Below, one piece after another: positions 1 to 37,817 of a DNA stretch of 37,817 nucleotides (the first letter of the stretch is position 1; every line of letters begins with the position of its first letter). This DNA is from a virus, in the IMG/VR virus record IMGVR_UViG_3300048577_000138, positions 1 through 37,817 of that record; one strand, given 5' to 3'. The notes under the pieces were generated by a model. That model worked only from the letters and a program-made list of their open reading frames with translations, was not told the DNA's origin and searched no databases. A program made the position numbers and the translations under genes.

Positions 1-127
1 GAGATTCCGGCGGCGACGCGGCTGTCGTCGGGGGACATAACGCGGCCGATCAGGCGGCTAGTGAAGTTGGCTTTGGCGACGCTGCCGACGATGGCGCCAA
101 GCGGTTTTTGCGTGGCAGCCAGGACGT
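1..127. repeat. Terminal overlap, copy 1 (identical to 37691..37817)
   Basis: Base-for-base identity read directly. The length equals SPAdes k=127, typical of a circular contig. Confidence 0.95.
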
Positions 128-872
128 TTATATTTTTGCTGCGCCCGATGGCCAGGATGGACGCCAGCCGCTGCATGGTGGATTTCAGGCGGGCTAGTTC
201 GGCCAGTTCGTCGATCACGAGCACCATGCGCGTGCCACGGCGGCCATTGCGGACGCGCAGTTCTTTCTCGCCAAACACCAGGTCAATGGCGTCGGCGGCG
301 CTATCAGCGTCGGTCGCCATGTATCGGGTGTGCGGCAGGCAGGCGAAGGGGGTCAGGTCTTCGTTCTTCAGGTCCACACAGATCAGGTGTAGGTCTTGCG
401 GGTTGGTGTACATGGTGAGTGAGCATAGCATGGCGGTGAGCAGGACGGATTTGCCGCTGCCGGTGGCGCCAGCGATCAGGGTGTGCGGGGTGCGCACCAG
501 GTCGATCACTTCTTCGCTGATCGATCCATCGAAGCCGTAGCTCTGGCCCAGAGCCATTGTGTGCGGAGGGCGGGGCTGCGCACCCATCGGTACGGGCTGG
601 GGGCGCGGGTGGGGCACTTCCAGCGCGAGGGGCATGTGGCGCAGGCGGATGGGGGTGGGCTGGCCGCGGTAGGCGCTGAGGATTTCGGCCAGCTCACGCA
701 GGCGGCTTTCAATGGCGGTGATGCGACCGCCGGCGCGCAGGCTGACGTTGAAGACGATGTAGGAGCGCCCGGCGACGTGGCTGCCGGTTTCGGTGACGGC
801 GGCGCCGATCCGGTAGTCTTTGAAGAAGCGGTTGATCAGGGCGATCTCTTCGTTGGCTTTGTTGGTCTTCAT
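1..872 (-). CDS. FtsK/SpoIIIE-family DNA-translocase-like ATPase, 5' part (gene continues across the circular junction to 37516; 348 aa in total)
   Basis: Not in the ORF track because it leaves the window. Minus-strand ATG at 872-870 overlaps the stop of 869..2644 (ATGA). Translation: MKTNKANEEIALINRFFKDYRIGAAV..., Walker A LIAGATGSGKSVLLTAM, Walker B RMVLVIDELAEL, NINVLAATQKP. The frame is open through nt 1. Confidence 0.8.
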   Translation of the reverse strand, partial: MKTNKANEEIALINRFFKDYRIGAAVTETGSHVAGRSYIVFNVSLRAGGRITAIESRLRELAEILSAYRGQPTPIRLRHMPLALEVPHPRPQPVPMGAQPRPPHTMALGQSYGFDGSISEEVIDLVRTPHTLIAGATGSGKSVLLTAMLCSLTMYTNPQDLHLICVDLKNEDLTPFACLPHTRYMATDADSAADAIDLVFGEKELRVRNGRRGTRMVLVIDELAELARLKSTMQRLASILAIGRSKNINVLAATQKPLGAIVGSVAKANFTSRLIGRVMSPDDSRVAAGI

Positions 873-2644
873 GCCTTGTCTTCCCATGCATAGGTTCCGT
901 TGGCGCCGTGGATGCTGATCGGCAATCCTTGGGCGCGGAGTTGTTCTAATGATACTGCGCCGCCGTCCGCAAGGGCCTTGGCATCATCCCACGCTTTGAA
1001 CATGTCCGACACGTAGCCGCGGGCGATGTCGCGATTGTTTTGCGCTGCCCATTCTCGGAAATCTGCCTGCGCGCCCTGCGGTCGCTGGCTGCGCCACCAG
1101 AACACCAGGTCACGCTTGGGGGCGGACCGAACGTCGAACGGGGGTTCGGGGAGGGGGGGTGTAGGGGTGTTCTCTCCCTGCCGTTCGGTGGCGTTCGGTG
1201 GCGTTCGGTCGTTCGCTCCCTCTGGTGAGGGGCGTTCGGTGGGCGCGGGCAGCAGCCGAACGTGACCGAACGGGGGGAGGCGCTGCAGGAGTTGCGGCAG
1301 GTGGGTGTCGCAATTCCAGGATTGATAGGCGACGCGGCGGTGCATGAATGCGCCGACGGCGGGCAGAGTGTCGGCTTCATACTCCTTGAGCAGCGATGCC
1401 TGCGAGGTGTCGAGCTGGTAAGCCAGGCGCAGTTTGCAGCCGCCGCGCACGATGGCGGGCAGTTTCTCTGGGGCCTGGTCCAACACGACGAAGTGGAACC
1501 CCGTCATGCGCGCCAGCCGGAACATCATTTCGAGCTTGTGATCGACGGCGGCCAGCTTGACGGCGCCGGCCTTCGACGCGGCGATCTCCTCGCGGATGGC
1601 GCCGAATTCCTCAAGCACCACCACGATCTCCGGGCCGGCGGACGCAGGCATCATGCGCCACTCGCCTACGCCGCGCTCTTGCATGAGGCGATGGCGGGCG
1701 GCGTGGACGGCGTAGAGGGCGGCCATCTGATCGCCAAAAATGTAGGCGTCGGTGGGCTGCCATTCGACGTGGCTGGCGAAGGGGCCAAAATCGACGCCGG
1801 CTTTGGGGTCCAGGCAGACGACGTGGTAGCCGTGGCGGGCGGCCAGGAGCATGGTTTGGTAGCCGGTGGATTTTGTTTTGCCCGTGCCGGACACGCCGAA
1901 CACTCCCAGGTTGAGATGCTCTCTTGGCTGCCAGATTGCCAGTTTGCCAGCGTCTGGGTTGTGGCCGAGTACGAATTGATCCGGGTTGGACTGGCGCAGG
2001 GCGTCGCCAAGTTGCAGCGGTTCATCTGGCACCGGTGTCGCCGGCGGTTCGCTGCCGATGACGAGCGGGGCGGGCAGGGCGGGGCGGGTGGGGCGTTCGA
2101 GCATGGGCTTGGCGCTGCCTCCCAGCCCGCCGGTCCGGTAGGTGCTGCCGTTGCTGGTGATGATGGCATCGTCGCCGGGGGTTTTGGCCTGCCACTCGGC
2201 GACTTTGGCGCGGGCGGCGGCGTGGCTGGCGTAGAGTGCGGGGTCGTAGCTGCCCAGCTCGCGCACGCCGCGGCTGCCGATGGCGAGCGCCGGCGCCATC
2301 ATCAGATCGGGATTGACGAGGATTTCGACTTGTTCGCCTGTCGCAGCGTCGCGCACTTTGTAGGTGCGCAGGCGGTGCGATCCGTCGCGCTGCTGGTTGT
2401 AGTTGTGCCAGGCTTTGGCGGCGAAGCGGCCTACCCAGACCAGGCCGGCGCCGGCGGCCAACGCCAGCACGAGGCGCGCGCAGAGGAAGGCCAGGTCGAT
2501 GGCCTGGCGGGTGTACTCGCCAGCGGCGCCGGTGATTGCCGGCATGGAATCCCACGCGCTGATCATCAGGATCGTGATGATCAGCGCGGCGGGTGTGAGG
2601 ACGATCAACAGCAACAGGGAGATCAATTTGTCCAGCGTCTTCAT
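869..2644 (-). CDS. Membrane-anchored FtsK/HerA-superfamily P-loop ATPase (TraB/TcpA-like architecture)
   Basis: 591 aa. Two N-terminal hydrophobic helices (LISLLLLIVLTPAALIITILMISAW; LAFLCARLVLALAAGAGLVWVG). Walker A GVFGVSGTGKTKST and Walker B-like EIVVVLEEFG. A P/T-rich linker precedes a helical C-terminal domain. Confidence 0.75.
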   Translation of the reverse strand: MKTLDKLISLLLLIVLTPAALIITILMISAWDSMPAITGAAGEYTRQAIDLAFLCARLVLALAAGAGLVWVGRFAAKAWHNYNQQRDGSHRLRTYKVRDAATGEQVEILVNPDLMMAPALAIGSRGVRELGSYDPALYASHAAARAKVAEWQAKTPGDDAIITSNGSTYRTGGLGGSAKPMLERPTRPALPAPLVIGSEPPATPVPDEPLQLGDALRQSNPDQFVLGHNPDAGKLAIWQPREHLNLGVFGVSGTGKTKSTGYQTMLLAARHGYHVVCLDPKAGVDFGPFASHVEWQPTDAYIFGDQMAALYAVHAARHRLMQERGVGEWRMMPASAGPEIVVVLEEFGAIREEIAASKAGAVKLAAVDHKLEMMFRLARMTGFHFVVLDQAPEKLPAIVRGGCKLRLAYQLDTSQASLLKEYEADTLPAVGAFMHRRVAYQSWNCDTHLPQLLQRLPPFGHVRLLPAPTERPSPEGANDRTPPNATERQGENTPTPPLPEPPFDVRSAPKRDLVFWWRSQRPQGAQADFREWAAQNNRDIARGYVSDMFKAWDDAKALADGGAVSLEQLRAQGLPISIHGANGTYAWEDKA

Positions 2645-2746
2645 TGCAGCCTACCTTTGCAGGTGGCCGTTGAGGGTGAATCGTGGTACGATTGTCCCCA
2701 GCGGCCTACGTCGCTACGCTCTAGCCCACTCTCTTGACCGGGATGG

Positions 2747-3184
2747 CTAGAGCGTTTCTTTTGCCTCCAACATGGCGAAGTACACGTCGGGGTGGATGCT
2801 CCAGACAATGCGGGCGTCGTCCGGGCGCGGGCTGGTGTCGCCGACAACCTCGCCAGGGGCGGCGGTGGCGCCGGCGGGCGGGGCGGGCGGGGGCATGATG
2901 TGCCACTGGCGACCGGTGAGGGCGCGGGCGCTGAATTGGATGTAGTCCAGAAGCTGCGCCAGGTCCGGGGCGGTGGTCAGCAGCAGGTAGACCAGATCGG
3001 CCTGGATGCGATCATAGACGGTGGCGTGGCGGTCGGCCTCCGTCTCTGCGGGGATCGGCTCGCCATCCACAACGGTGGCCGCGGCGAGCGGTTCGGCGTA
3101 GAGGGCGTTGGCGTTGGCGGCGGATGTGACCAGGCCGTGCAGCAGGGTGATCGTGTGGGTCTGGTAGTCGATGTTGGTGGTCAT
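2747..3184 (-). CDS. Hypothetical acidic protein (145 aa)
   Basis: Track ORF with coding-like composition, in the early operon. No family recognised. Confidence 0.55.
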   Translation of the reverse strand: MTTNIDYQTHTITLLHGLVTSAANANALYAEPLAAATVVDGEPIPAETEADRHATVYDRIQADLVYLLLTTAPDLAQLLDYIQFSARALTGRQWHIMPPPAPPAGATAAPGEVVGDTSPRPDDARIVWSIHPDVYFAMLEAKETL

Positions 3185-3197
3185 GGTGTTGTGTCTC

Positions 3198-3455
3198 CTA
3201 GCGATATTGTGACAGGTTGGGCAGGTCCAGCAGGGGGGCCTGTTCGGGCAGCGATTCCAGCGATTCCAGCAGGCCGGCGGCGCTGGCGGCCTGGATGATT
3301 TTGCTAAGCTCTTGCAGGGCGGCCAGGGCCTGGTCGATCTCCCTGACGGCGGCGCTTTTGCGTGGTTCGGCCAGCACGCGCATTCGCATGGTGCGCTCGG
3401 CTTTGAGCGCGGTTTGGATGGTGCGGTAGTGGGTGCGGGCGTCTTCGATTGTCAT
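3198..3455 (-). CDS. Hypothetical helical protein (85 aa)
   Basis: Track ORF in the early operon. Its start lies 4 nt after the stop of the upstream small ORF. Confidence 0.55.
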   Translation of the reverse strand: MTIEDARTHYRTIQTALKAERTMRMRVLAEPRKSAAVREIDQALAALQELSKIIQAASAAGLLESLESLPEQAPLLDLPNLSQYR

Positions 3456-3459
3456 GCGT

Positions 3460-3564
3460 TCAGCTCCCTGCGCCGGCGACGACGGCCACGAACCCGATTA
3501 GGCCGATGATGCCGACGATCAACATGATGTAAAACATGCCTGAGTAGCCTTCTTGGTCTTCCAC
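3460..3564 (-). CDS. Small single-pass membrane protein (34 aa, GTG start)
   Basis: Hand-translated: VEDQEGYSGMFYIMLIVGIIGLIGFVAVVAGAGS. GGAGA lies 5 nt upstream. It exactly fills the gap between two genes and is below the track size cutoff. Confidence 0.4.
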   Translation of the reverse strand: MEDQEGYSGMFYIMLIVGIIGLIGFVAVVAGAGS

Positions 3565-3565
3565 G

Positions 3566-4801
3566 TCAGTCTCCTTGTGCGATGAATTGGACCGCGGCGG
3601 GGCGGCCTGTGATGATGGTTAGTTTGCGGCTGGCCTGCGGCGCCAGGCGCAGGTTGAGCCATTCGACTTTGTGGCCCGGGGCGGCGGCCAGGAAGCGGTT
3701 GCGCTCGCTGTCGTGCTCCAGCAGCGCAGCGCCGTCCAGATGCTGCGCCAGTTCGGCAGCGAGCTGGCGCCAGGCGTGATCGGGGGTGCCGGGTTCGGGT
3801 TCCGGGTCGGGGCGCTGCAGGGGGCCGGCTGGCAGTTCGTAGCCGGCGGGCACGTAGCGGGTCGCAAGCTGCGCCAGGCTTTCGCCGTCTGCGTCAAGTT
3901 CGTCGCCGGGGGCGCCCATGTGACGCTGCCAGAGGGCGGTGCGGCGGTCGGCGGCGATGACGACCGCGGAAAATTCTTGATGATTGACCAGGCGCTTGAC
4001 CAGGGCGCCGACGCCATGCACGACGCCGGTGTCGAGTTGGCGGCGCCACTCGAACACGTGGGCGGCGATGCGCTGAAACGATAGGCCGGGGGTGGCGGCA
4101 AACTGGCGCGCGGGGCCGGGGGCCATGCCAACGTCGGGGTCGGTGAGCAGGGCGACGACGGCCACCTGGTCGGCGGAAAGGGGTTCGTGGCCGGCGGTTC
4201 CGGCGGTTCCGCCGTTTCCGGGTGGGCCGTGTTTGTTTGTTTGTTTGTTTTTCCCTTCTGAGGATAGGAGAGTACCAACTAACAAACTAACACCGCGCGC
4301 ACTCGCGTGCGTATGAGGTAGCTGATCATCTGGCGCGCGATTCGCGCGTGTGGTGATCATTTCGCGCGCCACGTGATCACTTGGGGGTGCGTCGCCGCCT
4401 TGCGGTTCGCCTTCCGGCGCGCGTGTGGTGATCATTTCGCGCGCTGCGTGATCACCTTGCTCTGCGCCGTCAGCTTGCGGGGTGGTTTGCGGCGCGCGTG
4501 TGGTGATCACTTTGATCGCCTGGTGATCACTTTGATCACTCTGCGCGCGCCAGTTAGCAAACCATATCTGGACGTGGCTGTTGCGCTTGTAGGTCAGGAT
4601 GCCAGCATTTTGCAGCGCGATGAGTTGGGCGCGTGCACGGTCACTGCTGATGCCGCCAGCCACGGCGCACAGGTCGGCATGGGCCAGCAGCAGGGCGCCG
4701 GTTGCGAGGTCGGCGCGCCGGAAGAGGCGCGTGGCGGTGCGGTAGATGTTGGGGCTGATGTCGAGCGCGTCCAGGCGATCAACAAAGCTGGCGAAGTCCA
4801 T
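3566..4801 (-). CDS. Putative replication initiator (lambda O-like logic) with the origin embedded in its coding sequence
   Basis: 411 aa with an N-terminal winged-helix-like domain. The central part encodes three 25-aa peptide repeats (..ITTRAP..) produced by 75-bp-spaced DNA iterons. An AT-rich stretch follows. Confidence 0.6.
   Translation of the reverse strand: MDFASFVDRLDALDISPNIYRTATRLFRRADLATGALLLAHADLCAVAGGISSDRARAQLIALQNAGILTYKRNSHVQIWFANWRAQSDQSDHQAIKVITTRAPQTTPQADGAEQGDHAAREMITTRAPEGEPQGGDAPPSDHVAREMITTRANRAPDDQLPHTHASARGVSLLVGTLLSSEGKNKQTNKHGPPGNGGTAGTAGHEPLSADQVAVVALLTDPDVGMAPGPARQFAATPGLSFQRIAAHVFEWRRQLDTGVVHGVGALVKRLVNHQEFSAVVIAADRRTALWQRHMGAPGDELDADGESLAQLATRYVPAGYELPAGPLQRPDPEPEPGTPDHAWRQLAAELAQHLDGAALLEHDSERNRFLAAAPGHKVEWLNLRLAPQASRKLTIITGRPAAVQFIAQGD
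4231..4292. repeat. AT-rich microsatellite patch next to the iterons: (GTTT)5 at 4231-4250 and AACTAACA x2 at 4277-4292 (candidate DNA-unwinding element)
   Basis: Read directly. This is the most AT-rich stretch inside an otherwise GC-rich gene. Confidence 0.5.
4322..4540. repeat. Iteron array (putative ori): GCGCGTGTGGTGATCA-type units at 4344, 4419 and 4494 (75-bp period), with 8 or more TGATCA/GATC boxes
   Basis: Read directly. GCGCGTGTGGTGATCATTTCGCGCGC occurs twice (4344-4369, 4419-4444), with a variant copy at 4494. GGTGATCAC/CGTGATCAC boxes start at about 4352, 4372, 4427, 4447, 4502 and 4522. Confidence 0.65.
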
Positions 4802-4804
4802 GCC

Positions 4805-6460
4805 CTAGTCCAGTTTTCTCACTGCGTGGCGCACGTGGGCGGCGATTTCATCGAGCATGTTGGCGAGTTCGTCGTGCCAGCCGCCAAGCACTGACTTGGC
4901 GGCCTTGAGGCTGGTGAGGGCGTCGCCAAGATGTATGCGGGCGACGGCGAAGGCGGTGGCCTCGTCGTCGTCGATACCGTCACTGGCGGCGGTGACGCCG
5001 GCGGCCTCGCTGGGTGTGGCGGCGTCGGCTGGGAGTTGGCCGGGACGGGTGGCGCGTTCCGCTTCGTAGCGTTCCTTGCGGTACAACCGGCTAGCGGCCT
5101 CTTGCACGCTAAATGCCCGATTGTCGAAAATCTGCGTTGCGATCCGCGCTGCAACGCGCCAGCGAGTGAATCGATTGAGTTCGTTCATGAAGTTGATGCC
5201 GGGCGCGCTCGTGTTCTGCCACCTGTCGTTCAGAGCGGCGTACTCCGCTTCGTCGTCGCTGTTCCAATCTGCGTAGCCTTCCCAGGTGTGGCAATCAATG
5301 CCGACGGTGAGTACCCGCGTCGGGAGCGGCGCGGCGGGCTGGTGGACGCGCCCGCCAGGCAGGCCGGGCGGAACCCAGGCCGGGGCAGCGCTCTCATACT
5401 GGCGCTCGGTTGGCGCTGGCGCTGGCGCTGCGTCGGCGTCCATCTGCTCGGCGACGCGGATCATCGCGTTTACGACGCGCGTCTGTGACCAGGCGCCGGG
5501 GTGGGCGGTTTCGACGTTCGCCATGATGGTGTCAAAGAGCCAATGGCCTCTGCGCTGCCGGATGGCGGACCGCAGGTCGCTGGCTTTGAGGTTGGGACGC
5601 GCGGCGATCAGTTTGCACAGGTCGTCGTATGTGGGCGGGGTGGCGGCGCGCTTGATCGGGATGTCGATTGGGGCCGCGGCTATCGGTGCGGATGGCGGGG
5701 CTGCCGGCGGTGGAGCTGGGGCGGCCTGGCGGCGCTTCAGCTCCTGTTCTAGCGTGTCGGCTACGTTGTTGATGGCCTGCACCAGGTCGCGGCGGCGGTA
5801 TTCGATGCCGGCCTGCTCCAGGGCTTCCTCTACATCGTGTAGCAGGGCGCTGCCGGTTGTTCGGGCGGCGGCGCGCATGGCGCTGATCCATGTGGCGGAC
5901 TGCTTGCCGTCCGGCCATTTTTGAGCGATGACGCTGCCGACCTTGCTCTGAATCTCCCAGACCGATGCGTAGGAGGGCGGCGCGGGCTTGTGTTTGTCGA
6001 TCACTGCCTGCACCTGCGTCTTGGTGGGGCTGGCGCCGGCGGCCTGGGCCGCGTCGATCACTTCCTGCCGGGCCTCTTCGGGGACGGAGGGGCCGCTGAG
6101 CAGGTAGAGGGCGCTGTCGGACAAAAACGACACGGTGTCGCTTTTGCCGCCGAATGTCTCGGCCACGGCCATCATGCGCTGGGCGGTGCGCAGGCTCATT
6201 TCGAACTCGGTCTGGCACCAATCCGAAAACTGGCCGTGCGGCAGCATCTCTTTGACGGTGGCGAGGCGCTGGCCGATGTCGATCAGGGATTCCTGCGCCT
6301 TGCGACCGCTGCGCACGATGGCGACGGCGGCGGCCTGCACGTGGCTGCGGCTGGCTTCGGCAATCTGGCTGTAGTCATAGCGCAGGCTGGCGCGGATGGC
6401 GCTGTCCGGGCTGCCTAGCAGGTCGCCGAGTATGTCGGGCACTTGTGGGCGGGATGGCAT
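4805..6460 (-). CDS. DUF3102-domain protein (551 aa)
   Basis: The N-terminal segment LIDIGQRLATVKEMLPHGQFSDWCQTEFEMSLRTAQRMMAVAETFG...LSDSALYLLSGPSVPEEARQEVI matches the remembered DUF3102 pattern. Pro/Ala-rich linkers follow. AAGGAG RBS. Confidence 0.7.
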   Translation of the reverse strand: MPSRPQVPDILGDLLGSPDSAIRASLRYDYSQIAEASRSHVQAAAVAIVRSGRKAQESLIDIGQRLATVKEMLPHGQFSDWCQTEFEMSLRTAQRMMAVAETFGGKSDTVSFLSDSALYLLSGPSVPEEARQEVIDAAQAAGASPTKTQVQAVIDKHKPAPPSYASVWEIQSKVGSVIAQKWPDGKQSATWISAMRAAARTTGSALLHDVEEALEQAGIEYRRRDLVQAINNVADTLEQELKRRQAAPAPPPAAPPSAPIAAAPIDIPIKRAATPPTYDDLCKLIAARPNLKASDLRSAIRQRRGHWLFDTIMANVETAHPGAWSQTRVVNAMIRVAEQMDADAAPAPAPTERQYESAAPAWVPPGLPGGRVHQPAAPLPTRVLTVGIDCHTWEGYADWNSDDEAEYAALNDRWQNTSAPGINFMNELNRFTRWRVAARIATQIFDNRAFSVQEAASRLYRKERYEAERATRPGQLPADAATPSEAAGVTAASDGIDDDEATAFAVARIHLGDALTSLKAAKSVLGGWHDELANMLDEIAAHVRHAVRKLD

Positions 6461-6462
6461 GA

Positions 6463-6648
6463 CTACTCCTTTGCTTCCTGCGCTGCGGGCGGCTCCAGGG
6501 CGGCCAGGCGCTTGCGCAGCAGGGCGATCTCGGTGGCTGCGGCCAGGATGGTTGAGCGCGGCACGGGCGGCACGGCGAAGGCGTTTTCGGGCGTCAGGAT
6601 CAGGATGCGATTGAGTTTGGATAGGATGTCGCTGGGACTGTTGGTCAT
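6463..6648 (-). CDS. Hypothetical protein (61 aa)
   Basis: Only the last 61 codons of track ORF 6463..7047 look coding: MTNSPSDILSKLNRILILTPENAF.... ATG at 6648 with a GAGGA RBS. The stop lies 2 nt before the next start. Confidence 0.5.
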   Translation of the reverse strand: MTNSPSDILSKLNRILILTPENAFAVPPVPRSTILAAATEIALLRKRLAALEPPAAQEAKE

Positions 6649-6658
6649 GGTCGGGTCC

Positions 6659-7063
6659 TCACTTGCTGTAAAAGTCTTCGTCACGGTGGCTGCCGGTGAG
6701 CAGGTTCTCGGTGTAGTAGCGGGCGCGCCAGTCCTGGATTGCGCCGGGGTGGCTGGCGTTGGGGCGCAGAGGGCTGCGCGGGGAGGTGGCGCCGGCGAGC
6801 ACTTCGTAGTTGTAGGCGCCGAGCGCGCCGAAGTAGCGTCGCTGGGCGCGGTCGTCTCCGCCGAAATGCCGGCGCACCATGACGCGCCAGCCCTTGCGGG
6901 CGATGGCTTTGCGGCGGCGTTTGCTGAGTGCCTGCGCGCGGGCGCGGCCTCCGGCGGATGATATGCGGTTGTTGCGCACGAAGCGACCGCGGTTGTCGCG
7001 TTCACGGGGTGGCGCGGGATCGGGAAAATCGGTGACAAGTGGAACACTCTCTGGTATACTCAT
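6659..7063 (-). CDS. Basic hypothetical protein, first gene of the early operon (134 aa; alternative TTG start at 7093)
   Basis: Track ORF 6659..7093 with the first ATG at 7063. It has an Arg/Lys-rich segment, GGRARAQALSKRRRKAIARKGW. Confidence 0.55.
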   Translation of the reverse strand: MSIPESVPLVTDFPDPAPPRERDNRGRFVRNNRISSAGGRARAQALSKRRRKAIARKGWRVMVRRHFGGDDRAQRRYFGALGAYNYEVLAGATSPRSPLRPNASHPGAIQDWRARYYTENLLTGSHRDEDFYSK

Positions 7064-7097
7064 GGTGCAAATGTCTTTCGGGCGATTGCCCAACTCT

Positions 7098-7140
7098 GCC
7101 GCCGCGGTGCGCTATCACCGCGGCGGCGCTGTTTTGTTGG
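7098..7140 (+). terminator. Intrinsic-terminator-like hairpin, plus-strand orientation, upstream of int
   Basis: Perfect 12-bp stem GCCGCCGCGGTG/CACCGCGGCGGC with loop CGCTAT, followed by GCTGTTTTGTT. Confidence 0.5.
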
Positions 7141-7376
7141 GTGGCGGGGGCTATCCGCCGGAAATGCCGTGCCGTCGCAACTGGCGGGCTGCGGCGGCCC
7201 TGTGTGGGTCTGACGGTGACAAGTGCCGGTTGTCGTGCGTTGATCCGTCAGGCCCACAAAGGGAAGATCATCAACGTTTGGTCAATGTCTTCGTGGTAAA
7301 CTGGTGACGCTGCTCCCCACGAGTAGGCGCCGCCAGGTGTACCCCAACCATCCCCAACGGTAGACTGGAGGCATGT

Positions 7377-8291
7377 ATGCACGCCATTGATTCTGCTATC
7401 CGCACGTTTCTGGCGATTAAGCGAGCGGAACGCCGTTCGCCGGTGACGGTGCGTAGTTATGAGCAGTTGCTCGGTCTGTTTCGGGCCTCTTTGCCGCCGG
7501 AGGTGATGGCGGTGGAGGAGATTACGACGGAGCAGTGTGCGGCGTTCCTGGCCGCCGAGGAGGGGCGCAAGCTGAATGCGCCGGGGTCGCCAGATCGACA
7601 CATGAAGGCGACTTCACTCGCTGCCCGTTACCGGGCGATGCGGGTTTTTTTGCGTTGGTCTAGCGAGACGTACAAGTTTGCTAATCCGCTGGTGTTCAAG
7701 GCGCCGAAGATCGACATTGAGCCGCCGCGCCGGGCATCCAACGAGGATGTTGAGGCGCTGCTGGCGTCGATTGACGGTGACGGCTGGCTGGATTTTCGCG
7801 ACCGGGCGATTGTGCGGCTGCTGCACGGGACAGGGCTGCGGGTGCAGGAGTGTGCGAGCCTGGCGCTCAATGATCTGGACGTGGCGAAGCGCCTGGTCTA
7901 TGTGGCGGACGGGAAGGGCGGGAAGGCGCGCTATGTGCCGTTTACGCCGGGGGTGGCGATGCACCTGCTGGCGTACCTGCTGAACCGTCCAGCGTGGTCG
8001 GGTCGTGAGTTGCTGCTGGGGTCGGTGAATCGCCACGGGGTTCCGCATGGGCCGCTGACGGCGAATGGCATCCGGCAGATGCTGAAGCGGAGGTGCAGGG
8101 CGGCCGGGATTGCGTACATCAATCCGCATAGCCTGCGCCATCTGTTTGCGACGAAGGCGCTGAATGATGGCATCCCGCTGAGTGCTGTGTCTACGATGAT
8201 GGGGCACGCATCGACGGATTTCACGGCCCGTGTCTATGCCAAGTGGCTGACGGATGGGCTGGTGGCGATCTACGATGCGCACTGGAAGTAA
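7377..8291 (+). CDS. int: Tyrosine recombinase / phage integrase (XerC/D-like)
   Basis: 304 aa with a SAM-like N-terminal domain. Catalytic-region motifs: LLHGTGLRVQE, HSLRHLFAT, GHASTDFTARVY. GGAGG RBS. Confidence 0.93.
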   Translation: MHAIDSAIRTFLAIKRAERRSPVTVRSYEQLLGLFRASLPPEVMAVEEITTEQCAAFLAAEEGRKLNAPGSPDRHMKATSLAARYRAMRVFLRWSSETYKFANPLVFKAPKIDIEPPRRASNEDVEALLASIDGDGWLDFRDRAIVRLLHGTGLRVQECASLALNDLDVAKRLVYVADGKGGKARYVPFTPGVAMHLLAYLLNRPAWSGRELLLGSVNRHGVPHGPLTANGIRQMLKRRCRAAGIAYINPHSLRHLFATKALNDGIPLSAVSTMMGHASTDFTARVYAKWLTDGLVAIYDAHWK

Positions 8292-8344
8292 GCAGCAGCT
8301 AATCGGTAATTATCTGCTGTGCTCGCTGCCAGCATGGTAGATAC

Positions 8345-8386
8345 CTCTTAATCAGCGGGTTCTAGGTTCAAGTCCTAGGTGAGTCA
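8345..8386 (+). other. attP core: 3' 42 nt of a tRNA-Lys(CUU) (anticodon loop to discriminator), not a complete tRNA
   Basis: CTCTTAA (loop, anticodon CUU), TCAGC, GGGTT, T-arm CTAGG-TTCAAGT-CCTAG, acceptor 3' strand GTGAGTC, discriminator A. No matching 5' half upstream. It lies 54 nt after the int stop. Confidence 0.6.
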
Positions 8387-8485
8387 CTAACCCTTTGCAA
8401 CTGTTATACTTATTCGGTTGTGAAGGTGCGTTTCAATGGCGACCGCTCCGATCTGTGTCCACGGGGCGGGGCGGTCGTCAGGGAA

Positions 8486-8695
8486 TCACTTCTGTATCAG
8501 AGTCCAGTCCAGTTTGATGCGCTTACGGTCGGCATATTCGATGACGGCATCTTTGGCTACTCTGCGCCAGCCATCCTCGCTGAGCCGAACGCTCGGCAGT
8601 TCTTCACTGTCGATCAGGCGCCTAACTGTTTCTGAGCTCACGCCGAATAACTTCGCAATTTCGGGCGCAGTCAGATACTCCACGTGATTCTCCAT
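8486..8695 (-). CDS. Excisionase-family (HTH_17/MerR-like) DNA-binding protein
   Basis: 69 aa. LTAPEIAKLFGVSSETVRRLIDSEELPSVRL is a typical Xis/AlpA-type helix-turn-helix. The gene is convergent with int. Confidence 0.75.
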   Translation of the reverse strand: MENHVEYLTAPEIAKLFGVSSETVRRLIDSEELPSVRLSEDGWRRVAKDAVIEYADRKRIKLDWTLIQK

Positions 8696-8724
8696 TCCTC
8701 ATAATTGTGAGCTTTGTGAGATTC

Positions 8725-8753
8725 ACAATACACCCATTGTCTTGTGTCGTCAA
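8725..8753 (-). promoter_or_regulatory. Candidate promoter for the HTH gene (minus strand TTGACG-N17-TATTGT), overlapped by an operator-like repeat
   Basis: The -35 is the complement of 8748-8753 and the -10 the complement of 8725-8730. The inverted repeat ATTGTGA(8704-8710)/TCACAAT(8723-8729) and the direct repeat TTGTGAG x2 lie across it. Confidence 0.4.
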
Positions 8754-8794
8754 GCCCTAATTTCGACGATCATCACGCCGCAAGGAGTGCCCCT

Positions 8795-9160
8795 ATGAAC
8801 ACCAACATGATGGAATACGATGCTCGTAAGAAGAGTATGCTGCTGGCGTACCTGGCCTGGGCCTTTCTGGGCGGGCTGGGCGTCCATCGGTTCTACCTGA
8901 ACCGCACGGGGTCGGGCGTCGCGCAGCTTCTGCTCACGGTGTTTGGCTGGTTTACCCTACCGCTGGGCATCGGCATGTTCTTGCTGGGCGGCCTGGCGAT
9001 CTGGCTCTTCGTCGATCTGTTCCTCGTCGCGGGCATGGTGAGCGAGTACAACCTGGCACTGGCGCGCAGTCTCCAGCCTGCGCCACGGCCAGCAGCAACG
9101 GCTGCGCTGATGCAGCCGCCGAAGCAGACTCCGCCGGACTTGCACAAGTGGGCGGATTAG
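8795..9160 (+). CDS. TM2-domain membrane protein
   Basis: KSMLLAYLAWAFLGGLGVHRFYLNRTGSGVAQLLLTVFGWFTLPLGIGMFLLGGLAIWLFVDLF matches the TM2 pattern. ATG at 8795 with AAGGAG 7 nt upstream (the track start 8744 is less likely). Confidence 0.8.
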   Translation: MNTNMMEYDARKKSMLLAYLAWAFLGGLGVHRFYLNRTGSGVAQLLLTVFGWFTLPLGIGMFLLGGLAIWLFVDLFLVAGMVSEYNLALARSLQPAPRPAATAALMQPPKQTPPDLHKWAD

Positions 9161-9166
9161 CAGCCC

Positions 9167-9655
9167 CTACAGCGCGCTGCCCAGGGCGATCACGAGGATG
9201 CCGGCGACCTGCAGGACGAGCAGCCAGGTCCCCAGCGTGACGTAGCGGGCTTTGCGCTCGTTGGCGGCAATGTTGGCCTTGATGGCGTCGGACAGGTTGA
9301 TTAGCACTTGGTTGTAGGCGTCGTCCAGTTCCTTGCTGATGTAAAGGTCAAAGAAGTTGTCCCAACTTAATGAGCCTACATATTTGTGTTCGCTAGGGCG
9401 CCAAGCAAGGACGGCGCAAATAGTCATGCCGATGAAAGCCACGAAGCCTGTGGCGGCGCCGGCCAGCACCCAGGGCATGGTCGAGTTCGTCACGAGCGAT
9501 GGCAGCGTGGTGGCGCCGACGAGGGCGATGATGAGGCTGCCGGCCTGCAAGATGGCAGCGGCCTTGCCGTCCAGGTGCTCGCCGGTGCGGTCGATGTTGT
9601 CGTAAAGACGCTGTGTCTGTTCCAACACGAGATTTTGTTGTGTAGTTAGTCCCAT
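9167..9655 (-). CDS. Three-TM membrane protein, possibly Pycsar-effector/DUF5706-like
   Basis: 162 aa. Layout: N-terminal helix with LDGKAAAILQAGSLIIAL, a second TM, a cytosolic helical segment ending in ...NERKARY, then a C-terminal TM. The family call is from memory of the profile, not a search. Confidence 0.55.
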   Translation of the reverse strand: MGLTTQQNLVLEQTQRLYDNIDRTGEHLDGKAAAILQAGSLIIALVGATTLPSLVTNSTMPWVLAGAATGFVAFIGMTICAVLAWRPSEHKYVGSLSWDNFFDLYISKELDDAYNQVLINLSDAIKANIAANERKARYVTLGTWLLVLQVAGILVIALGSAL

Positions 9656-9862
9656 AGGGTAGATGCCATGACTGAAAAGACTGAAGACAAACCGAAGCCG
9701 AAACCGCCTGCTCCTCCCAAGTCGGATGATTTAGGTGCTAAGAAGAGCTGGGACGGGAACAAAGAAAAAGCTACAGCACCCAAACCGCAGACGCCGGAGA
9801 AACCAGAAGCCACGAAGTAAAGGCATTATCGCGCCGATACCCGTCACGATGTCTATTGTAAG

Positions 9863-10132
9863 GTGTCCGAAAAATACAGGACTATTGACCCTTACAATTT
9901 GGGCATTTGGCTGGCACAAATATGCGCAATCTGTGCTATAATTGGCGTAGTGACCGCCACATTTGATGCCCTGATCAATAAGATTCAACGGGACTTGGAG
10001 TCGCTGGTGGCCAGCGGCAACAACTGGCAGCTTACTGTGCATGGCGGGCGCGGCGGCAATATCAAGGTCGAAAAGTTGATTGTGGATGAGCTGACGCTGG
10101 AGCTCAGAGAGCCCAAGTCTCGTACCCGTTAG
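9863..10132 (+). CDS. Hypothetical small membrane protein (89 aa) in a low-GC moron
   Basis: Track ORF with one hydrophobic helix (LGIWLAQICAICAIIGVVTA). Local GC is lower, and its own terminator follows. Confidence 0.5.
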   Translation: MSEKYRTIDPYNLGIWLAQICAICAIIGVVTATFDALINKIQRDLESLVASGNNWQLTVHGGRGGNIKVEKLIVDELTLELREPKSRTR

Positions 10133-10170
10133 GCGTCGGCAAAATCAATACTCGCGGTTGGCTCGTGATA

Positions 10171-10210
10171 GGGCGCCGCTCGGAGATTCCGGGCGGCGCC
10201 TTCGTTTTTT
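10171..10210 (+). terminator. Rho-independent terminator
   Basis: Stem GGCGCCGC (10172-10179) / GCGGCGCC (10193-10200), followed by TTCGTTTTTT. Confidence 0.65.
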
Positions 10211-10225
10211 CCAAGAGGTGCATAT

Positions 10226-10465
10226 ATGGACGAGGGACCGGAGAAGGCCTCGATGCCGGCGCAGATTCTGAAGAGGGCGCGAGCGATCGATTTGTACCTG
10301 GTGGCGGTATGGGCGCTGGCCATCGTAGCCGCGCTAGCGACGTTCGGATGCCTGCTGCTGGCCAGTCTCGGGCGGGAGGAGAGCAACCAGTTGGCGACAC
10401 TCGGCTCTACGGCGCTTGTGGGCCTGGTGGCCATGTTGCGAGCGGGCGACGGCCAGCAGGGGTAG
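10226..10465 (+). CDS. Two-TM small membrane protein (79 aa; holin-like size and topology)
   Basis: Track ORF with helices LYLVAVWALAIVAALATFGCLLLA and LGSTALVGLVAML. It is the first gene of a coupled operon. Confidence 0.55.
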   Translation: MDEGPEKASMPAQILKRARAIDLYLVAVWALAIVAALATFGCLLLASLGREESNQLATLGSTALVGLVAMLRAGDGQQG

Positions 10466-10468
10466 ACG

Positions 10469-10852
10469 ATGGCGACGGATAATTTGTTTGATGCGTTTGA
10501 GGAGCAGCGGGAGTTGTCAGGGCAGTTGAGGCGGATTGTATTTGGCGACCCACCGGCGCATCCAGTTGGTCTCCTGGAGCGGATGGAGCAACTGGACAAG
10601 CGGCTGGAGGATTTCGGGCGCAAATTACAGCGCATCGAGCAGCAGCAACGGCCCAGCGTCTGGCTGTGGGTCGCTGGCTATGCTGCGTTTTTGTTGTCCG
10701 GCTGGTTCGCTATGTCGGCCATGCTGAGCACGGAGACATTGCGGGCGGCGCTGGACCTGCCGGCCTGGCTGGCAACCGGCTTGGCGCTGCTCTTCGCCGT
10801 GACGGCGCTGCTGTTGTTTGTGGCCGGGTTCGGCTGGCTGGTGCGCCGGTAG
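10469..10852 (+). CDS. Membrane protein with N-terminal coiled-coil (127 aa)
   Basis: Track ORF. A soluble N-terminus is followed by hydrophobic helices (VWLWVAGYAAFLLSGWFAMSAML; LATGLALLFAVTALLLFVAGFGWL). Confidence 0.6.
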   Translation: MATDNLFDAFEEQRELSGQLRRIVFGDPPAHPVGLLERMEQLDKRLEDFGRKLQRIEQQQRPSVWLWVAGYAAFLLSGWFAMSAMLSTETLRAALDLPAWLATGLALLFAVTALLLFVAGFGWLVRR

Positions 10853-11103
10853 TGGCCACGGGCGGCCGGCGGGCGCGCTGGGCGAACGGCTGGGAGATCG
10901 AGCGGCTGATGCAGTTGCGCTACGATCTGGATTCCTCATTAGGCCGTCTGCATGACGAGTATCTGCGCTGTGCAGGCCAAGTCGGCCCAGAGGCTGCGCA
11001 GGGCTACCTGGAGCTGGCGACAGAGGTTGAGTCCATGCGCGCCAGTGCGTTGCGCAGGGTGGAAATATGGGTGTCGGAACGATGCAAAAACAAGCAGGAC
11101 TGA
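10852..11103 (+). CDS. Hypothetical protein (83 aa, GTG start overlapping the upstream stop)
   Basis: This is the C-terminal part of track ORF 10666..11103. Only the part after GTG 10852 does not overlap the preceding gene. Confidence 0.4.
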   Translation: MATGGRRARWANGWEIERLMQLRYDLDSSLGRLHDEYLRCAGQVGPEAAQGYLELATEVESMRASALRRVEIWVSERCKNKQD

Positions 11104-11825
11104 TCGGCGTGGTACTGCTGCTGGCGCTGCTGCCGCTGCCGGCGGGTGCGCAGTCAGGCTGCACGGTGCGCGTGGAGGCGGGGCGGATCGTGGTGGCTGG
11201 CTGCGTTGTGGTGACGGCGACGCCGGCGCGCACGGCGACGGCGACCAGGACGCCAACGCCAACGGCGACGGTTACACCCACGGCCACGGCCACGGCCATG
11301 GAGACGCCCCAGCCAGCCCGCCATGCACTGGGGCCGGAATGGGGCGGCGACGTTGGCGGCTACTACTCGGATGGCCAGCGGCTGCGGGTGGCCGGCGGCG
11401 GGGCGATCTTCTGGTTGGAGCAATTCGGGGCGGCGCAGGAGGCGTTTGTGACGCTGGCGCAGATTGATCGCACGAGCACGGGACTGGCGCTGCTGTTGCT
11501 GAGCGAGGCGGCGGGCAGTCCGCACCCCAGCGTGCTGGCGGTGCGCTACGACCCGCGTAGTGGCACTCTTCAGCCGCTGCACACGCTGGCCGGCGGATGG
11601 CATAGTTTGGGCGCGCCGGTTGCGGCGGCGTTTGCGCCGGGCGATCAGTTTGGGGCGCGGTATGCGGATGGTGTGCTGACGGCCTGGCGCAATGGTGTCG
11701 AGGTGGCTCGATGGCGTGTGGAGCCGGCGTGGTTTGCGCCTCCGCCGGCTGGCTATACAGGGCTGATGACGGATGCGGCGCCGGGCTGGGCACTGGACGA
11801 TTTTGGCGGGGGCACGCTGCCATGA
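11082..11825 (+). CDS. Secreted protein: signal peptide, Thr/Pro-rich linker, ~170-aa jelly-roll (LamG/ConA-like?) domain
   Basis: MQKQAGLIGVVLLLALLPLPAGAQS signal, TATPARTATATRTPTPTATVTPTATATA linker, C-terminal domain ending ...GWALDDFGGG. ATG at 11082 within track ORF 11067..11825. Confidence 0.65.
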   Translation: MQKQAGLIGVVLLLALLPLPAGAQSGCTVRVEAGRIVVAGCVVVTATPARTATATRTPTPTATVTPTATATAMETPQPARHALGPEWGGDVGGYYSDGQRLRVAGGGAIFWLEQFGAAQEAFVTLAQIDRTSTGLALLLLSEAAGSPHPSVLAVRYDPRSGTLQPLHTLAGGWHSLGAPVAAAFAPGDQFGARYADGVLTAWRNGVEVARWRVEPAWFAPPPAGYTGLMTDAAPGWALDDFGGGTLP

Positions 11826-12151
11826 CTGGTAAGCGCGTGCGGTCGCCCGTGGTGCATCGCGGCACAATCCTGGAGATGACGCCGCGTGAGCGCCGCGTGC
11901 TGGTCTATGTGGTGGCGGGCATGGACCACGACACGATCAGCCAGGCGCTGCGCATCCATCGCAGCACGACGATCACGTATATCGACCGTTTCAACCGCAT
12001 GGCCGGCGCTCACAACCGCAACCAGTTGGCGGCGTGGGCCATTGTCACCGGGCTGGTGGCGCCGGCGGAGATCTGCGAGCTGTGGCTGCGGCACGGCCTG
12101 CACGAGCTGGTGGCCTGGCTGGACTATGCAGAGGTGGAGGTGGTGGGGTGA
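11822..12151 (+). CDS. LuxR/GerE-family HTH transcriptional regulator
   Basis: MTPRERRVLVYVVAGMDHDTISQALRIHRSTTITYIDRFNRMAGAHNRNQLAAWA matches the LuxR C-terminal HTH pattern. ATG at 11822 overlaps the upstream stop (ATGA). Confidence 0.72.
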   Translation: MTGKRVRSPVVHRGTILEMTPRERRVLVYVVAGMDHDTISQALRIHRSTTITYIDRFNRMAGAHNRNQLAAWAIVTGLVAPAEICELWLRHGLHELVAWLDYAEVEVVG

Positions 12152-12243
12152 GCAGTGCTGTAGGTTGGTGTCTGCTGCCGGCGGCGGTGCTGGTGGGCAC
12201 TGCGTTGGGGCTGCTGTGGTGGATGAGCAGGACGGTGGCGTGA
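12148..12243 (+). CDS. Small TM peptide (31 aa)
   Basis: GTGA overlaps at both ends. VSSAVGWCLLPAAVLVGTALGLLWWMSRTVA. Below the track cutoff. Confidence 0.3.
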   Translation: MSSAVGWCLLPAAVLVGTALGLLWWMSRTVA

Positions 12244-12467
12244 GCAGCCGCAGGGCGCAGCGCAGGCGGGCGTGCCAGGGTAAGCGCCGGCTGCCGGACG
12301 CTGATGTGGCGTGGCGGGTGGCCAGGCTGATGACGCAACGGCATGGGGAGTTGTTGCTGGCGTATCGGTGCACGTGGTGCGGGTGCTGGCATGTGGGGCA
12401 TCCGTCACGTAGGCAGGCGCAGAGTTATATGGCGAGGAGGGCGAATCGTGCCGCAGAGGCCAGTTAG
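12240..12467 (+). CDS. Small Cys-rich (Zn-ribbon-like) protein (75 aa)
   Basis: In the frame of track ORF 11886..12467 from GTG 12240. Contains ACQGKRRLP ... YRCTWCGCWHVGH. Confidence 0.4.
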   Translation: MSSRRAQRRRACQGKRRLPDADVAWRVARLMTQRHGELLLAYRCTWCGCWHVGHPSRRQAQSYMARRANRAAEAS

Positions 12468-12795
12468 TGCGTGCCGGAGGCCTGGATGTGCGGGCGTGGT
12501 GCGGGATGGCGTGTGCAGTTTGTGTGGGCCGCTGCGCAGGGCTGGGCAGGTTGCGCACGACGAGCGGCGCGGGACGGCTGCGCAGCGTGGCTACGGCGGG
12601 CGCTGGCAGCGGGTGCGGCTGATGTTCCTTCGGTCGCATCCATTGTGCGCGGACTGCGCGAGCCGCAACCAGGTCACGCCGGCCACGGACGTGCACCACG
12701 TGGTGGCCAGGCGGGACGGCGGCGGCGACGAGGAGGGCAACCTGCTGGCGCTGTGCCACTCGTGTCATAGCAAGCGCACCCAGGCCGGCGAGTAG
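12448..12795 (+). CDS. HNH endonuclease (terminase-associated)
   Basis: CRRPGC...CSLC and HPLCADC...DVHHVV...NLLALCHSCHSKRT. GTG at 12448 with a GAGGAGG RBS. It lies directly upstream of terS, as in HK97-like cos phages. Confidence 0.85.
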   Translation: MPQRPVSACRRPGCAGVVRDGVCSLCGPLRRAGQVAHDERRGTAAQRGYGGRWQRVRLMFLRSHPLCADCASRNQVTPATDVHHVVARRDGGGDEEGNLLALCHSCHSKRTQAGE

Positions 12796-12896
12796 GCTGG
12801 GGGTAGGGGGGCGCGGATCTCTGGGGCCTGATAGCCCAGACCACTTGGCCCCACGAATTTTCACACCCGCGAGTTTTGATAGGGGGGGTATAGAGC

Positions 12897-13406
12897 GTGG
12901 GACGGCGGGGACCGGCGCCAAAGCCGACGGCGATCAAGCGATCATCGGGGAATCCGGGGAAGCGGGCGCTGAACGGGGCGGAACCGCAGTTCAGCCGCCA
13001 GGCGCCGCCTTGCCCGAAGCACCTGGCGGGGGAGGCGCGCAAGGAGTGGCGGCGCATTGTGCGGGAGTTGGTGCAGACGCCGGGGCTGCTGCAGGTGGTG
13101 GACCGGGCGGCGCTGGCGGCGTACTGCCAGGCGTGGGCGCGCTGGGTGGAGGCAGAGCAGAAGATGCAGGCGCCCGACTTCACCATGATCGAGGTGACGG
13201 ACAAAGGGTATGCTCACGTGAATCCGTGGTTCCAGGTGAGCACGCAGGCGCAGAAGCAGATGAAGGCGTTTCTGACGGAGTTCGGGTTGACGCCGGCGAG
13301 CAGGGCGCGGATTCAGGTCGCGGAGCGGGGCGAAGAGGATGAGTTCGACGAGTTTGTCAGGGCCAAGCCAGGGGCCAAGCCCGGCGGCAGGCCCGGCAAC
13401 GAGTGA
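12897..13406 (+). CDS. terS: Terminase small subunit, P27 family
   Basis: MGRRGPAPKPTAIKRSSGNPGKRALN...CPKHLAGEARKEWRRIVREL...DRAALAAYCQAW matches the P27-family pattern. Confidence 0.9.
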   Translation: MGRRGPAPKPTAIKRSSGNPGKRALNGAEPQFSRQAPPCPKHLAGEARKEWRRIVRELVQTPGLLQVVDRAALAAYCQAWARWVEAEQKMQAPDFTMIEVTDKGYAHVNPWFQVSTQAQKQMKAFLTEFGLTPASRARIQVAERGEEDEFDEFVRAKPGAKPGGRPGNE

Positions 13407-13467
13407 CGATGACCTGATCGCTGCGGTTGGCGTGCTGCCGGGCTGGGCACAGGAGAGCCCAGCCGAG

Positions 13468-15132
13468 ATGTACATTACCAACGTAATTACTGGCAAACAG
13501 TTGGCGTGCAAGTGGGTGCGGCTGGCGTGCGAGCGGCATCGCCGTGACCTGCTGCATGGGCCGGAGCGGGGGCTGTGGTTTGACCCGGAGGCTGGCCAGC
13601 ACATCATTGATTTTGCCCGGTTCTGCCGGCATGTAAAGGGGCGTTGGGCGAACCAGGTTGTGGTGCTGGAGCCGTGGCAGCAGGCGCTGCTCTGGATTCT
13701 GTTCGGATGGATGCGGGCGGATGGGGCGCGGCGGTTTCGGTCCTCCTATTGGGAGATGGCGCGCAAGAACGGGAAGTCCCTGGTGGGGGCGATCATCGGG
13801 CTGTATGGGCTGGTGGCGGATGGGGAGGGGGGCGCGGAGATCTACGCGGCGGCGACGAAGCGGGAGCAGGCGAAGGAGGTGTTTACGCCGGCCTGGCTGA
13901 TGGCGAAGAAGTCTCCGGCGCTGAAGAAGCGGCTGACGTGTTACCGGGACAATATTCACATCAAAAATACGGCGTCGAAGTTCGAGCCGGTGGGGCGAGA
14001 TTCGGATACGGCGGATGGGTCGAATCCGCACATTGCGCTGGTGGATGAGCTACACGCTCACCGCGATGATGGAATGTGGGGTGTGCTAGAGACAGGGATG
14101 CGCAGCCGCTGGCAGCCGCTGATGTTTGGGATCACGACGGCGGGTTTCAACCAGGCGTCATGGTGCTATGAGCTGCGCCGGTATGCGACGCAGGTGCTGG
14201 ACGGGATTGTCGTCGATGACGCGTTTTTTGCGATCATTTTTACGCTGGACCGCGAGGATATTGAGCGGCCTGACGGCTGGATGGATGAGACGCTGTGGAT
14301 TAAGTCGAATCCGAACCTCGGGGTTTCGATTGATCTGGAGGGGTTGCGGGCGGCGGCTGTGCGGGCCAAGGCGATGCCGAGCGCCAAGGGCCAGTTCCTC
14401 ACCAAGAGCCTGTCGGTGTGGACCAATGCCGGTGTACAGTGGATTCCGGCGGAGCGGTGGTCGCAGTGTTCGGGGGAGGTGGACGAGGCGGCGCTGGCGG
14501 GGCGGCCCTGCTATGGAGGGCTGGATCTGTCGAGTACGTTCGACCTGACGGCGCTGGCGTGGGTGTTTCCTCCGTATGGTGACGATCCGCTGTACCGGGT
14601 GGTGATGAGGTTCTGGGCGCCGGAGGCGGCGATTGCGGAGCGGATGCGCCAGCAGCGGGCGAGTTATGCGACGTGGCAGGCGCAGGGGTTTATTGAGATG
14701 ATCCCTGGCGAGGTGATCGACTATGAGTATATCTACCGGCAGATCGAGCAGGATGCGACACAATTTGATGTGAAGCGGGTGGCGTTTGACCGCTGGGGGG
14801 CAAGCCAAATATATGTGCGACTGACGGCGGCTGGGATCGAGATGGTGCAGTTTGGCCAGGGGTTTGCCAGTATGTCGTCTCCGATGAAGGAGTTGGAAAA
14901 GTTGATCCGGGCGCGGGGGCTGGCGCATGGGGGGCACCCGGTGCTGGCGTGGAATATGCACAATCTGATTGCGACGAAGGATCCGGCGGGGAATATCAAG
15001 CCGGATAAGAAGCTGTCGGTGGAGAAAATCGACGGCGGCGTGGCGCTGATCATGGGGCTGGCGGGGGCGACGCTGCATGATGCGGAGGCGGCTAAATCGG
15101 TCTATGACGAAAGGGGGGTGAGGGTGTTATGA
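13468..15132 (+). CDS. terL: Terminase large subunit
   Basis: 554 aa from ATG 13468 (AGGAGA RBS; the track ORF starts at 13339). Contains a Walker-A-like MARKNGKS and ALVDELHAH, and shows the typical Terminase_1 layout. Confidence 0.9.
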   Translation: MYITNVITGKQLACKWVRLACERHRRDLLHGPERGLWFDPEAGQHIIDFARFCRHVKGRWANQVVVLEPWQQALLWILFGWMRADGARRFRSSYWEMARKNGKSLVGAIIGLYGLVADGEGGAEIYAAATKREQAKEVFTPAWLMAKKSPALKKRLTCYRDNIHIKNTASKFEPVGRDSDTADGSNPHIALVDELHAHRDDGMWGVLETGMRSRWQPLMFGITTAGFNQASWCYELRRYATQVLDGIVVDDAFFAIIFTLDREDIERPDGWMDETLWIKSNPNLGVSIDLEGLRAAAVRAKAMPSAKGQFLTKSLSVWTNAGVQWIPAERWSQCSGEVDEAALAGRPCYGGLDLSSTFDLTALAWVFPPYGDDPLYRVVMRFWAPEAAIAERMRQQRASYATWQAQGFIEMIPGEVIDYEYIYRQIEQDATQFDVKRVAFDRWGASQIYVRLTAAGIEMVQFGQGFASMSSPMKELEKLIRARGLAHGGHPVLAWNMHNLIATKDPAGNIKPDKKLSVEKIDGGVALIMGLAGATLHDAEAAKSVYDERGVRVL

Positions 15133-15566
15133 GTGGGTTTCCGCGGGTGCATGTGTCGGCGGCGGTGAATCATCTGGTGCGTGGGGTGGATCTGTTTGTG
15201 TTTGTGCCGCATGTGGAGGATGGGACGTTTTCGGTGGTGGTGGGGCCGGTGGCGTTTGAGCGGGCGGCTGTGGATGCGTCGCCGCCTCCGCTGTTTTCGC
15301 TGAGGATGGAGGAGGCGCAGCGGCTGATGGATGACCTGTGGCACGCGGGTTTGCGGCCTACGCAGGCGGTGGCGGGAGATGCGGTGCTGGCGGCGAAGGA
15401 TGCGCATATTGCGGACCTGCAGCGGCTGGTGTTCGGCTCCGGGGAGGGCGCAGGCGAGGGTGCGGGCAATGGGCTGATCGGGGCGCTGACGCAGGCGGCG
15501 CTGGCGGTTGTGCTGCCGGTGATCACGCTGGCTGAGGATGGGACGGATGAGCGGGATGAGGGCTGA
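15129..15566 (+). CDS. Hypothetical protein (145 aa)
   Basis: Track ORF with an ATGA overlap with terL. Confidence 0.5.
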   Translation: MSGFPRVHVSAAVNHLVRGVDLFVFVPHVEDGTFSVVVGPVAFERAAVDASPPPLFSLRMEEAQRLMDDLWHAGLRPTQAVAGDAVLAAKDAHIADLQRLVFGSGEGAGEGAGNGLIGALTQAALAVVLPVITLAEDGTDERDEG

Positions 15567-15717
15567 CTGGACGGACCTGGCGCTGCTGGTGGGGGTGCTG
15601 CTGATCGGCTATTGGGTGGCGGCGGACTATGGGCTGGCGGCGCTGGGGGCGTTTGTGGGGGCGCTGCTGGTGGTGGTGGCGAGTGCGGTGGCTTACCAGA
15701 GAGGCAGGGGCGATTGA
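15547..15717 (+). CDS. Small two-helix membrane protein (56 aa)
   Basis: Hand-translated: MSGMRADWTDLALLVGVLLIGYWVAADYGLAALGAFVGALLVVVASAVAYQRGRGD. Below the track cutoff. Confidence 0.4.
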   Translation: MSGMRADWTDLALLVGVLLIGYWVAADYGLAALGAFVGALLVVVASAVAYQRGRGD

Positions 15718-15941
15718 TGGCGGATGAGGCTGGGGGCGAGTTGCTGCCGGTGGTGGGCGAGTTGGCGGTGATCCGGCATGGGGATCTGCGGCCGGGGGAT
15801 GTGCTGGTGCTGTCGTGTCTCGGTGGGTTGCCGGATGCCCACTATCGCCGTTTGCAGGCGGCGTGCGCTGAGCTGGGAATCACGGCGATGATCCTGGAGG
15901 GTGGCCTGGAGATTGAGGCGATCCTGCACAAGGGGGAGTGA
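15717..15941 (+). CDS. Hypothetical protein (74 aa)
   Basis: ATG at 15717 inside track ORF 15612..15941, overlapping the upstream stop (TGATG). Confidence 0.5.
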   Translation: MADEAGGELLPVVGELAVIRHGDLRPGDVLVLSCLGGLPDAHYRRLQAACAELGITAMILEGGLEIEAILHKGE

Positions 15942-15942
15942 T

Positions 15943-16248
15943 ATGTTGGCGGATGCGTGGCGGCAGCAGGCGATCAATGCTGTACGGGAGGCGGAGGAGG
16001 GCGATCCGCGAATGCTGGACAGGCTGGCGCTGCTGCTGGAGCAACAGGATGAGACGGTGCGGGCGCTGCGAGAGTTGGGTGAGGGCTGGACGCTGGAGAG
16101 GCTGCTGGATTGGCTACGGGAGCAGCCGTCGATTAAGCGAGTTGTTGCGGAGAGCCTGGCGTCGGTAGTCGAAGATGCGCTCGATGATGCGGTGAGATCG
16201 GGGATTGCGGTGGCTGTGCGAGACGGCCTTGGTGTGAGGTTGGACTGA
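15943..16248 (+). CDS. Hypothetical helical protein (101 aa)
   Basis: ATG at 15943 inside track ORF 15901..16248, with a GGGGGAG RBS. Confidence 0.55.
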   Translation: MLADAWRQQAINAVREAEEGDPRMLDRLALLLEQQDETVRALRELGEGWTLERLLDWLREQPSIKRVVAESLASVVEDALDDAVRSGIAVAVRDGLGVRLD

Positions 16249-16292
16249 GGGGTTGACGGCGGTCGCGGCCTGGTGACGGCGACGGGGGAGTG

Positions 16293-16499
16293 ATGGCGGT
16301 GGAGCTGCGCGCGCTGGGGAAATTTTGGGGGGAGCTGTCGGACGATGGGCGTTACCTGGAGCTGCGCCGGCATGACTGCCGGGTGGCGCGGGTGGACCTG
16401 GTGGAGTCGGCGCGCGCGGGGCGGACGGTGCTGGTGCGGGTGCGCAGTGAGGGGGAGGAGGGCGCGGGCGTTTCCCGGGAAACGGGGGGCGCGGTGTGA
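16293..16499 (+). CDS. Hypothetical protein (68 aa)
   Basis: Track ORF 16290..16499. Its 3' end contains palindrome copy 1. Confidence 0.45.
   Translation: MAVELRALGKFWGELSDDGRYLELRRHDCRVARVDLVESARAGRTVLVRVRSEGEEGAGVSRETGGAV
16469..16484. promoter_or_regulatory. 16-nt perfect palindrome CGTTTCCCGGGAAACG, copy 1 of 3
   Basis: Read directly. The shared flanks give GGCG(K)TTTCCCGGGAAACGG. Confidence 0.5.
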
Positions 16500-16506
16500 G
16501 CCGCTG

Positions 16507-16604
16507 CCAATAGCAGGTAGAGCCAGGAACTTGTGTCCTTCTGTGACCGCACAACGGCGGAGTAGAACCGCCAAAAGGTTTCCACCCGGAAGTGCCTGCT
16601 ATTG
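16507..16604 (+). ncRNA. Candidate structured RNA (10-bp closing helix with three internal hairpins)
   Basis: CAATAGCAGG (16508-16517) pairs perfectly with CCTGCTATTG (16595-16604). Internal hairpins are AGGA..TCCT, GGCGG-AGTAGAA-CCGCC and TTCC..GGAA. No ORF here and no family recognised. Confidence 0.3.
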
Positions 16605-16635
16605 ACGAGAGTATTGTAGCTCGGTCCAGCCCGCC

Positions 16636-16686
16636 GGCCTGCTATAGAGGTCGGAGATCACAGGTTCAAATCCTGTCCCTGCTGCA
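16636..16686 (+). other. tRNA-like fragment (anticodon-arm-like hairpin, canonical T-arm, acceptor 3' strand) that does not fold as a full tRNA
   Basis: GGCCT-GCTATAG-AGGTC hairpin, then T-arm ACAGG-TTCAAAT-CCTGT (16660-16676), then CCCTGCT-G-CAA. No convincing D-arm or 5' acceptor strand. Confidence 0.3.
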
Positions 16687-16767
16687 ATAAACCTTTACAA
16701 GGTTTTAGCGACACCTGCATTAGTGGTGTGACTGCCGGAAGAGTCCGGCGCTCATCTGGTCAGGGGG

Positions 16768-16796
16768 TTGAATGCGCAGACCGGATGTGCTATATT
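16768..16796 (+). promoter_or_regulatory. Near-consensus sigma70-type promoter TTGAAT-N17-(TGc)TATATT
   Basis: -35 at 16768-16773, 17-nt spacer, extended -10 TGCTATATT ending at 16796. It sits in a non-coding island 135 nt upstream of the portal ATG. Confidence 0.55.
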
Positions 16797-16864
16797 GGGT
16801 GTAGCGAGATCTACAACTAGAGCGCAGGGCGAGCGGCGACCATTCAGTCGCATCTCGCCAGATT

Positions 16865-16920
16865 GACGCCAGATAGCTTGTCACGTTCAAAGGTGACGGC
16901 TGTCTGGCGTCTTTTTATTT
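16865..16920 (+). terminator. Strong intrinsic terminator 11 nt upstream of the portal start codon
   Basis: GACGCCAGA (16865-16873) pairs with TCTGGCGTC (16903-16911). Inner helices are AGC/GCT and GTCAC/GTGAC. TTTTTATTT follows. Confidence 0.6.
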
Positions 16921-16930
16921 CCGGTGTGCG

Positions 16931-18631
16931 ATGGGCTTTCTTTCCAGCTTGTTCCAAACGAAGAGTGTAGAGGAGAGGGCGGCTGCGCAGCGCCAGCACC
17001 CATCGGCGGATATTGATTGGGCTGAGTTCCTGGGGGCGGCCAGCCGCACGGCGGGGCTGCCGACGCCTTCGGTGGAGTCGGCGATGACGATGCCGGCGGT
17101 GTACGCGTGTGTGCGCGTGCTGGCGGAGACGGTGGCGAGCCTGCCGCTGATTACGTACCGGACGCGGCCGGATGGTGGCCGGGAGCGGGCGGGCGACCTG
17201 CCGCTGGCGCGGCTGCTGGCGCGGCGGCCCAATCCGGAGATGACTGCGTTTGAGCTGGAGGAGCTGCTGACCAGCCAGTGCGCACAGTGGGGCAACGCGT
17301 ACGCGTTTCTGGATCTCAATCAGCGCGGGCAGGTGACGGCGCTGTGGCCGATGCGACCGGACCGCACGCAGCCCCAGCGGCGCAATGGCGAGCTGCAGTA
17401 TCGCTACCGAATGGACGACGGGCAAGAGGTTGTGATCCCGGCGTGGCAGGTGCACCACCGCAAGGGGCTGTCGGGAGACGGGATTGTCGGCTATTCGCCG
17501 CTGCGCGTGGCGATGCTGGCGGTGTCGCTGGGGATGGCGACTGAGGAGTTCGGCGCCCGCTTTTTCTCGAACGGGGCGCGGCCGGGGATGGTGCTGGAGC
17601 ACCCGGGGAAACTGAGCGATCAGGCGTTCGAGCGGCTGCGGGTGAGTTGGCGGGATGATCACCAGGGGTTGAGCAATGCGCATAAGATCCGCATCCTGGA
17701 GGAGGGGATGAAGATCGAGACGCTGGGGATTCCGCCGGAAGAGGCGCAGTTTTTGCAGACGCGCACGTTCCAGGCGCAGGAGATTGCGCGCATCTACCGG
17801 ATGCCTCCGCACAAGATCGGCCTGCTGGACAACGCCACATTCAGCAATATCGAGCACCAAGCGATTGAGTTCGTGACGGACACGATCCGTCCCTGGCTGC
17901 GCCGGTTTGAGCAGGCGCAGGCGCGCGACCTGCTGACCGAAAGCGAGCGGCAGACGATCTACACGGAATATCTGGTCGAGGGGCTGCTGCGCGGGGATAC
18001 GGTGAGCCGCTACCAGTCGTATGCGGTGGGCCGCCAGTGGGGATGGCTGGCGGTGAATGATATTCGCCGGCTGGAGAATATGGAGCCTATCGCCGACGGC
18101 GACGTCTATCTGCAGCCGCTGAACATGGTGGAGGCCGGGACGCCGGCCGCCAACGGCGCGCCAGATGCCGCCGGCCAGACGCGCAGCCCGGGCAGTGGGG
18201 CCGGGGCTGCGGCCTGGCTGCGGCCGGTGGTTGAGGATGCGGCGAGGCGGCTGGCGCGGCGCGAGGCTGCGGACCTGCGCAAGGATGGTGCGAAGGCGCT
18301 GCGATCTCAGCCGGAGGCGTTTGGTGGCTGGCTGCAGGAGTTTTACGGAGGGGTGGGCGAGGCCGGCTGCCAGATGCTGCAGCCGGTGGCGACGGCGGTG
18401 GCCCAGGCGGCGGGACGCAGCGAGGATGCGCTACGCAGCGCGGTGAGTGCAGCGGTTTTTGAGTCGGCGTGGCGCAGCCTGCAGCAGGCGCGCATGGTGA
18501 CGAGTGAGGCGCAGGGCGCTGGCATGACGCCGGTGGCGGCGCTGGAGCAGTATGCGGCGATGATCGAGGCGGCCGGGCCGCAGGTGCTGGCTGATGCGGT
18601 GCTGGCGGCGTTGGCTGAGGTGGCGAGGTGA
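16931..18631 (+). CDS. Portal protein, HK97 family
   Basis: 566 aa. MGFLSSLF... N-terminus, MPAVYACVRVLAETVASLPL, and a layout typical of HK97-type portals, with an Ala-rich C-terminal extension. Confidence 0.92.
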   Translation: MGFLSSLFQTKSVEERAAAQRQHPSADIDWAEFLGAASRTAGLPTPSVESAMTMPAVYACVRVLAETVASLPLITYRTRPDGGRERAGDLPLARLLARRPNPEMTAFELEELLTSQCAQWGNAYAFLDLNQRGQVTALWPMRPDRTQPQRRNGELQYRYRMDDGQEVVIPAWQVHHRKGLSGDGIVGYSPLRVAMLAVSLGMATEEFGARFFSNGARPGMVLEHPGKLSDQAFERLRVSWRDDHQGLSNAHKIRILEEGMKIETLGIPPEEAQFLQTRTFQAQEIARIYRMPPHKIGLLDNATFSNIEHQAIEFVTDTIRPWLRRFEQAQARDLLTESERQTIYTEYLVEGLLRGDTVSRYQSYAVGRQWGWLAVNDIRRLENMEPIADGDVYLQPLNMVEAGTPAANGAPDAAGQTRSPGSGAGAAAWLRPVVEDAARRLARREAADLRKDGAKALRSQPEAFGGWLQEFYGGVGEAGCQMLQPVATAVAQAAGRSEDALRSAVSAAVFESAWRSLQQARMVTSEAQGAGMTPVAALEQYAAMIEAAGPQVLADAVLAALAEVAR

Positions 18632-19278
18632 CTATGAGCGGGCTAGAGCGGCGCATTGTGCCGGCGCGTGAGATGCGGGTGGTGGAGCAGGGGGACGGCA
18701 AGCCGCGGTTGATCGTGGGCTATGCGGCTGTGTTCGACTCGCTGAGCGTGGAGCTGTGGGGGTTCCGTGAGCGTGTCGCGAGGGGGGCGTTTGCGGACAG
18801 CCTGGCGGCCGGCGACGACGTGCGGGCGTTGTGGAACCACGATCCGAACATTGTGCTGGGGCGGACGCGGAGTGGGACGCTGCGGCTGAGCGAAGACGAG
18901 ACGGGGCTGTATGTGGAGATTGAGCCGCCGGACACGCAGCAGGCCAACGACCTGGTGGCGGTGATCGCCCGCGGGGATGTGGACCAGATGTCGTTTTCGT
19001 TCCGGGTGATCGAAGACAAATGGAGCATCGACGAAAGCGAGCAGTATGTGCGCACGCTGCTGCAGGTGAAACTCTACGACGTGGCGCCGGCGACGTTCCC
19101 GGCCTACCCGGACACGTCGCTGGGGGTGCGCTCGGCGGGGCCGCATCCATTCTATGGGGAGATTCCGGTGATTCCGGCCGCGGCGCAGCGGGCGCTGCCT
19201 GCGGCTGCTGCGGAGGCCGAGGCGCGGGCGCGCCTCGCTGCGCTGCGGCGCCGGTTGGAGATGGCAGAAACTGAGTAG
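18628..19278 (+). CDS. Prohead (maturation) protease, HK97 family (S78/U35)
   Basis: GYAAVFDSLS...RGAFADSL...LWNHDPNIVLGRTRSGTLRLSEDETGLYVEI...ARGDVDQMSFSF. Confidence 0.9.
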   Translation: MTMSGLERRIVPAREMRVVEQGDGKPRLIVGYAAVFDSLSVELWGFRERVARGAFADSLAAGDDVRALWNHDPNIVLGRTRSGTLRLSEDETGLYVEIEPPDTQQANDLVAVIARGDVDQMSFSFRVIEDKWSIDESEQYVRTLLQVKLYDVAPATFPAYPDTSLGVRSAGPHPFYGEIPVIPAAAQRALPAAAAEAEARARLAALRRRLEMAETE

Positions 19279-19292
19279 CGGAGGATAGGGCG

Positions 19293-20525
19293 ATGAATTT
19301 GCGAGAACTGATGGACAAGCGCGCAGGGCTGATGCAGCAGGCGCGTTCGCTGGTTGAGTCGGCGGAGAAGGAAAACCGCAACCTCTCGGCGGAAGAGCAG
19401 GTGCAGTATGACAAGCTGCTGGGCGATGCGCTGGAGCTGAAGACACGCATCGACCGGGCGGCGCAGTTGGCGGAGGAGGAGCGCAGCTCGGGGCTGCCCC
19501 TGGGCGGTGCGCCGAAGAACGACCCGGATCCGCAGGGCGGCGAGAGCCGCAGCGATGACCCGCGCGCCAGCAAGGAGTATCGCCAGGCGTTCACTTCGTT
19601 CCTGCGCGGCGGGTTTGGCGGGCTGGGCGCGGCTGAACACCGTGCGCTGCAGAGCGACCTGAACACGGCGGGCGGCTACCTGGTGACGCCGATGCAGTTT
19701 GTCAACGACCTGATCCAGGCGATGGACAACGCGGTGTGGATCCGGCAGTGGGCGACCACATTCCAGGTGCCGACGGCGCAGAGTCTGGGCGCGCCGAGCC
19801 TGGAGGCAGATCCTGCCGATCCGACGTGGACGGCGGAGATCGCCACGGGGACGGAAGATGGCAGCATGGCGTTTGGGCGGCGCGAGCTGCTCCCGCACCC
19901 GCTGGCCAAGCGCATCAAGCTCTCTAACAAGCTGTTGCGCCAGGTGCGCAACGTGGAGACGCTTGTGCGGGAGCGCCTGGCCTACAAGTTCGCGGTGACG
20001 ATGGAAGCTGCGTACATGACGGGCAACGGCGCGGGCAAGCCGCTTGGCGTGTTTGTGGCGAGCAACGACGGCATCCCCACCACGCGCGACGTGGCGACGG
20101 ACAACGCACAGACGGCCGTGACGATGAACGGGCTGATCAACGCCAAGTACGGCTTGAAGGGCCAGTACTGGGCGGGCGCTCGCTGGATTTTCCACCGCGA
20201 CGTGGTCAAGACAATCGCCAAGTTGGTCGACGGCAACGGGCAGTATATCTGGCGCGATTCGGTGCAGGCCGGGGAGCCGGACCGGCTGCTTGGGCTGCCG
20301 GTGTTCCTCAGCGAGTACGCTCCGAACACGATGACGGCGGGGCTGTACGTGGGCATCCTGGGTGATTTCAGCTACTACTGGATCGCGGATGCCCTGGACA
20401 TGCAGGTGCAGCGGCTGGTGGAGCTGTACGCCGAGGCGAACCAGGTTGGGTTGATCGGGCGCATGGAGAGCGATGGTATGCCGGTGCTGGGCGAGGCGTT
20501 CGTGCGCGTGACGCTGGCGCCCTGA
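19293..20525 (+). CDS. Major capsid protein, HK97 fold
   Basis: 410 aa. A coiled-coil delta-domain N-terminus is followed by GGYLVTPMQFVNDLIQAMDNAVWIRQWATTFQV. The position after the protease fits. Confidence 0.92.
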   Translation: MNLRELMDKRAGLMQQARSLVESAEKENRNLSAEEQVQYDKLLGDALELKTRIDRAAQLAEEERSSGLPLGGAPKNDPDPQGGESRSDDPRASKEYRQAFTSFLRGGFGGLGAAEHRALQSDLNTAGGYLVTPMQFVNDLIQAMDNAVWIRQWATTFQVPTAQSLGAPSLEADPADPTWTAEIATGTEDGSMAFGRRELLPHPLAKRIKLSNKLLRQVRNVETLVRERLAYKFAVTMEAAYMTGNGAGKPLGVFVASNDGIPTTRDVATDNAQTAVTMNGLINAKYGLKGQYWAGARWIFHRDVVKTIAKLVDGNGQYIWRDSVQAGEPDRLLGLPVFLSEYAPNTMTAGLYVGILGDFSYYWIADALDMQVQRLVELYAEANQVGLIGRMESDGMPVLGEAFVRVTLAP

Positions 20526-20610
20526 GCAAGTGACGAAGTGACGGGGTGACGGGGTGGGCGGGGATTGGACCTGCTCACCCCATCGACCAGCTATGAAATA
20601 GGAGGATGAG

Positions 20611-21051
20611 ATGCAGAACCTTGCGAGCAATGTGAAGATCAGCTATGGGCGGGCCGCCGTGGGCAACGCCAACAACACGGACAGCAACACGGCGATCCTG
20701 GACATGAGCGGGTTTGACGGCGTGCTGTTTGTTGCGCCGATCACGGACTGCGTGCAGGCCGGCGTGGCGACCCTGACGGTGGAGAGCAACGCGGCGAACA
20801 GTGATGCGGGGATGGCGGCAATCACGGGGGCAGCGGCTACGGCGACGAGCGCGGCCAATGATGATCTCAACGGCAAGTGCCTGGTGGTGGACGTGTTCAG
20901 TCCGCAAAAGCGGTATGTGCAGGCGGTGGTCACGAGCGCGACGCAGAATATTGCGTTCGGCGACGTGATCGCCATCCAGTACAGAGGGCGCAAGGCGCCC
21001 GTGTCGGTGGCCGCGAGCATCGCCAGCCAGGTGGCCGTGGTGGGGGCCTGA
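20611..21051 (+). CDS. Hypothetical head-associated protein (146 aa; possible decoration protein)
   Basis: Track ORF with an AGGAGG RBS, directly after the capsid gene. No family recognised. Confidence 0.55.
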   Translation: MQNLASNVKISYGRAAVGNANNTDSNTAILDMSGFDGVLFVAPITDCVQAGVATLTVESNAANSDAGMAAITGAAATATSAANDDLNGKCLVVDVFSPQKRYVQAVVTSATQNIAFGDVIAIQYRGRKAPVSVAASIASQVAVVGA

Positions 21052-21072
21052 GCCATAACCAACGGGCGATGG

Positions 21073-21234
21073 ATGGGAGTGGCGGTGGGCTTGGCGCTGA
21101 CGCTGGTGCTGGGGCTGCTCCTGGCGCTGGCGCCGGCGGCTGCAGGGGACGAGACGACCGATGCGGCGCCATATGAGACGGCGGCGCTGCGCAAGGCGGC
21201 CAGGCCGCGGCGGGCTGGGTCGGGGGGCGTGTGA
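21073..21234 (+). CDS. Small signal-peptide/TM protein (53 aa)
   Basis: Hand-translated: MGVAVGLALTLVLGLLLALAPAAAGDETTDAAPYETAALRKAARPRRAGSGGV. It fills the intergenic gap and is below the track cutoff. Confidence 0.3.
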   Translation: MGVAVGLALTLVLGLLLALAPAAAGDETTDAAPYETAALRKAARPRRAGSGGV

Positions 21235-21824
21235 GCATGGACGGGACGTGGCGGCTGGTTTCGATGGGTTCGGCGGTGGAGCCGGTGACGCTGACGGAGG
21301 CGAAACTGCAGTGCCGCGTGGATGGCACTGCGGAGGATGCCCTGCTGGGGGCTTATATCCGGGCGGCGCGCCAGATGTGCGAGGAGCAGACGTGGCGCTC
21401 GCTGCTGACGCAGACGTGGGATCTGTGGCTGCCGTGCTGGCCGCCGTGTCGGTCGATCCGGCTGCCGCGGCCTCCGCTGCGGTCGGTGACGTATGTGAAG
21501 TATTACGACGCCAGCGGCGTGCAGCAGACGCTGAGCAGTGATGCATACCAGGTGATCACGCAGACGGAGCCGGGCGGGATTGCGTTGGCGTCCGGGCAGT
21601 ACTGGCCGGGACATTCGTCTGATGTGGCGCTGCCGATCAATATCCGGTTTGTGGCGGGGTATGGCGACGCGGCGGCAGCGGTCCCGGAAGCATTGCTCCA
21701 GGGGATGCGGCTGCTGATCGGCCACATGTACGCCAACCGGGAGAGTGTCAACGTGGGCAACATCACAAATGTGATGCCGCAAGCGGTGGACTGGCTGTGG
21801 GCGCCGTATATGGTGCGTTGGTGA
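21231..21824 (+). CDS. Head-tail connector (gp6-like, Phage_connect_1 type)
   Basis: VTLTEAKLQCRVDGTAEDALLGAYIRAARQMCEEQTWRSLLTQTW...LPRPPLRSVTYVKYYD...FVAGYG...LLIGHMYANRE. Confidence 0.8.
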   Translation: MSMDGTWRLVSMGSAVEPVTLTEAKLQCRVDGTAEDALLGAYIRAARQMCEEQTWRSLLTQTWDLWLPCWPPCRSIRLPRPPLRSVTYVKYYDASGVQQTLSSDAYQVITQTEPGGIALASGQYWPGHSSDVALPINIRFVAGYGDAAAAVPEALLQGMRLLIGHMYANRESVNVGNITNVMPQAVDWLWAPYMVRW

Positions 21825-21834
21825 GTGAAGGGCG

Positions 21835-22152
21835 ATGAAGGCCGGAGAACTGCGCGAGCGGGTCGAAATCCAGACAGCGACGGTGACGCGGGACGCGTAC
21901 GGCGCGGAGCTGCCGGCGTGGGCGACGGTGGCCACGGTGTGGGCGAAGGTCGTGGAGCGCGGGGGACGTGAGCCGATCCTGGCCGACCGGCCGGTGATGA
22001 TGATTTCCTACGAGATCACTATGCGGGCGGGGGTGACGGTGACGCACGGGCAGCAGTGCCTCTGGGCGGGAAAGACGCTGAGCGTGGAGACGGTGACGCC
22101 GGTTCCGGCCGCGGGGCTGATTGTGCTGCGCTGCCTGGAGGCGGCGGCCTGA
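21835..22152 (+). CDS. Head closure / head-tail adaptor protein (SPP1 gp16 / HK97 gp9-like)
   Basis: MKAGELRERVEIQ...TRDAYGAELPAWATVATVWAKVVERGGRE matches the head-tail joining protein pattern. Confidence 0.78.
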   Translation: MKAGELRERVEIQTATVTRDAYGAELPAWATVATVWAKVVERGGREPILADRPVMMISYEITMRAGVTVTHGQQCLWAGKTLSVETVTPVPAAGLIVLRCLEAAA

Positions 22153-22622
22153 TGGCGCGTCGGCGGCGGGTGCGGCGGCTGCGTCTGGCGGTGCAGCAGA
22201 ATGTGACGCAGGAGCTGCGCCGCATCGACATCGGGCTGAAGGGTCCGGTGATGGATGTGGGGCTGCTGGAGGCGGCGGACTACCTGGCGGATATTGCCAG
22301 GGCACGGGCGCCACGGCGCACGGGGACGCTGGCGGAGGGGATTTATACGGCGAATGCGTACCGTTCCAACCATCCGGGCGGGCGGGCGACGATGCGGCTG
22401 AAACGACCGCCGAAGCCGGGCACGGCGGTGGTGGCGGCGGGGGTGTTCTACCAGCGATTTTATGAGTATGGCAGGAAACGACGCGAGGGGACGCCGACGA
22501 AGCGGGGTGTGCCGAAACAGCGGCGGCGGCCATTCTTCCGCCAGGCGCTGCAATCGGGAATGCCCGGTGCGAAGGCGATTCTGCAGCGGCGGGCGAAGCG
22601 CATTATCGAGGCGAACGGGTAG
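22152..22622 (+). CDS. HK97 gp10-family tail-completion protein
   Basis: ATG at 22152 inside track ORF 22056..22622. APRRTGTLAEGIY ... RRPFFRQAL motifs. Confidence 0.75.
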   Translation: MARRRRVRRLRLAVQQNVTQELRRIDIGLKGPVMDVGLLEAADYLADIARARAPRRTGTLAEGIYTANAYRSNHPGGRATMRLKRPPKPGTAVVAAGVFYQRFYEYGRKRREGTPTKRGVPKQRRRPFFRQALQSGMPGAKAILQRRAKRIIEANG

Positions 22623-22624
22623 GC

Positions 22625-23008
22625 ATGATCGAACAGGTGTTGGTGACGAGGCTGCTGGCGTGGCCGGCGGTGGCGGCGGTGGTTGGGAACCGGATGTCGC
22701 CGGTTGTGCTGCGCCAGGGGACGACGGCGGCGGCGCTAATTTATCAGCGGCTCTACGCTCAACGGTCCTACAGCTTGGCAGGATCAGCGGGCTGGACGGA
22801 GACGCAGGTGCAGATTACGTGCTGGTCCACCAGCTATGCGCAGGCGCGCACGCTGGCGGATGAGGTGCGCAAGGCGCTGGACGCATGGGCCTCGGCCGCA
22901 GATGGGGTGCACCTGGTGAGCATCAACGATGGGGCGGATACCTACGCTGAGGATTTCGATATGGTGGGGGCGACGGTGCTGGTGACGATCCGGCACGAGG
23001 AGGATTGA
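22625..23008 (+). CDS. Tail terminator-like protein (DUF3168-like)
   Basis: 127 aa. Position and N-terminal pattern (MIEQVLVTRLLAWPAVAAVVGNRMSP) fit. Confidence 0.65.
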   Translation: MIEQVLVTRLLAWPAVAAVVGNRMSPVVLRQGTTAAALIYQRLYAQRSYSLAGSAGWTETQVQITCWSTSYAQARTLADEVRKALDAWASAADGVHLVSINDGADTYAEDFDMVGATVLVTIRHEED

Positions 23009-23009
23009 G

Positions 23010-23732
23010 ATGCCAGTGCAGGCGTACAAGACCAGGATCCTGATCGACCAGTTCGATTTTTCGGGCGAGACGAGCGGCGGCTCACTGGCGTTTACGGTGC
23101 CGCCAATCGATGCGCCGGCGCTGCAGCAGGCGGCGAAACTGGCGATCCCGGGCAACCAGAGTGCAAAGTTGGAGTTCAGCGGCTACTGGAACGGCGGGGC
23201 GGCGGAACTGCTTGATAACGAGCTATATGCGCGGCTGGGGACCAGTACGCCATGCATTGTGGCGACATGCTTGGATACGTCGGCGGTGGGGAATCCGGCC
23301 TATGTGCTGCGCTCTACGTGGGGCCAGCAGCTCAAGGTCGACTGGCCGGTGGCCGAGCTGCTGACGGCGAGCGCAGCGTTTGAGGATGCGGCGGTGCGCG
23401 GGGTGGTGCTGGCGCACCAGACGTTTAGCGCGACGGGCGCCGGGTCGGTGATCGACCTGGGGGCGGCGGTGGGCGGCGGCTGGGCGGTGCTGGTGGTGCG
23501 GGCAATTGTGGGGGCGGCGACTAATGCGTCGTTCCTGGTGCAGCACGCGCCGACGTTTGCGTTCAGCGCGCCGGTGACGTTCGGGACGTTTGGGGCGGTT
23601 TCGGCGGCAGGGGCGCAGGCGATCACGCTGGCGGACCCGAAGCGCAGGTATGTGCGGTTGAATTGCGCCGATCTCGGCGGTGCGACCAGCATCGCGGTGA
23701 CGGCGATTGTGGGCGTGGCTGCGGCCAGCTAA
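23010..23732 (+). CDS. Tail-tube-like protein, long paralogue (240 aa)
   Basis: MPVQAYKTR...LEFSGYW... resembles the next gene (MPVKVLGN...VPVSGFW). An extra ~100-aa C-terminal domain is present. Confidence 0.55.
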   Translation: MPVQAYKTRILIDQFDFSGETSGGSLAFTVPPIDAPALQQAAKLAIPGNQSAKLEFSGYWNGGAAELLDNELYARLGTSTPCIVATCLDTSAVGNPAYVLRSTWGQQLKVDWPVAELLTASAAFEDAAVRGVVLAHQTFSATGAGSVIDLGAAVGGGWAVLVVRAIVGAATNASFLVQHAPTFAFSAPVTFGTFGAVSAAGAQAITLADPKRRYVRLNCADLGGATSIAVTAIVGVAAAS

Positions 23733-23742
23733 GGAGGTAGAG

Positions 23743-24156
23743 ATGCCAGTCAAGGTCTTGGGCAACATTGCAATTACATATGCGTCGCTGAACATGACGC
23801 CGTATCTCGACGGAGGCTCCCAGGAGATGGTGGTGGAGGCTGTTGACACCACGAATCTGGCGAGCACGGGCAAGCAATCGACGCCGGGCACGCCCAGCGT
23901 GTCGGTGCCGGTGTCGGGGTTCTGGGATTCGGCGCTGGATGCGGTGCTGGGCGCGGATGCGGTGAACCCGCCTTCGACGCTGCGCAACCTGACGGTGCAG
24001 ATTGGGCCGGTGGGCAACCGCCGGACGTACACGCTGGTAGGGACGACCACGGTAGGGGCGTTCGTCAGCGATTACAAGATCGATTTCAGCGATCCGATGG
24101 GGATGATCAAGTGGTCGGGGACGCTCACCGTTAGCGGCATACCGACGCCGAGCTAA
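23743..24156 (+). CDS. Major tail (tube) protein (137 aa)
   Basis: ATG at 23743 with a perfect AAGGAGG RBS. Size, position and beta-rich composition are typical of siphovirus tube proteins. Confidence 0.65.
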   Translation: MPVKVLGNIAITYASLNMTPYLDGGSQEMVVEAVDTTNLASTGKQSTPGTPSVSVPVSGFWDSALDAVLGADAVNPPSTLRNLTVQIGPVGNRRTYTLVGTTTVGAFVSDYKIDFSDPMGMIKWSGTLTVSGIPTPS

Positions 24157-24168
24157 GCGGGGCGCTGG

Positions 24169-24184
24169 CGTTTTCCGGGAAACG
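24169..24184. promoter_or_regulatory. Palindrome copy 2 of 3 (CGTTTTCCGGGAAACG, one mismatched pair)
   Basis: Read directly. It lies in the intergenic gap between the tail tube and chaperone genes. Confidence 0.45.
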
Positions 24185-24197
24185 GAAGAAAGGCAGC

Positions 24198-24449
24198 ATG
24201 GCGAGGATGAAAAGCGAGCCGGTTGGGACGGCGATCTGCCGGGGGCTGGGGATTCCGTCGGAAATGGTAAGTTGCGTGCGGCTGGTGGTGAAGGCCGGGG
24301 ACGTGCTGCGGGCGGAGGTGGATTTCTACCCGCAGATCACGGAGGAGGGCCTAGCGCAGATCGTGGCGGCCCTGGAGGAGCAGCGGACGGTGATCGACGT
24401 GGCAATGGGGCGCGAGGCGGGGGAGTACAGGTATGGCCAGACGTTTTGA
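24198..24449 (+). CDS. Hypothetical protein (83 aa)
   Basis: Track ORF between the tube and chaperone genes. Confidence 0.45.
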   Translation: MARMKSEPVGTAICRGLGIPSEMVSCVRLVVKAGDVLRAEVDFYPQITEEGLAQIVAALEEQRTVIDVAMGREAGEYRYGQTF

Positions 24450-24840
24450 GTATGCCGAACTGCCGGGCAACTGGGTCGAACTGCACGAGGCGTGGACGCG
24501 GCGTGAGCTGCGGGAGGCGCTGAACCAGGAGGGCGAGGCATTTGCGGCGCTGCTGGCGAAGAAGATCGAGGCGTGCAACCTGGAGACTGGGGATGGAGAG
24601 CCGATCACGGCGCCGGCGCAGATCACGCGTGAGGCGCTGGACGAGGGCCTCCGCTATGAGGTGTATTGCTGGCTGATGAGCACGGTTACGCAATTCGTGA
24701 TCGAGGTGCAGCGGCTGGGGGAAGCGACGCAGCGGCGGCTGTGGCGAGATTTCGCCAAGGGGATGCTGACCGCTGCGGAGACGGAGACGCCGGAAGCGGG
24801 GCTGCCCGACGGCGCATTATCCCCGTTCCAGACGCTCTGA
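24433..24840 (+). CDS. Tail assembly chaperone (gpG-like)
   Basis: 135-aa acidic protein directly upstream of the tape measure gene. A -1 frame ORF overlaps its 3' end. Confidence 0.7.
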   Translation: MARRFEYAELPGNWVELHEAWTRRELREALNQEGEAFAALLAKKIEACNLETGDGEPITAPAQITREALDEGLRYEVYCWLMSTVTQFVIEVQRLGEATQRRLWRDFAKGMLTAAETETPEAGLPDGALSPFQTL

Positions 24841-25088
24841 CGGATGCCTGGCTGCTCCAGTTGTTTCCGGGGCGGACGCTGGAAGAGTTGGACCGGATCG
24901 ACTATGCCAGGCTCCAGCGGGCAATGGAGGCGCGCAATATCGAGCGGATGGAGGATCTGCGACGGCTGACGCTGGCGCAGAAGCACAAGGCGACGCCGGC
25001 GGAATATCAGCAGTTCTGCCAACACGATAGTCTCTACAAGAAATTCTATGGATGCGAGGATGCTGTTCCTGATCCAGGCGCGCAATGA
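24815..25088 (+). CDS. gpT-like extension reached by a putative -1 frameshift from 24433..24840 (start coordinate approximate)
   Basis: The -1 frame is open across the G stop and reads ...IIPVPDALTDAWLLQLFPGRTLEELDRIDYARLQRAMEARNIE..., with no plausible own start codon. It ends inside the tape measure gene start. Confidence 0.5.
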
Positions 25089-27243
25089 GGCGAGCCGGGA
25101 TCTGAAGTCGTTGGAATCTGAGATCGGCGGCGTGGTGCGGTCGGCGTCGAAGCAGCCGATCGACATCGGCGCGGATGTGGATCTGGGCGATATGCTGGGC
25201 CAGTTCGGCAGCCTGCAGGGGGCTGTGGGTGCGCTGGGCAAGGCTGTGCCGGTGCTGGGCGGCGCGCTGGCGGGGCTGGGGCTGGCGGCCGGGGCGATGA
25301 CGTGGGGACGGCAGGCGGCGGAGGTACAGGCGCTGGAGCGGTCGTTCAACCGACTGGCGGGGAGCGTGGGCACGTCGGGCGCGTCGATGCTGGCGTCGAT
25401 GAAGGCGGTGTCGAGCGGCATGATCTCCGACATGGATCTGATGCTGGCGGCTAATTCGGCGATGGCGCTGGGCGTGGCCGACAGTGCGGAGGAGGTGGCC
25501 AGCCTGCTGGAGGTCGCCATTGCGAAGGGGGCGGAGTTTGGGATTGCGCCTACGCAAGCGTTTGGGGACCTGATCAACGGCCTGGGGCGCATGAGCCCGG
25601 AAATCCTCAACAACATCGGCATTGTGATCAATGCGGAGCAGGCGTACAACGCGTATGCGGCGGAGCTGGGCACGACGGCGGCGGCGCTGAACGAGGCGCA
25701 GCGGATGCAGGCGCTGGTGAATGCGACGCTGGCGGCGAATCCGCAGGCGGCGGCGCAGGCGGCGGCAGCGGGCAACGACGGCGCGGCGGCGTTTGCGCGC
25801 TGGAATGTGGCGACGGCGCAGTTCTCGGCGACGTTCGGGGCGGTGTTTTTGCCGGCGATTGCGGGCGGGCTGGACCTGGTGACGCGATTTGTGAACGCGG
25901 TGGGCGGCATCGGCAGCGTGCTGGCGGGCGAGTTCAACATGACGCCGGAGCAGATCAGTCAGAAGATCGCCGATGTGAATGCGCAGATTGCGGAATACAA
26001 GACGCCAGGCAAGTACGCAGACGCCAGCAACCAGATCGCCATGCTGGAGGATGAGCTGGCGATGCTGGAGCAGGCGCAGGCAATGCTGGTAAGCACGTCG
26101 CTGGCCACGGCGGATGGGATTGGGGCGACGGGCGACGCGGCGGCAGCGACGACGCCGGCGATGGGGGCTGCCGGCGCGGCGGCCGATAGCCTGCGGGCGA
26201 AGCTGGCACAGTTGGCAGGGCAGGCGAGTACGACGGGATCGGCGCTGCAGTCGGCGTGGCTGGGCGCGGTGGGGGCGCTGGGGGCGAGCCAGGCGCTGGC
26301 GGGCTACAATGAGTCGATGAAGCGGTTTGAGGCGCTGACCCAGGTTTGGAACACGGTGATGCTCTCGGGTGATGCGCGGGCGTTTGCGGAGCGGCAGTTT
26401 TGGGAAGAAGAGAACGCTCGCATTGCGGACCAGGTCAAGCTGCTGACCGATGTGGAGGGCGCGCAGAAGAACCTGACGACGGCGGTGGGGGCCACAGCAA
26501 GCGCCTACGATGGGCTGGTGGGCAAGGTGCAGGGGCTGGTCAGCCAGGCGCTGACGCTGGATGTGGAGTGGCCGGGGAAGGATGGCGGTGGCCAGGGCGG
26601 CGGTGATGCCATCAACGAGAATGCGAAGCGGCTGGCGGCGATTGCCAACGAGGGCTTAATCGGCCAACCGTGGCTGGAGGAGTTTGCGGCGGAGGCGCCG
26701 GGAACCTACGCCGACCTGATGCTCAAGATCGCCGCGGGGATGAATCCGCAGGGGGCGGCGCAGCAGTTGATGGCGGAGTTCCAGGCGGGAATGCGCCCAG
26801 ACCTCTTGGACAAGGGCATGATCAAAGACCGCGTGCGCCAGATGCTGCTGGGGGAGAGCAACACGGCGCAGATTGCGCAGGAGATTGCAGCGGAGCTGGC
26901 GAGCGAGCTGAATGTGTCGCTTGGGGATGCCCAGGCGGCGGTCAATTCGACGCTGGGGATCACGGCGCCGGGCGGTGAGCAGGCGCAGGCCGGGCTGCAG
27001 GATGGGCTGGCGGCGGCGACGGACGGCAAGGCGTTGGTGGAGCAAATTGCGGGGCAGATGGAGGCGGCAGCGGACCGGATGCGCGTAGCGGGCAATGACG
27101 CGGGACAGAAGTACGGCATCGGGTTTATGGCCACGGTGGAAACCTCGCTGGCTGGGCCGCTGATCTCGCTGCTGGTTACGCTGGTGACGCCAGGGGTGAT
27201 GGCGGCCATGGCGGCGCAGGCGGGTACGACGGGGGCTAAGTAA
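25048..27243 (+). CDS. Tape measure protein
   Basis: 731 aa, Ala/Gly/Gln-rich and helical, in the canonical position after the chaperones. Confidence 0.9.
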   Translation: MDARMLFLIQARNEASRDLKSLESEIGGVVRSASKQPIDIGADVDLGDMLGQFGSLQGAVGALGKAVPVLGGALAGLGLAAGAMTWGRQAAEVQALERSFNRLAGSVGTSGASMLASMKAVSSGMISDMDLMLAANSAMALGVADSAEEVASLLEVAIAKGAEFGIAPTQAFGDLINGLGRMSPEILNNIGIVINAEQAYNAYAAELGTTAAALNEAQRMQALVNATLAANPQAAAQAAAAGNDGAAAFARWNVATAQFSATFGAVFLPAIAGGLDLVTRFVNAVGGIGSVLAGEFNMTPEQISQKIADVNAQIAEYKTPGKYADASNQIAMLEDELAMLEQAQAMLVSTSLATADGIGATGDAAAATTPAMGAAGAAADSLRAKLAQLAGQASTTGSALQSAWLGAVGALGASQALAGYNESMKRFEALTQVWNTVMLSGDARAFAERQFWEEENARIADQVKLLTDVEGAQKNLTTAVGATASAYDGLVGKVQGLVSQALTLDVEWPGKDGGGQGGGDAINENAKRLAAIANEGLIGQPWLEEFAAEAPGTYADLMLKIAAGMNPQGAAQQLMAEFQAGMRPDLLDKGMIKDRVRQMLLGESNTAQIAQEIAAELASELNVSLGDAQAAVNSTLGITAPGGEQAQAGLQDGLAAATDGKALVEQIAGQMEAAADRMRVAGNDAGQKYGIGFMATVETSLAGPLISLLVTLVTPGVMAAMAAQAGTTGAK

Positions 27244-27245
27244 GA

Positions 27246-27605
27246 ATGGCTACGCTGAGTTTGGGAGGGCAGACGCTGCCGGATCCCAGCGAGTATGAGG
27301 AGAGCGAGGGCTATCGCGGGGGCGGGCGGATGATGGCCGACGGCTCGGTGGCGTTCGACCTGGTGACGGCGGCGGCGAAACACGAGTACACGATTGGGTG
27401 GGGGACGCTGACGGCGGCGCAGAAAACACAGGTCAAGGACGCGCTGGCGACGGTCAAGAATGCGAGTGCGTCATTTGTGACGCTGGAGGGCACGACGGTG
27501 ACGGTGACGCGGGCGCAGGATCAGGAGGAGGTGCGATTTACGGCGGTGCCAGTGGCCAGTGGCCAGGTGCGCTGGAAGGCGCAGTTGAAGCTGCGCGAGG
27601 TGTAG
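27246..27605 (+). CDS. Small distal tail protein candidate (119 aa)
   Basis: Track ORF immediately after the tape measure gene. Confidence 0.5.
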   Translation: MATLSLGGQTLPDPSEYEESEGYRGGGRMMADGSVAFDLVTAAAKHEYTIGWGTLTAAQKTQVKDALATVKNASASFVTLEGTTVTVTRAQDQEEVRFTAVPVASGQVRWKAQLKLREV

Positions 27606-27607
27606 GG

Positions 27608-29107
27608 ATGCCGCGCACGATTGGGTTTCGTCTGTGGATTGATTGGGATTTCAATGGGGTCTATTCTGACGAGTCGGCCTATCTGGTGCAGGCGACGGGC
27701 AATCTGTCGCTGGTGCGGCCGGATGATTTTATGGCGGGCGGCAAGGGGCAGGTGGATAGCTGCTCGCTGACGCTGCGCAATGCGGGAGGGCGGTTTTCGC
27801 CGTTGAATGCGGCGGGGCCGCTGTACAGTTATCTGCAGAATGGAAAGGCGTACCATGCGCCGATGTACCTGGAAGTCTCCATTGATGGGGGCTCCAACTA
27901 TGCGCGGGTCTTCACGGGGGTGTGCAAGATCCCGAAAGAGAGTGGATTAACGGCGCGCGAGGGGCCGGTGGTGGAGATTGCGTGCCGGAGCCAGGATGAG
28001 GTGCTGCTGCAGTTGCGACAGAGTACGTCGCTGTTGCAGTTCCGGGCGTGGCTGGCGGCAGGGTATACCGAGGGGGAGATCATTGATGCGCTGCTGGCTG
28101 CTGCCGGCGTGAGCAGCCGGAGCGTGGATGCGGGGCTGCTGCCGGCGCCGTGCGTGTGGCTGGACGATGAGTCGGTGCTGGAAGAGTTGTGGATGCTGGC
28201 GGCGGCCGCCGGGGGGCGGTTTTATAGCGACCCGGATGGCGTGGCACGCTATGAGAATGCGGCGCACTGGCTGAGCCACAGCGCAAGCCTGGAGACCATT
28301 ACGCGGGCGGATTACGACCGGCCGCTGGAGGCGTTGTATGAGGATGATGACATCTACAACGTGGTGACGGTGGAGGCCAGCCCGCGCGTGCTGGGGGCGT
28401 GGGAGGTGGTCTGGGAGCCGGACGAGCCGGTTGTGGTGCCGCCGGGCGGGTCGAAGTCGATCACGGCGCGGCTGCGGCAGCCGCTGGGGGCGACGTTCGG
28501 GCCGGAGTGGCAGGCGATCACGGCGGGCGGGCAGAACATCACAGCGTATGTGGCGGTGATCGCAAACTATTACGCCCAGCGGGTGGAGTTTGCGATCACG
28601 AACAGCAACCCGTACTGGGCGGCATATCTGCGCCCGTTCCGGCTGGTGGGCCAGCCGGTTGTCGGGGGGCCGACGCACGAGGAGAGCCGCAATAGCGCGG
28701 CGCATGGGAGCAATGCGGCATTTTTCGCGACGCGGGGGACGCGTACGCGCTCTGTGCGGGGCAATCCGTATGTGCAGGGCAAGGCGCAGGCAGGAATGCT
28801 GGCGCTCTACCTGCTGCACCAGTCGGAGTGTCCGCGGCTGACATACACGCTGCGCGGCTGCCTGGGTGTGCCAGCCCGGCGGCTGGGGGACCGGGTGACG
28901 GTCTCGGACCCCAGCGTGATGAGCAGCAGCCGGGATGCGTACCTGGTGGGGATTGCGTGGCGGCTGACGCCGACGGGTTTCTCCCAGGACCTGACTGCCA
29001 TCGATGCCGCGCAACTCTATCCGCACCAGAGCGCGGGCTATTTTGTGGCGCACGACACGACGGGCGATACGCTGCTTAGTTCGGGCAGCAAGCGACTGTT
29101 TTATTGA
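27608..29107 (+). CDS. Tail tip / baseplate-hub-like protein (499 aa)
   Basis: ATG at 27608 inside track ORF 27398..29107. Position after the tape measure and distal tail genes. Confidence 0.6.
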   Translation: MPRTIGFRLWIDWDFNGVYSDESAYLVQATGNLSLVRPDDFMAGGKGQVDSCSLTLRNAGGRFSPLNAAGPLYSYLQNGKAYHAPMYLEVSIDGGSNYARVFTGVCKIPKESGLTAREGPVVEIACRSQDEVLLQLRQSTSLLQFRAWLAAGYTEGEIIDALLAAAGVSSRSVDAGLLPAPCVWLDDESVLEELWMLAAAAGGRFYSDPDGVARYENAAHWLSHSASLETITRADYDRPLEALYEDDDIYNVVTVEASPRVLGAWEVVWEPDEPVVVPPGGSKSITARLRQPLGATFGPEWQAITAGGQNITAYVAVIANYYAQRVEFAITNSNPYWAAYLRPFRLVGQPVVGGPTHEESRNSAAHGSNAAFFATRGTRTRSVRGNPYVQGKAQAGMLALYLLHQSECPRLTYTLRGCLGVPARRLGDRVTVSDPSVMSSSRDAYLVGIAWRLTPTGFSQDLTAIDAAQLYPHQSAGYFVAHDTTGDTLLSSGSKRLFY

Positions 29108-29116
29108 GAGGGTGCT

Positions 29117-29572
29117 ATGGCTTGGGTTACGCCACCTACGTGGACAAATGGAGAGGTACTGGGGGCGACGAAGCTCAACCAGTTGAGCGACGCGGCGACG
29201 TTCCTCAACGGGCTCGGGGGGCAGCCGGCGGCAGTGGGGCTGGTGCAGGTGGCCACGGCGACGACCAGCTATGTGTTCTGGTGCCCGCGGCATCGCCATC
29301 GCTATCTGCAGGTGCGCTACTGGACGGATGGGGCGGACGAGATCAACGTCTACTACAACGGGACGAAGGTCTTTTACGACAACGACCCGGACAATGGCGA
29401 GCAGTGGTTGCGCCAGGGGGGCGTGGCGTCGGCCTATCTGGACCTGGATGGGGTGGCGGGGATGGTGGCGTATGGCCAGCCATATGAGCTGACGATTGAG
29501 GTCAAGCCGCTTAGCGGTGGAAAGACTATCAAGTTGCGCCAGGTTTTTGAGAGCAACACGGCGGCGGTGTAG
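29117..29572 (+). CDS. Tail-associated hypothetical protein (151 aa)
   Basis: The N-terminus MAWVTPPTWTNGEVLGATKLNQLSDA is typical of fibre-associated proteins. GAGAGG RBS. Confidence 0.55.
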   Translation: MAWVTPPTWTNGEVLGATKLNQLSDAATFLNGLGGQPAAVGLVQVATATTSYVFWCPRHRHRYLQVRYWTDGADEINVYYNGTKVFYDNDPDNGEQWLRQGGVASAYLDLDGVAGMVAYGQPYELTIEVKPLSGGKTIKLRQVFESNTAAV

Positions 29573-29574
29573 CG

Positions 29575-29922
29575 ATGACTGTGCCGCGCCAGTGGGCGCA
29601 TGGGGACCAGCCGACGGCGACGCTGATGAATCAGTATGCGGCGGCGCTGACGGAAGCGCATAATTCGCTGGGGGATGCGGCGATCCAGCCGCTGCGGCTG
29701 AAGAGCAGCGAGGCGGAGTTCTCCCTGCTGCACACGTATCGGTATCTGCATTTCACGTCTGCCGGCTCGCTGGTGGACCCGGCGGGGGTGGAGACAGAGA
29801 TCGGGCTGAGTGAGGACGAGACGGGCCGCGGGGTGCTGGATCTGGACGGGACGTGGATGGCGTATGGGGCGGTATACCATGTGCGCGGGTGTTCGGCGTG
29901 CGCAGAGGATTGGGAGCCGTAG
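29575..29922 (+). CDS. Tail-associated hypothetical protein (115 aa)
   Basis: Track ORF with an N-terminal pattern similar to the preceding gene (W..G..PTATLMNQ). Confidence 0.5.
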   Translation: MTVPRQWAHGDQPTATLMNQYAAALTEAHNSLGDAAIQPLRLKSSEAEFSLLHTYRYLHFTSAGSLVDPAGVETEIGLSEDETGRGVLDLDGTWMAYGAVYHVRGCSACAEDWEP

Positions 29923-29936
29923 GGCTGGGGTTGTAG

Positions 29937-32900
29937 ATGCCAAAGAGTGATGCGCTGCGGGCGATTGACAGCAGGCGGGCCAGCGGCGGCGGGTCGCTGT
30001 ACGTCAATGGCGGGACTGGCGGGGCGTATGTGCTGCCGGAGCATAATTCGCTGCCGGGTTTGACGGTTGGCGACCCGCACACGCTGTATTTAACCCCTGG
30101 TCGCGGCGCGCTGCTGTTTGTGCCGCTAACGCGGCAGGTGGCGACGGGGGCGACGAGCGGGCTGGCCGGCGGCGGGACGCTGGGGGCGGACCTGGATTTG
30201 AGCCTGTCGGCGCACGCGGCGGGGGCAGGGCTGACGTATGACAACAATCAATTGTCGGTCGTGCCAGGCGAGGGGCTGGAGATCGAGACAGACGCCATCG
30301 GGCTGAAATCGTCGGTGGCCGGCGCGGCGCTCTCCTACAACGCTGGGGTGCTGGCGGTCGTGCCAGGCGAGGGGCTGGAGATTGAGACGGATGCCATCGG
30401 GTTGAAATCGTCGGTGGCCGGCGACGGGTTGAGCTACAACGCTGGGGTGCTGGCGGTGGGGGTGGCGAACACGGGGGCGGTTGGTCTGAGCGTAGAGGCA
30501 GACTTGGTGCGGCTCACCTCCAGCAGCAATCCCGGCGCGGCAGCCAAGGTGCTGGCGACCGACCAGAACGGCAGCCTGTTTTTGGATACCAGTCTGCTCT
30601 ACATTGACGCGCCCAACAACCGCGTGGGCATCAACCGCACGCCGGGCGGCGCGGCGCTGGACGTGATCGCGGCGAACAATGCGGACCACACGCAGCGACT
30701 CAAACAAAAAACGGGGCAGACGGGCCGGCTGTGGCGGGTGGAGAATGCCGCCGGCGACGAACTGATTGTGCTCGACAGCGAAGGGAATCTGCAATCGGGC
30801 AATCCGGGATTCGTCAGCGGCTTCACGGGCTGGCAGATGTCGCGCATTGGCGACCTGGAGGCAAACAGCGGGCGATTCCGGGGCGAGCTGCACGCATCCA
30901 TGTTCGTGATGGATGAGTTTCATTCGAGCGGCGGCACGCTGTTTATTGCGCCGGCGGGAAAGCTGGAGGCAAATGCCGCGCTGGACGCAACGGCAGGCGA
31001 TCCGGCAGCCGTCAACGTGAGATCGGCTGCGTTTGTAGAAACCGTACTGAGCGTGAGATCGGCCGCCTTTACGGAGACGACGCTCACGGCGCGGAGCATC
31101 GAAAACTATGTGGAGATCACCGACCCGCCCAGCGGCCACGCACGGGTTTTCAGCGTCGGCGACCGCTTGCGCTGTAAAACGATGGCGATGGGCGCGGGGC
31201 TGGACGTCTACGATATTTGGATGCAGGTGTCCAGTGTCCGGGACATGGGGGCCTATTTTCGCTATTACGTGTCGATCCTGTACGGTACGACGCCGGTGAC
31301 GCTGCCGGCGGGCGCAGCGATCATCAACTATCGCAAGGCCGGCGATGGGTTGATTGTGCTGACTGCCGACCAAGGATACGCGCCATACATACAGGTGGTG
31401 ATTTCCGGCGCCCGGCCCTGGCTGGGTGAGATTACGCCTACTGTGCGCATGGGCAGGCTGGACGGCGTGGGCGTGCCGGGGGTAGGCGGCATCTATCAGC
31501 ATGGCATCGTGCTGGGCCGCAATCTGGCGGATGCGAATGAGCCGTATTTCGTGGCGAGCGACCGGCAACTGGCAAGCTACAAAATTGACGCCAGGTGGAA
31601 TGACGGCGGGAACGACACGGCGCAGATCGAGGCGTCGGGCCGGATGCGGCTGGGCACAAATATAGGCCAGGCGGCGACGACATTTTTTGACGCCAACCCC
31701 GCGGCGGGCACACTGCAAATCGGCAGCCCGGCGACGGCGGCCAATGTTGCACTGTATGGCACGTTGTATCTGCCGAGTGGTGCGCCAGTGGAAACCATGC
31801 GTTGGCGGGACGCCTGGGCCAGCGGCACGGCCTATGCCAAGCAGGACGCGGTCAACTATGGCGGGTCTAGCTGGATTACTGACAGCGCGCACACAGCGAG
31901 CGGGGCCAACGCTCCTGGCACGGGCAGCATGTGGAGCGTACTCGCGCAACAGGGCAACACAGGCGCGACGGGGGCCACAGGAGCGCAAGGACCGGCGGGG
32001 CAATCCATTGCTGTGCAGTACTCGATCTCCGGCAGCGGAGACTGGCACTCAACATTTGCGACCGGTGACATCTACATGCGCCAGAGTGCGGATGGGGGGG
32101 CGACGTGGAGCGCAGCTATTCGCATCGTAGGCGAGGCGGGTGCGTCTGGCGCAGATGGCGCTGACGGCAATTTTGTGCAGTACGTGTTTCGTCGCGCCGC
32201 GACACTGCCGGCGACGCCAACGGGCAACAGCGTACCGTCCGGGTGGAGCGATGCGCCGCCAACGGGCGCTGACCCGCTGTGGATGAGCAAAGCGACGCAG
32301 ACGTTGGCAGGAACAACTATCAGCAGTTGGTCTGCTCCGGTGCGCATCACAGGCGATACGGGCGCGACCGGGACGGCGGGGATGAACGCCAAACTTGTCA
32401 CGCTGGCGGCGGGCGCACTGGTGTTTGCGGTGGACAACAGCGGGATTGCTGACCCGACGGCGATCACGCTGGTGGCGAGCGGCCAGAACGTGGCGGGATC
32501 GCCGGTGTGGAGCGCAAGCCCGACGACGGCGCTGACGGGCAGCGGAAACAGCCGAAGCCTGGCCTACACTGCAATGGTGTCCGAGAGCGTGACGATCACG
32601 ATTACCTGGGACGGCCTGACCGACTCGGTGACAATTGTCAAAGTGCGCGGCGGGGCAGACGGTGCAGACGGGCTGCCGGCGCTGACGGTGGTGATGAGCA
32701 ACGAGGCGCACGTGCTGCCGGCGACCACGGCGGGGAATGTGCTGAATTACGCCGGCAGCGGAACAACGGTCCAGGTGTTCGAGGGCGTCACGGCGCTTGC
32801 GGCGGCGAGCGGCGGTGCAGCGGGAACGTTTGCGGTTGCGCTGATTTCGGCCATGCCTGTCAATGTGCGGTCGACGGCGTTTGCGGAGCGCACGCTGAGT

Positions 32901-34307
32901 TCGCGCTCGACGGCGTTTGCGGAGAAGGTGCTAACGGCGCGCAGTCTGCCGTTGACGCCGGGGGCTATCTCCTACGCTGCTGGCGTGGCGACGGTTGGCA
33001 ACCATAGCGATATGAGCGCGGCGGTCGATCTGGTGCTGCTGGTGCACCAAGTGACGGTGACGCGGGCGGGCGGCCAAGTCGTGACGCTGGAAAAGGTGCA
33101 GACGATCAGCAAGAGCCGTCAGGGTTTAACTGGTTTAACTGGTTCAACTGGTGCGACTGGTGCGACTGGTGCGACTGGTGCGACTGGTGCGACTGGCGCG
33201 CAGGGGCCGCAGGGGCCACAGGGGCCACAGGGGCCACAGGGGCCGCAGGGCGCGCAAGGGCCGCCGGGCTTGGATAACCAGGGGTTTGGATTTCTCGATT
33301 TTAGTTTGGCGGCGTTGCAGGGGCGCAGTGCAGGCGCTGGCATGTATATCGTGGGGGATTACATCGGCTGGTACAGCGGTGGATCAGCCGGCAATTTTTC
33401 GTTCTACCTGTCAAACGGAGGGGATTTTAAATTTGGCGCACCGGGCGCGCCATCGGCGTTGGAGTACAGCGCCGCCGCCAATCAACTGCGCGGGCGAGTC
33501 GGAGCGACGACGCATTGGTATGTGGATGGCAGCGACGGAAAATTCTATGCCGGCGGCGGCAACGTCGGCTTGACCGCCGCAGGGCTGGGGCTGAAGGCGA
33601 AGGCTTACGTTGACTGGAACGATACGAGCACGGCTATCGTGTGGGCGGAGACGCTGCCGGCCACAAACGTAATTGCCAAGTTGGAGTCTCTGAATGTGCC
33701 GGGGGACGCCAACTATCTGTGGGCGTACAGTAAGGCGACGACGACGCAGGATGGGGATGCGCAATTTGGCAATCTGATCGACGGCGTCGGTTGGGGGGCC
33801 AGTGTGCGCGCCAAAACGGAGTACAGCGGCGGGGCGTGGGCGAAAAATTTACAATTTATCGGAGACGCGCTATTCCTGGACTCGCTGAAAAAGCGCGTAG
33901 CGGGAGTGGATTACGACGTGTCGCTGGTGGGCCACACGCACGACTATGCAGCCAGCGTACACACGCACGATGATCGTTATTACACCGAGACGGAAACCAA
34001 CAACTTGCTGGCGGGCAAGAGCGCAACTGGGCACACGCACGCGTACCTGGCGACCAGCGGCGGCACGGTCAACGGCGCGGTGACTGTCGAGGGGACGCTG
34101 AGTACGGGCGTCAATACAAGCAATAGCACAGATTCCACGTACTATCTCGACATCGGGCTGTGGAAGGACACGACATCAGACCCGGCCGCGCCTGCTAGCA
34201 ATAAGGTTAGGCTGTTTTTGCGTAAAAACAGTACGGGGCGGCTTGAACTGTACGCATTATTTCCTGGGACGGGCGGCAGCACACGGCTGGCCGTATCGGC
34301 AACATAG
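29937..34307 (+). CDS. Tail fibre / host-recognition protein with collagen-like repeats (1456 aa)
   Basis: Gly-X-Y tracts ([16 protein letters not shown]; [49 protein letters not shown]), internal duplications, and HTHDY...[12 protein letters not shown] motifs near the C-terminus. Confidence 0.85.
30258..30455 (+). repeat. 99-bp tandem duplication inside the fibre gene (2 copies)
   Basis: Copies start at 30258 and 30357. They encode [22 protein letters not shown].(A/G)LSYNAGVLA twice and differ at about 10 positions. Confidence 0.85.
33123..33269 (+). repeat. 9-bp tandem repeats (GGTGCGACT x5, GGGCCACAG-type x5, plus variants) encoding the collagen-like tract
   Basis: Read directly from the sequence. 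Confidence 0.9.
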
Positions 34308-34316
34308 GGAGGCACT

Positions 34317-34718
34317 ATGGATTACACACTGATCAGAAATGTAGTAAACCGGGCGCTGGAACAGATGGCGGCGCGCGAGATGGCGAGCGGCGGGCAGCTC
34401 AGCGCGGAGCAGAAGATCGCCGACCAGGTGGTGAGCGATCTGTTTCCGACGCTGGCGGAGAAATTCGGGCAGATGCTGCTGATCAATGAGAGGTGGGTGG
34501 CAAATGCAGTTGGCGACAAGATCGTGGCGGCGGCGTCTCAGGGCCAGAGGCTGGCGGGCTATGAGCCGGCGGCCTGGGCGGTGTGGGGGCAATTGCTGCC
34601 GCACGTCATGGCATTTTTGGAGTTGCCATTCGAGGTCACGCTGCCCGACGGAACTGTCTCGCAAATGACGCTGAAAAATGCGGTGATGACGGACTACCTG
34701 AAGGAGGGAGATGCGTGA
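34317..34718 (+). CDS. Hypothetical protein (133 aa)
   Basis: Track ORF after the fibre gene. Confidence 0.55.
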   Translation: MDYTLIRNVVNRALEQMAAREMASGGQLSAEQKIADQVVSDLFPTLAEKFGQMLLINERWVANAVGDKIVAAASQGQRLAGYEPAAWAVWGQLLPHVMAFLELPFEVTLPDGTVSQMTLKNAVMTDYLKEGDA

Positions 34719-34921
34719 TGAATATCGATGCGTTGAGGGCGTGGCTGCAGTCGATGAACGACGCCATGCCAAATTTGATGGCGGCAGAGCAGCGGGCAAC
34801 GGAGGCGCGCCTGCGCCAAGAGGGTGCAATTATGGCTGTGCGCGATCTGCTGCGAGCGGGGGAATCAGCCGCCCAGCAGTCGGACCAGCAGGAAAACGTG
34901 GAGGGTACAAATGCCAGTTGA
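34718..34921 (+). CDS. Hypothetical helical protein (67 aa)
   Basis: ATG at 34718 overlapping the upstream stop (TGATG), inside track ORF 34583..34921. Confidence 0.5.
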   Translation: MNIDALRAWLQSMNDAMPNLMAAEQRATEARLRQEGAIMAVRDLLRAGESAAQQSDQQENVEGTNAS

Positions 34922-35420
34922 TCGCTATATCGAGGGCCTGAACGAGTGCACGGACCCGGTGGCGGGGGACCAGATGTGGATCATGGATGCCTCTGCGCCG
35001 GCGACGGACAAGGACAGGCGGGTTGATGTCGCCAAATTTGCGTTGCTGGCAGGTGCGACTTTTGCGGGCGGTGTGATGGCGCCAAATTTTAGATCGCACA
35101 ACCTGACGCTGCTGGTTAACAGCGCGGTGTCGATCAGTGTGCCGAGCGCGGGCCTGCTGATTTTTGTGTGCCCGCTGATTTTGAAAAGCGGCGGGGCTAT
35201 CGGGTACTACTCCCCTGCGACCGGGTCGGCCAGTGCGGAGATTTACGCGCAGGCGGCCAGCGGGAGTCTGCTGGCGGTGACGCCAAACACCGTACTGGGC
35301 AACGAGACGACGACGGGCGTCGACGGCAAAGTCAACGTCAACCCCGTGATTGGTGGTGTGATCTGGATTAAAAACAGGACTGCGTCGCCAGCGTCGATGC
35401 AGGTTTTTGTGATTGCCTAA
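34911..35420 (+). CDS. Fibre-like hypothetical protein (169 aa), last late gene
   Basis: ATG at 34911 (GGAGGG RBS) inside track ORF 34824..35420. The N-terminus ...DPVAGDQMWIMDASAPATDKDRRVDVAKF resembles fibre N-termini. Confidence 0.6.
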   Translation: MPVDRYIEGLNECTDPVAGDQMWIMDASAPATDKDRRVDVAKFALLAGATFAGGVMAPNFRSHNLTLLVNSAVSISVPSAGLLIFVCPLILKSGGAIGYYSPATGSASAEIYAQAASGSLLAVTPNTVLGNETTTGVDGKVNVNPVIGGVIWIKNRTASPASMQVFVIA

Positions 35421-35421
35421 G

Positions 35422-35448
35422 CGTCCGACAATAAACCATTGTCGGACG
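35422..35448 (+). other. Perfect 11-bp hairpin directly after the last late gene (no U-tract)
   Basis: CGTCCGACAAT-AAACC-ATTGTCGGACG. Confidence 0.5.
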
Positions 35449-35486
35449 AGGACGTGGATGGGGAGCCGGCGTAAGAGAGACGTGGC

Positions 35487-35502
35487 GGTTTCCCGGGAAA
35501 CG
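35487..35502. promoter_or_regulatory. Palindrome copy 3 of 3 (core GTTTCCCGGGAAAC)
   Basis: Read directly. It lies 4 nt upstream of the convergent terminator. Confidence 0.5.
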
Positions 35503-35505
35503 GAG

Positions 35506-35535
35506 AGGGCCGGTCGATGTGGCCGGCCCTTTTTG
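35506..35535. terminator. Terminator between the convergent late (+) and early (-) operons
   Basis: AGGGCCGG-TCGATGTGG-CCGGCCCT followed by TTTTT on the + strand, and preceded by an A-tract for the - strand. Confidence 0.7.
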
Positions 35536-35540
35536 ATTGG

Positions 35541-35657
35541 TCACTGTGGCAGGCTGTTGTGCTGCTGCCAGAGCTGGCCGCGGGCGGCCCAATGCGTACC
35601 GGGGCGGGCGGCGGGGTTCCAGTTGGGGCTGTCGAGGGTAACGTCGTGTTCTGTCAT
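35541..35657 (-). CDS. Small hypothetical protein (38 aa)
   Basis: Hand-translated: MTEHDVTLDSPNWNPAARPGTHWAARGQLWQQHNSLPQ. Strong AGGAGG RBS. Below the track cutoff. Confidence 0.4.
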   Translation of the reverse strand: MTEHDVTLDSPNWNPAARPGTHWAARGQLWQQHNSLPQ

Positions 35658-35669
35658 GGGTAATCCTCC

Positions 35670-35894
35670 TTATCTGTACTGGGGCTTTATCCCCATCACG
35701 GCTGCAAGCGACTCGATGCGACTATCAATGATCTGGTGATCCGCGCCGGCTGGTGGGGCCATGCGCTGCGCATCCTCAGCGTATCCATTGGCGGCGGCGG
35801 CGGCGGCCAGTTGCGCCCATTCTCGCCTTGCCTGGGCTGTCGCGCCGGCGTTTATTTCCCGCATGAGTCGTTTGGTGATTCGCATGTTGCTCAC
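35670..35894 (-). CDS. Hypothetical protein (74 aa)
   Basis: Track ORF with a GTG start in a GTGA overlap at the conserved junction motif. Confidence 0.55.
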   Translation of the reverse strand: MSNMRITKRLMREINAGATAQARREWAQLAAAAAANGYAEDAQRMAPPAGADHQIIDSRIESLAAVMGIKPQYR

Positions 35895-36232
35895 GGCTGC
35901 GCCTCGCTTTTTGCCTCAAAGTGATACCCGAAAATCCTCACCCCGCCCGGCTGAAAGGCCAGCACCGCGATTGTGTGCGCCAATCCGTTTGCCAGCCGCG
36001 CCGTCTCGCCGACCTTATCCCCACGATGGATAAGGTCGTCGCCGTGCGAAGCCACGTCGTCGGAGTAACTGCGCGCCAGTTCGTAGTCCAGGTCGCTCGG
36101 CCCGCCTTTTTTTTGCAAGGCCGCCATGCGTAACGGCACGGATACTGCGACGAACATGCTCAGCAAGCTTTTGTCTGCGCCTGGAGCGGTAAATCCCCAG
36201 GCGTCCGTCTCCGTTATCAGATTTCCGCTCAC
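35891..36232 (-). CDS. Hypothetical protein (113 aa)
   Basis: Track ORF. It starts and ends in the conserved junction motif. Confidence 0.6.
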   Translation of the reverse strand: MSGNLITETDAWGFTAPGADKSLLSMFVAVSVPLRMAALQKKGGPSDLDYELARSYSDDVASHGDDLIHRGDKVGETARLANGLAHTIAVLAFQPGGVRIFGYHFEAKSEAQP

Positions 36233-36486
36233 GGCTGCACCTCAGCGAACAGCGTCGGCTGCTCTTGTTCTTGTCCACACGTACACCACGTAGCGGACCA
36301 CACGTCAGCGGCGGTCTTGCGCTCCACAATCAGGCCGCCGGTGATGCACTCGCTGGCAAATTTGGCCACGTCGCGCGCCCGCTCCGGGGTGTCCGCACAG
36401 CAGCCAGTCATGCCGCCACAGACGCGGCAATAGCTGATATAGGCTGGTTTTTTCGCGACTTCGGGGTCGCGCTGTCGTTCGCTCAC
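36229..36486 (-). CDS. Cys-rich hypothetical protein (85 aa)
   Basis: GTG at 36486 (track ORF extends to 36516). Contains YCRVCGG..GCC...WCTCG. Confidence 0.55.
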   Translation of the reverse strand: MSERQRDPEVAKKPAYISYCRVCGGMTGCCADTPERARDVAKFASECITGGLIVERKTAADVWSATWCTCGQEQEQPTLFAEVQP

Positions 36487-36887
36487 GGCTGCACCTCGCT
36501 TTGCTGCGCCAGCCATGCGTCGATTGCCTTTTCGTCCGCCCCTTGCTGCACGGGATCGTAGCGATGATGGTGGTCTGCCACCTCGCTGTAACGCATGTGT
36601 CGCCGCAACGCATCGACCGGCACGGCGGTCAGCTTCGCCTCTGCTGCGTCTGCTCGCTGCGTGGCGGTGGCCAGGGCGGCGCGGAGTTGGTCGCGCTCCG
36701 TCTCCAGCGCGTCGTTGCGATTACGGGCATTGCTGAGCAAGGAGCGCAACTCCGTAATTCTGTCGGAATTTTCCGAAATACTACGGTCGGCAACGCTGAG
36801 CTTCTCCCTAAGCCGATCACGTTCGTGCAATAGTGCATTGGCTGCGATTCGGACATCATCAATTGCGACAACGATTGCTTCAGTCAT
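36483..36887 (-). CDS. Coiled-coil hypothetical protein (134 aa)
   Basis: Track ORF with a heptad-like, charged composition. Confidence 0.6.
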   Translation of the reverse strand: MTEAIVVAIDDVRIAANALLHERDRLREKLSVADRSISENSDRITELRSLLSNARNRNDALETERDQLRAALATATQRADAAEAKLTAVPVDALRRHMRYSEVADHHHRYDPVQQGADEKAIDAWLAQQSEVQP

Positions 36888-36920
36888 GTTCTGCTCCTGT
36901 GCAAATAACGGTGATTAGCA

Positions 36921-37037
36921 CTACTCGTCGTATAACGACCTGAACGCGTCGATGATATTGCTCTCCACCCACAAGGCTGCGGCGACGGCGACGGCGACGC
37001 ACGCGGCAGCCAGGGCTACACTGATTATATGCCTCAT
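36921..37037 (-). CDS. Small signal/TM peptide (38 aa)
   Basis: Hand-translated: MRHIISVALAAACVAVAVAAALWVESNIIDAFRSLYDE. Below the track cutoff. Confidence 0.3.
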   Translation of the reverse strand: MRHIISVALAAACVAVAVAAALWVESNIIDAFRSLYDE

Positions 37038-37107
37038 ACGCGCTTGGCCTTGCGCAAACCGATGCGCCAAGCGTCGCCCAGGGTGATGGTGATGGTGAGG
37101 GCGTTGG

Positions 37108-37284
37108 TCACGGCCTCACCTCCCAGGCAGTCACGGCGTGATAGCCACAGTGAGCGCACAGATATGCCGTGTCGCCTGATAGGTCGTCGTAGAGCGAATC
37201 GAGTTCGTCAACCCCACACGCCGGACAGCGGACAGCGTGCTCCCATCCATCGCTTTCGCGTTGGTCGTTCAGTTGGTTGACCAT
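37108..37284 (-). CDS. Zinc-ribbon protein (58 aa)
   Basis: Hand-translated: MVNQLNDQRESDGWEHAVRCPACGVDELDSLYDDLSGDTAYLCAHCGYHAVTAWEVRP. Two CxxC pairs and an AGGAG RBS. Below the track cutoff. Confidence 0.5.
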   Translation of the reverse strand: MVNQLNDQRESDGWEHAVRCPACGVDELDSLYDDLSGDTAYLCAHCGYHAVTAWEVRP

Positions 37285-37311
37285 GATGTCTCCTTAGTGT
37301 CAGTCTGTTGG

Positions 37312-37509
37312 TTACGGCAGTCCTTCGGGCGAATAGCCGAGGCGTGTATAGGCGTGGTCGAGCTGCGCCCGCAATTGGATGTTGGCGTCGGCAAGCTGCT
37401 GGCGCTGGGTGCGCTCGGCGAGGGCCACGCGGGTGGACAGCAGCATGATGGGTACGGCGATCAGCAGGTTGCTGACTATGATCCAGAGCAGGGCCGTTAG
37501 CAAGTCCAT
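37312..37509 (-). CDS. Small single-pass membrane protein (65 aa)
   Basis: Track ORF directly downstream of the FtsK-like genes: MDLLTALLWIIVSNLLIAVPIMLLS followed by a coiled-coil. Confidence 0.55.
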   Translation of the reverse strand: MDLLTALLWIIVSNLLIAVPIMLLSTRVALAERTQRQQLADANIQLRAQLDHAYTRLGYSPEGLP

Positions 37510-37515
37510 TGTCTG

Positions 37516-37817
37516 TTACTCCTTTGCGCTGGCGATGACTGCGGGCAGTTCAAGTTGTTTGCACCAACGATCTAGGATCGGCTGCGTCCAGGTGTCTGCG
37601 TCTACGTAGTACGCTTGGAAGCGGCGCACGTCCATGCCTTCGACACGCAGGAAGGCGCCCTGGCCGGGGAGGTATTCGGCGCCTACGCCTGAGATTCCGG
37701 CGGCGACGCGGCTGTCGTCGGGGGACATAACGCGGCCGATCAGGCGGCTAGTGAAGTTGGCTTTGGCGACGCTGCCGACGATGGCGCCAAGCGGTTTTTG
37801 CGTGGCAGCCAGGACGT
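37516..37817 (-). CDS. FtsK/SpoIIIE-family ATPase, 3' part (same gene as 1..872; nt 37691-37817 duplicate nt 1-127)
   Basis: The frame is continuous with 1..872 across the junction. The C-terminus reads ...SRLIGRVMSPDDSRVAAGISGVGAEYLPGQGAFLRVEG..., a typical FtsK motor-domain end. The track only shows it as a 70-aa ORF, 37516..37728. Confidence 0.8.
   Translation of the reverse strand, partial: VLAATQKPLGAIVGSVAKANFTSRLIGRVMSPDDSRVAAGISGVGAEYLPGQGAFLRVEGMDVRRFQAYYVDADTWTQPILDRWCKQLELPAVIASAKE
37691..37817. repeat. Terminal overlap, copy 2 (identical to 1..127)
   Basis: Base-for-base identity with the window start. Confidence 0.95.

Follow-up and report, generated by a model that had tools for sequence, protein, structure and literature searches.

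A phage-borne FtsK-like membrane ATPase with a repeat array in its own gene: a possible sequence-directed DNA translocase

The stretch of DNA analysed here (hereafter the window; 37,817 nt) is a circular phage genome of 37,690 bp. Its first 127 nt are identical to its last 127 nt. The contig is therefore a circle, and positions 37691-37817 are a copy of 1-127 arising from self-overlap of the circular assembly. Two P-loop genes lie side by side on the minus strand (Table 1). One encodes a membrane-anchored FtsK-like ATPase of 591 aa (hereafter TM-FtsK) and the other a soluble FtsK protein of 348 aa; the ATGA overlap between them was read directly as GCATGAAG at 869-872. As the genome is circular, the 348-aa gene wraps around the ends of the window, at complement(join(37516..37690,1..872)), and its translation is exactly 348 aa. 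A preliminary description of this DNA had placed both genes, overlapping by ATGA, in 1..2644. Both genes are real and overlap as described; the sole correction concerns the extent, as this span leaves out the final 175 nt of the 348-aa gene.

Table 1. Coordinates of the features in the window
Feature	Position	Strand	Basis
348-aa gene, 5' part (aa 1-291), soluble FtsK alpha/beta motor	1..872	-	family matches, motifs
348-aa gene, 3' part	37516..37817	-	terminal overlap
TM-FtsK (591-aa membrane-anchored FtsK-like ATPase; synteny family F2)	869..2644	-	ORF, family profile
C-terminal 96-aa domain (type A) of the 591-aa protein (aa 496-591)	872..1159	-	AlphaFold model
Repeat array, candidate cis loading site (clt-like)	1126..1272	.	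repeat counts, shuffles, relatives
FtsK-like ATPase core of the 591-aa protein (aa 210-450)	1295..2017	-	motifs, profile, fold
N-terminal TM hairpin (about aa 3-75, two helices) of the 591-aa protein	2420..2638	-	hydrophobicity, AlphaFold
g145 (145 aa; synteny family F9), immediately upstream of TM-FtsK	2747..3184	-	homologues
g85 (85 aa; synteny family F6), conserved small helical protein	3198..3455	-	homologues
g411 (411 aa; synteny family F0), likely replication initiator	3566..4801	-	iterons, synteny
49-aa (or 38-aa) single-TM protein, same early operon	36921..37070	-	ORF
65-aa protein with a single TM helix at its N-terminus; next gene downstream of the 348-aa gene	37312..37509	-	ORF

The carrier is a temperate tailed phage with terminase packaging. 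The TerS, TerL and HNH genes previously assigned to its packaging machinery are all present in the window, together with those for a portal, a protease and a major capsid protein. The integrase is Xer-like (Phage_int_SAM_1 and Phage_integrase in 304 aa). Family searches of the ORFs recognised no helicase, primase or polymerase, and the only P-loop ATPases recognised in the window are TerL and the two FtsK-like proteins. Among roughly 40 ORFs scanned, there was neither a relaxase nor a T4SS component, in agreement with the preliminary description, and no GntR-type TraR/Kor regulator. Regarding the host, homologues of the 348-aa protein were found at 79 genome loci, almost all in Chloroflexota MAGs, and a contig binned as Caldilineaceae (L015; 64.6% GC) has tail genes close to those of the window. 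Phage relatives also contain members of c1, a Chloroflexota-specific family of small membrane proteins described below. From MAG binning and homology, the host is probably a filamentous, septate member of the Chloroflexota (Caldilineaceae/Anaerolineae), which fits the earlier guess of a filamentous host.

Three conserved genes are located upstream of TM-FtsK. The nearest, g145, has homologues at the same position in two relatives (L001 and L005) and no match in family searches; homologues of g85 are also present in L094 and, as detected by six-frame search, in L012. The third, g411, probably encodes the replication initiator. It contains an iteron array at 4323-4540 (GTGATCA core, 75-nt super-repeat), its counterpart in one relative carries HTH_36, and the family to which it belongs (F0) lies consistently one to four genes upstream of TM-FtsK in relatives. 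Through g411, the module is identified as the replication/early operon, and TM-FtsK is a conserved early gene beside an initiator-like gene in bona fide tailed phages. On the other side of the 348-aa gene, the two small downstream genes thought to encode membrane proteins are indeed present, each with one TM helix; they have no Pfam or other family match and are not conserved in relatives.

The 591-aa protein begins with two TM helices, which are followed by a divergent FtsK ATPase; a disordered linker then leads to a helical domain at the C-terminus. This is the TraB/TcpA-type layout that had been recognised before. The first hydrophobic 19-mer begins near aa 3 and the second near aa 47, helices span 2-29 and 31-86 in the AlphaFold model, and two TM segments are also found in 90 of the 122 long members of the family. 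The ATPase core displays a Walker A motif (GVSGTGKTKS; aa 250-259, nt 1868-1897), a Walker B motif (VVVLEEFG; aa 341-348, nt 1601-1624) and a DQxP motif (nt 1463-1483). Residues G250, G253-T257, E345, E346, R376, R379, D389 and Q390 are invariant across the family. The EE of the Walker B motif, instead of DE, speaks against a translocase. Taken alone, the protein has no Pfam match. Nevertheless, PF01580 was matched by 25 out of 39 members spread over the family (best E=1e-9), the family profile matches TcpA (6o1x) at E=5e-11, and Foldseek with the AlphaFold model retrieved TcpA, EssC and FtsK (E-values of 1e-8 to 1e-10). The sole NCBIfam match is that of the ATPase core to NF041214 (plasmid_TraB; positions 223-347 against 222-355), at 28.7 bits and E=4.7e-7 for a cut-off of 800. 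The family comprises 1,342 cluster representatives at E<1e-3, and its carriers are siphovirus contigs wherever the context was examined. No homologue of this membrane protein was found among the 50,697 phage records searched.

The 348-aa protein consists of a soluble FtsK alpha/beta motor and has no membrane domain. Its Walker A motif (GATGSGKS) is at aa 135-142 (nt 447-470) and its Walker B motif (VLVIDELAE) at aa 217-225 (nt 198-224), and the FtsK beta-domain motifs AATQKP (nt 102-119) and GAEYLPGQGAFL are present. It matches PF01580 (FtsK_SpoIIIE) at 79.1 bits for a gathering cut-off of 24 (E=4e-22), phrog_1358 at E=1e-40 and FtsK in the PDB (2iuu) at E=5e-22; EccC/EssC are also among its best PDB and NCBIfam matches. 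The assignment of both proteins to the FtsK family is supported, by PF01580 for the 348-aa protein and by the TcpA profile and fold matches for the 591-aa protein. The gamma domain (PF09397) was detected in neither protein, although the same search found it in full-length FtsK proteins. Homologues of the 348-aa protein occur in 275 annotated cultured-phage records, with about 30% identity over 90% of the length, including phages of Mycobacterium cluster J (Omega, Optimus), of the Bacillus cereus group and others. Such soluble FtsK-like genes are also found in phages of unicellular hosts, and the 348-aa gene therefore needs no filaments. The function of these phage "FtsK-like DNA translocase" genes is acknowledged as unknown, and authors working on Bacillus phages suspected a tie to lysogenic recombination (PMC3335513). 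One FtsK/SpoIIIE gene was also noted in an induced virus associated with Chloroflexus (PMC8597652). In addition, a 45%-identical homologue of the 348-aa protein is encoded on a Caldilineaceae contig, within an AICE-like element that comprises tRNA-Lys, an integrase, an FtsK-like gene, iterons and PrimPol.

The two genes had been proposed to form a joint system; in the related contigs, their pairing is not obligatory: only 6 of about 19 carry both, the others having the 591-type gene only. The latter occurs without a 348-type partner in L003, L093, L094 and in 10 out of 10 distant viral contigs, and the 348-type gene is found without the 591-type gene in other elements. The 348-aa protein may be an optional auxiliary motor, added by some members of the phage lineage. 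The view of the pair as an uncharacterised module was overstated. Soluble FtsK proteins of terminase-packaging phages are already widely annotated, as the 275 records attest; the 591-aa family is unannotated.

As suggested in the preliminary description, a repeat that the C-terminal domain might target was sought, and an array was found inside the TM-FtsK gene itself. This 147-bp array contains nine copies of CGAACG/CGTTCG on both strands, six of them as ACCGAACG, and a central CACCAGAGG core with a C-rich tract, all within the DNA coding for the disordered linker. All six genome copies of the 8-mer ACCGAACG are located in the array, for 1.07 expected genome-wide, and none of 100 shuffles reached six. 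For the shorter CGAACG, 9 of the 29 genome copies fall within it, and the region ranks joint first in the genome for 6-mer cluster density. The copies occupy all three frames, 7-12 nt apart (TRF period 10). Being present on both strands and in all frames, they form a DNA element and not a peptide repeat. Across the whole genome, no 7-10-mer stands out as over-represented and no strand-skewed, KOPS-like 8-mer was found; the local array is the only strong signal.

The same array was found in five relatives (L092, L001, L005, L003 and L103; p=1e-11 to 1e-17). Type B relatives have GTTCATGG/CCATGAAC in place of the window's motif, while L095 and L104 use CCGTTCC and GTCCGTCC, respectively. These arrays flank a core (TCACCAGAGGTAG and C-rich tract) that 10 out of 17 TM-FtsK family genes, covering all three domain types, have in exact or slightly altered form; a clear array in the linker region is absent from 7 of these 17 genes. 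The array motif and the type of C-terminal domain change together across relatives, a co-variation that few independent lineages underlie. For example, three homologues (P0013, P0014 and P0016) share 67-69% identity with the window protein across the first 80%; beyond this, linker and C-terminal domain switch jointly, domain and array being exchanged as one cassette. In the comparison of the window with L093, nucleotide homology stops at 1242, at the array edge. All array motifs share a GAAC core, and differences in specificity between them may therefore be modest. From its sequence and its distribution, this array is likely a clt-like loading site.

The C-terminal domain of the window protein (type A) is modelled as a three-helix bundle followed by a fourth helix and a beta-hairpin (AlphaFold pLDDT 82.7). 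Sequence searches gave no match for it. Against PDB folds, no match was significant (best E=1.9), the weak ones being mostly with HTH/wHTH regulators. The domain is a candidate for DNA recognition, with an HTH or wHTH fold only hinted at.

This combination resembles the Tra/clt systems of Streptomyces plasmids. Their Tra proteins (pSVH1, pWTY27, pJV1, pIJ101) have an N-terminal TM region, a single FtsK-like ATPase and a C-terminal DNA-recognition domain, for which type A is the candidate here. The clt loci measure 50-175 bp, consist of 7-9-bp direct or inverted repeats at the tra 3' end and are replicon-specific (PMC3583192, PMC4447253), and the phage array also lies near the 3' end of its gene. 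In pWTY27, TraA has two TM domains, and the traA 3' end is overlapped by a clt of 175 bp in which 7-bp repeats occur in direct and inverted orientation; the clt of pJV1 has nine 9-bp repeats, and the C-terminal wHTH of pSVH1 TraB reads 8-bp repeats (PMC3583192, PMC4447253). As in Streptomyces, no relaxase or T4SS was found, the host is probably a septate filament, and small genes follow downstream that are poorly conserved and whose stops and starts overlap; Spd proteins are too diverse to be recognised by sequence (PMC4447253). However, the similarity of the 591-aa protein to TraB is confined to the ATPase core, with the score far under the cut-off given above. Here the genes are carried by a temperate tailed phage that packages by terminase, not by a plasmid or an AICE, and the array lies inside the linker-coding region instead of at or after the gene end. 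Moreover, no TraR/Kor regulator for a Kil-Kor pairing was found, and the host phylum is probably Chloroflexota, not Actinomycetota.

TcpA of the Clostridium perfringens plasmid pCW3 (6o1x) is the nearest solved structure to the 591-aa protein, both by profile and by fold (E=2e-10 for the latter). In TcpA, too, an FtsK-like ATPase comes after two TM domains at the N-terminus, but its partners are a relaxase-type system and further Tcp proteins of transfer. In contrast, no relaxase, VirB4-like ATPase, VirB6-like channel or hydrolase family of TcpA/ConQ-type coupling was found in the window, and we know of no cis repeat array in the gene of TcpA itself. Cellular FtsK and SpoIIIE share with the 348-aa protein the alpha/beta motor with all beta-domain motifs, and their loading by 8-bp KOPS/SRS parallels the phage array. 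In Bacillus subtilis, the soluble SftA and the membrane-bound SpoIIIE are paralogues acting on the same DNA. The phage proteins differ from these cellular ones by the missing gamma domain, by an anchor of two TM helices instead of four and by genes that are phage-borne and much shorter, and the phage genome shows no skewed genome-wide motif. Finally, like the FtsK-like translocases of cultured phages, the 348-aa protein is soluble and motor-only in a terminase-packaging phage; in contrast, the 591-aa protein lacks a counterpart in the cultured-phage records, and to our knowledge no cis array has been reported with the cultured-phage genes.

We tentatively read the 591-aa protein as a Tra/clt-like, sequence-directed membrane translocase of dsDNA acting on the phage's own genome, and put this at somewhat under an even chance. 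The two N-terminal helices would anchor an ATPase ring, probably hexameric, at the cytoplasmic face of the membrane, and the C-terminal helical domain would recognise ACCGAACG-type repeats within its own gene. The ring would load at the array and pump phage DNA at or through the membrane, a mode modelled on Streptomyces plasmid Tra/clt and on FtsK/KOPS; the 348-aa protein might assist as a second motor. As to the direction and purpose of such pumping, we can only speculate. Given a probable septate filamentous host, the likeliest purpose would be the handling of phage DNA at septa, where genome copies could be moved into neighbouring cells of the filament. A true "movement" apparatus, in which the translocase of one cell in a multicellular Chloroflexota filament would load at the array after infection or induction and pump genomes across septa to neighbours with no extracellular step, seems to us clearly unlikely. 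Tailed phages already spread by virions, and an intracellular role is equally compatible with the locus, both of which weigh against our main reading.

Such an intracellular role would resemble that of FtsK, SpoIIIE or SftA and involve no export: phage DNA or concatemers would be kept clear of septa, copies segregated, or multimers resolved with the XerC/D-like integrase. Both proteins belong to the FtsK family, their genes are within the replication operon, the integrase is Xer-like, and the SftA and SpoIIIE pair offers a precedent. Moreover, a short FtsK-like protein from the chromosome of Anaerolineae, whose gene neighbours lexA, recA, radA and holA-like genes, shares 32-40% identity with the 348-aa protein, and a link between FtsK and lysogenic recombination has been suspected for Bacillus phages (PMC3335513). 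However, the gamma domain, which is the XerD-activating and KOPS-reading part, is missing from both proteins; a single local array, with no genome-wide KOPS-like 8-mer, is more in keeping with a loading or clt site than with guidance; and a prophage that integrates can do without a partition of its own. We consider this role rather unlikely. The 591-aa protein could also organise replication, by tethering the replicating genome to the membrane through the array and using its ATPase for replisome loading or DNA remodelling. This would agree with the position of TM-FtsK, always one to four genes downstream of the F0 initiator-like gene, and with a phage in which no helicase, primase or polymerase was recognised. 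Yet a typical iteron origin exists separately, within the initiator gene, and the nearest solved relative is a conjugative coupling protein. In addition, FtsK-fold rings of the FtsK-HerA superfamily are pumps of dsDNA or protein, not replicative helicases or loaders, and we find this reading quite improbable.

Two other functions deserve still less credit. The ATPases might keep out or remove DNA that superinfects or competes, or act against a host defence, as weak PADLOC matches could hint (for the 348-aa protein, mad8 at E=1e-20 and SspH at E=3e-17; for the 591-aa protein, mad8 at E=1e-4). These matches span only the generic FtsK ATPase region, the cis array is on the phage's own DNA, so that the target would be self, and the genes lie in the early lytic/replication operon and not in the lysogeny module. 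As TM-FtsK is moreover a conserved core gene of the lineage and not a variable moron, such a conflict function is very improbable. We give hardly any credence to the export of a small phage protein by a split EccC-type ATPase with membrane and soluble parts. Split EccCa/EccCb gene pairs exist and could serve as a precedent, EccC/EssC are among the best matches of the 348-aa protein, and a small helical protein of 85 aa is encoded upstream. Nevertheless, no WXG100, EccB/D or EssB family was detected among the ORFs scanned, T7SS equivalogs in NCBIfam scored at most 72.6 bits for cut-offs of at least 346, and each protein has one ATPase domain instead of the three in tandem of EccC/EssC. The 348-aa protein also keeps the FtsK alpha-domain region and the beta-domain motifs of DNA translocases, and a DNA repeat array accompanies the gene.

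FtsK-like genes of phages have been annotated for two decades without a known role, and the present locus gives a concrete handle on their function: a conserved membrane pump and a matching site in its own gene, swapped jointly between phages, would be the signature of a sequence-directed DNA translocase. If DNA were moved between the cells of a filament, this would give viruses of multicellular bacteria a new way to spread. The relaxase-free logic of Streptomyces-type dsDNA transfer would then exist outside Actinomycetota and have been adopted by viruses. In tailed phages, such movement would parallel the intramycelial spreading of plasmids by TraB, and the lifestyle would be a hybrid between phage and AICE. 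Even with an intracellular role, a sizeable unannotated family of phage proteins (about 1,300 clusters) and a regulatory DNA element that shares its sequence with the codons of a disordered linker would be new.

The chromosomal short FtsK-like gene of Anaerolineae is itself part of a small module, of which we know no description. It is conserved in about 60 Anaerolineae MAGs beside the lexA, recA, radA and holA-like genes, these neighbours being named by eye from representative sequences, and is always followed by a gene for a 138-aa two-TM protein (family c1). That module is located among housekeeping genes. The window has no c1 homologue. The c1 family is a Chloroflexota-specific family of small membrane proteins, and its homologues adjoin TM-FtsK in the phage relatives L005/L091 and L094.

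The window begins and ends with the same 127 nt (nt 1-127 = nt 37691-37817), which indicates that the assembly is circular, with a genome size of 37,690 bp and genes crossing the junction. The two FtsK-type genes announced in the preliminary description are both present, side by side: the ORF of 591 aa (TM-FtsK) lies at 869..2644 on the minus strand, and the start of the ORF of 348 aa (872) overlaps the stop codon of the former, in agreement with the proposed ATGA coupling. The motifs quoted for both proteins were all found at the residues indicated, and the small single-TM ORFs downstream are also present. The genes within the described span (1..2644) are real, but the 3' end of the 348-aa gene had been missed: it runs over the circle junction to 37516, and the ORF read across this junction is exactly 348 aa.

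The 591-aa protein alone has no match in Pfam, and only 24 close relatives were returned by a word-indexed search. Comparison of the family profile with 1.84 billion cluster representatives gave 1,342 matches at E<1e-3 (175 at E<1e-30), nearly all of 530-650 aa; matches so numerous and of such uniform size indicate a real family, unnamed in current databases. PF01580 is reached by 25 of 39 spread members, and the family profile matches the conjugation coupling protein TcpA (E=5e-11). The AlphaFold model of the protein, good in its core (residues 210-400), matches TcpA, EssC and FtsK at E=1e-8 to 1e-10, as well as phage 'DNA translocase FtsK' models in BFVD. These fold and profile matches support the TraB/TcpA-like reading proposed at the outset, and the cis array described below strengthens it. 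The single NCBIfam match, to plasmid TraB, is weak (28.7 bits vs. a cut-off of 800); judged by sequence, the protein is outside the TraB family. No relative was detected by a GTDB genome scan with the family alignment, no homologue was found in cultured-phage records by tblastn, and an alignment of distant members used as query in the word-indexed protein search returned only the known close relatives and cellular FtsK. Modelled alone, the C-terminal domain (pLDDT 82.7) consists of a three-helix bundle, a helix and a beta-hairpin. It has no significant match in a PDB sequence search or with Foldseek, and its weak PDB fold matches are mostly HTH and winged-helix regulators.

No genome-wide KOPS-like skewed k-mers stand out in the window. 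A candidate for the repeat target that had been suggested for the C-terminal domain was found within the linker-coding DNA of the 591-aa gene itself. All six genomic copies of the 8-mer ACCGAACG lie between 1126 and 1272, for 1.07 expected genome-wide, and six copies were reached in none of 100 shuffles. Within the same 147 bp are 9 of the genome's 29 CGAACG/CGTTCG hexamers, and this region ties for the densest 6-mer cluster genome-wide, the other top regions being a common CGCCGC-type run and the ori iterons. The copies occur on both strands and in all three reading frames, spaced by 7-12 nt (TRF period 10). One DNA word is therefore read as T-E-R, P-N-A or N-D-R, which argues that the DNA is conserved, and not a peptide repeat.

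Arrays of different motifs were found in relatives with different variants of the C-terminal domain (types A, A', B and C'; Table). For three of these loci (L094, L095 and L104), left and right copies are oppositely oriented around a central core, TCACCAGAGGTAG followed by a C-rich tract, whose version in the window is TCACCAGAGGGAG (about 1210-1222). The core TCACCAGAGGTAG lies mid-array at the equivalent site in L001, L003, L005, L093, L094, L095, L103 and L104, and it is common, exactly or with small changes, to 10 of 17 genes covering all three domain types. It persists between proteins that are only ~30% identical and have different repeat motifs, and its valine is always encoded by the rare codon GTA, which we infer to be a sign of constraint at the DNA level. 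In addition, three relatives of the 591-aa protein (P0013, P0014 and P0016) are 67-69% identical to it over the first 80%, after which linker and C-terminal domain both differ, and nucleotide homology between the window and L093 ends at 1242, i.e. at the array edge. This joint switch and this break indicate that array and C-terminal domain travel as one cassette, as would be expected of a putative binding site and its reader. A scan of IMG/VR for ACCGAACG-N0-4-ACCGAACG gave at least 120 stretches; among the matches listed, the TM-FtsK family was represented only by L112, a known relative, and the distant contig L149. The dimer pattern is thus too unspecific to trace the system. The FtsK-like ORF of L149 directly adjoins eight CGAACG/CGTTCG copies, and this contig may be an independent case of the gene-plus-array logic.

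By analogy with the Tra/clt systems of Streptomyces plasmids and AICEs, the 591-aa protein most likely functions in the manner of Tra, as a sequence-directed membrane dsDNA translocase. It shares with these systems an anchor in the membrane, one FtsK-type ATPase, a helical domain at the C-terminus and, within the 3' part of its own gene, a replicon-specific array of short repeats, both direct and inverted. In pWTY27, TraA has two TM domains and the 3' end of traA is overlapped by a clt of 175 bp made up of 7-bp repeats; the clt of pJV1 contains nine 9-bp repeats; and TraB of pSVH1, which forms hexameric pores, reads 8-bp repeats through a C-terminal wHTH (PMC3583192, PMC4447253). TM-FtsK would be loaded on the phage's own genome and would be a translocase of the Tra/clt type borne by a lineage of tailed Chloroflexota phages. 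Its role may be intracellular, in septal clearance, segregation, multimer resolution or membrane-tethered replication, or may lie in spread between cells. Arguments for an intracellular role are the constant position of the gene within the replication operon, the existence of homologues on chromosomes, and the presence of soluble FtsK genes in phages whose hosts are unicellular. A defence function and a T7SS are poorly supported readings: PADLOC matches concern only the generic FtsK core (mad8, SspH), no WXG100 or partner families were found, and each protein has a single ATPase domain.

The preliminary description had also proposed a paired membrane-bound and soluble system. We compared gene order among the relatives of the window and ten distant IMG/VR contigs, four of which share its tape-measure and tail genes. 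The relatives have in common an integrase on the opposite strand, two small genes, a DUF3102 protein, an initiator-like protein, the small conserved genes g85 and g145, and TM-FtsK, after which come an optional soluble FtsK gene and variable small genes converging on the tail genes. Since TM-FtsK is found with or without the soluble FtsK gene (Table), it is the core early gene that is conserved in this phage lineage, and the soluble motor is an optional addition. The paired-system claim is weakened. In L016, a phage with a 348-type gene, a methyltransferase-like ORF and a ThyX-like ORF (216-1730; 4030-5955) appear interrupted by intein/HNH-like insertions when their translations are read by eye.

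The 348-aa protein matches PF01580 (79 bits, E=4e-22) and the PHROG 'FtsK/SpoIIIE-like protein' (E=1e-40). Its alignment with structures of FtsK motors begins at the end of the alpha domain and extends over the beta domain, and it keeps the beta-domain signatures AATQKP, KANF..R and GAEYLPGQGAFL; neither a TM segment nor a gamma domain was found in it. Genes ~30% identical to it were detected by tblastn in 275 phage records (Bacillus 176, Mycobacterium 52, others), and these phage homologues are annotated 'FtsK-like DNA translocase'. Soluble FtsK proteins are not new in phages. The role of phage FtsK-like genes has been stated as unknown (PMC3335513), and an FtsK/SpoIIIE gene was recorded in an induced Chloroflexus-associated virus (PMC8597652). 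Of the phage FtsK module presented as uncharacterised, the soluble gene by itself is ordinary.

A GTDB scan with the 348-aa family gave 79 loci, almost all in Chloroflexota MAGs, with identities of 45-56% in Caldilineaceae and 32-40% in Anaerolineales and Thermoflexales. A contig binned as Caldilineaceae (L015, 64.6% G+C; window, 64.8%) carries tail genes very close to those of the window (E=6.5e-148). The phage host is probably a member of Chloroflexota, to judge from these affinities; the c1 homologues in phage relatives and the AICE-like element of a Caldilineaceae contig, both described below, lend further support. Caldilineae and Anaerolineae are multicellular filaments. About 60 of the 79 loci (L017-L090, Anaerolineae/Thermoflexales MAGs) are chromosomal and contain a short FtsK-like gene (~330-450 aa, no TM or gamma domain) always followed by the gene of a conserved 138-aa two-TM membrane protein, c1. 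By eye, the neighbours look like lexA, recA, radA and holA, and we know of no description of this module. A second FtsK-like gene lies near the module in L030, where it is long (~768 aa), and in L048. In phage relatives, c1 homologues are found close to the TM-FtsK gene (E=2e-20 and E=1e-22); no c1-type membrane partner was found in the window. TM-FtsK, soluble FtsK and c1 are thus associated pairwise in different genomes. One c1-bearing phage has no soluble FtsK gene.

The AICE-like element of L010 (= L014) is composed of tRNA-Lys, an integrase, two small genes, an FtsK-like protein (481 aa, soluble, with an HTH-like C-terminal extension), two 19-bp sets of iterons (12674-12765 and 13046-13104) and a 1076-aa PrimPol-type protein. 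This layout resembles that of an actinomycete AICE, but the element is in Chloroflexota. No att repeats of the element were found at seed 12.

Features of the window and of the loci compared with it
Feature	Genome, locus or protein	Position	Remark
Two-helix TM hairpin	591-aa protein	N-terminus	conserved across family
Juxtamembrane segment RDGSH...LRTY...NPDLM	591-aa protein		strongly conserved
ATPase	591-aa protein		Walker A invariant, Walker B = EE, DQxP
P/T-rich linker, disordered	591-aa protein		pLDDT <50 for residues 469-494
C-terminal domain	591-aa protein		96 aa
Xer-like tyrosine integrase	window	7377-8288	304 aa
TM2-domain membrane protein	window	8744-9157	PF05154, E=3e-15
LuxR/GerE-type HTH protein	window	11711-12148	E=2e-7; just upstream of HNH-TerS genes
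HNH endonuclease	window	12343-12792	
TerS	window	12897-13403	
TerL	window	13339-15129	
Portal, prohead protease, HK97-type major capsid protein	window		present
Tape measure protein, 1456-aa fibre	window		present
Zinc-ribbon protein	window	37108-37284	58 aa; early operon
Both FtsK genes	window, L092		adjacent
Both FtsK genes	L001, L005/L091		1-2 genes between
Both FtsK genes	two more contigs (21,005 and 12,221 nt)		probable
TM-FtsK alone	L003, L093, L094; 10/10 distant IMG/VR contigs		
348-type without TM-FtsK	L012		plasmid-like: int, initiator-like protein, ParA-/ParB-like proteins (by eye)
348-type without TM-FtsK	L016		phage (TerL by eye)
348-type without TM-FtsK	L010/L014		AICE-like
Type A array	L092, L001, L005, L003, L103		CGAACG type, 9-13 copies, p=1e-11 to 1e-17 vs. 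rest of each locus
Type B array	L093, L094		GTTCATGG / CCATGAAC
Type C' array	L095		CCGTTCC x6 + one inverted copy
Type A' array	L104		GTCCGTCC... / GGACGGAC
Weak or no clear array (A, B or C)	L102, L097, L098, L101, L096, L099, L100		
Distant FtsK-like ORF	L149 (IMGVR_UViG_3300048623_000045)	6391-8336	E=3e-10 to TM-FtsK family profile
c1 module, example	L061	9307-10838	
c1 homologue in phage relative	L005 (= L091)	5709-6065 (about 9030-9385)	
c1 homologue in phage relative	L094	9251-9652	
c1 homologue	L103	11602-11934	weak
AICE-like element at tRNA-Lys	L010 (= L014)	8482-17500	Caldilineaceae bacterium H76_764, 129-kb contig

The gene content of the window is that of a bona fide temperate siphovirus (Table). 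No close cultured phage was found at the DNA level (megablast, 12 kb of the window), and the best match of TerL has 42% identity. Neither tRNA genes nor Rfam families were detected in the window, and no endolysin or holin was identified genome-wide with Pfam or PHROGs. No gene is recognisable in the 1.3 kb that separate the gene following TerL from the portal gene (15567-16930); this observation also takes in 34317-35739. An apparent homology between the ORF 6463..7047 of the window and an ORF of L005 was discarded, as it looks like a wrong-frame, low-complexity artefact.

The 411-aa gene (3566-4801) contains about eight iterons of 20 nt with a GTGATCA core and a 75-nt super-repeat, at 4323-4540, which code for the repeated peptide (H)AAREMITTRAP. 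This array probably constitutes the origin of replication, lying within the initiator gene as it does in lambda O. The initiator-like protein of the plasmid-like L012 (364 aa) has a comparable internal repeat, TGDTDAAP. GC skew of the plus strand is positive (0.06-0.40) over almost the entire genome and falls below zero only at 36-37 kb. As it is positive even over the minus-strand genes of 1-8000, the asymmetry is independent of transcription direction, and it may come from unidirectional replication. Finally, three consecutive junctions of small early genes (35888-35905, 36226-36243 and 36480-36497) carry the same 18-nt sequence, CGCTCACGGCTGCACCTC. Read on the coding strand, this sequence encodes '...E-V/A-Q-P stop' and overlaps a GTG/ATG start that GAGG precedes; it is a repeated translational-coupling cassette.

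Follow-up and report, generated by a model that had tools for sequence, protein, structure and literature searches.

The stretch of DNA analysed here, hereafter the window, comprises positions 1 to 37,817 of the record IMGVR_UViG_3300048577_000138 (37,817 nt), and coordinates count from its first letter. The HNH, terS and terL genes (12343-15132, with HNH and terS at 12343-13342) lie on the same strand as, and upstream of, the RNA unit described below, and are followed by five small ORFs (15129-16499), a non-coding island (16500-16930) and an HK97-type portal gene on the plus strand (16931-18631; PHROG 12 portal, E = 6.5e-120). A first-pass annotation of this DNA had placed the island directly after terL, which is not the case because terL ends at 15132 and the five small ORFs intervene. 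Its description of the island as free of ORFs is confirmed, as we found no credible ORF but solely short overlapping ones (≤56 aa), with no in-frame conservation among the relatives. The GC content of the island (0.51-0.59) departs from that of its flanks (0.64-0.78). The portal ATG at 16931 indeed has no SD, and it follows the U-tract of the island by 10 nt rather than the 11 nt reported earlier; the portal start codon and first codons are kept in relatives. Among approximately 70 portal relatives, about three quarters lack the island, with the portal ATG overlapping the preceding stop codon. Its presence is therefore polymorphic between otherwise syntenic relatives, and it is found in a minority of them. 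BLAST searches of the island and of the terL-portal region against 50,697 phage records retrieved no island-bearing relative, only matches of at most 30 nt to tRNA T-arms.

A sigma-70-type promoter with an extended -10 element (TTGAAT, 17 nt, TG-n-TATATT) is located, as first proposed, at 16768-16796 on the plus strand and is the sole promoter-like match between 15000 and 19000; a second copy of the motif occurs at 9932, in the early region. Promoter and terminator were scored by E. coli-type consensus rules, which may not be those of the host. Judging from the -10 element and the terminator, the transcript would extend from 16803 to 16920 on the plus strand, giving a predicted sRNA of ~118 nt (MFE -60.7 kcal/mol, z -7.1) that scores 77.4 bits (E about 1e-17) with our covariance model R1. 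Near its 5' end lies an invariant single-stranded box, box B (ACAACUAGAGCGC, 16813-16825), a candidate recognition or seed element, followed by a predicted middle hairpin (GGCGAG..GCGAC-loop-GUCGC..CUCGCC, 16828-16859). The larger hairpin proposed before, closed by 7 bp between 16804-16810 and 16852-16858, could form, but the MFE fold does not contain it and the relatives do not retain it; what is conserved instead is the local hairpin at 16828-16859. The intrinsic terminator (16865-16920) consists of a 13-bp lower stem and a 5-bp upper stem followed by UUUUUAUUU; its hairpin (16865-16911) is very stable, as noted from the start, and together with TTTTTATTT (16912-16920) reaches -34.9 kcal/mol (z -7.4). 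Rfam 15 at the gathering threshold assigned no family in the window and returned only tRNA matches in E-value mode, and the same searches on four relatives, in both modes, gave tRNA matches only.

Judged by sequence and predicted fold, the promoter-to-terminator unit (about 16803-16920) belongs to an undescribed RNA family outside Rfam, of which R1 recovers 17 modules in 16 loci (36-80 bits). The copies end in a shared tail composed of the single-stranded box AACUAGAGCGC and the terminator GACGCCAGAUAG...CURUCUGGCGUC. The 11-nt AACTAGAGCGC of box B is identical in 15 of the 17 modules, even though many of the corresponding portal proteins are merely 54-63% identical, and it is predicted to be unpaired with a mean probability of 0.63, compared with 0.34 for the RNAs as a whole (16 members); box B would thus offer the conserved accessible seed by which Hfq/ProQ-type sRNAs are recognised. 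A hairpin occupies the position of the middle hairpin in 11/17 modules, with unrelated sequences. The terminator helix covaries across 14 sequences, with 99.5% of cells paired and compensatory changes at 6 of its 13 pairs, a result reached by none of 500 shuffles, and the upper stem and the adjacent hairpin have diverged freely, also with compensatory changes. Even the diverged copies (L054, L217 and unit 1 of L245) retain GAGCGC and keep the helix by such changes. Pair 10 is U-G in nine of the 14 sequences and the T-run lies on one side only, both of which fit an RNA of the plus strand alone. The sequence of the lower stem is more conserved than structure alone requires; instead of a function as an sRNA, the cause could be a recent horizontal spread or the binding of a protein. 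The conservation and covariation among homologous phages that had been suggested as a check on the island are thus present, in that the unit recurs in 16 loci, its terminator helix covaries and the box is invariant in most copies.

The members differ in what lies between promoter and tail. A TGTGCTAnnnT (TGnTAnnnT-type) promoter motif precedes all of them except L054, which has TTGACA-17-TAGGAT, and 12 to 240 nt separate the promoter from box and terminator, a span filled by varying cargo that includes a tRNA. Three interchangeable 5' heads were found on the tail: a "G5" hairpin with an invariant UCGGGGGA bulge, a structured domain of ~165 nt with two covarying stems and invariant loops, and an intact tRNA-Met. 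The window copy is the minimal, head-less form. Behind a near-identical promoter (91% identity over 57 nt), L215 carries the ~165-nt domain exactly where the window has none; promoter and tail of the two are 86-91% identical, against 60% for the portal. The unit lies directly before portal and on the same strand in 13 of the 16 loci, is separated from it by small ORFs in L048 and L217, and occurs twice in tandem in L245. In L162, a phage with an SPP1-type head module and no similarity to the terL or portal of the window, it precedes a small ORF and a scaffold gene. The RNA unit is therefore mobile, since one of its copies resides in an unrelated head module. L162 was the one new member among the 88 loci recovered by scanning viral sequences for box B plus GACGCC, nearly all of which were chance matches in coding sequence; L142 and L165 were rejected as members, since their box overlaps a gene end and their terminator differs. 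A metagenome scan for the terminator palindrome gave three chance palindromes, all unrelated, and the scanned collection evidently holds no contigs bearing the family. The four matches to the S-domain motif were likewise all due to chance.

Upstream of this unit, the island contains a decayed tRNA gene (16610-16684, plus strand), whose T-arm and 3' acceptor strand are intact, decay having affected the 5' half and the anticodon arm. The canonical T-arm that had drawn attention to this piece is real (ACAGG-TTCAAAT-CCTGT, 16660-16676; a 5-bp stem and a GTTCAAAT-type loop), and the piece as a whole is sub-threshold for both Rfam and ARAGORN. It matches the Rfam tRNA family (RF00005) with 23.9 bits (E 0.019), below the gathering score of 29, and ARAGORN reports no genes in the island at the default and 95% thresholds, calling the piece only at 80%; its tmRNA mode, relaxed settings included, gave no match in the island. 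Two acceptor pairs are non-standard, the D-arm is non-canonical and the fold z-score is -1.64. The T-arm aligns with those of the tRNA-Met genes of L212, L218 and L119, and the 3' half together with the spacer aligns with the intact tRNA-Met(CAT) of L212 and L218. The tRNAs at the RNA locus of L119 and L212 (58.9 and 62.7 bits) are intact, initiator-like tRNA-Met(CAT). Going by these scores and alignments, the piece is best called a pseudogene homologous to tRNA-Met. It is followed by block A (16708-16750, plus strand), two small hairpins (ACACC/GGUGU and GCCGG-AAGAGU-CCGGC) that form the 3' trailer of tRNA-Met in relatives. Block A is kept in L039, L045, L212 and L218, and in its second hairpin a U-G pair is replaced by C-G between L039 and the window. 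The tRNA-like piece and block A are, as read from these comparisons, the relics of a tRNA-Met and its trailer that are intact in L212 and L218. In relation to phage-encoded tRNA genes, the locus of the relatives thus contains an intact tRNA-Met(CAT), whereas the window copy no longer qualifies as a tRNA. The purine-rich loop of the second hairpin recalls a nut-like boxA/boxB arrangement, an idea that was dropped as block A lies upstream of the window's promoter.

The 5' end of the island is occupied by a 98-nt branched hairpin with a closing helix of 10-12 bp (16505-16607, plus strand). The perfect 10-bp closure reported for this element stands, CAATAGCAGG at 16508-16517 being fully complementary to CCTGCTATTG at 16595-16604, and the element folds at -37.9 kcal/mol (z -3.28), a value equalled by 0 of 200 shuffles. 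The element is specific to the window, with no homologue in any related locus or in the phage database; a scan with its inner hairpin gave 20 matches in unrelated DNA, none akin to the element. No promoter was found 5' of it. A 12-nt direct repeat, GCCTGCTAT(T/A)GA, at 16594-16605 and 16637-16648 contains the first two CCTGCT copies, a third copy lies at 16678-16683 and an inverted one at 16510-16517. CCTGCTAT occurs four times in the whole window, with three copies inside the island, against 0.49 expected. The copies at 16595, 16638 and 16678 are present as first described; the alternative pairings attributed to them have no comparative support, because the repeats are window-specific and absent from all relatives.

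The last of the small ORFs, orf69 (16290-16499, plus strand), flanks the island. Its homologues precede the RNA locus in L039, L045, L211, L212, L213, L215 and L216, and another is found in the unrelated SPP1-type L162 (49% identity over 45 aa, E 2e-8). The family is rare, with nine clusters in 5.8 billion proteins. We found no Pfam, PHROG or PDB match for orf69, the best hit of the PDB profile search having an E-value of 0.088. Its AF2 model (pLDDT 64) is a four-stranded beta meander, with no Foldseek match below E 0.5.

Taken together, the island is probably, although well short of certainly, a non-coding "moron", that is, an autonomous and horizontally mobile small-RNA gene in the head-gene region. 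Like a moron, it has the sequence motifs of its own promoter and intrinsic terminator, a deviant GC content and a horizontal spread (L215, L162). It contains no protein-coding cargo, and its indels and compensatory changes fit a constraint at the RNA level. The stand-alone phage sRNA gene that the first-pass annotation offered as its second reading is thereby supported by the 16 loci, the covarying terminator helix, the mostly invariant accessible box and the maintained structure of the middle hairpin. On this small-RNA reading, host RNA polymerase would start near 16803 from the extended -10 promoter (16768-16796) and would stop at the intrinsic terminator (16865-16920), giving an RNA of ~118 nt with, in order, a short 5' single strand bearing box ACAACUAGAGCGC, a variable hairpin, the conserved terminator hairpin and a U tail. 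The sequences upstream would be the wreckage of an older and larger version of the locus (16610-16750) and the window-specific hairpin (16505-16607). The RNA may act in trans, with the accessible box B base-pairing to an mRNA or some other RNA or serving as a protein-binding site, and its hairpins would provide stability and possibly chaperone binding. The timing of its expression would be that of a promoter that looks constitutive, from which the terminator would insulate the head genes. Portal expression would then hinge on late transcription reading through that terminator, as any polymerase that transcribes portal presumably has to cross this strong terminator, which ends 10 nt before the ATG; to this extent the first-pass idea of a late switch stays valid. 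Should the function reside in the heads, the head-less window copy could be a non-functional remnant.

The unlikely possibility that the unit is functionless cargo, its tail acting as an efficient terminator or insulator, the U-rich 3' side as a landing site for portal translation, and the whole spread by recent recombination, draws on several of these observations. Promoter and tail are near-identical between the window and L215 despite a portal identity of 60%, which indicates recent exchange, the window copy is head-less and its tRNA dead, and a search for box-B targets in the phage genome found none above chance (best duplex -24.0 kcal/mol; shuffled seeds -25.8 to -17.9). Nevertheless, box B is the most invariant segment despite lying outside the terminator, while the neighbouring hairpin and the upper terminator stem have diverged freely with compensatory changes, so that there was enough time for drift, and the diverged L054, L217 and L245 unit 1 still keep GAGCGC and the helix. 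Control of the late operon in cis would give the promoter a different role, as a late promoter for portal and the head genes with the RNA as a by-product, an antiterminator (Q-like or an RNA element) allowing passage of the terminator. The terminator does end 10 nt before the SD-less portal ATG with no promoter in between, the unit does lie directly before portal on the same strand in 13/16 loci, and there is the precedent of lambda-type phages, including the StxS sRNA made from the short pR'-tR' transcript, where a by-product RNA can itself be a regulator (PMC7547250). However, we regard such control as rather improbable. The terS and terL genes lie upstream and, in about three quarters of the relatives, translational coupling extends from them to portal, so the late operon needs no promoter at the island; the five small ORFs (15129-16499) have no PHROG match to a Q-like or other regulator, in a search by which only known families are recognisable; and the spacing of 12-240 nt between promoter and box, the tRNA cargo, the tandem units of L245, the small ORFs before portal in L048 and L217, the position before a small ORF and a scaffold gene in L162 and the use of the same promoter type in the early region at 9932 all speak against it. 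The specific lambda pR'/6S/tR' switch with a Q-type antiterminator, suggested in the first-pass annotation, is likewise not supported, given the upstream terS/terL, the lack of a detectable Q-like protein among the flanking small ORFs, the variable spacing and cargo and the SPP1-type context. The window unit resembles 6S and StxS in that a constitutive-looking promoter and, behind it, a short terminated RNA precede the late genes; in contrast to them, it has no recognisable Q gene or Q-binding architecture, has terS/terL upstream rather than standing at the head of the late operon, and belongs to a family of variable spacing and cargo that also occurs in a non-homologous head module. A lambda-type switch has one terminator and a promoter-proximal pause or loading site at a fixed position, a layout from which this family departs by that spacing and by the tandem units of L245.

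We consider it most improbable that the locus works as DNA, with the palindrome GACGCCAGATAG/CTATCTGGCGTC as a protein-binding, packaging (cos/pac) or recombination site, or with the tRNA fragment as an attachment site. The lower stem of the terminator is nearly invariant in sequence and three unrelated contigs begin 75-200 nt upstream of portal, which would suit such a site, and tRNA 3' fragments are typical att cores. Yet the T-G at pair 10 in 9/14 members would not pair in DNA, nor on the other strand, the T-run is one-sided, and the L218 and L219 contigs that start just upstream of portal have no palindrome. An attP core was dropped because the integrase (7377-8291) is 8 kb distant, and a cos site because cos usually neighbours HNH and terS in HK97-like phages, genes that occupy 12343-13342 in the window, and because the window assembles into a circle that has no end at the island. 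A partnership with orf69, whose product would bind the RNA at box B or the conserved stem, the pair forming a regulator, a toxin-antitoxin-like system or an anti-defence system, is improbable in our estimation. In most members a homologue of orf69 closely precedes the RNA locus, and one was carried along into L162, and the protein family is as rare as the RNA. On the other side, further genes separate orf69 from the RNA in L045, L215, L244 and L245, L209 has the RNA with no tblastn match to orf69 and with the called genes upstream of portal on the opposite strand, and orf69 has no recognisable RNA-binding fold or family. Moreover, the linkage may be mere synteny, because orf69 is one of a cluster of small genes shared across the clade.

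Returning to the small-RNA moron, its closest parallels are the morons of HK97- and lambda-like phages (Juhala et al., 2000, as cited in PMC4104026; review PMC3594210), with which it shares a sigma-70 promoter and a factor-independent terminator of its own, deviant composition, horizontal spread and a site within the late structural operon, where it interrupts genes that are neighbours in relatives. Morons carry a protein-coding gene, whereas the cargo of this unit is RNA, namely the sRNA and, in relatives, a tRNA or structured domains. Among sRNAs, the anti-sRNAs AsxR and AgvB of EHEC prophages are found at a moron site and differ at their 5' ends, while their 3' region, terminator included, is highly conserved (PMC4104026). 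The family described here would likewise be one of short phage sRNAs at a conserved moron site with this 3'/5' pattern. There is no sequence relation, the window unit lies before portal and AsxR/AgvB downstream of pR', and the window family has an invariant box beside the terminator and large structured 5' modules. The tRNA-bearing relatives suggest a further comparison. Spacers and trailers of tRNA operons yield sRNAs, e.g., 3'ETS-leuZ of E. coli. Similarly, the transcription unit of L119, L212 and L218 places the tail or block A immediately behind tRNA-Met, so that it would be set free as a trailer RNA when the tRNA is processed; in the window, by contrast, a promoter of its own serves the tail, and the tRNA is dead.

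It is also possible, although we advance this only tentatively and think it less than likely, that these loci form a modular phage RNA system, in which box B and the terminator make up a 3' tail that all copies share, that is joined to swappable 5' heads and that moves with orf69 between unrelated head modules. If so, the heads would represent new classes of functional RNA that might, for instance, act as decoys of host or defence proteins or sense a ligand or a protein, all of them using the tail as a handle for one and the same partner, and the window copy would be a stripped-down form.

To our knowledge, phage regulatory RNAs come almost solely from a few model prophages, and the locus would add an RNA-only moron at a hot spot just before portal in uncultured HK97-like phages. 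Its 17 copies make the family testable, through the invariant 11-nt box, the covarying terminator and at least two more undescribed motifs (G5 and the S domain). They also illustrate how such a locus evolves: heads are exchanged, a tRNA decays, a promoter is inserted and the unit passes from one head module to another, unrelated one. For annotation, the small-RNA reading would account for a strong terminator 10 nt before an essential gene, and it cautions that a promoter and terminator before late genes are not always a Q-type switch. An SRP-like motif in the S domain was dropped as it has no Rfam support, and a CRISPR-repeat mimic was discarded because the likeness to a type I-F repeat stem is confined to the hairpin of one member, L039. 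The position directly before portal in 13 of the 16 loci would suit a cis role as well. The nearest named relatives of these uncultured HK97-like phages are found in Caldilineaceae, Nitrospira and Competibacter-type MAGs.

The HK97-type portal gene of this phage (16931-18631), followed by the protease and then the major capsid protein genes, is preceded by a stretch without credible ORF at 16500-16930. The first-pass annotation had placed this island before portal and directly after terL; the former holds, whereas terL (13339-15132) is separated from the island by a block of five small ORFs (15129-16499). All the sequence features listed in that annotation were found in the island, whose GC content is 0.51-0.59, versus 0.64-0.78 in both flanks. 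The first 126 bases of the window are exactly repeated at 37692-37817, showing a complete genome of ~37.69 kb that was circularly assembled (or is terminally redundant), and since a tyrosine integrase is encoded at 7377-8291, the phage is probably temperate.

In 15000-19000, the sole promoter-like site is TTGAAT-17-(TG)n-TATATT at 16768-16796, and the terminator hairpin at 16865-16911, followed by UUUUUAUUU, folds at -34.9 kcal/mol (z -7.4), both being called with E. coli-type rules that may not be those of the host. The terminator ends 10 nt before the portal ATG, which lacks an SD, and because no promoter fits between them, portal and the head genes would have to be transcribed through the island terminator. 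The 7-bp helix proposed earlier (16804-16810/16852-16858) is not retained: it is specific to the window and competes with a conserved local hairpin (16828-16859), which is the MFE fold. The sequence CGCCAGAU occurs twice, 11 nt apart, at the end of this middle hairpin (16856-16863) and at the start of the terminator (16867-16874), so the terminator 3' arm has two possible registers; the duplication is retained in the related loci L215 and L209 and imperfect in L211.

No close sequenced phage was found in the INPHARED set. Relatives were collected by searching the portal protein against viral contigs, genomes and a large protein collection and fetching the encoding contigs, giving about 120 related loci (L-numbers). 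In about three quarters of these, the portal ATG and the stop codon of the ORF before it share 1-4 nt, leaving no island, and a non-coding insert before portal is found in a minority. All inserts share a 3' segment, the tail, composed of a box (U)ACAACUAGAGCGC (box B), an optional hairpin and a terminator GACGCCAGAUAG...CURUCUGGCGUC followed by U's. A covariance model of this tail (R1), built on six copies, matches 17 copies at 36-80 bits, distributed over 16 distinct loci: the window, L045, L209, L211, L215, L245 (two copies), L039, L244, L212, L216, L213, L048, L217, L054, L119 and L162. Their portal proteins range from 94% to 48% identity to that of the window, and the nearest named portal relatives are from Caldilineaceae, Nitrospira and Competibacter MAGs (44-61% identity). 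L049 has a related box, AACUAUAGAG, and a different terminator.

Several observations indicate that the tail acts at the RNA level. The 13-bp lower helix of the terminator is 99.5% paired across 14 sequences and six of its pairs are changed on both sides, a covariation reached by none of 500 column shuffles and lost in all slid controls, although the family is small and includes close kin, so that these counts are not independent events. Compensatory changes comprise A-U to G-C in L054 (GACGCCGGA/UCCGGCGUC), G-C to U-A in L217, and CCAGAUAG to CCUGAUAG jointly with CUAUCAGG in the second L245 copy. In addition, the U-G at pair 10 in nine of the 14 sequences pairs only in the + strand RNA, and the T-run is confined to the same side. 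Box B (AACUAGAGCGC) is identical in 15 of the 17 copies; the hairpin that separates it from the terminator occurs in 11 of 17, with sequences unrelated to one another. In predicted full-length RNAs the mean unpaired probability of box B is 0.63, versus 0.34 overall, and the 16 members tested all show this excess. Extended -10 promoters of the form TGnTAnnnT lie 12-240 nt upstream in all members except L054, in which TTGACA-17-TAGGAT is found instead.

Upstream of this tail, the relatives carry interchangeable 5' heads. The G5 element, located downstream of the first promoter, is closed by a stem of 10-13 bp and contains an inner hairpin and, on its 3' side, an invariant bulge UCGGGGGA. It is present in L244 (5449-5505), L039 (2799-2856), L213 (3846-3906), L216 (541-600), L245 (1629-1695), L045 (5497-5556), L119, L211, L212 and L215, as a variant in L162, and is absent from the window. 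The alignment of the ten full sequences of this previously undescribed structured RNA displays compensatory changes in 13 of 17 predicted pairs. The S domain, ~165 nt long, separates the promoter from box B in L215 (2724-2890), L045 (5715-5870), L209 (3526-3700), L211 (3586-3720) and L245 (1850-2025). The stems of its two hairpins covary completely (e.g., CUGGG/CCCAG, GUCGAG/CUCGAC and CCAGG/CCUGG), the loops are invariant (about UAACCGNNCAA and UGACGCAGCCAAGA), and CUUCCCAGGCUACAGCCGCC is also conserved. A third head is an intact, initiator-like tRNA-Met(CAT), found in L119 (3250-3322, minus strand), L212 (946-1017) and L218 (1-55), those of L119 and L212 scoring 58.9 and 62.7 bits; its initiator-like traits are a weak 1:72 pair, the GCGGGGUGGAGCAGC start in L212 and, in L119, three G-C pairs adjoining the anticodon loop. 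Two small hairpins, GCGACACCUGC..GUGGUGUGACAGCCGGAGAGACGGC (block A), follow the tRNA in L212 and L218, with a different hairpin there in L119; L039 and L045 likewise have block A. The order in L212 is promoter, G5, tRNA-Met, block A, box B and terminator. The tRNA-Met genes would be transcribed together with the ncRNA modules. L245 carries two complete units in tandem, and in L218 and L219 tRNA-Met and block A are combined with another terminator (AGCCAACCUGA..UCAGGUUGGCU). Rfam searches with the G5, S domain, block A and tail modules of the relatives retrieved no match.

In the window, the promoter and first transcribed bases are 91% identical to those of L215 over 57 nt (..GGTCAGGGGGTTGAATGCGCAGACCGGATGTGCTATATTGGGTGTAGCGAGAT), and the S domain is missing at exactly its position in L215. 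Since CTACAACTAGAGCGC comes next in its place, the window unit is a minimal, head-less form, which could reflect either a deletion or an ancestral short form, the latter also displayed by L054.

As a whole, the island reads 98-nt hairpin, tRNA-like piece, block A (16708-16750), promoter, box B, hairpin and terminator, that is, the L212 order with the promoter placed between block A and box B. The T-arm ACAGG-TTCAAAT-CCTGT noted earlier is indeed present, while ARAGORN detected no tRNA in the island and Rfam gave no match at the gathering threshold; in E-value mode, its only match was a tRNA at 16610-16684, whose 23.9 bits fall short of the gathering score of 29. With L212 and L218 the window shares an alignable stretch that runs from the T-arm through block A (75.6% over 82 nt); the 5' half and anticodon arm of the tRNA-like piece could not be aligned. 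Therefore, the tRNA-like piece is best read as a decayed tRNA-Met gene and block A as its former trailer. The perfect 10-bp helix (16508-16517/16595-16604) was likewise recovered, in a 103-nt segment folding at -37.9 kcal/mol (z -3.28), as were the CCTGCT copies at 16595, 16638 and 16678; of the four occurrences of CCTGCTAT in the 37.8-kb window (0.49 expected), three fall in the island. The 98-nt hairpin and these repeats, without counterpart in the related loci or the phage database, stand where relatives carry the first promoter and G5, and they may, tentatively, be products of the rearrangement that destroyed the tRNA.

Two readings had been proposed for the unit: a late switch resembling lambda pR'/tR' with a Q-type antiterminator, or a stand-alone sRNA gene. 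The predicted read-through into portal notwithstanding, the switch model is not supported, as several of its defining features are missing: the five small ORFs gave no match to a known regulator family, HNH, terS and terL lie upstream of the promoter on the same strand, and both the promoter-to-tail distance and the cargo vary among members. We favor an sRNA gene of ~118 nt with predicted ends, belonging to the family of 17 copies in 16 loci. Having its own promoter and terminator, presence/absence in syntenic relatives, deviant composition and horizontal spread, this unit would qualify as a moron in which the protein cargo is replaced by RNA. The closest described case is that of the anti-sRNAs at the moron site of EHEC lambdoid prophages, which have conserved 3' regions and variable 5' ends (PMC4104026), a layout common to both. 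The accessible, invariant box B would be the working surface of the sRNA, either pairing with RNA or binding protein; no above-chance complementary site was found within the phage's own genome.

The mobility of the unit is visible from L215, which shares 86-91% of promoter and tail with the window, versus 60% for portal and 44% for terL. L162, from the same metagenome as L045, encodes an SPP1-type portal together with Mu-F-like and scaffold proteins and shows no similarity to the window head genes. Nevertheless, promoter, hairpin, box B and terminator are all found there (79.8 bits), behind a homologue of orf69, the small ORF flanking the island (16290-16499 in the window; 1172-1447, minus strand, in L162). 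The association of orf69 with the RNA locus extends even to this unrelated SPP1-type phage. The orf69 family of small proteins is very rare, with 9 clusters among 5.8 billion proteins, and has an invariant core ELRALG..WG.LS.DGRYL and a predicted 4-strand beta meander; family, profile and predicted-structure searches gave no functional clue. Immediately ahead of portal lies a hot spot for insertions, occupied by an N6/N4 DNA methyltransferase in L245 (546-1580), a group of genes on the opposite strand in L209 (229-3315), small, partly membrane-like ORFs separating terminator from portal in L048 (5829-5996) and L217 (2780-3004), small membrane-like ORFs in L046, and extra ORFs in L045 and L215. 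Three independent assemblies (L218 1-200, L219 1-75 and the contig of P0019) start 75-200 nt upstream of a related portal, L218 inside tRNA-Met, which looks like breakage at a module common to co-occurring phages.

The same promoter type with the initially transcribed TGGCGTAGTGA recurs at 9932, in the regulatory region. Within 9930-10202, the promoter TGTGCTATAAT precedes TGGCGTAGTGA, an arrangement shared with the island, L215 and L209, and abuts the GTG at 9950 of a leaderless-looking 60-aa ORF (9950-10132), itself followed by a 15-bp terminator (10170-10202). This unit looks like a protein-coding moron or an immunity-region gene, and the copy at 9932 fits a host-polymerase promoter independent of late factors.
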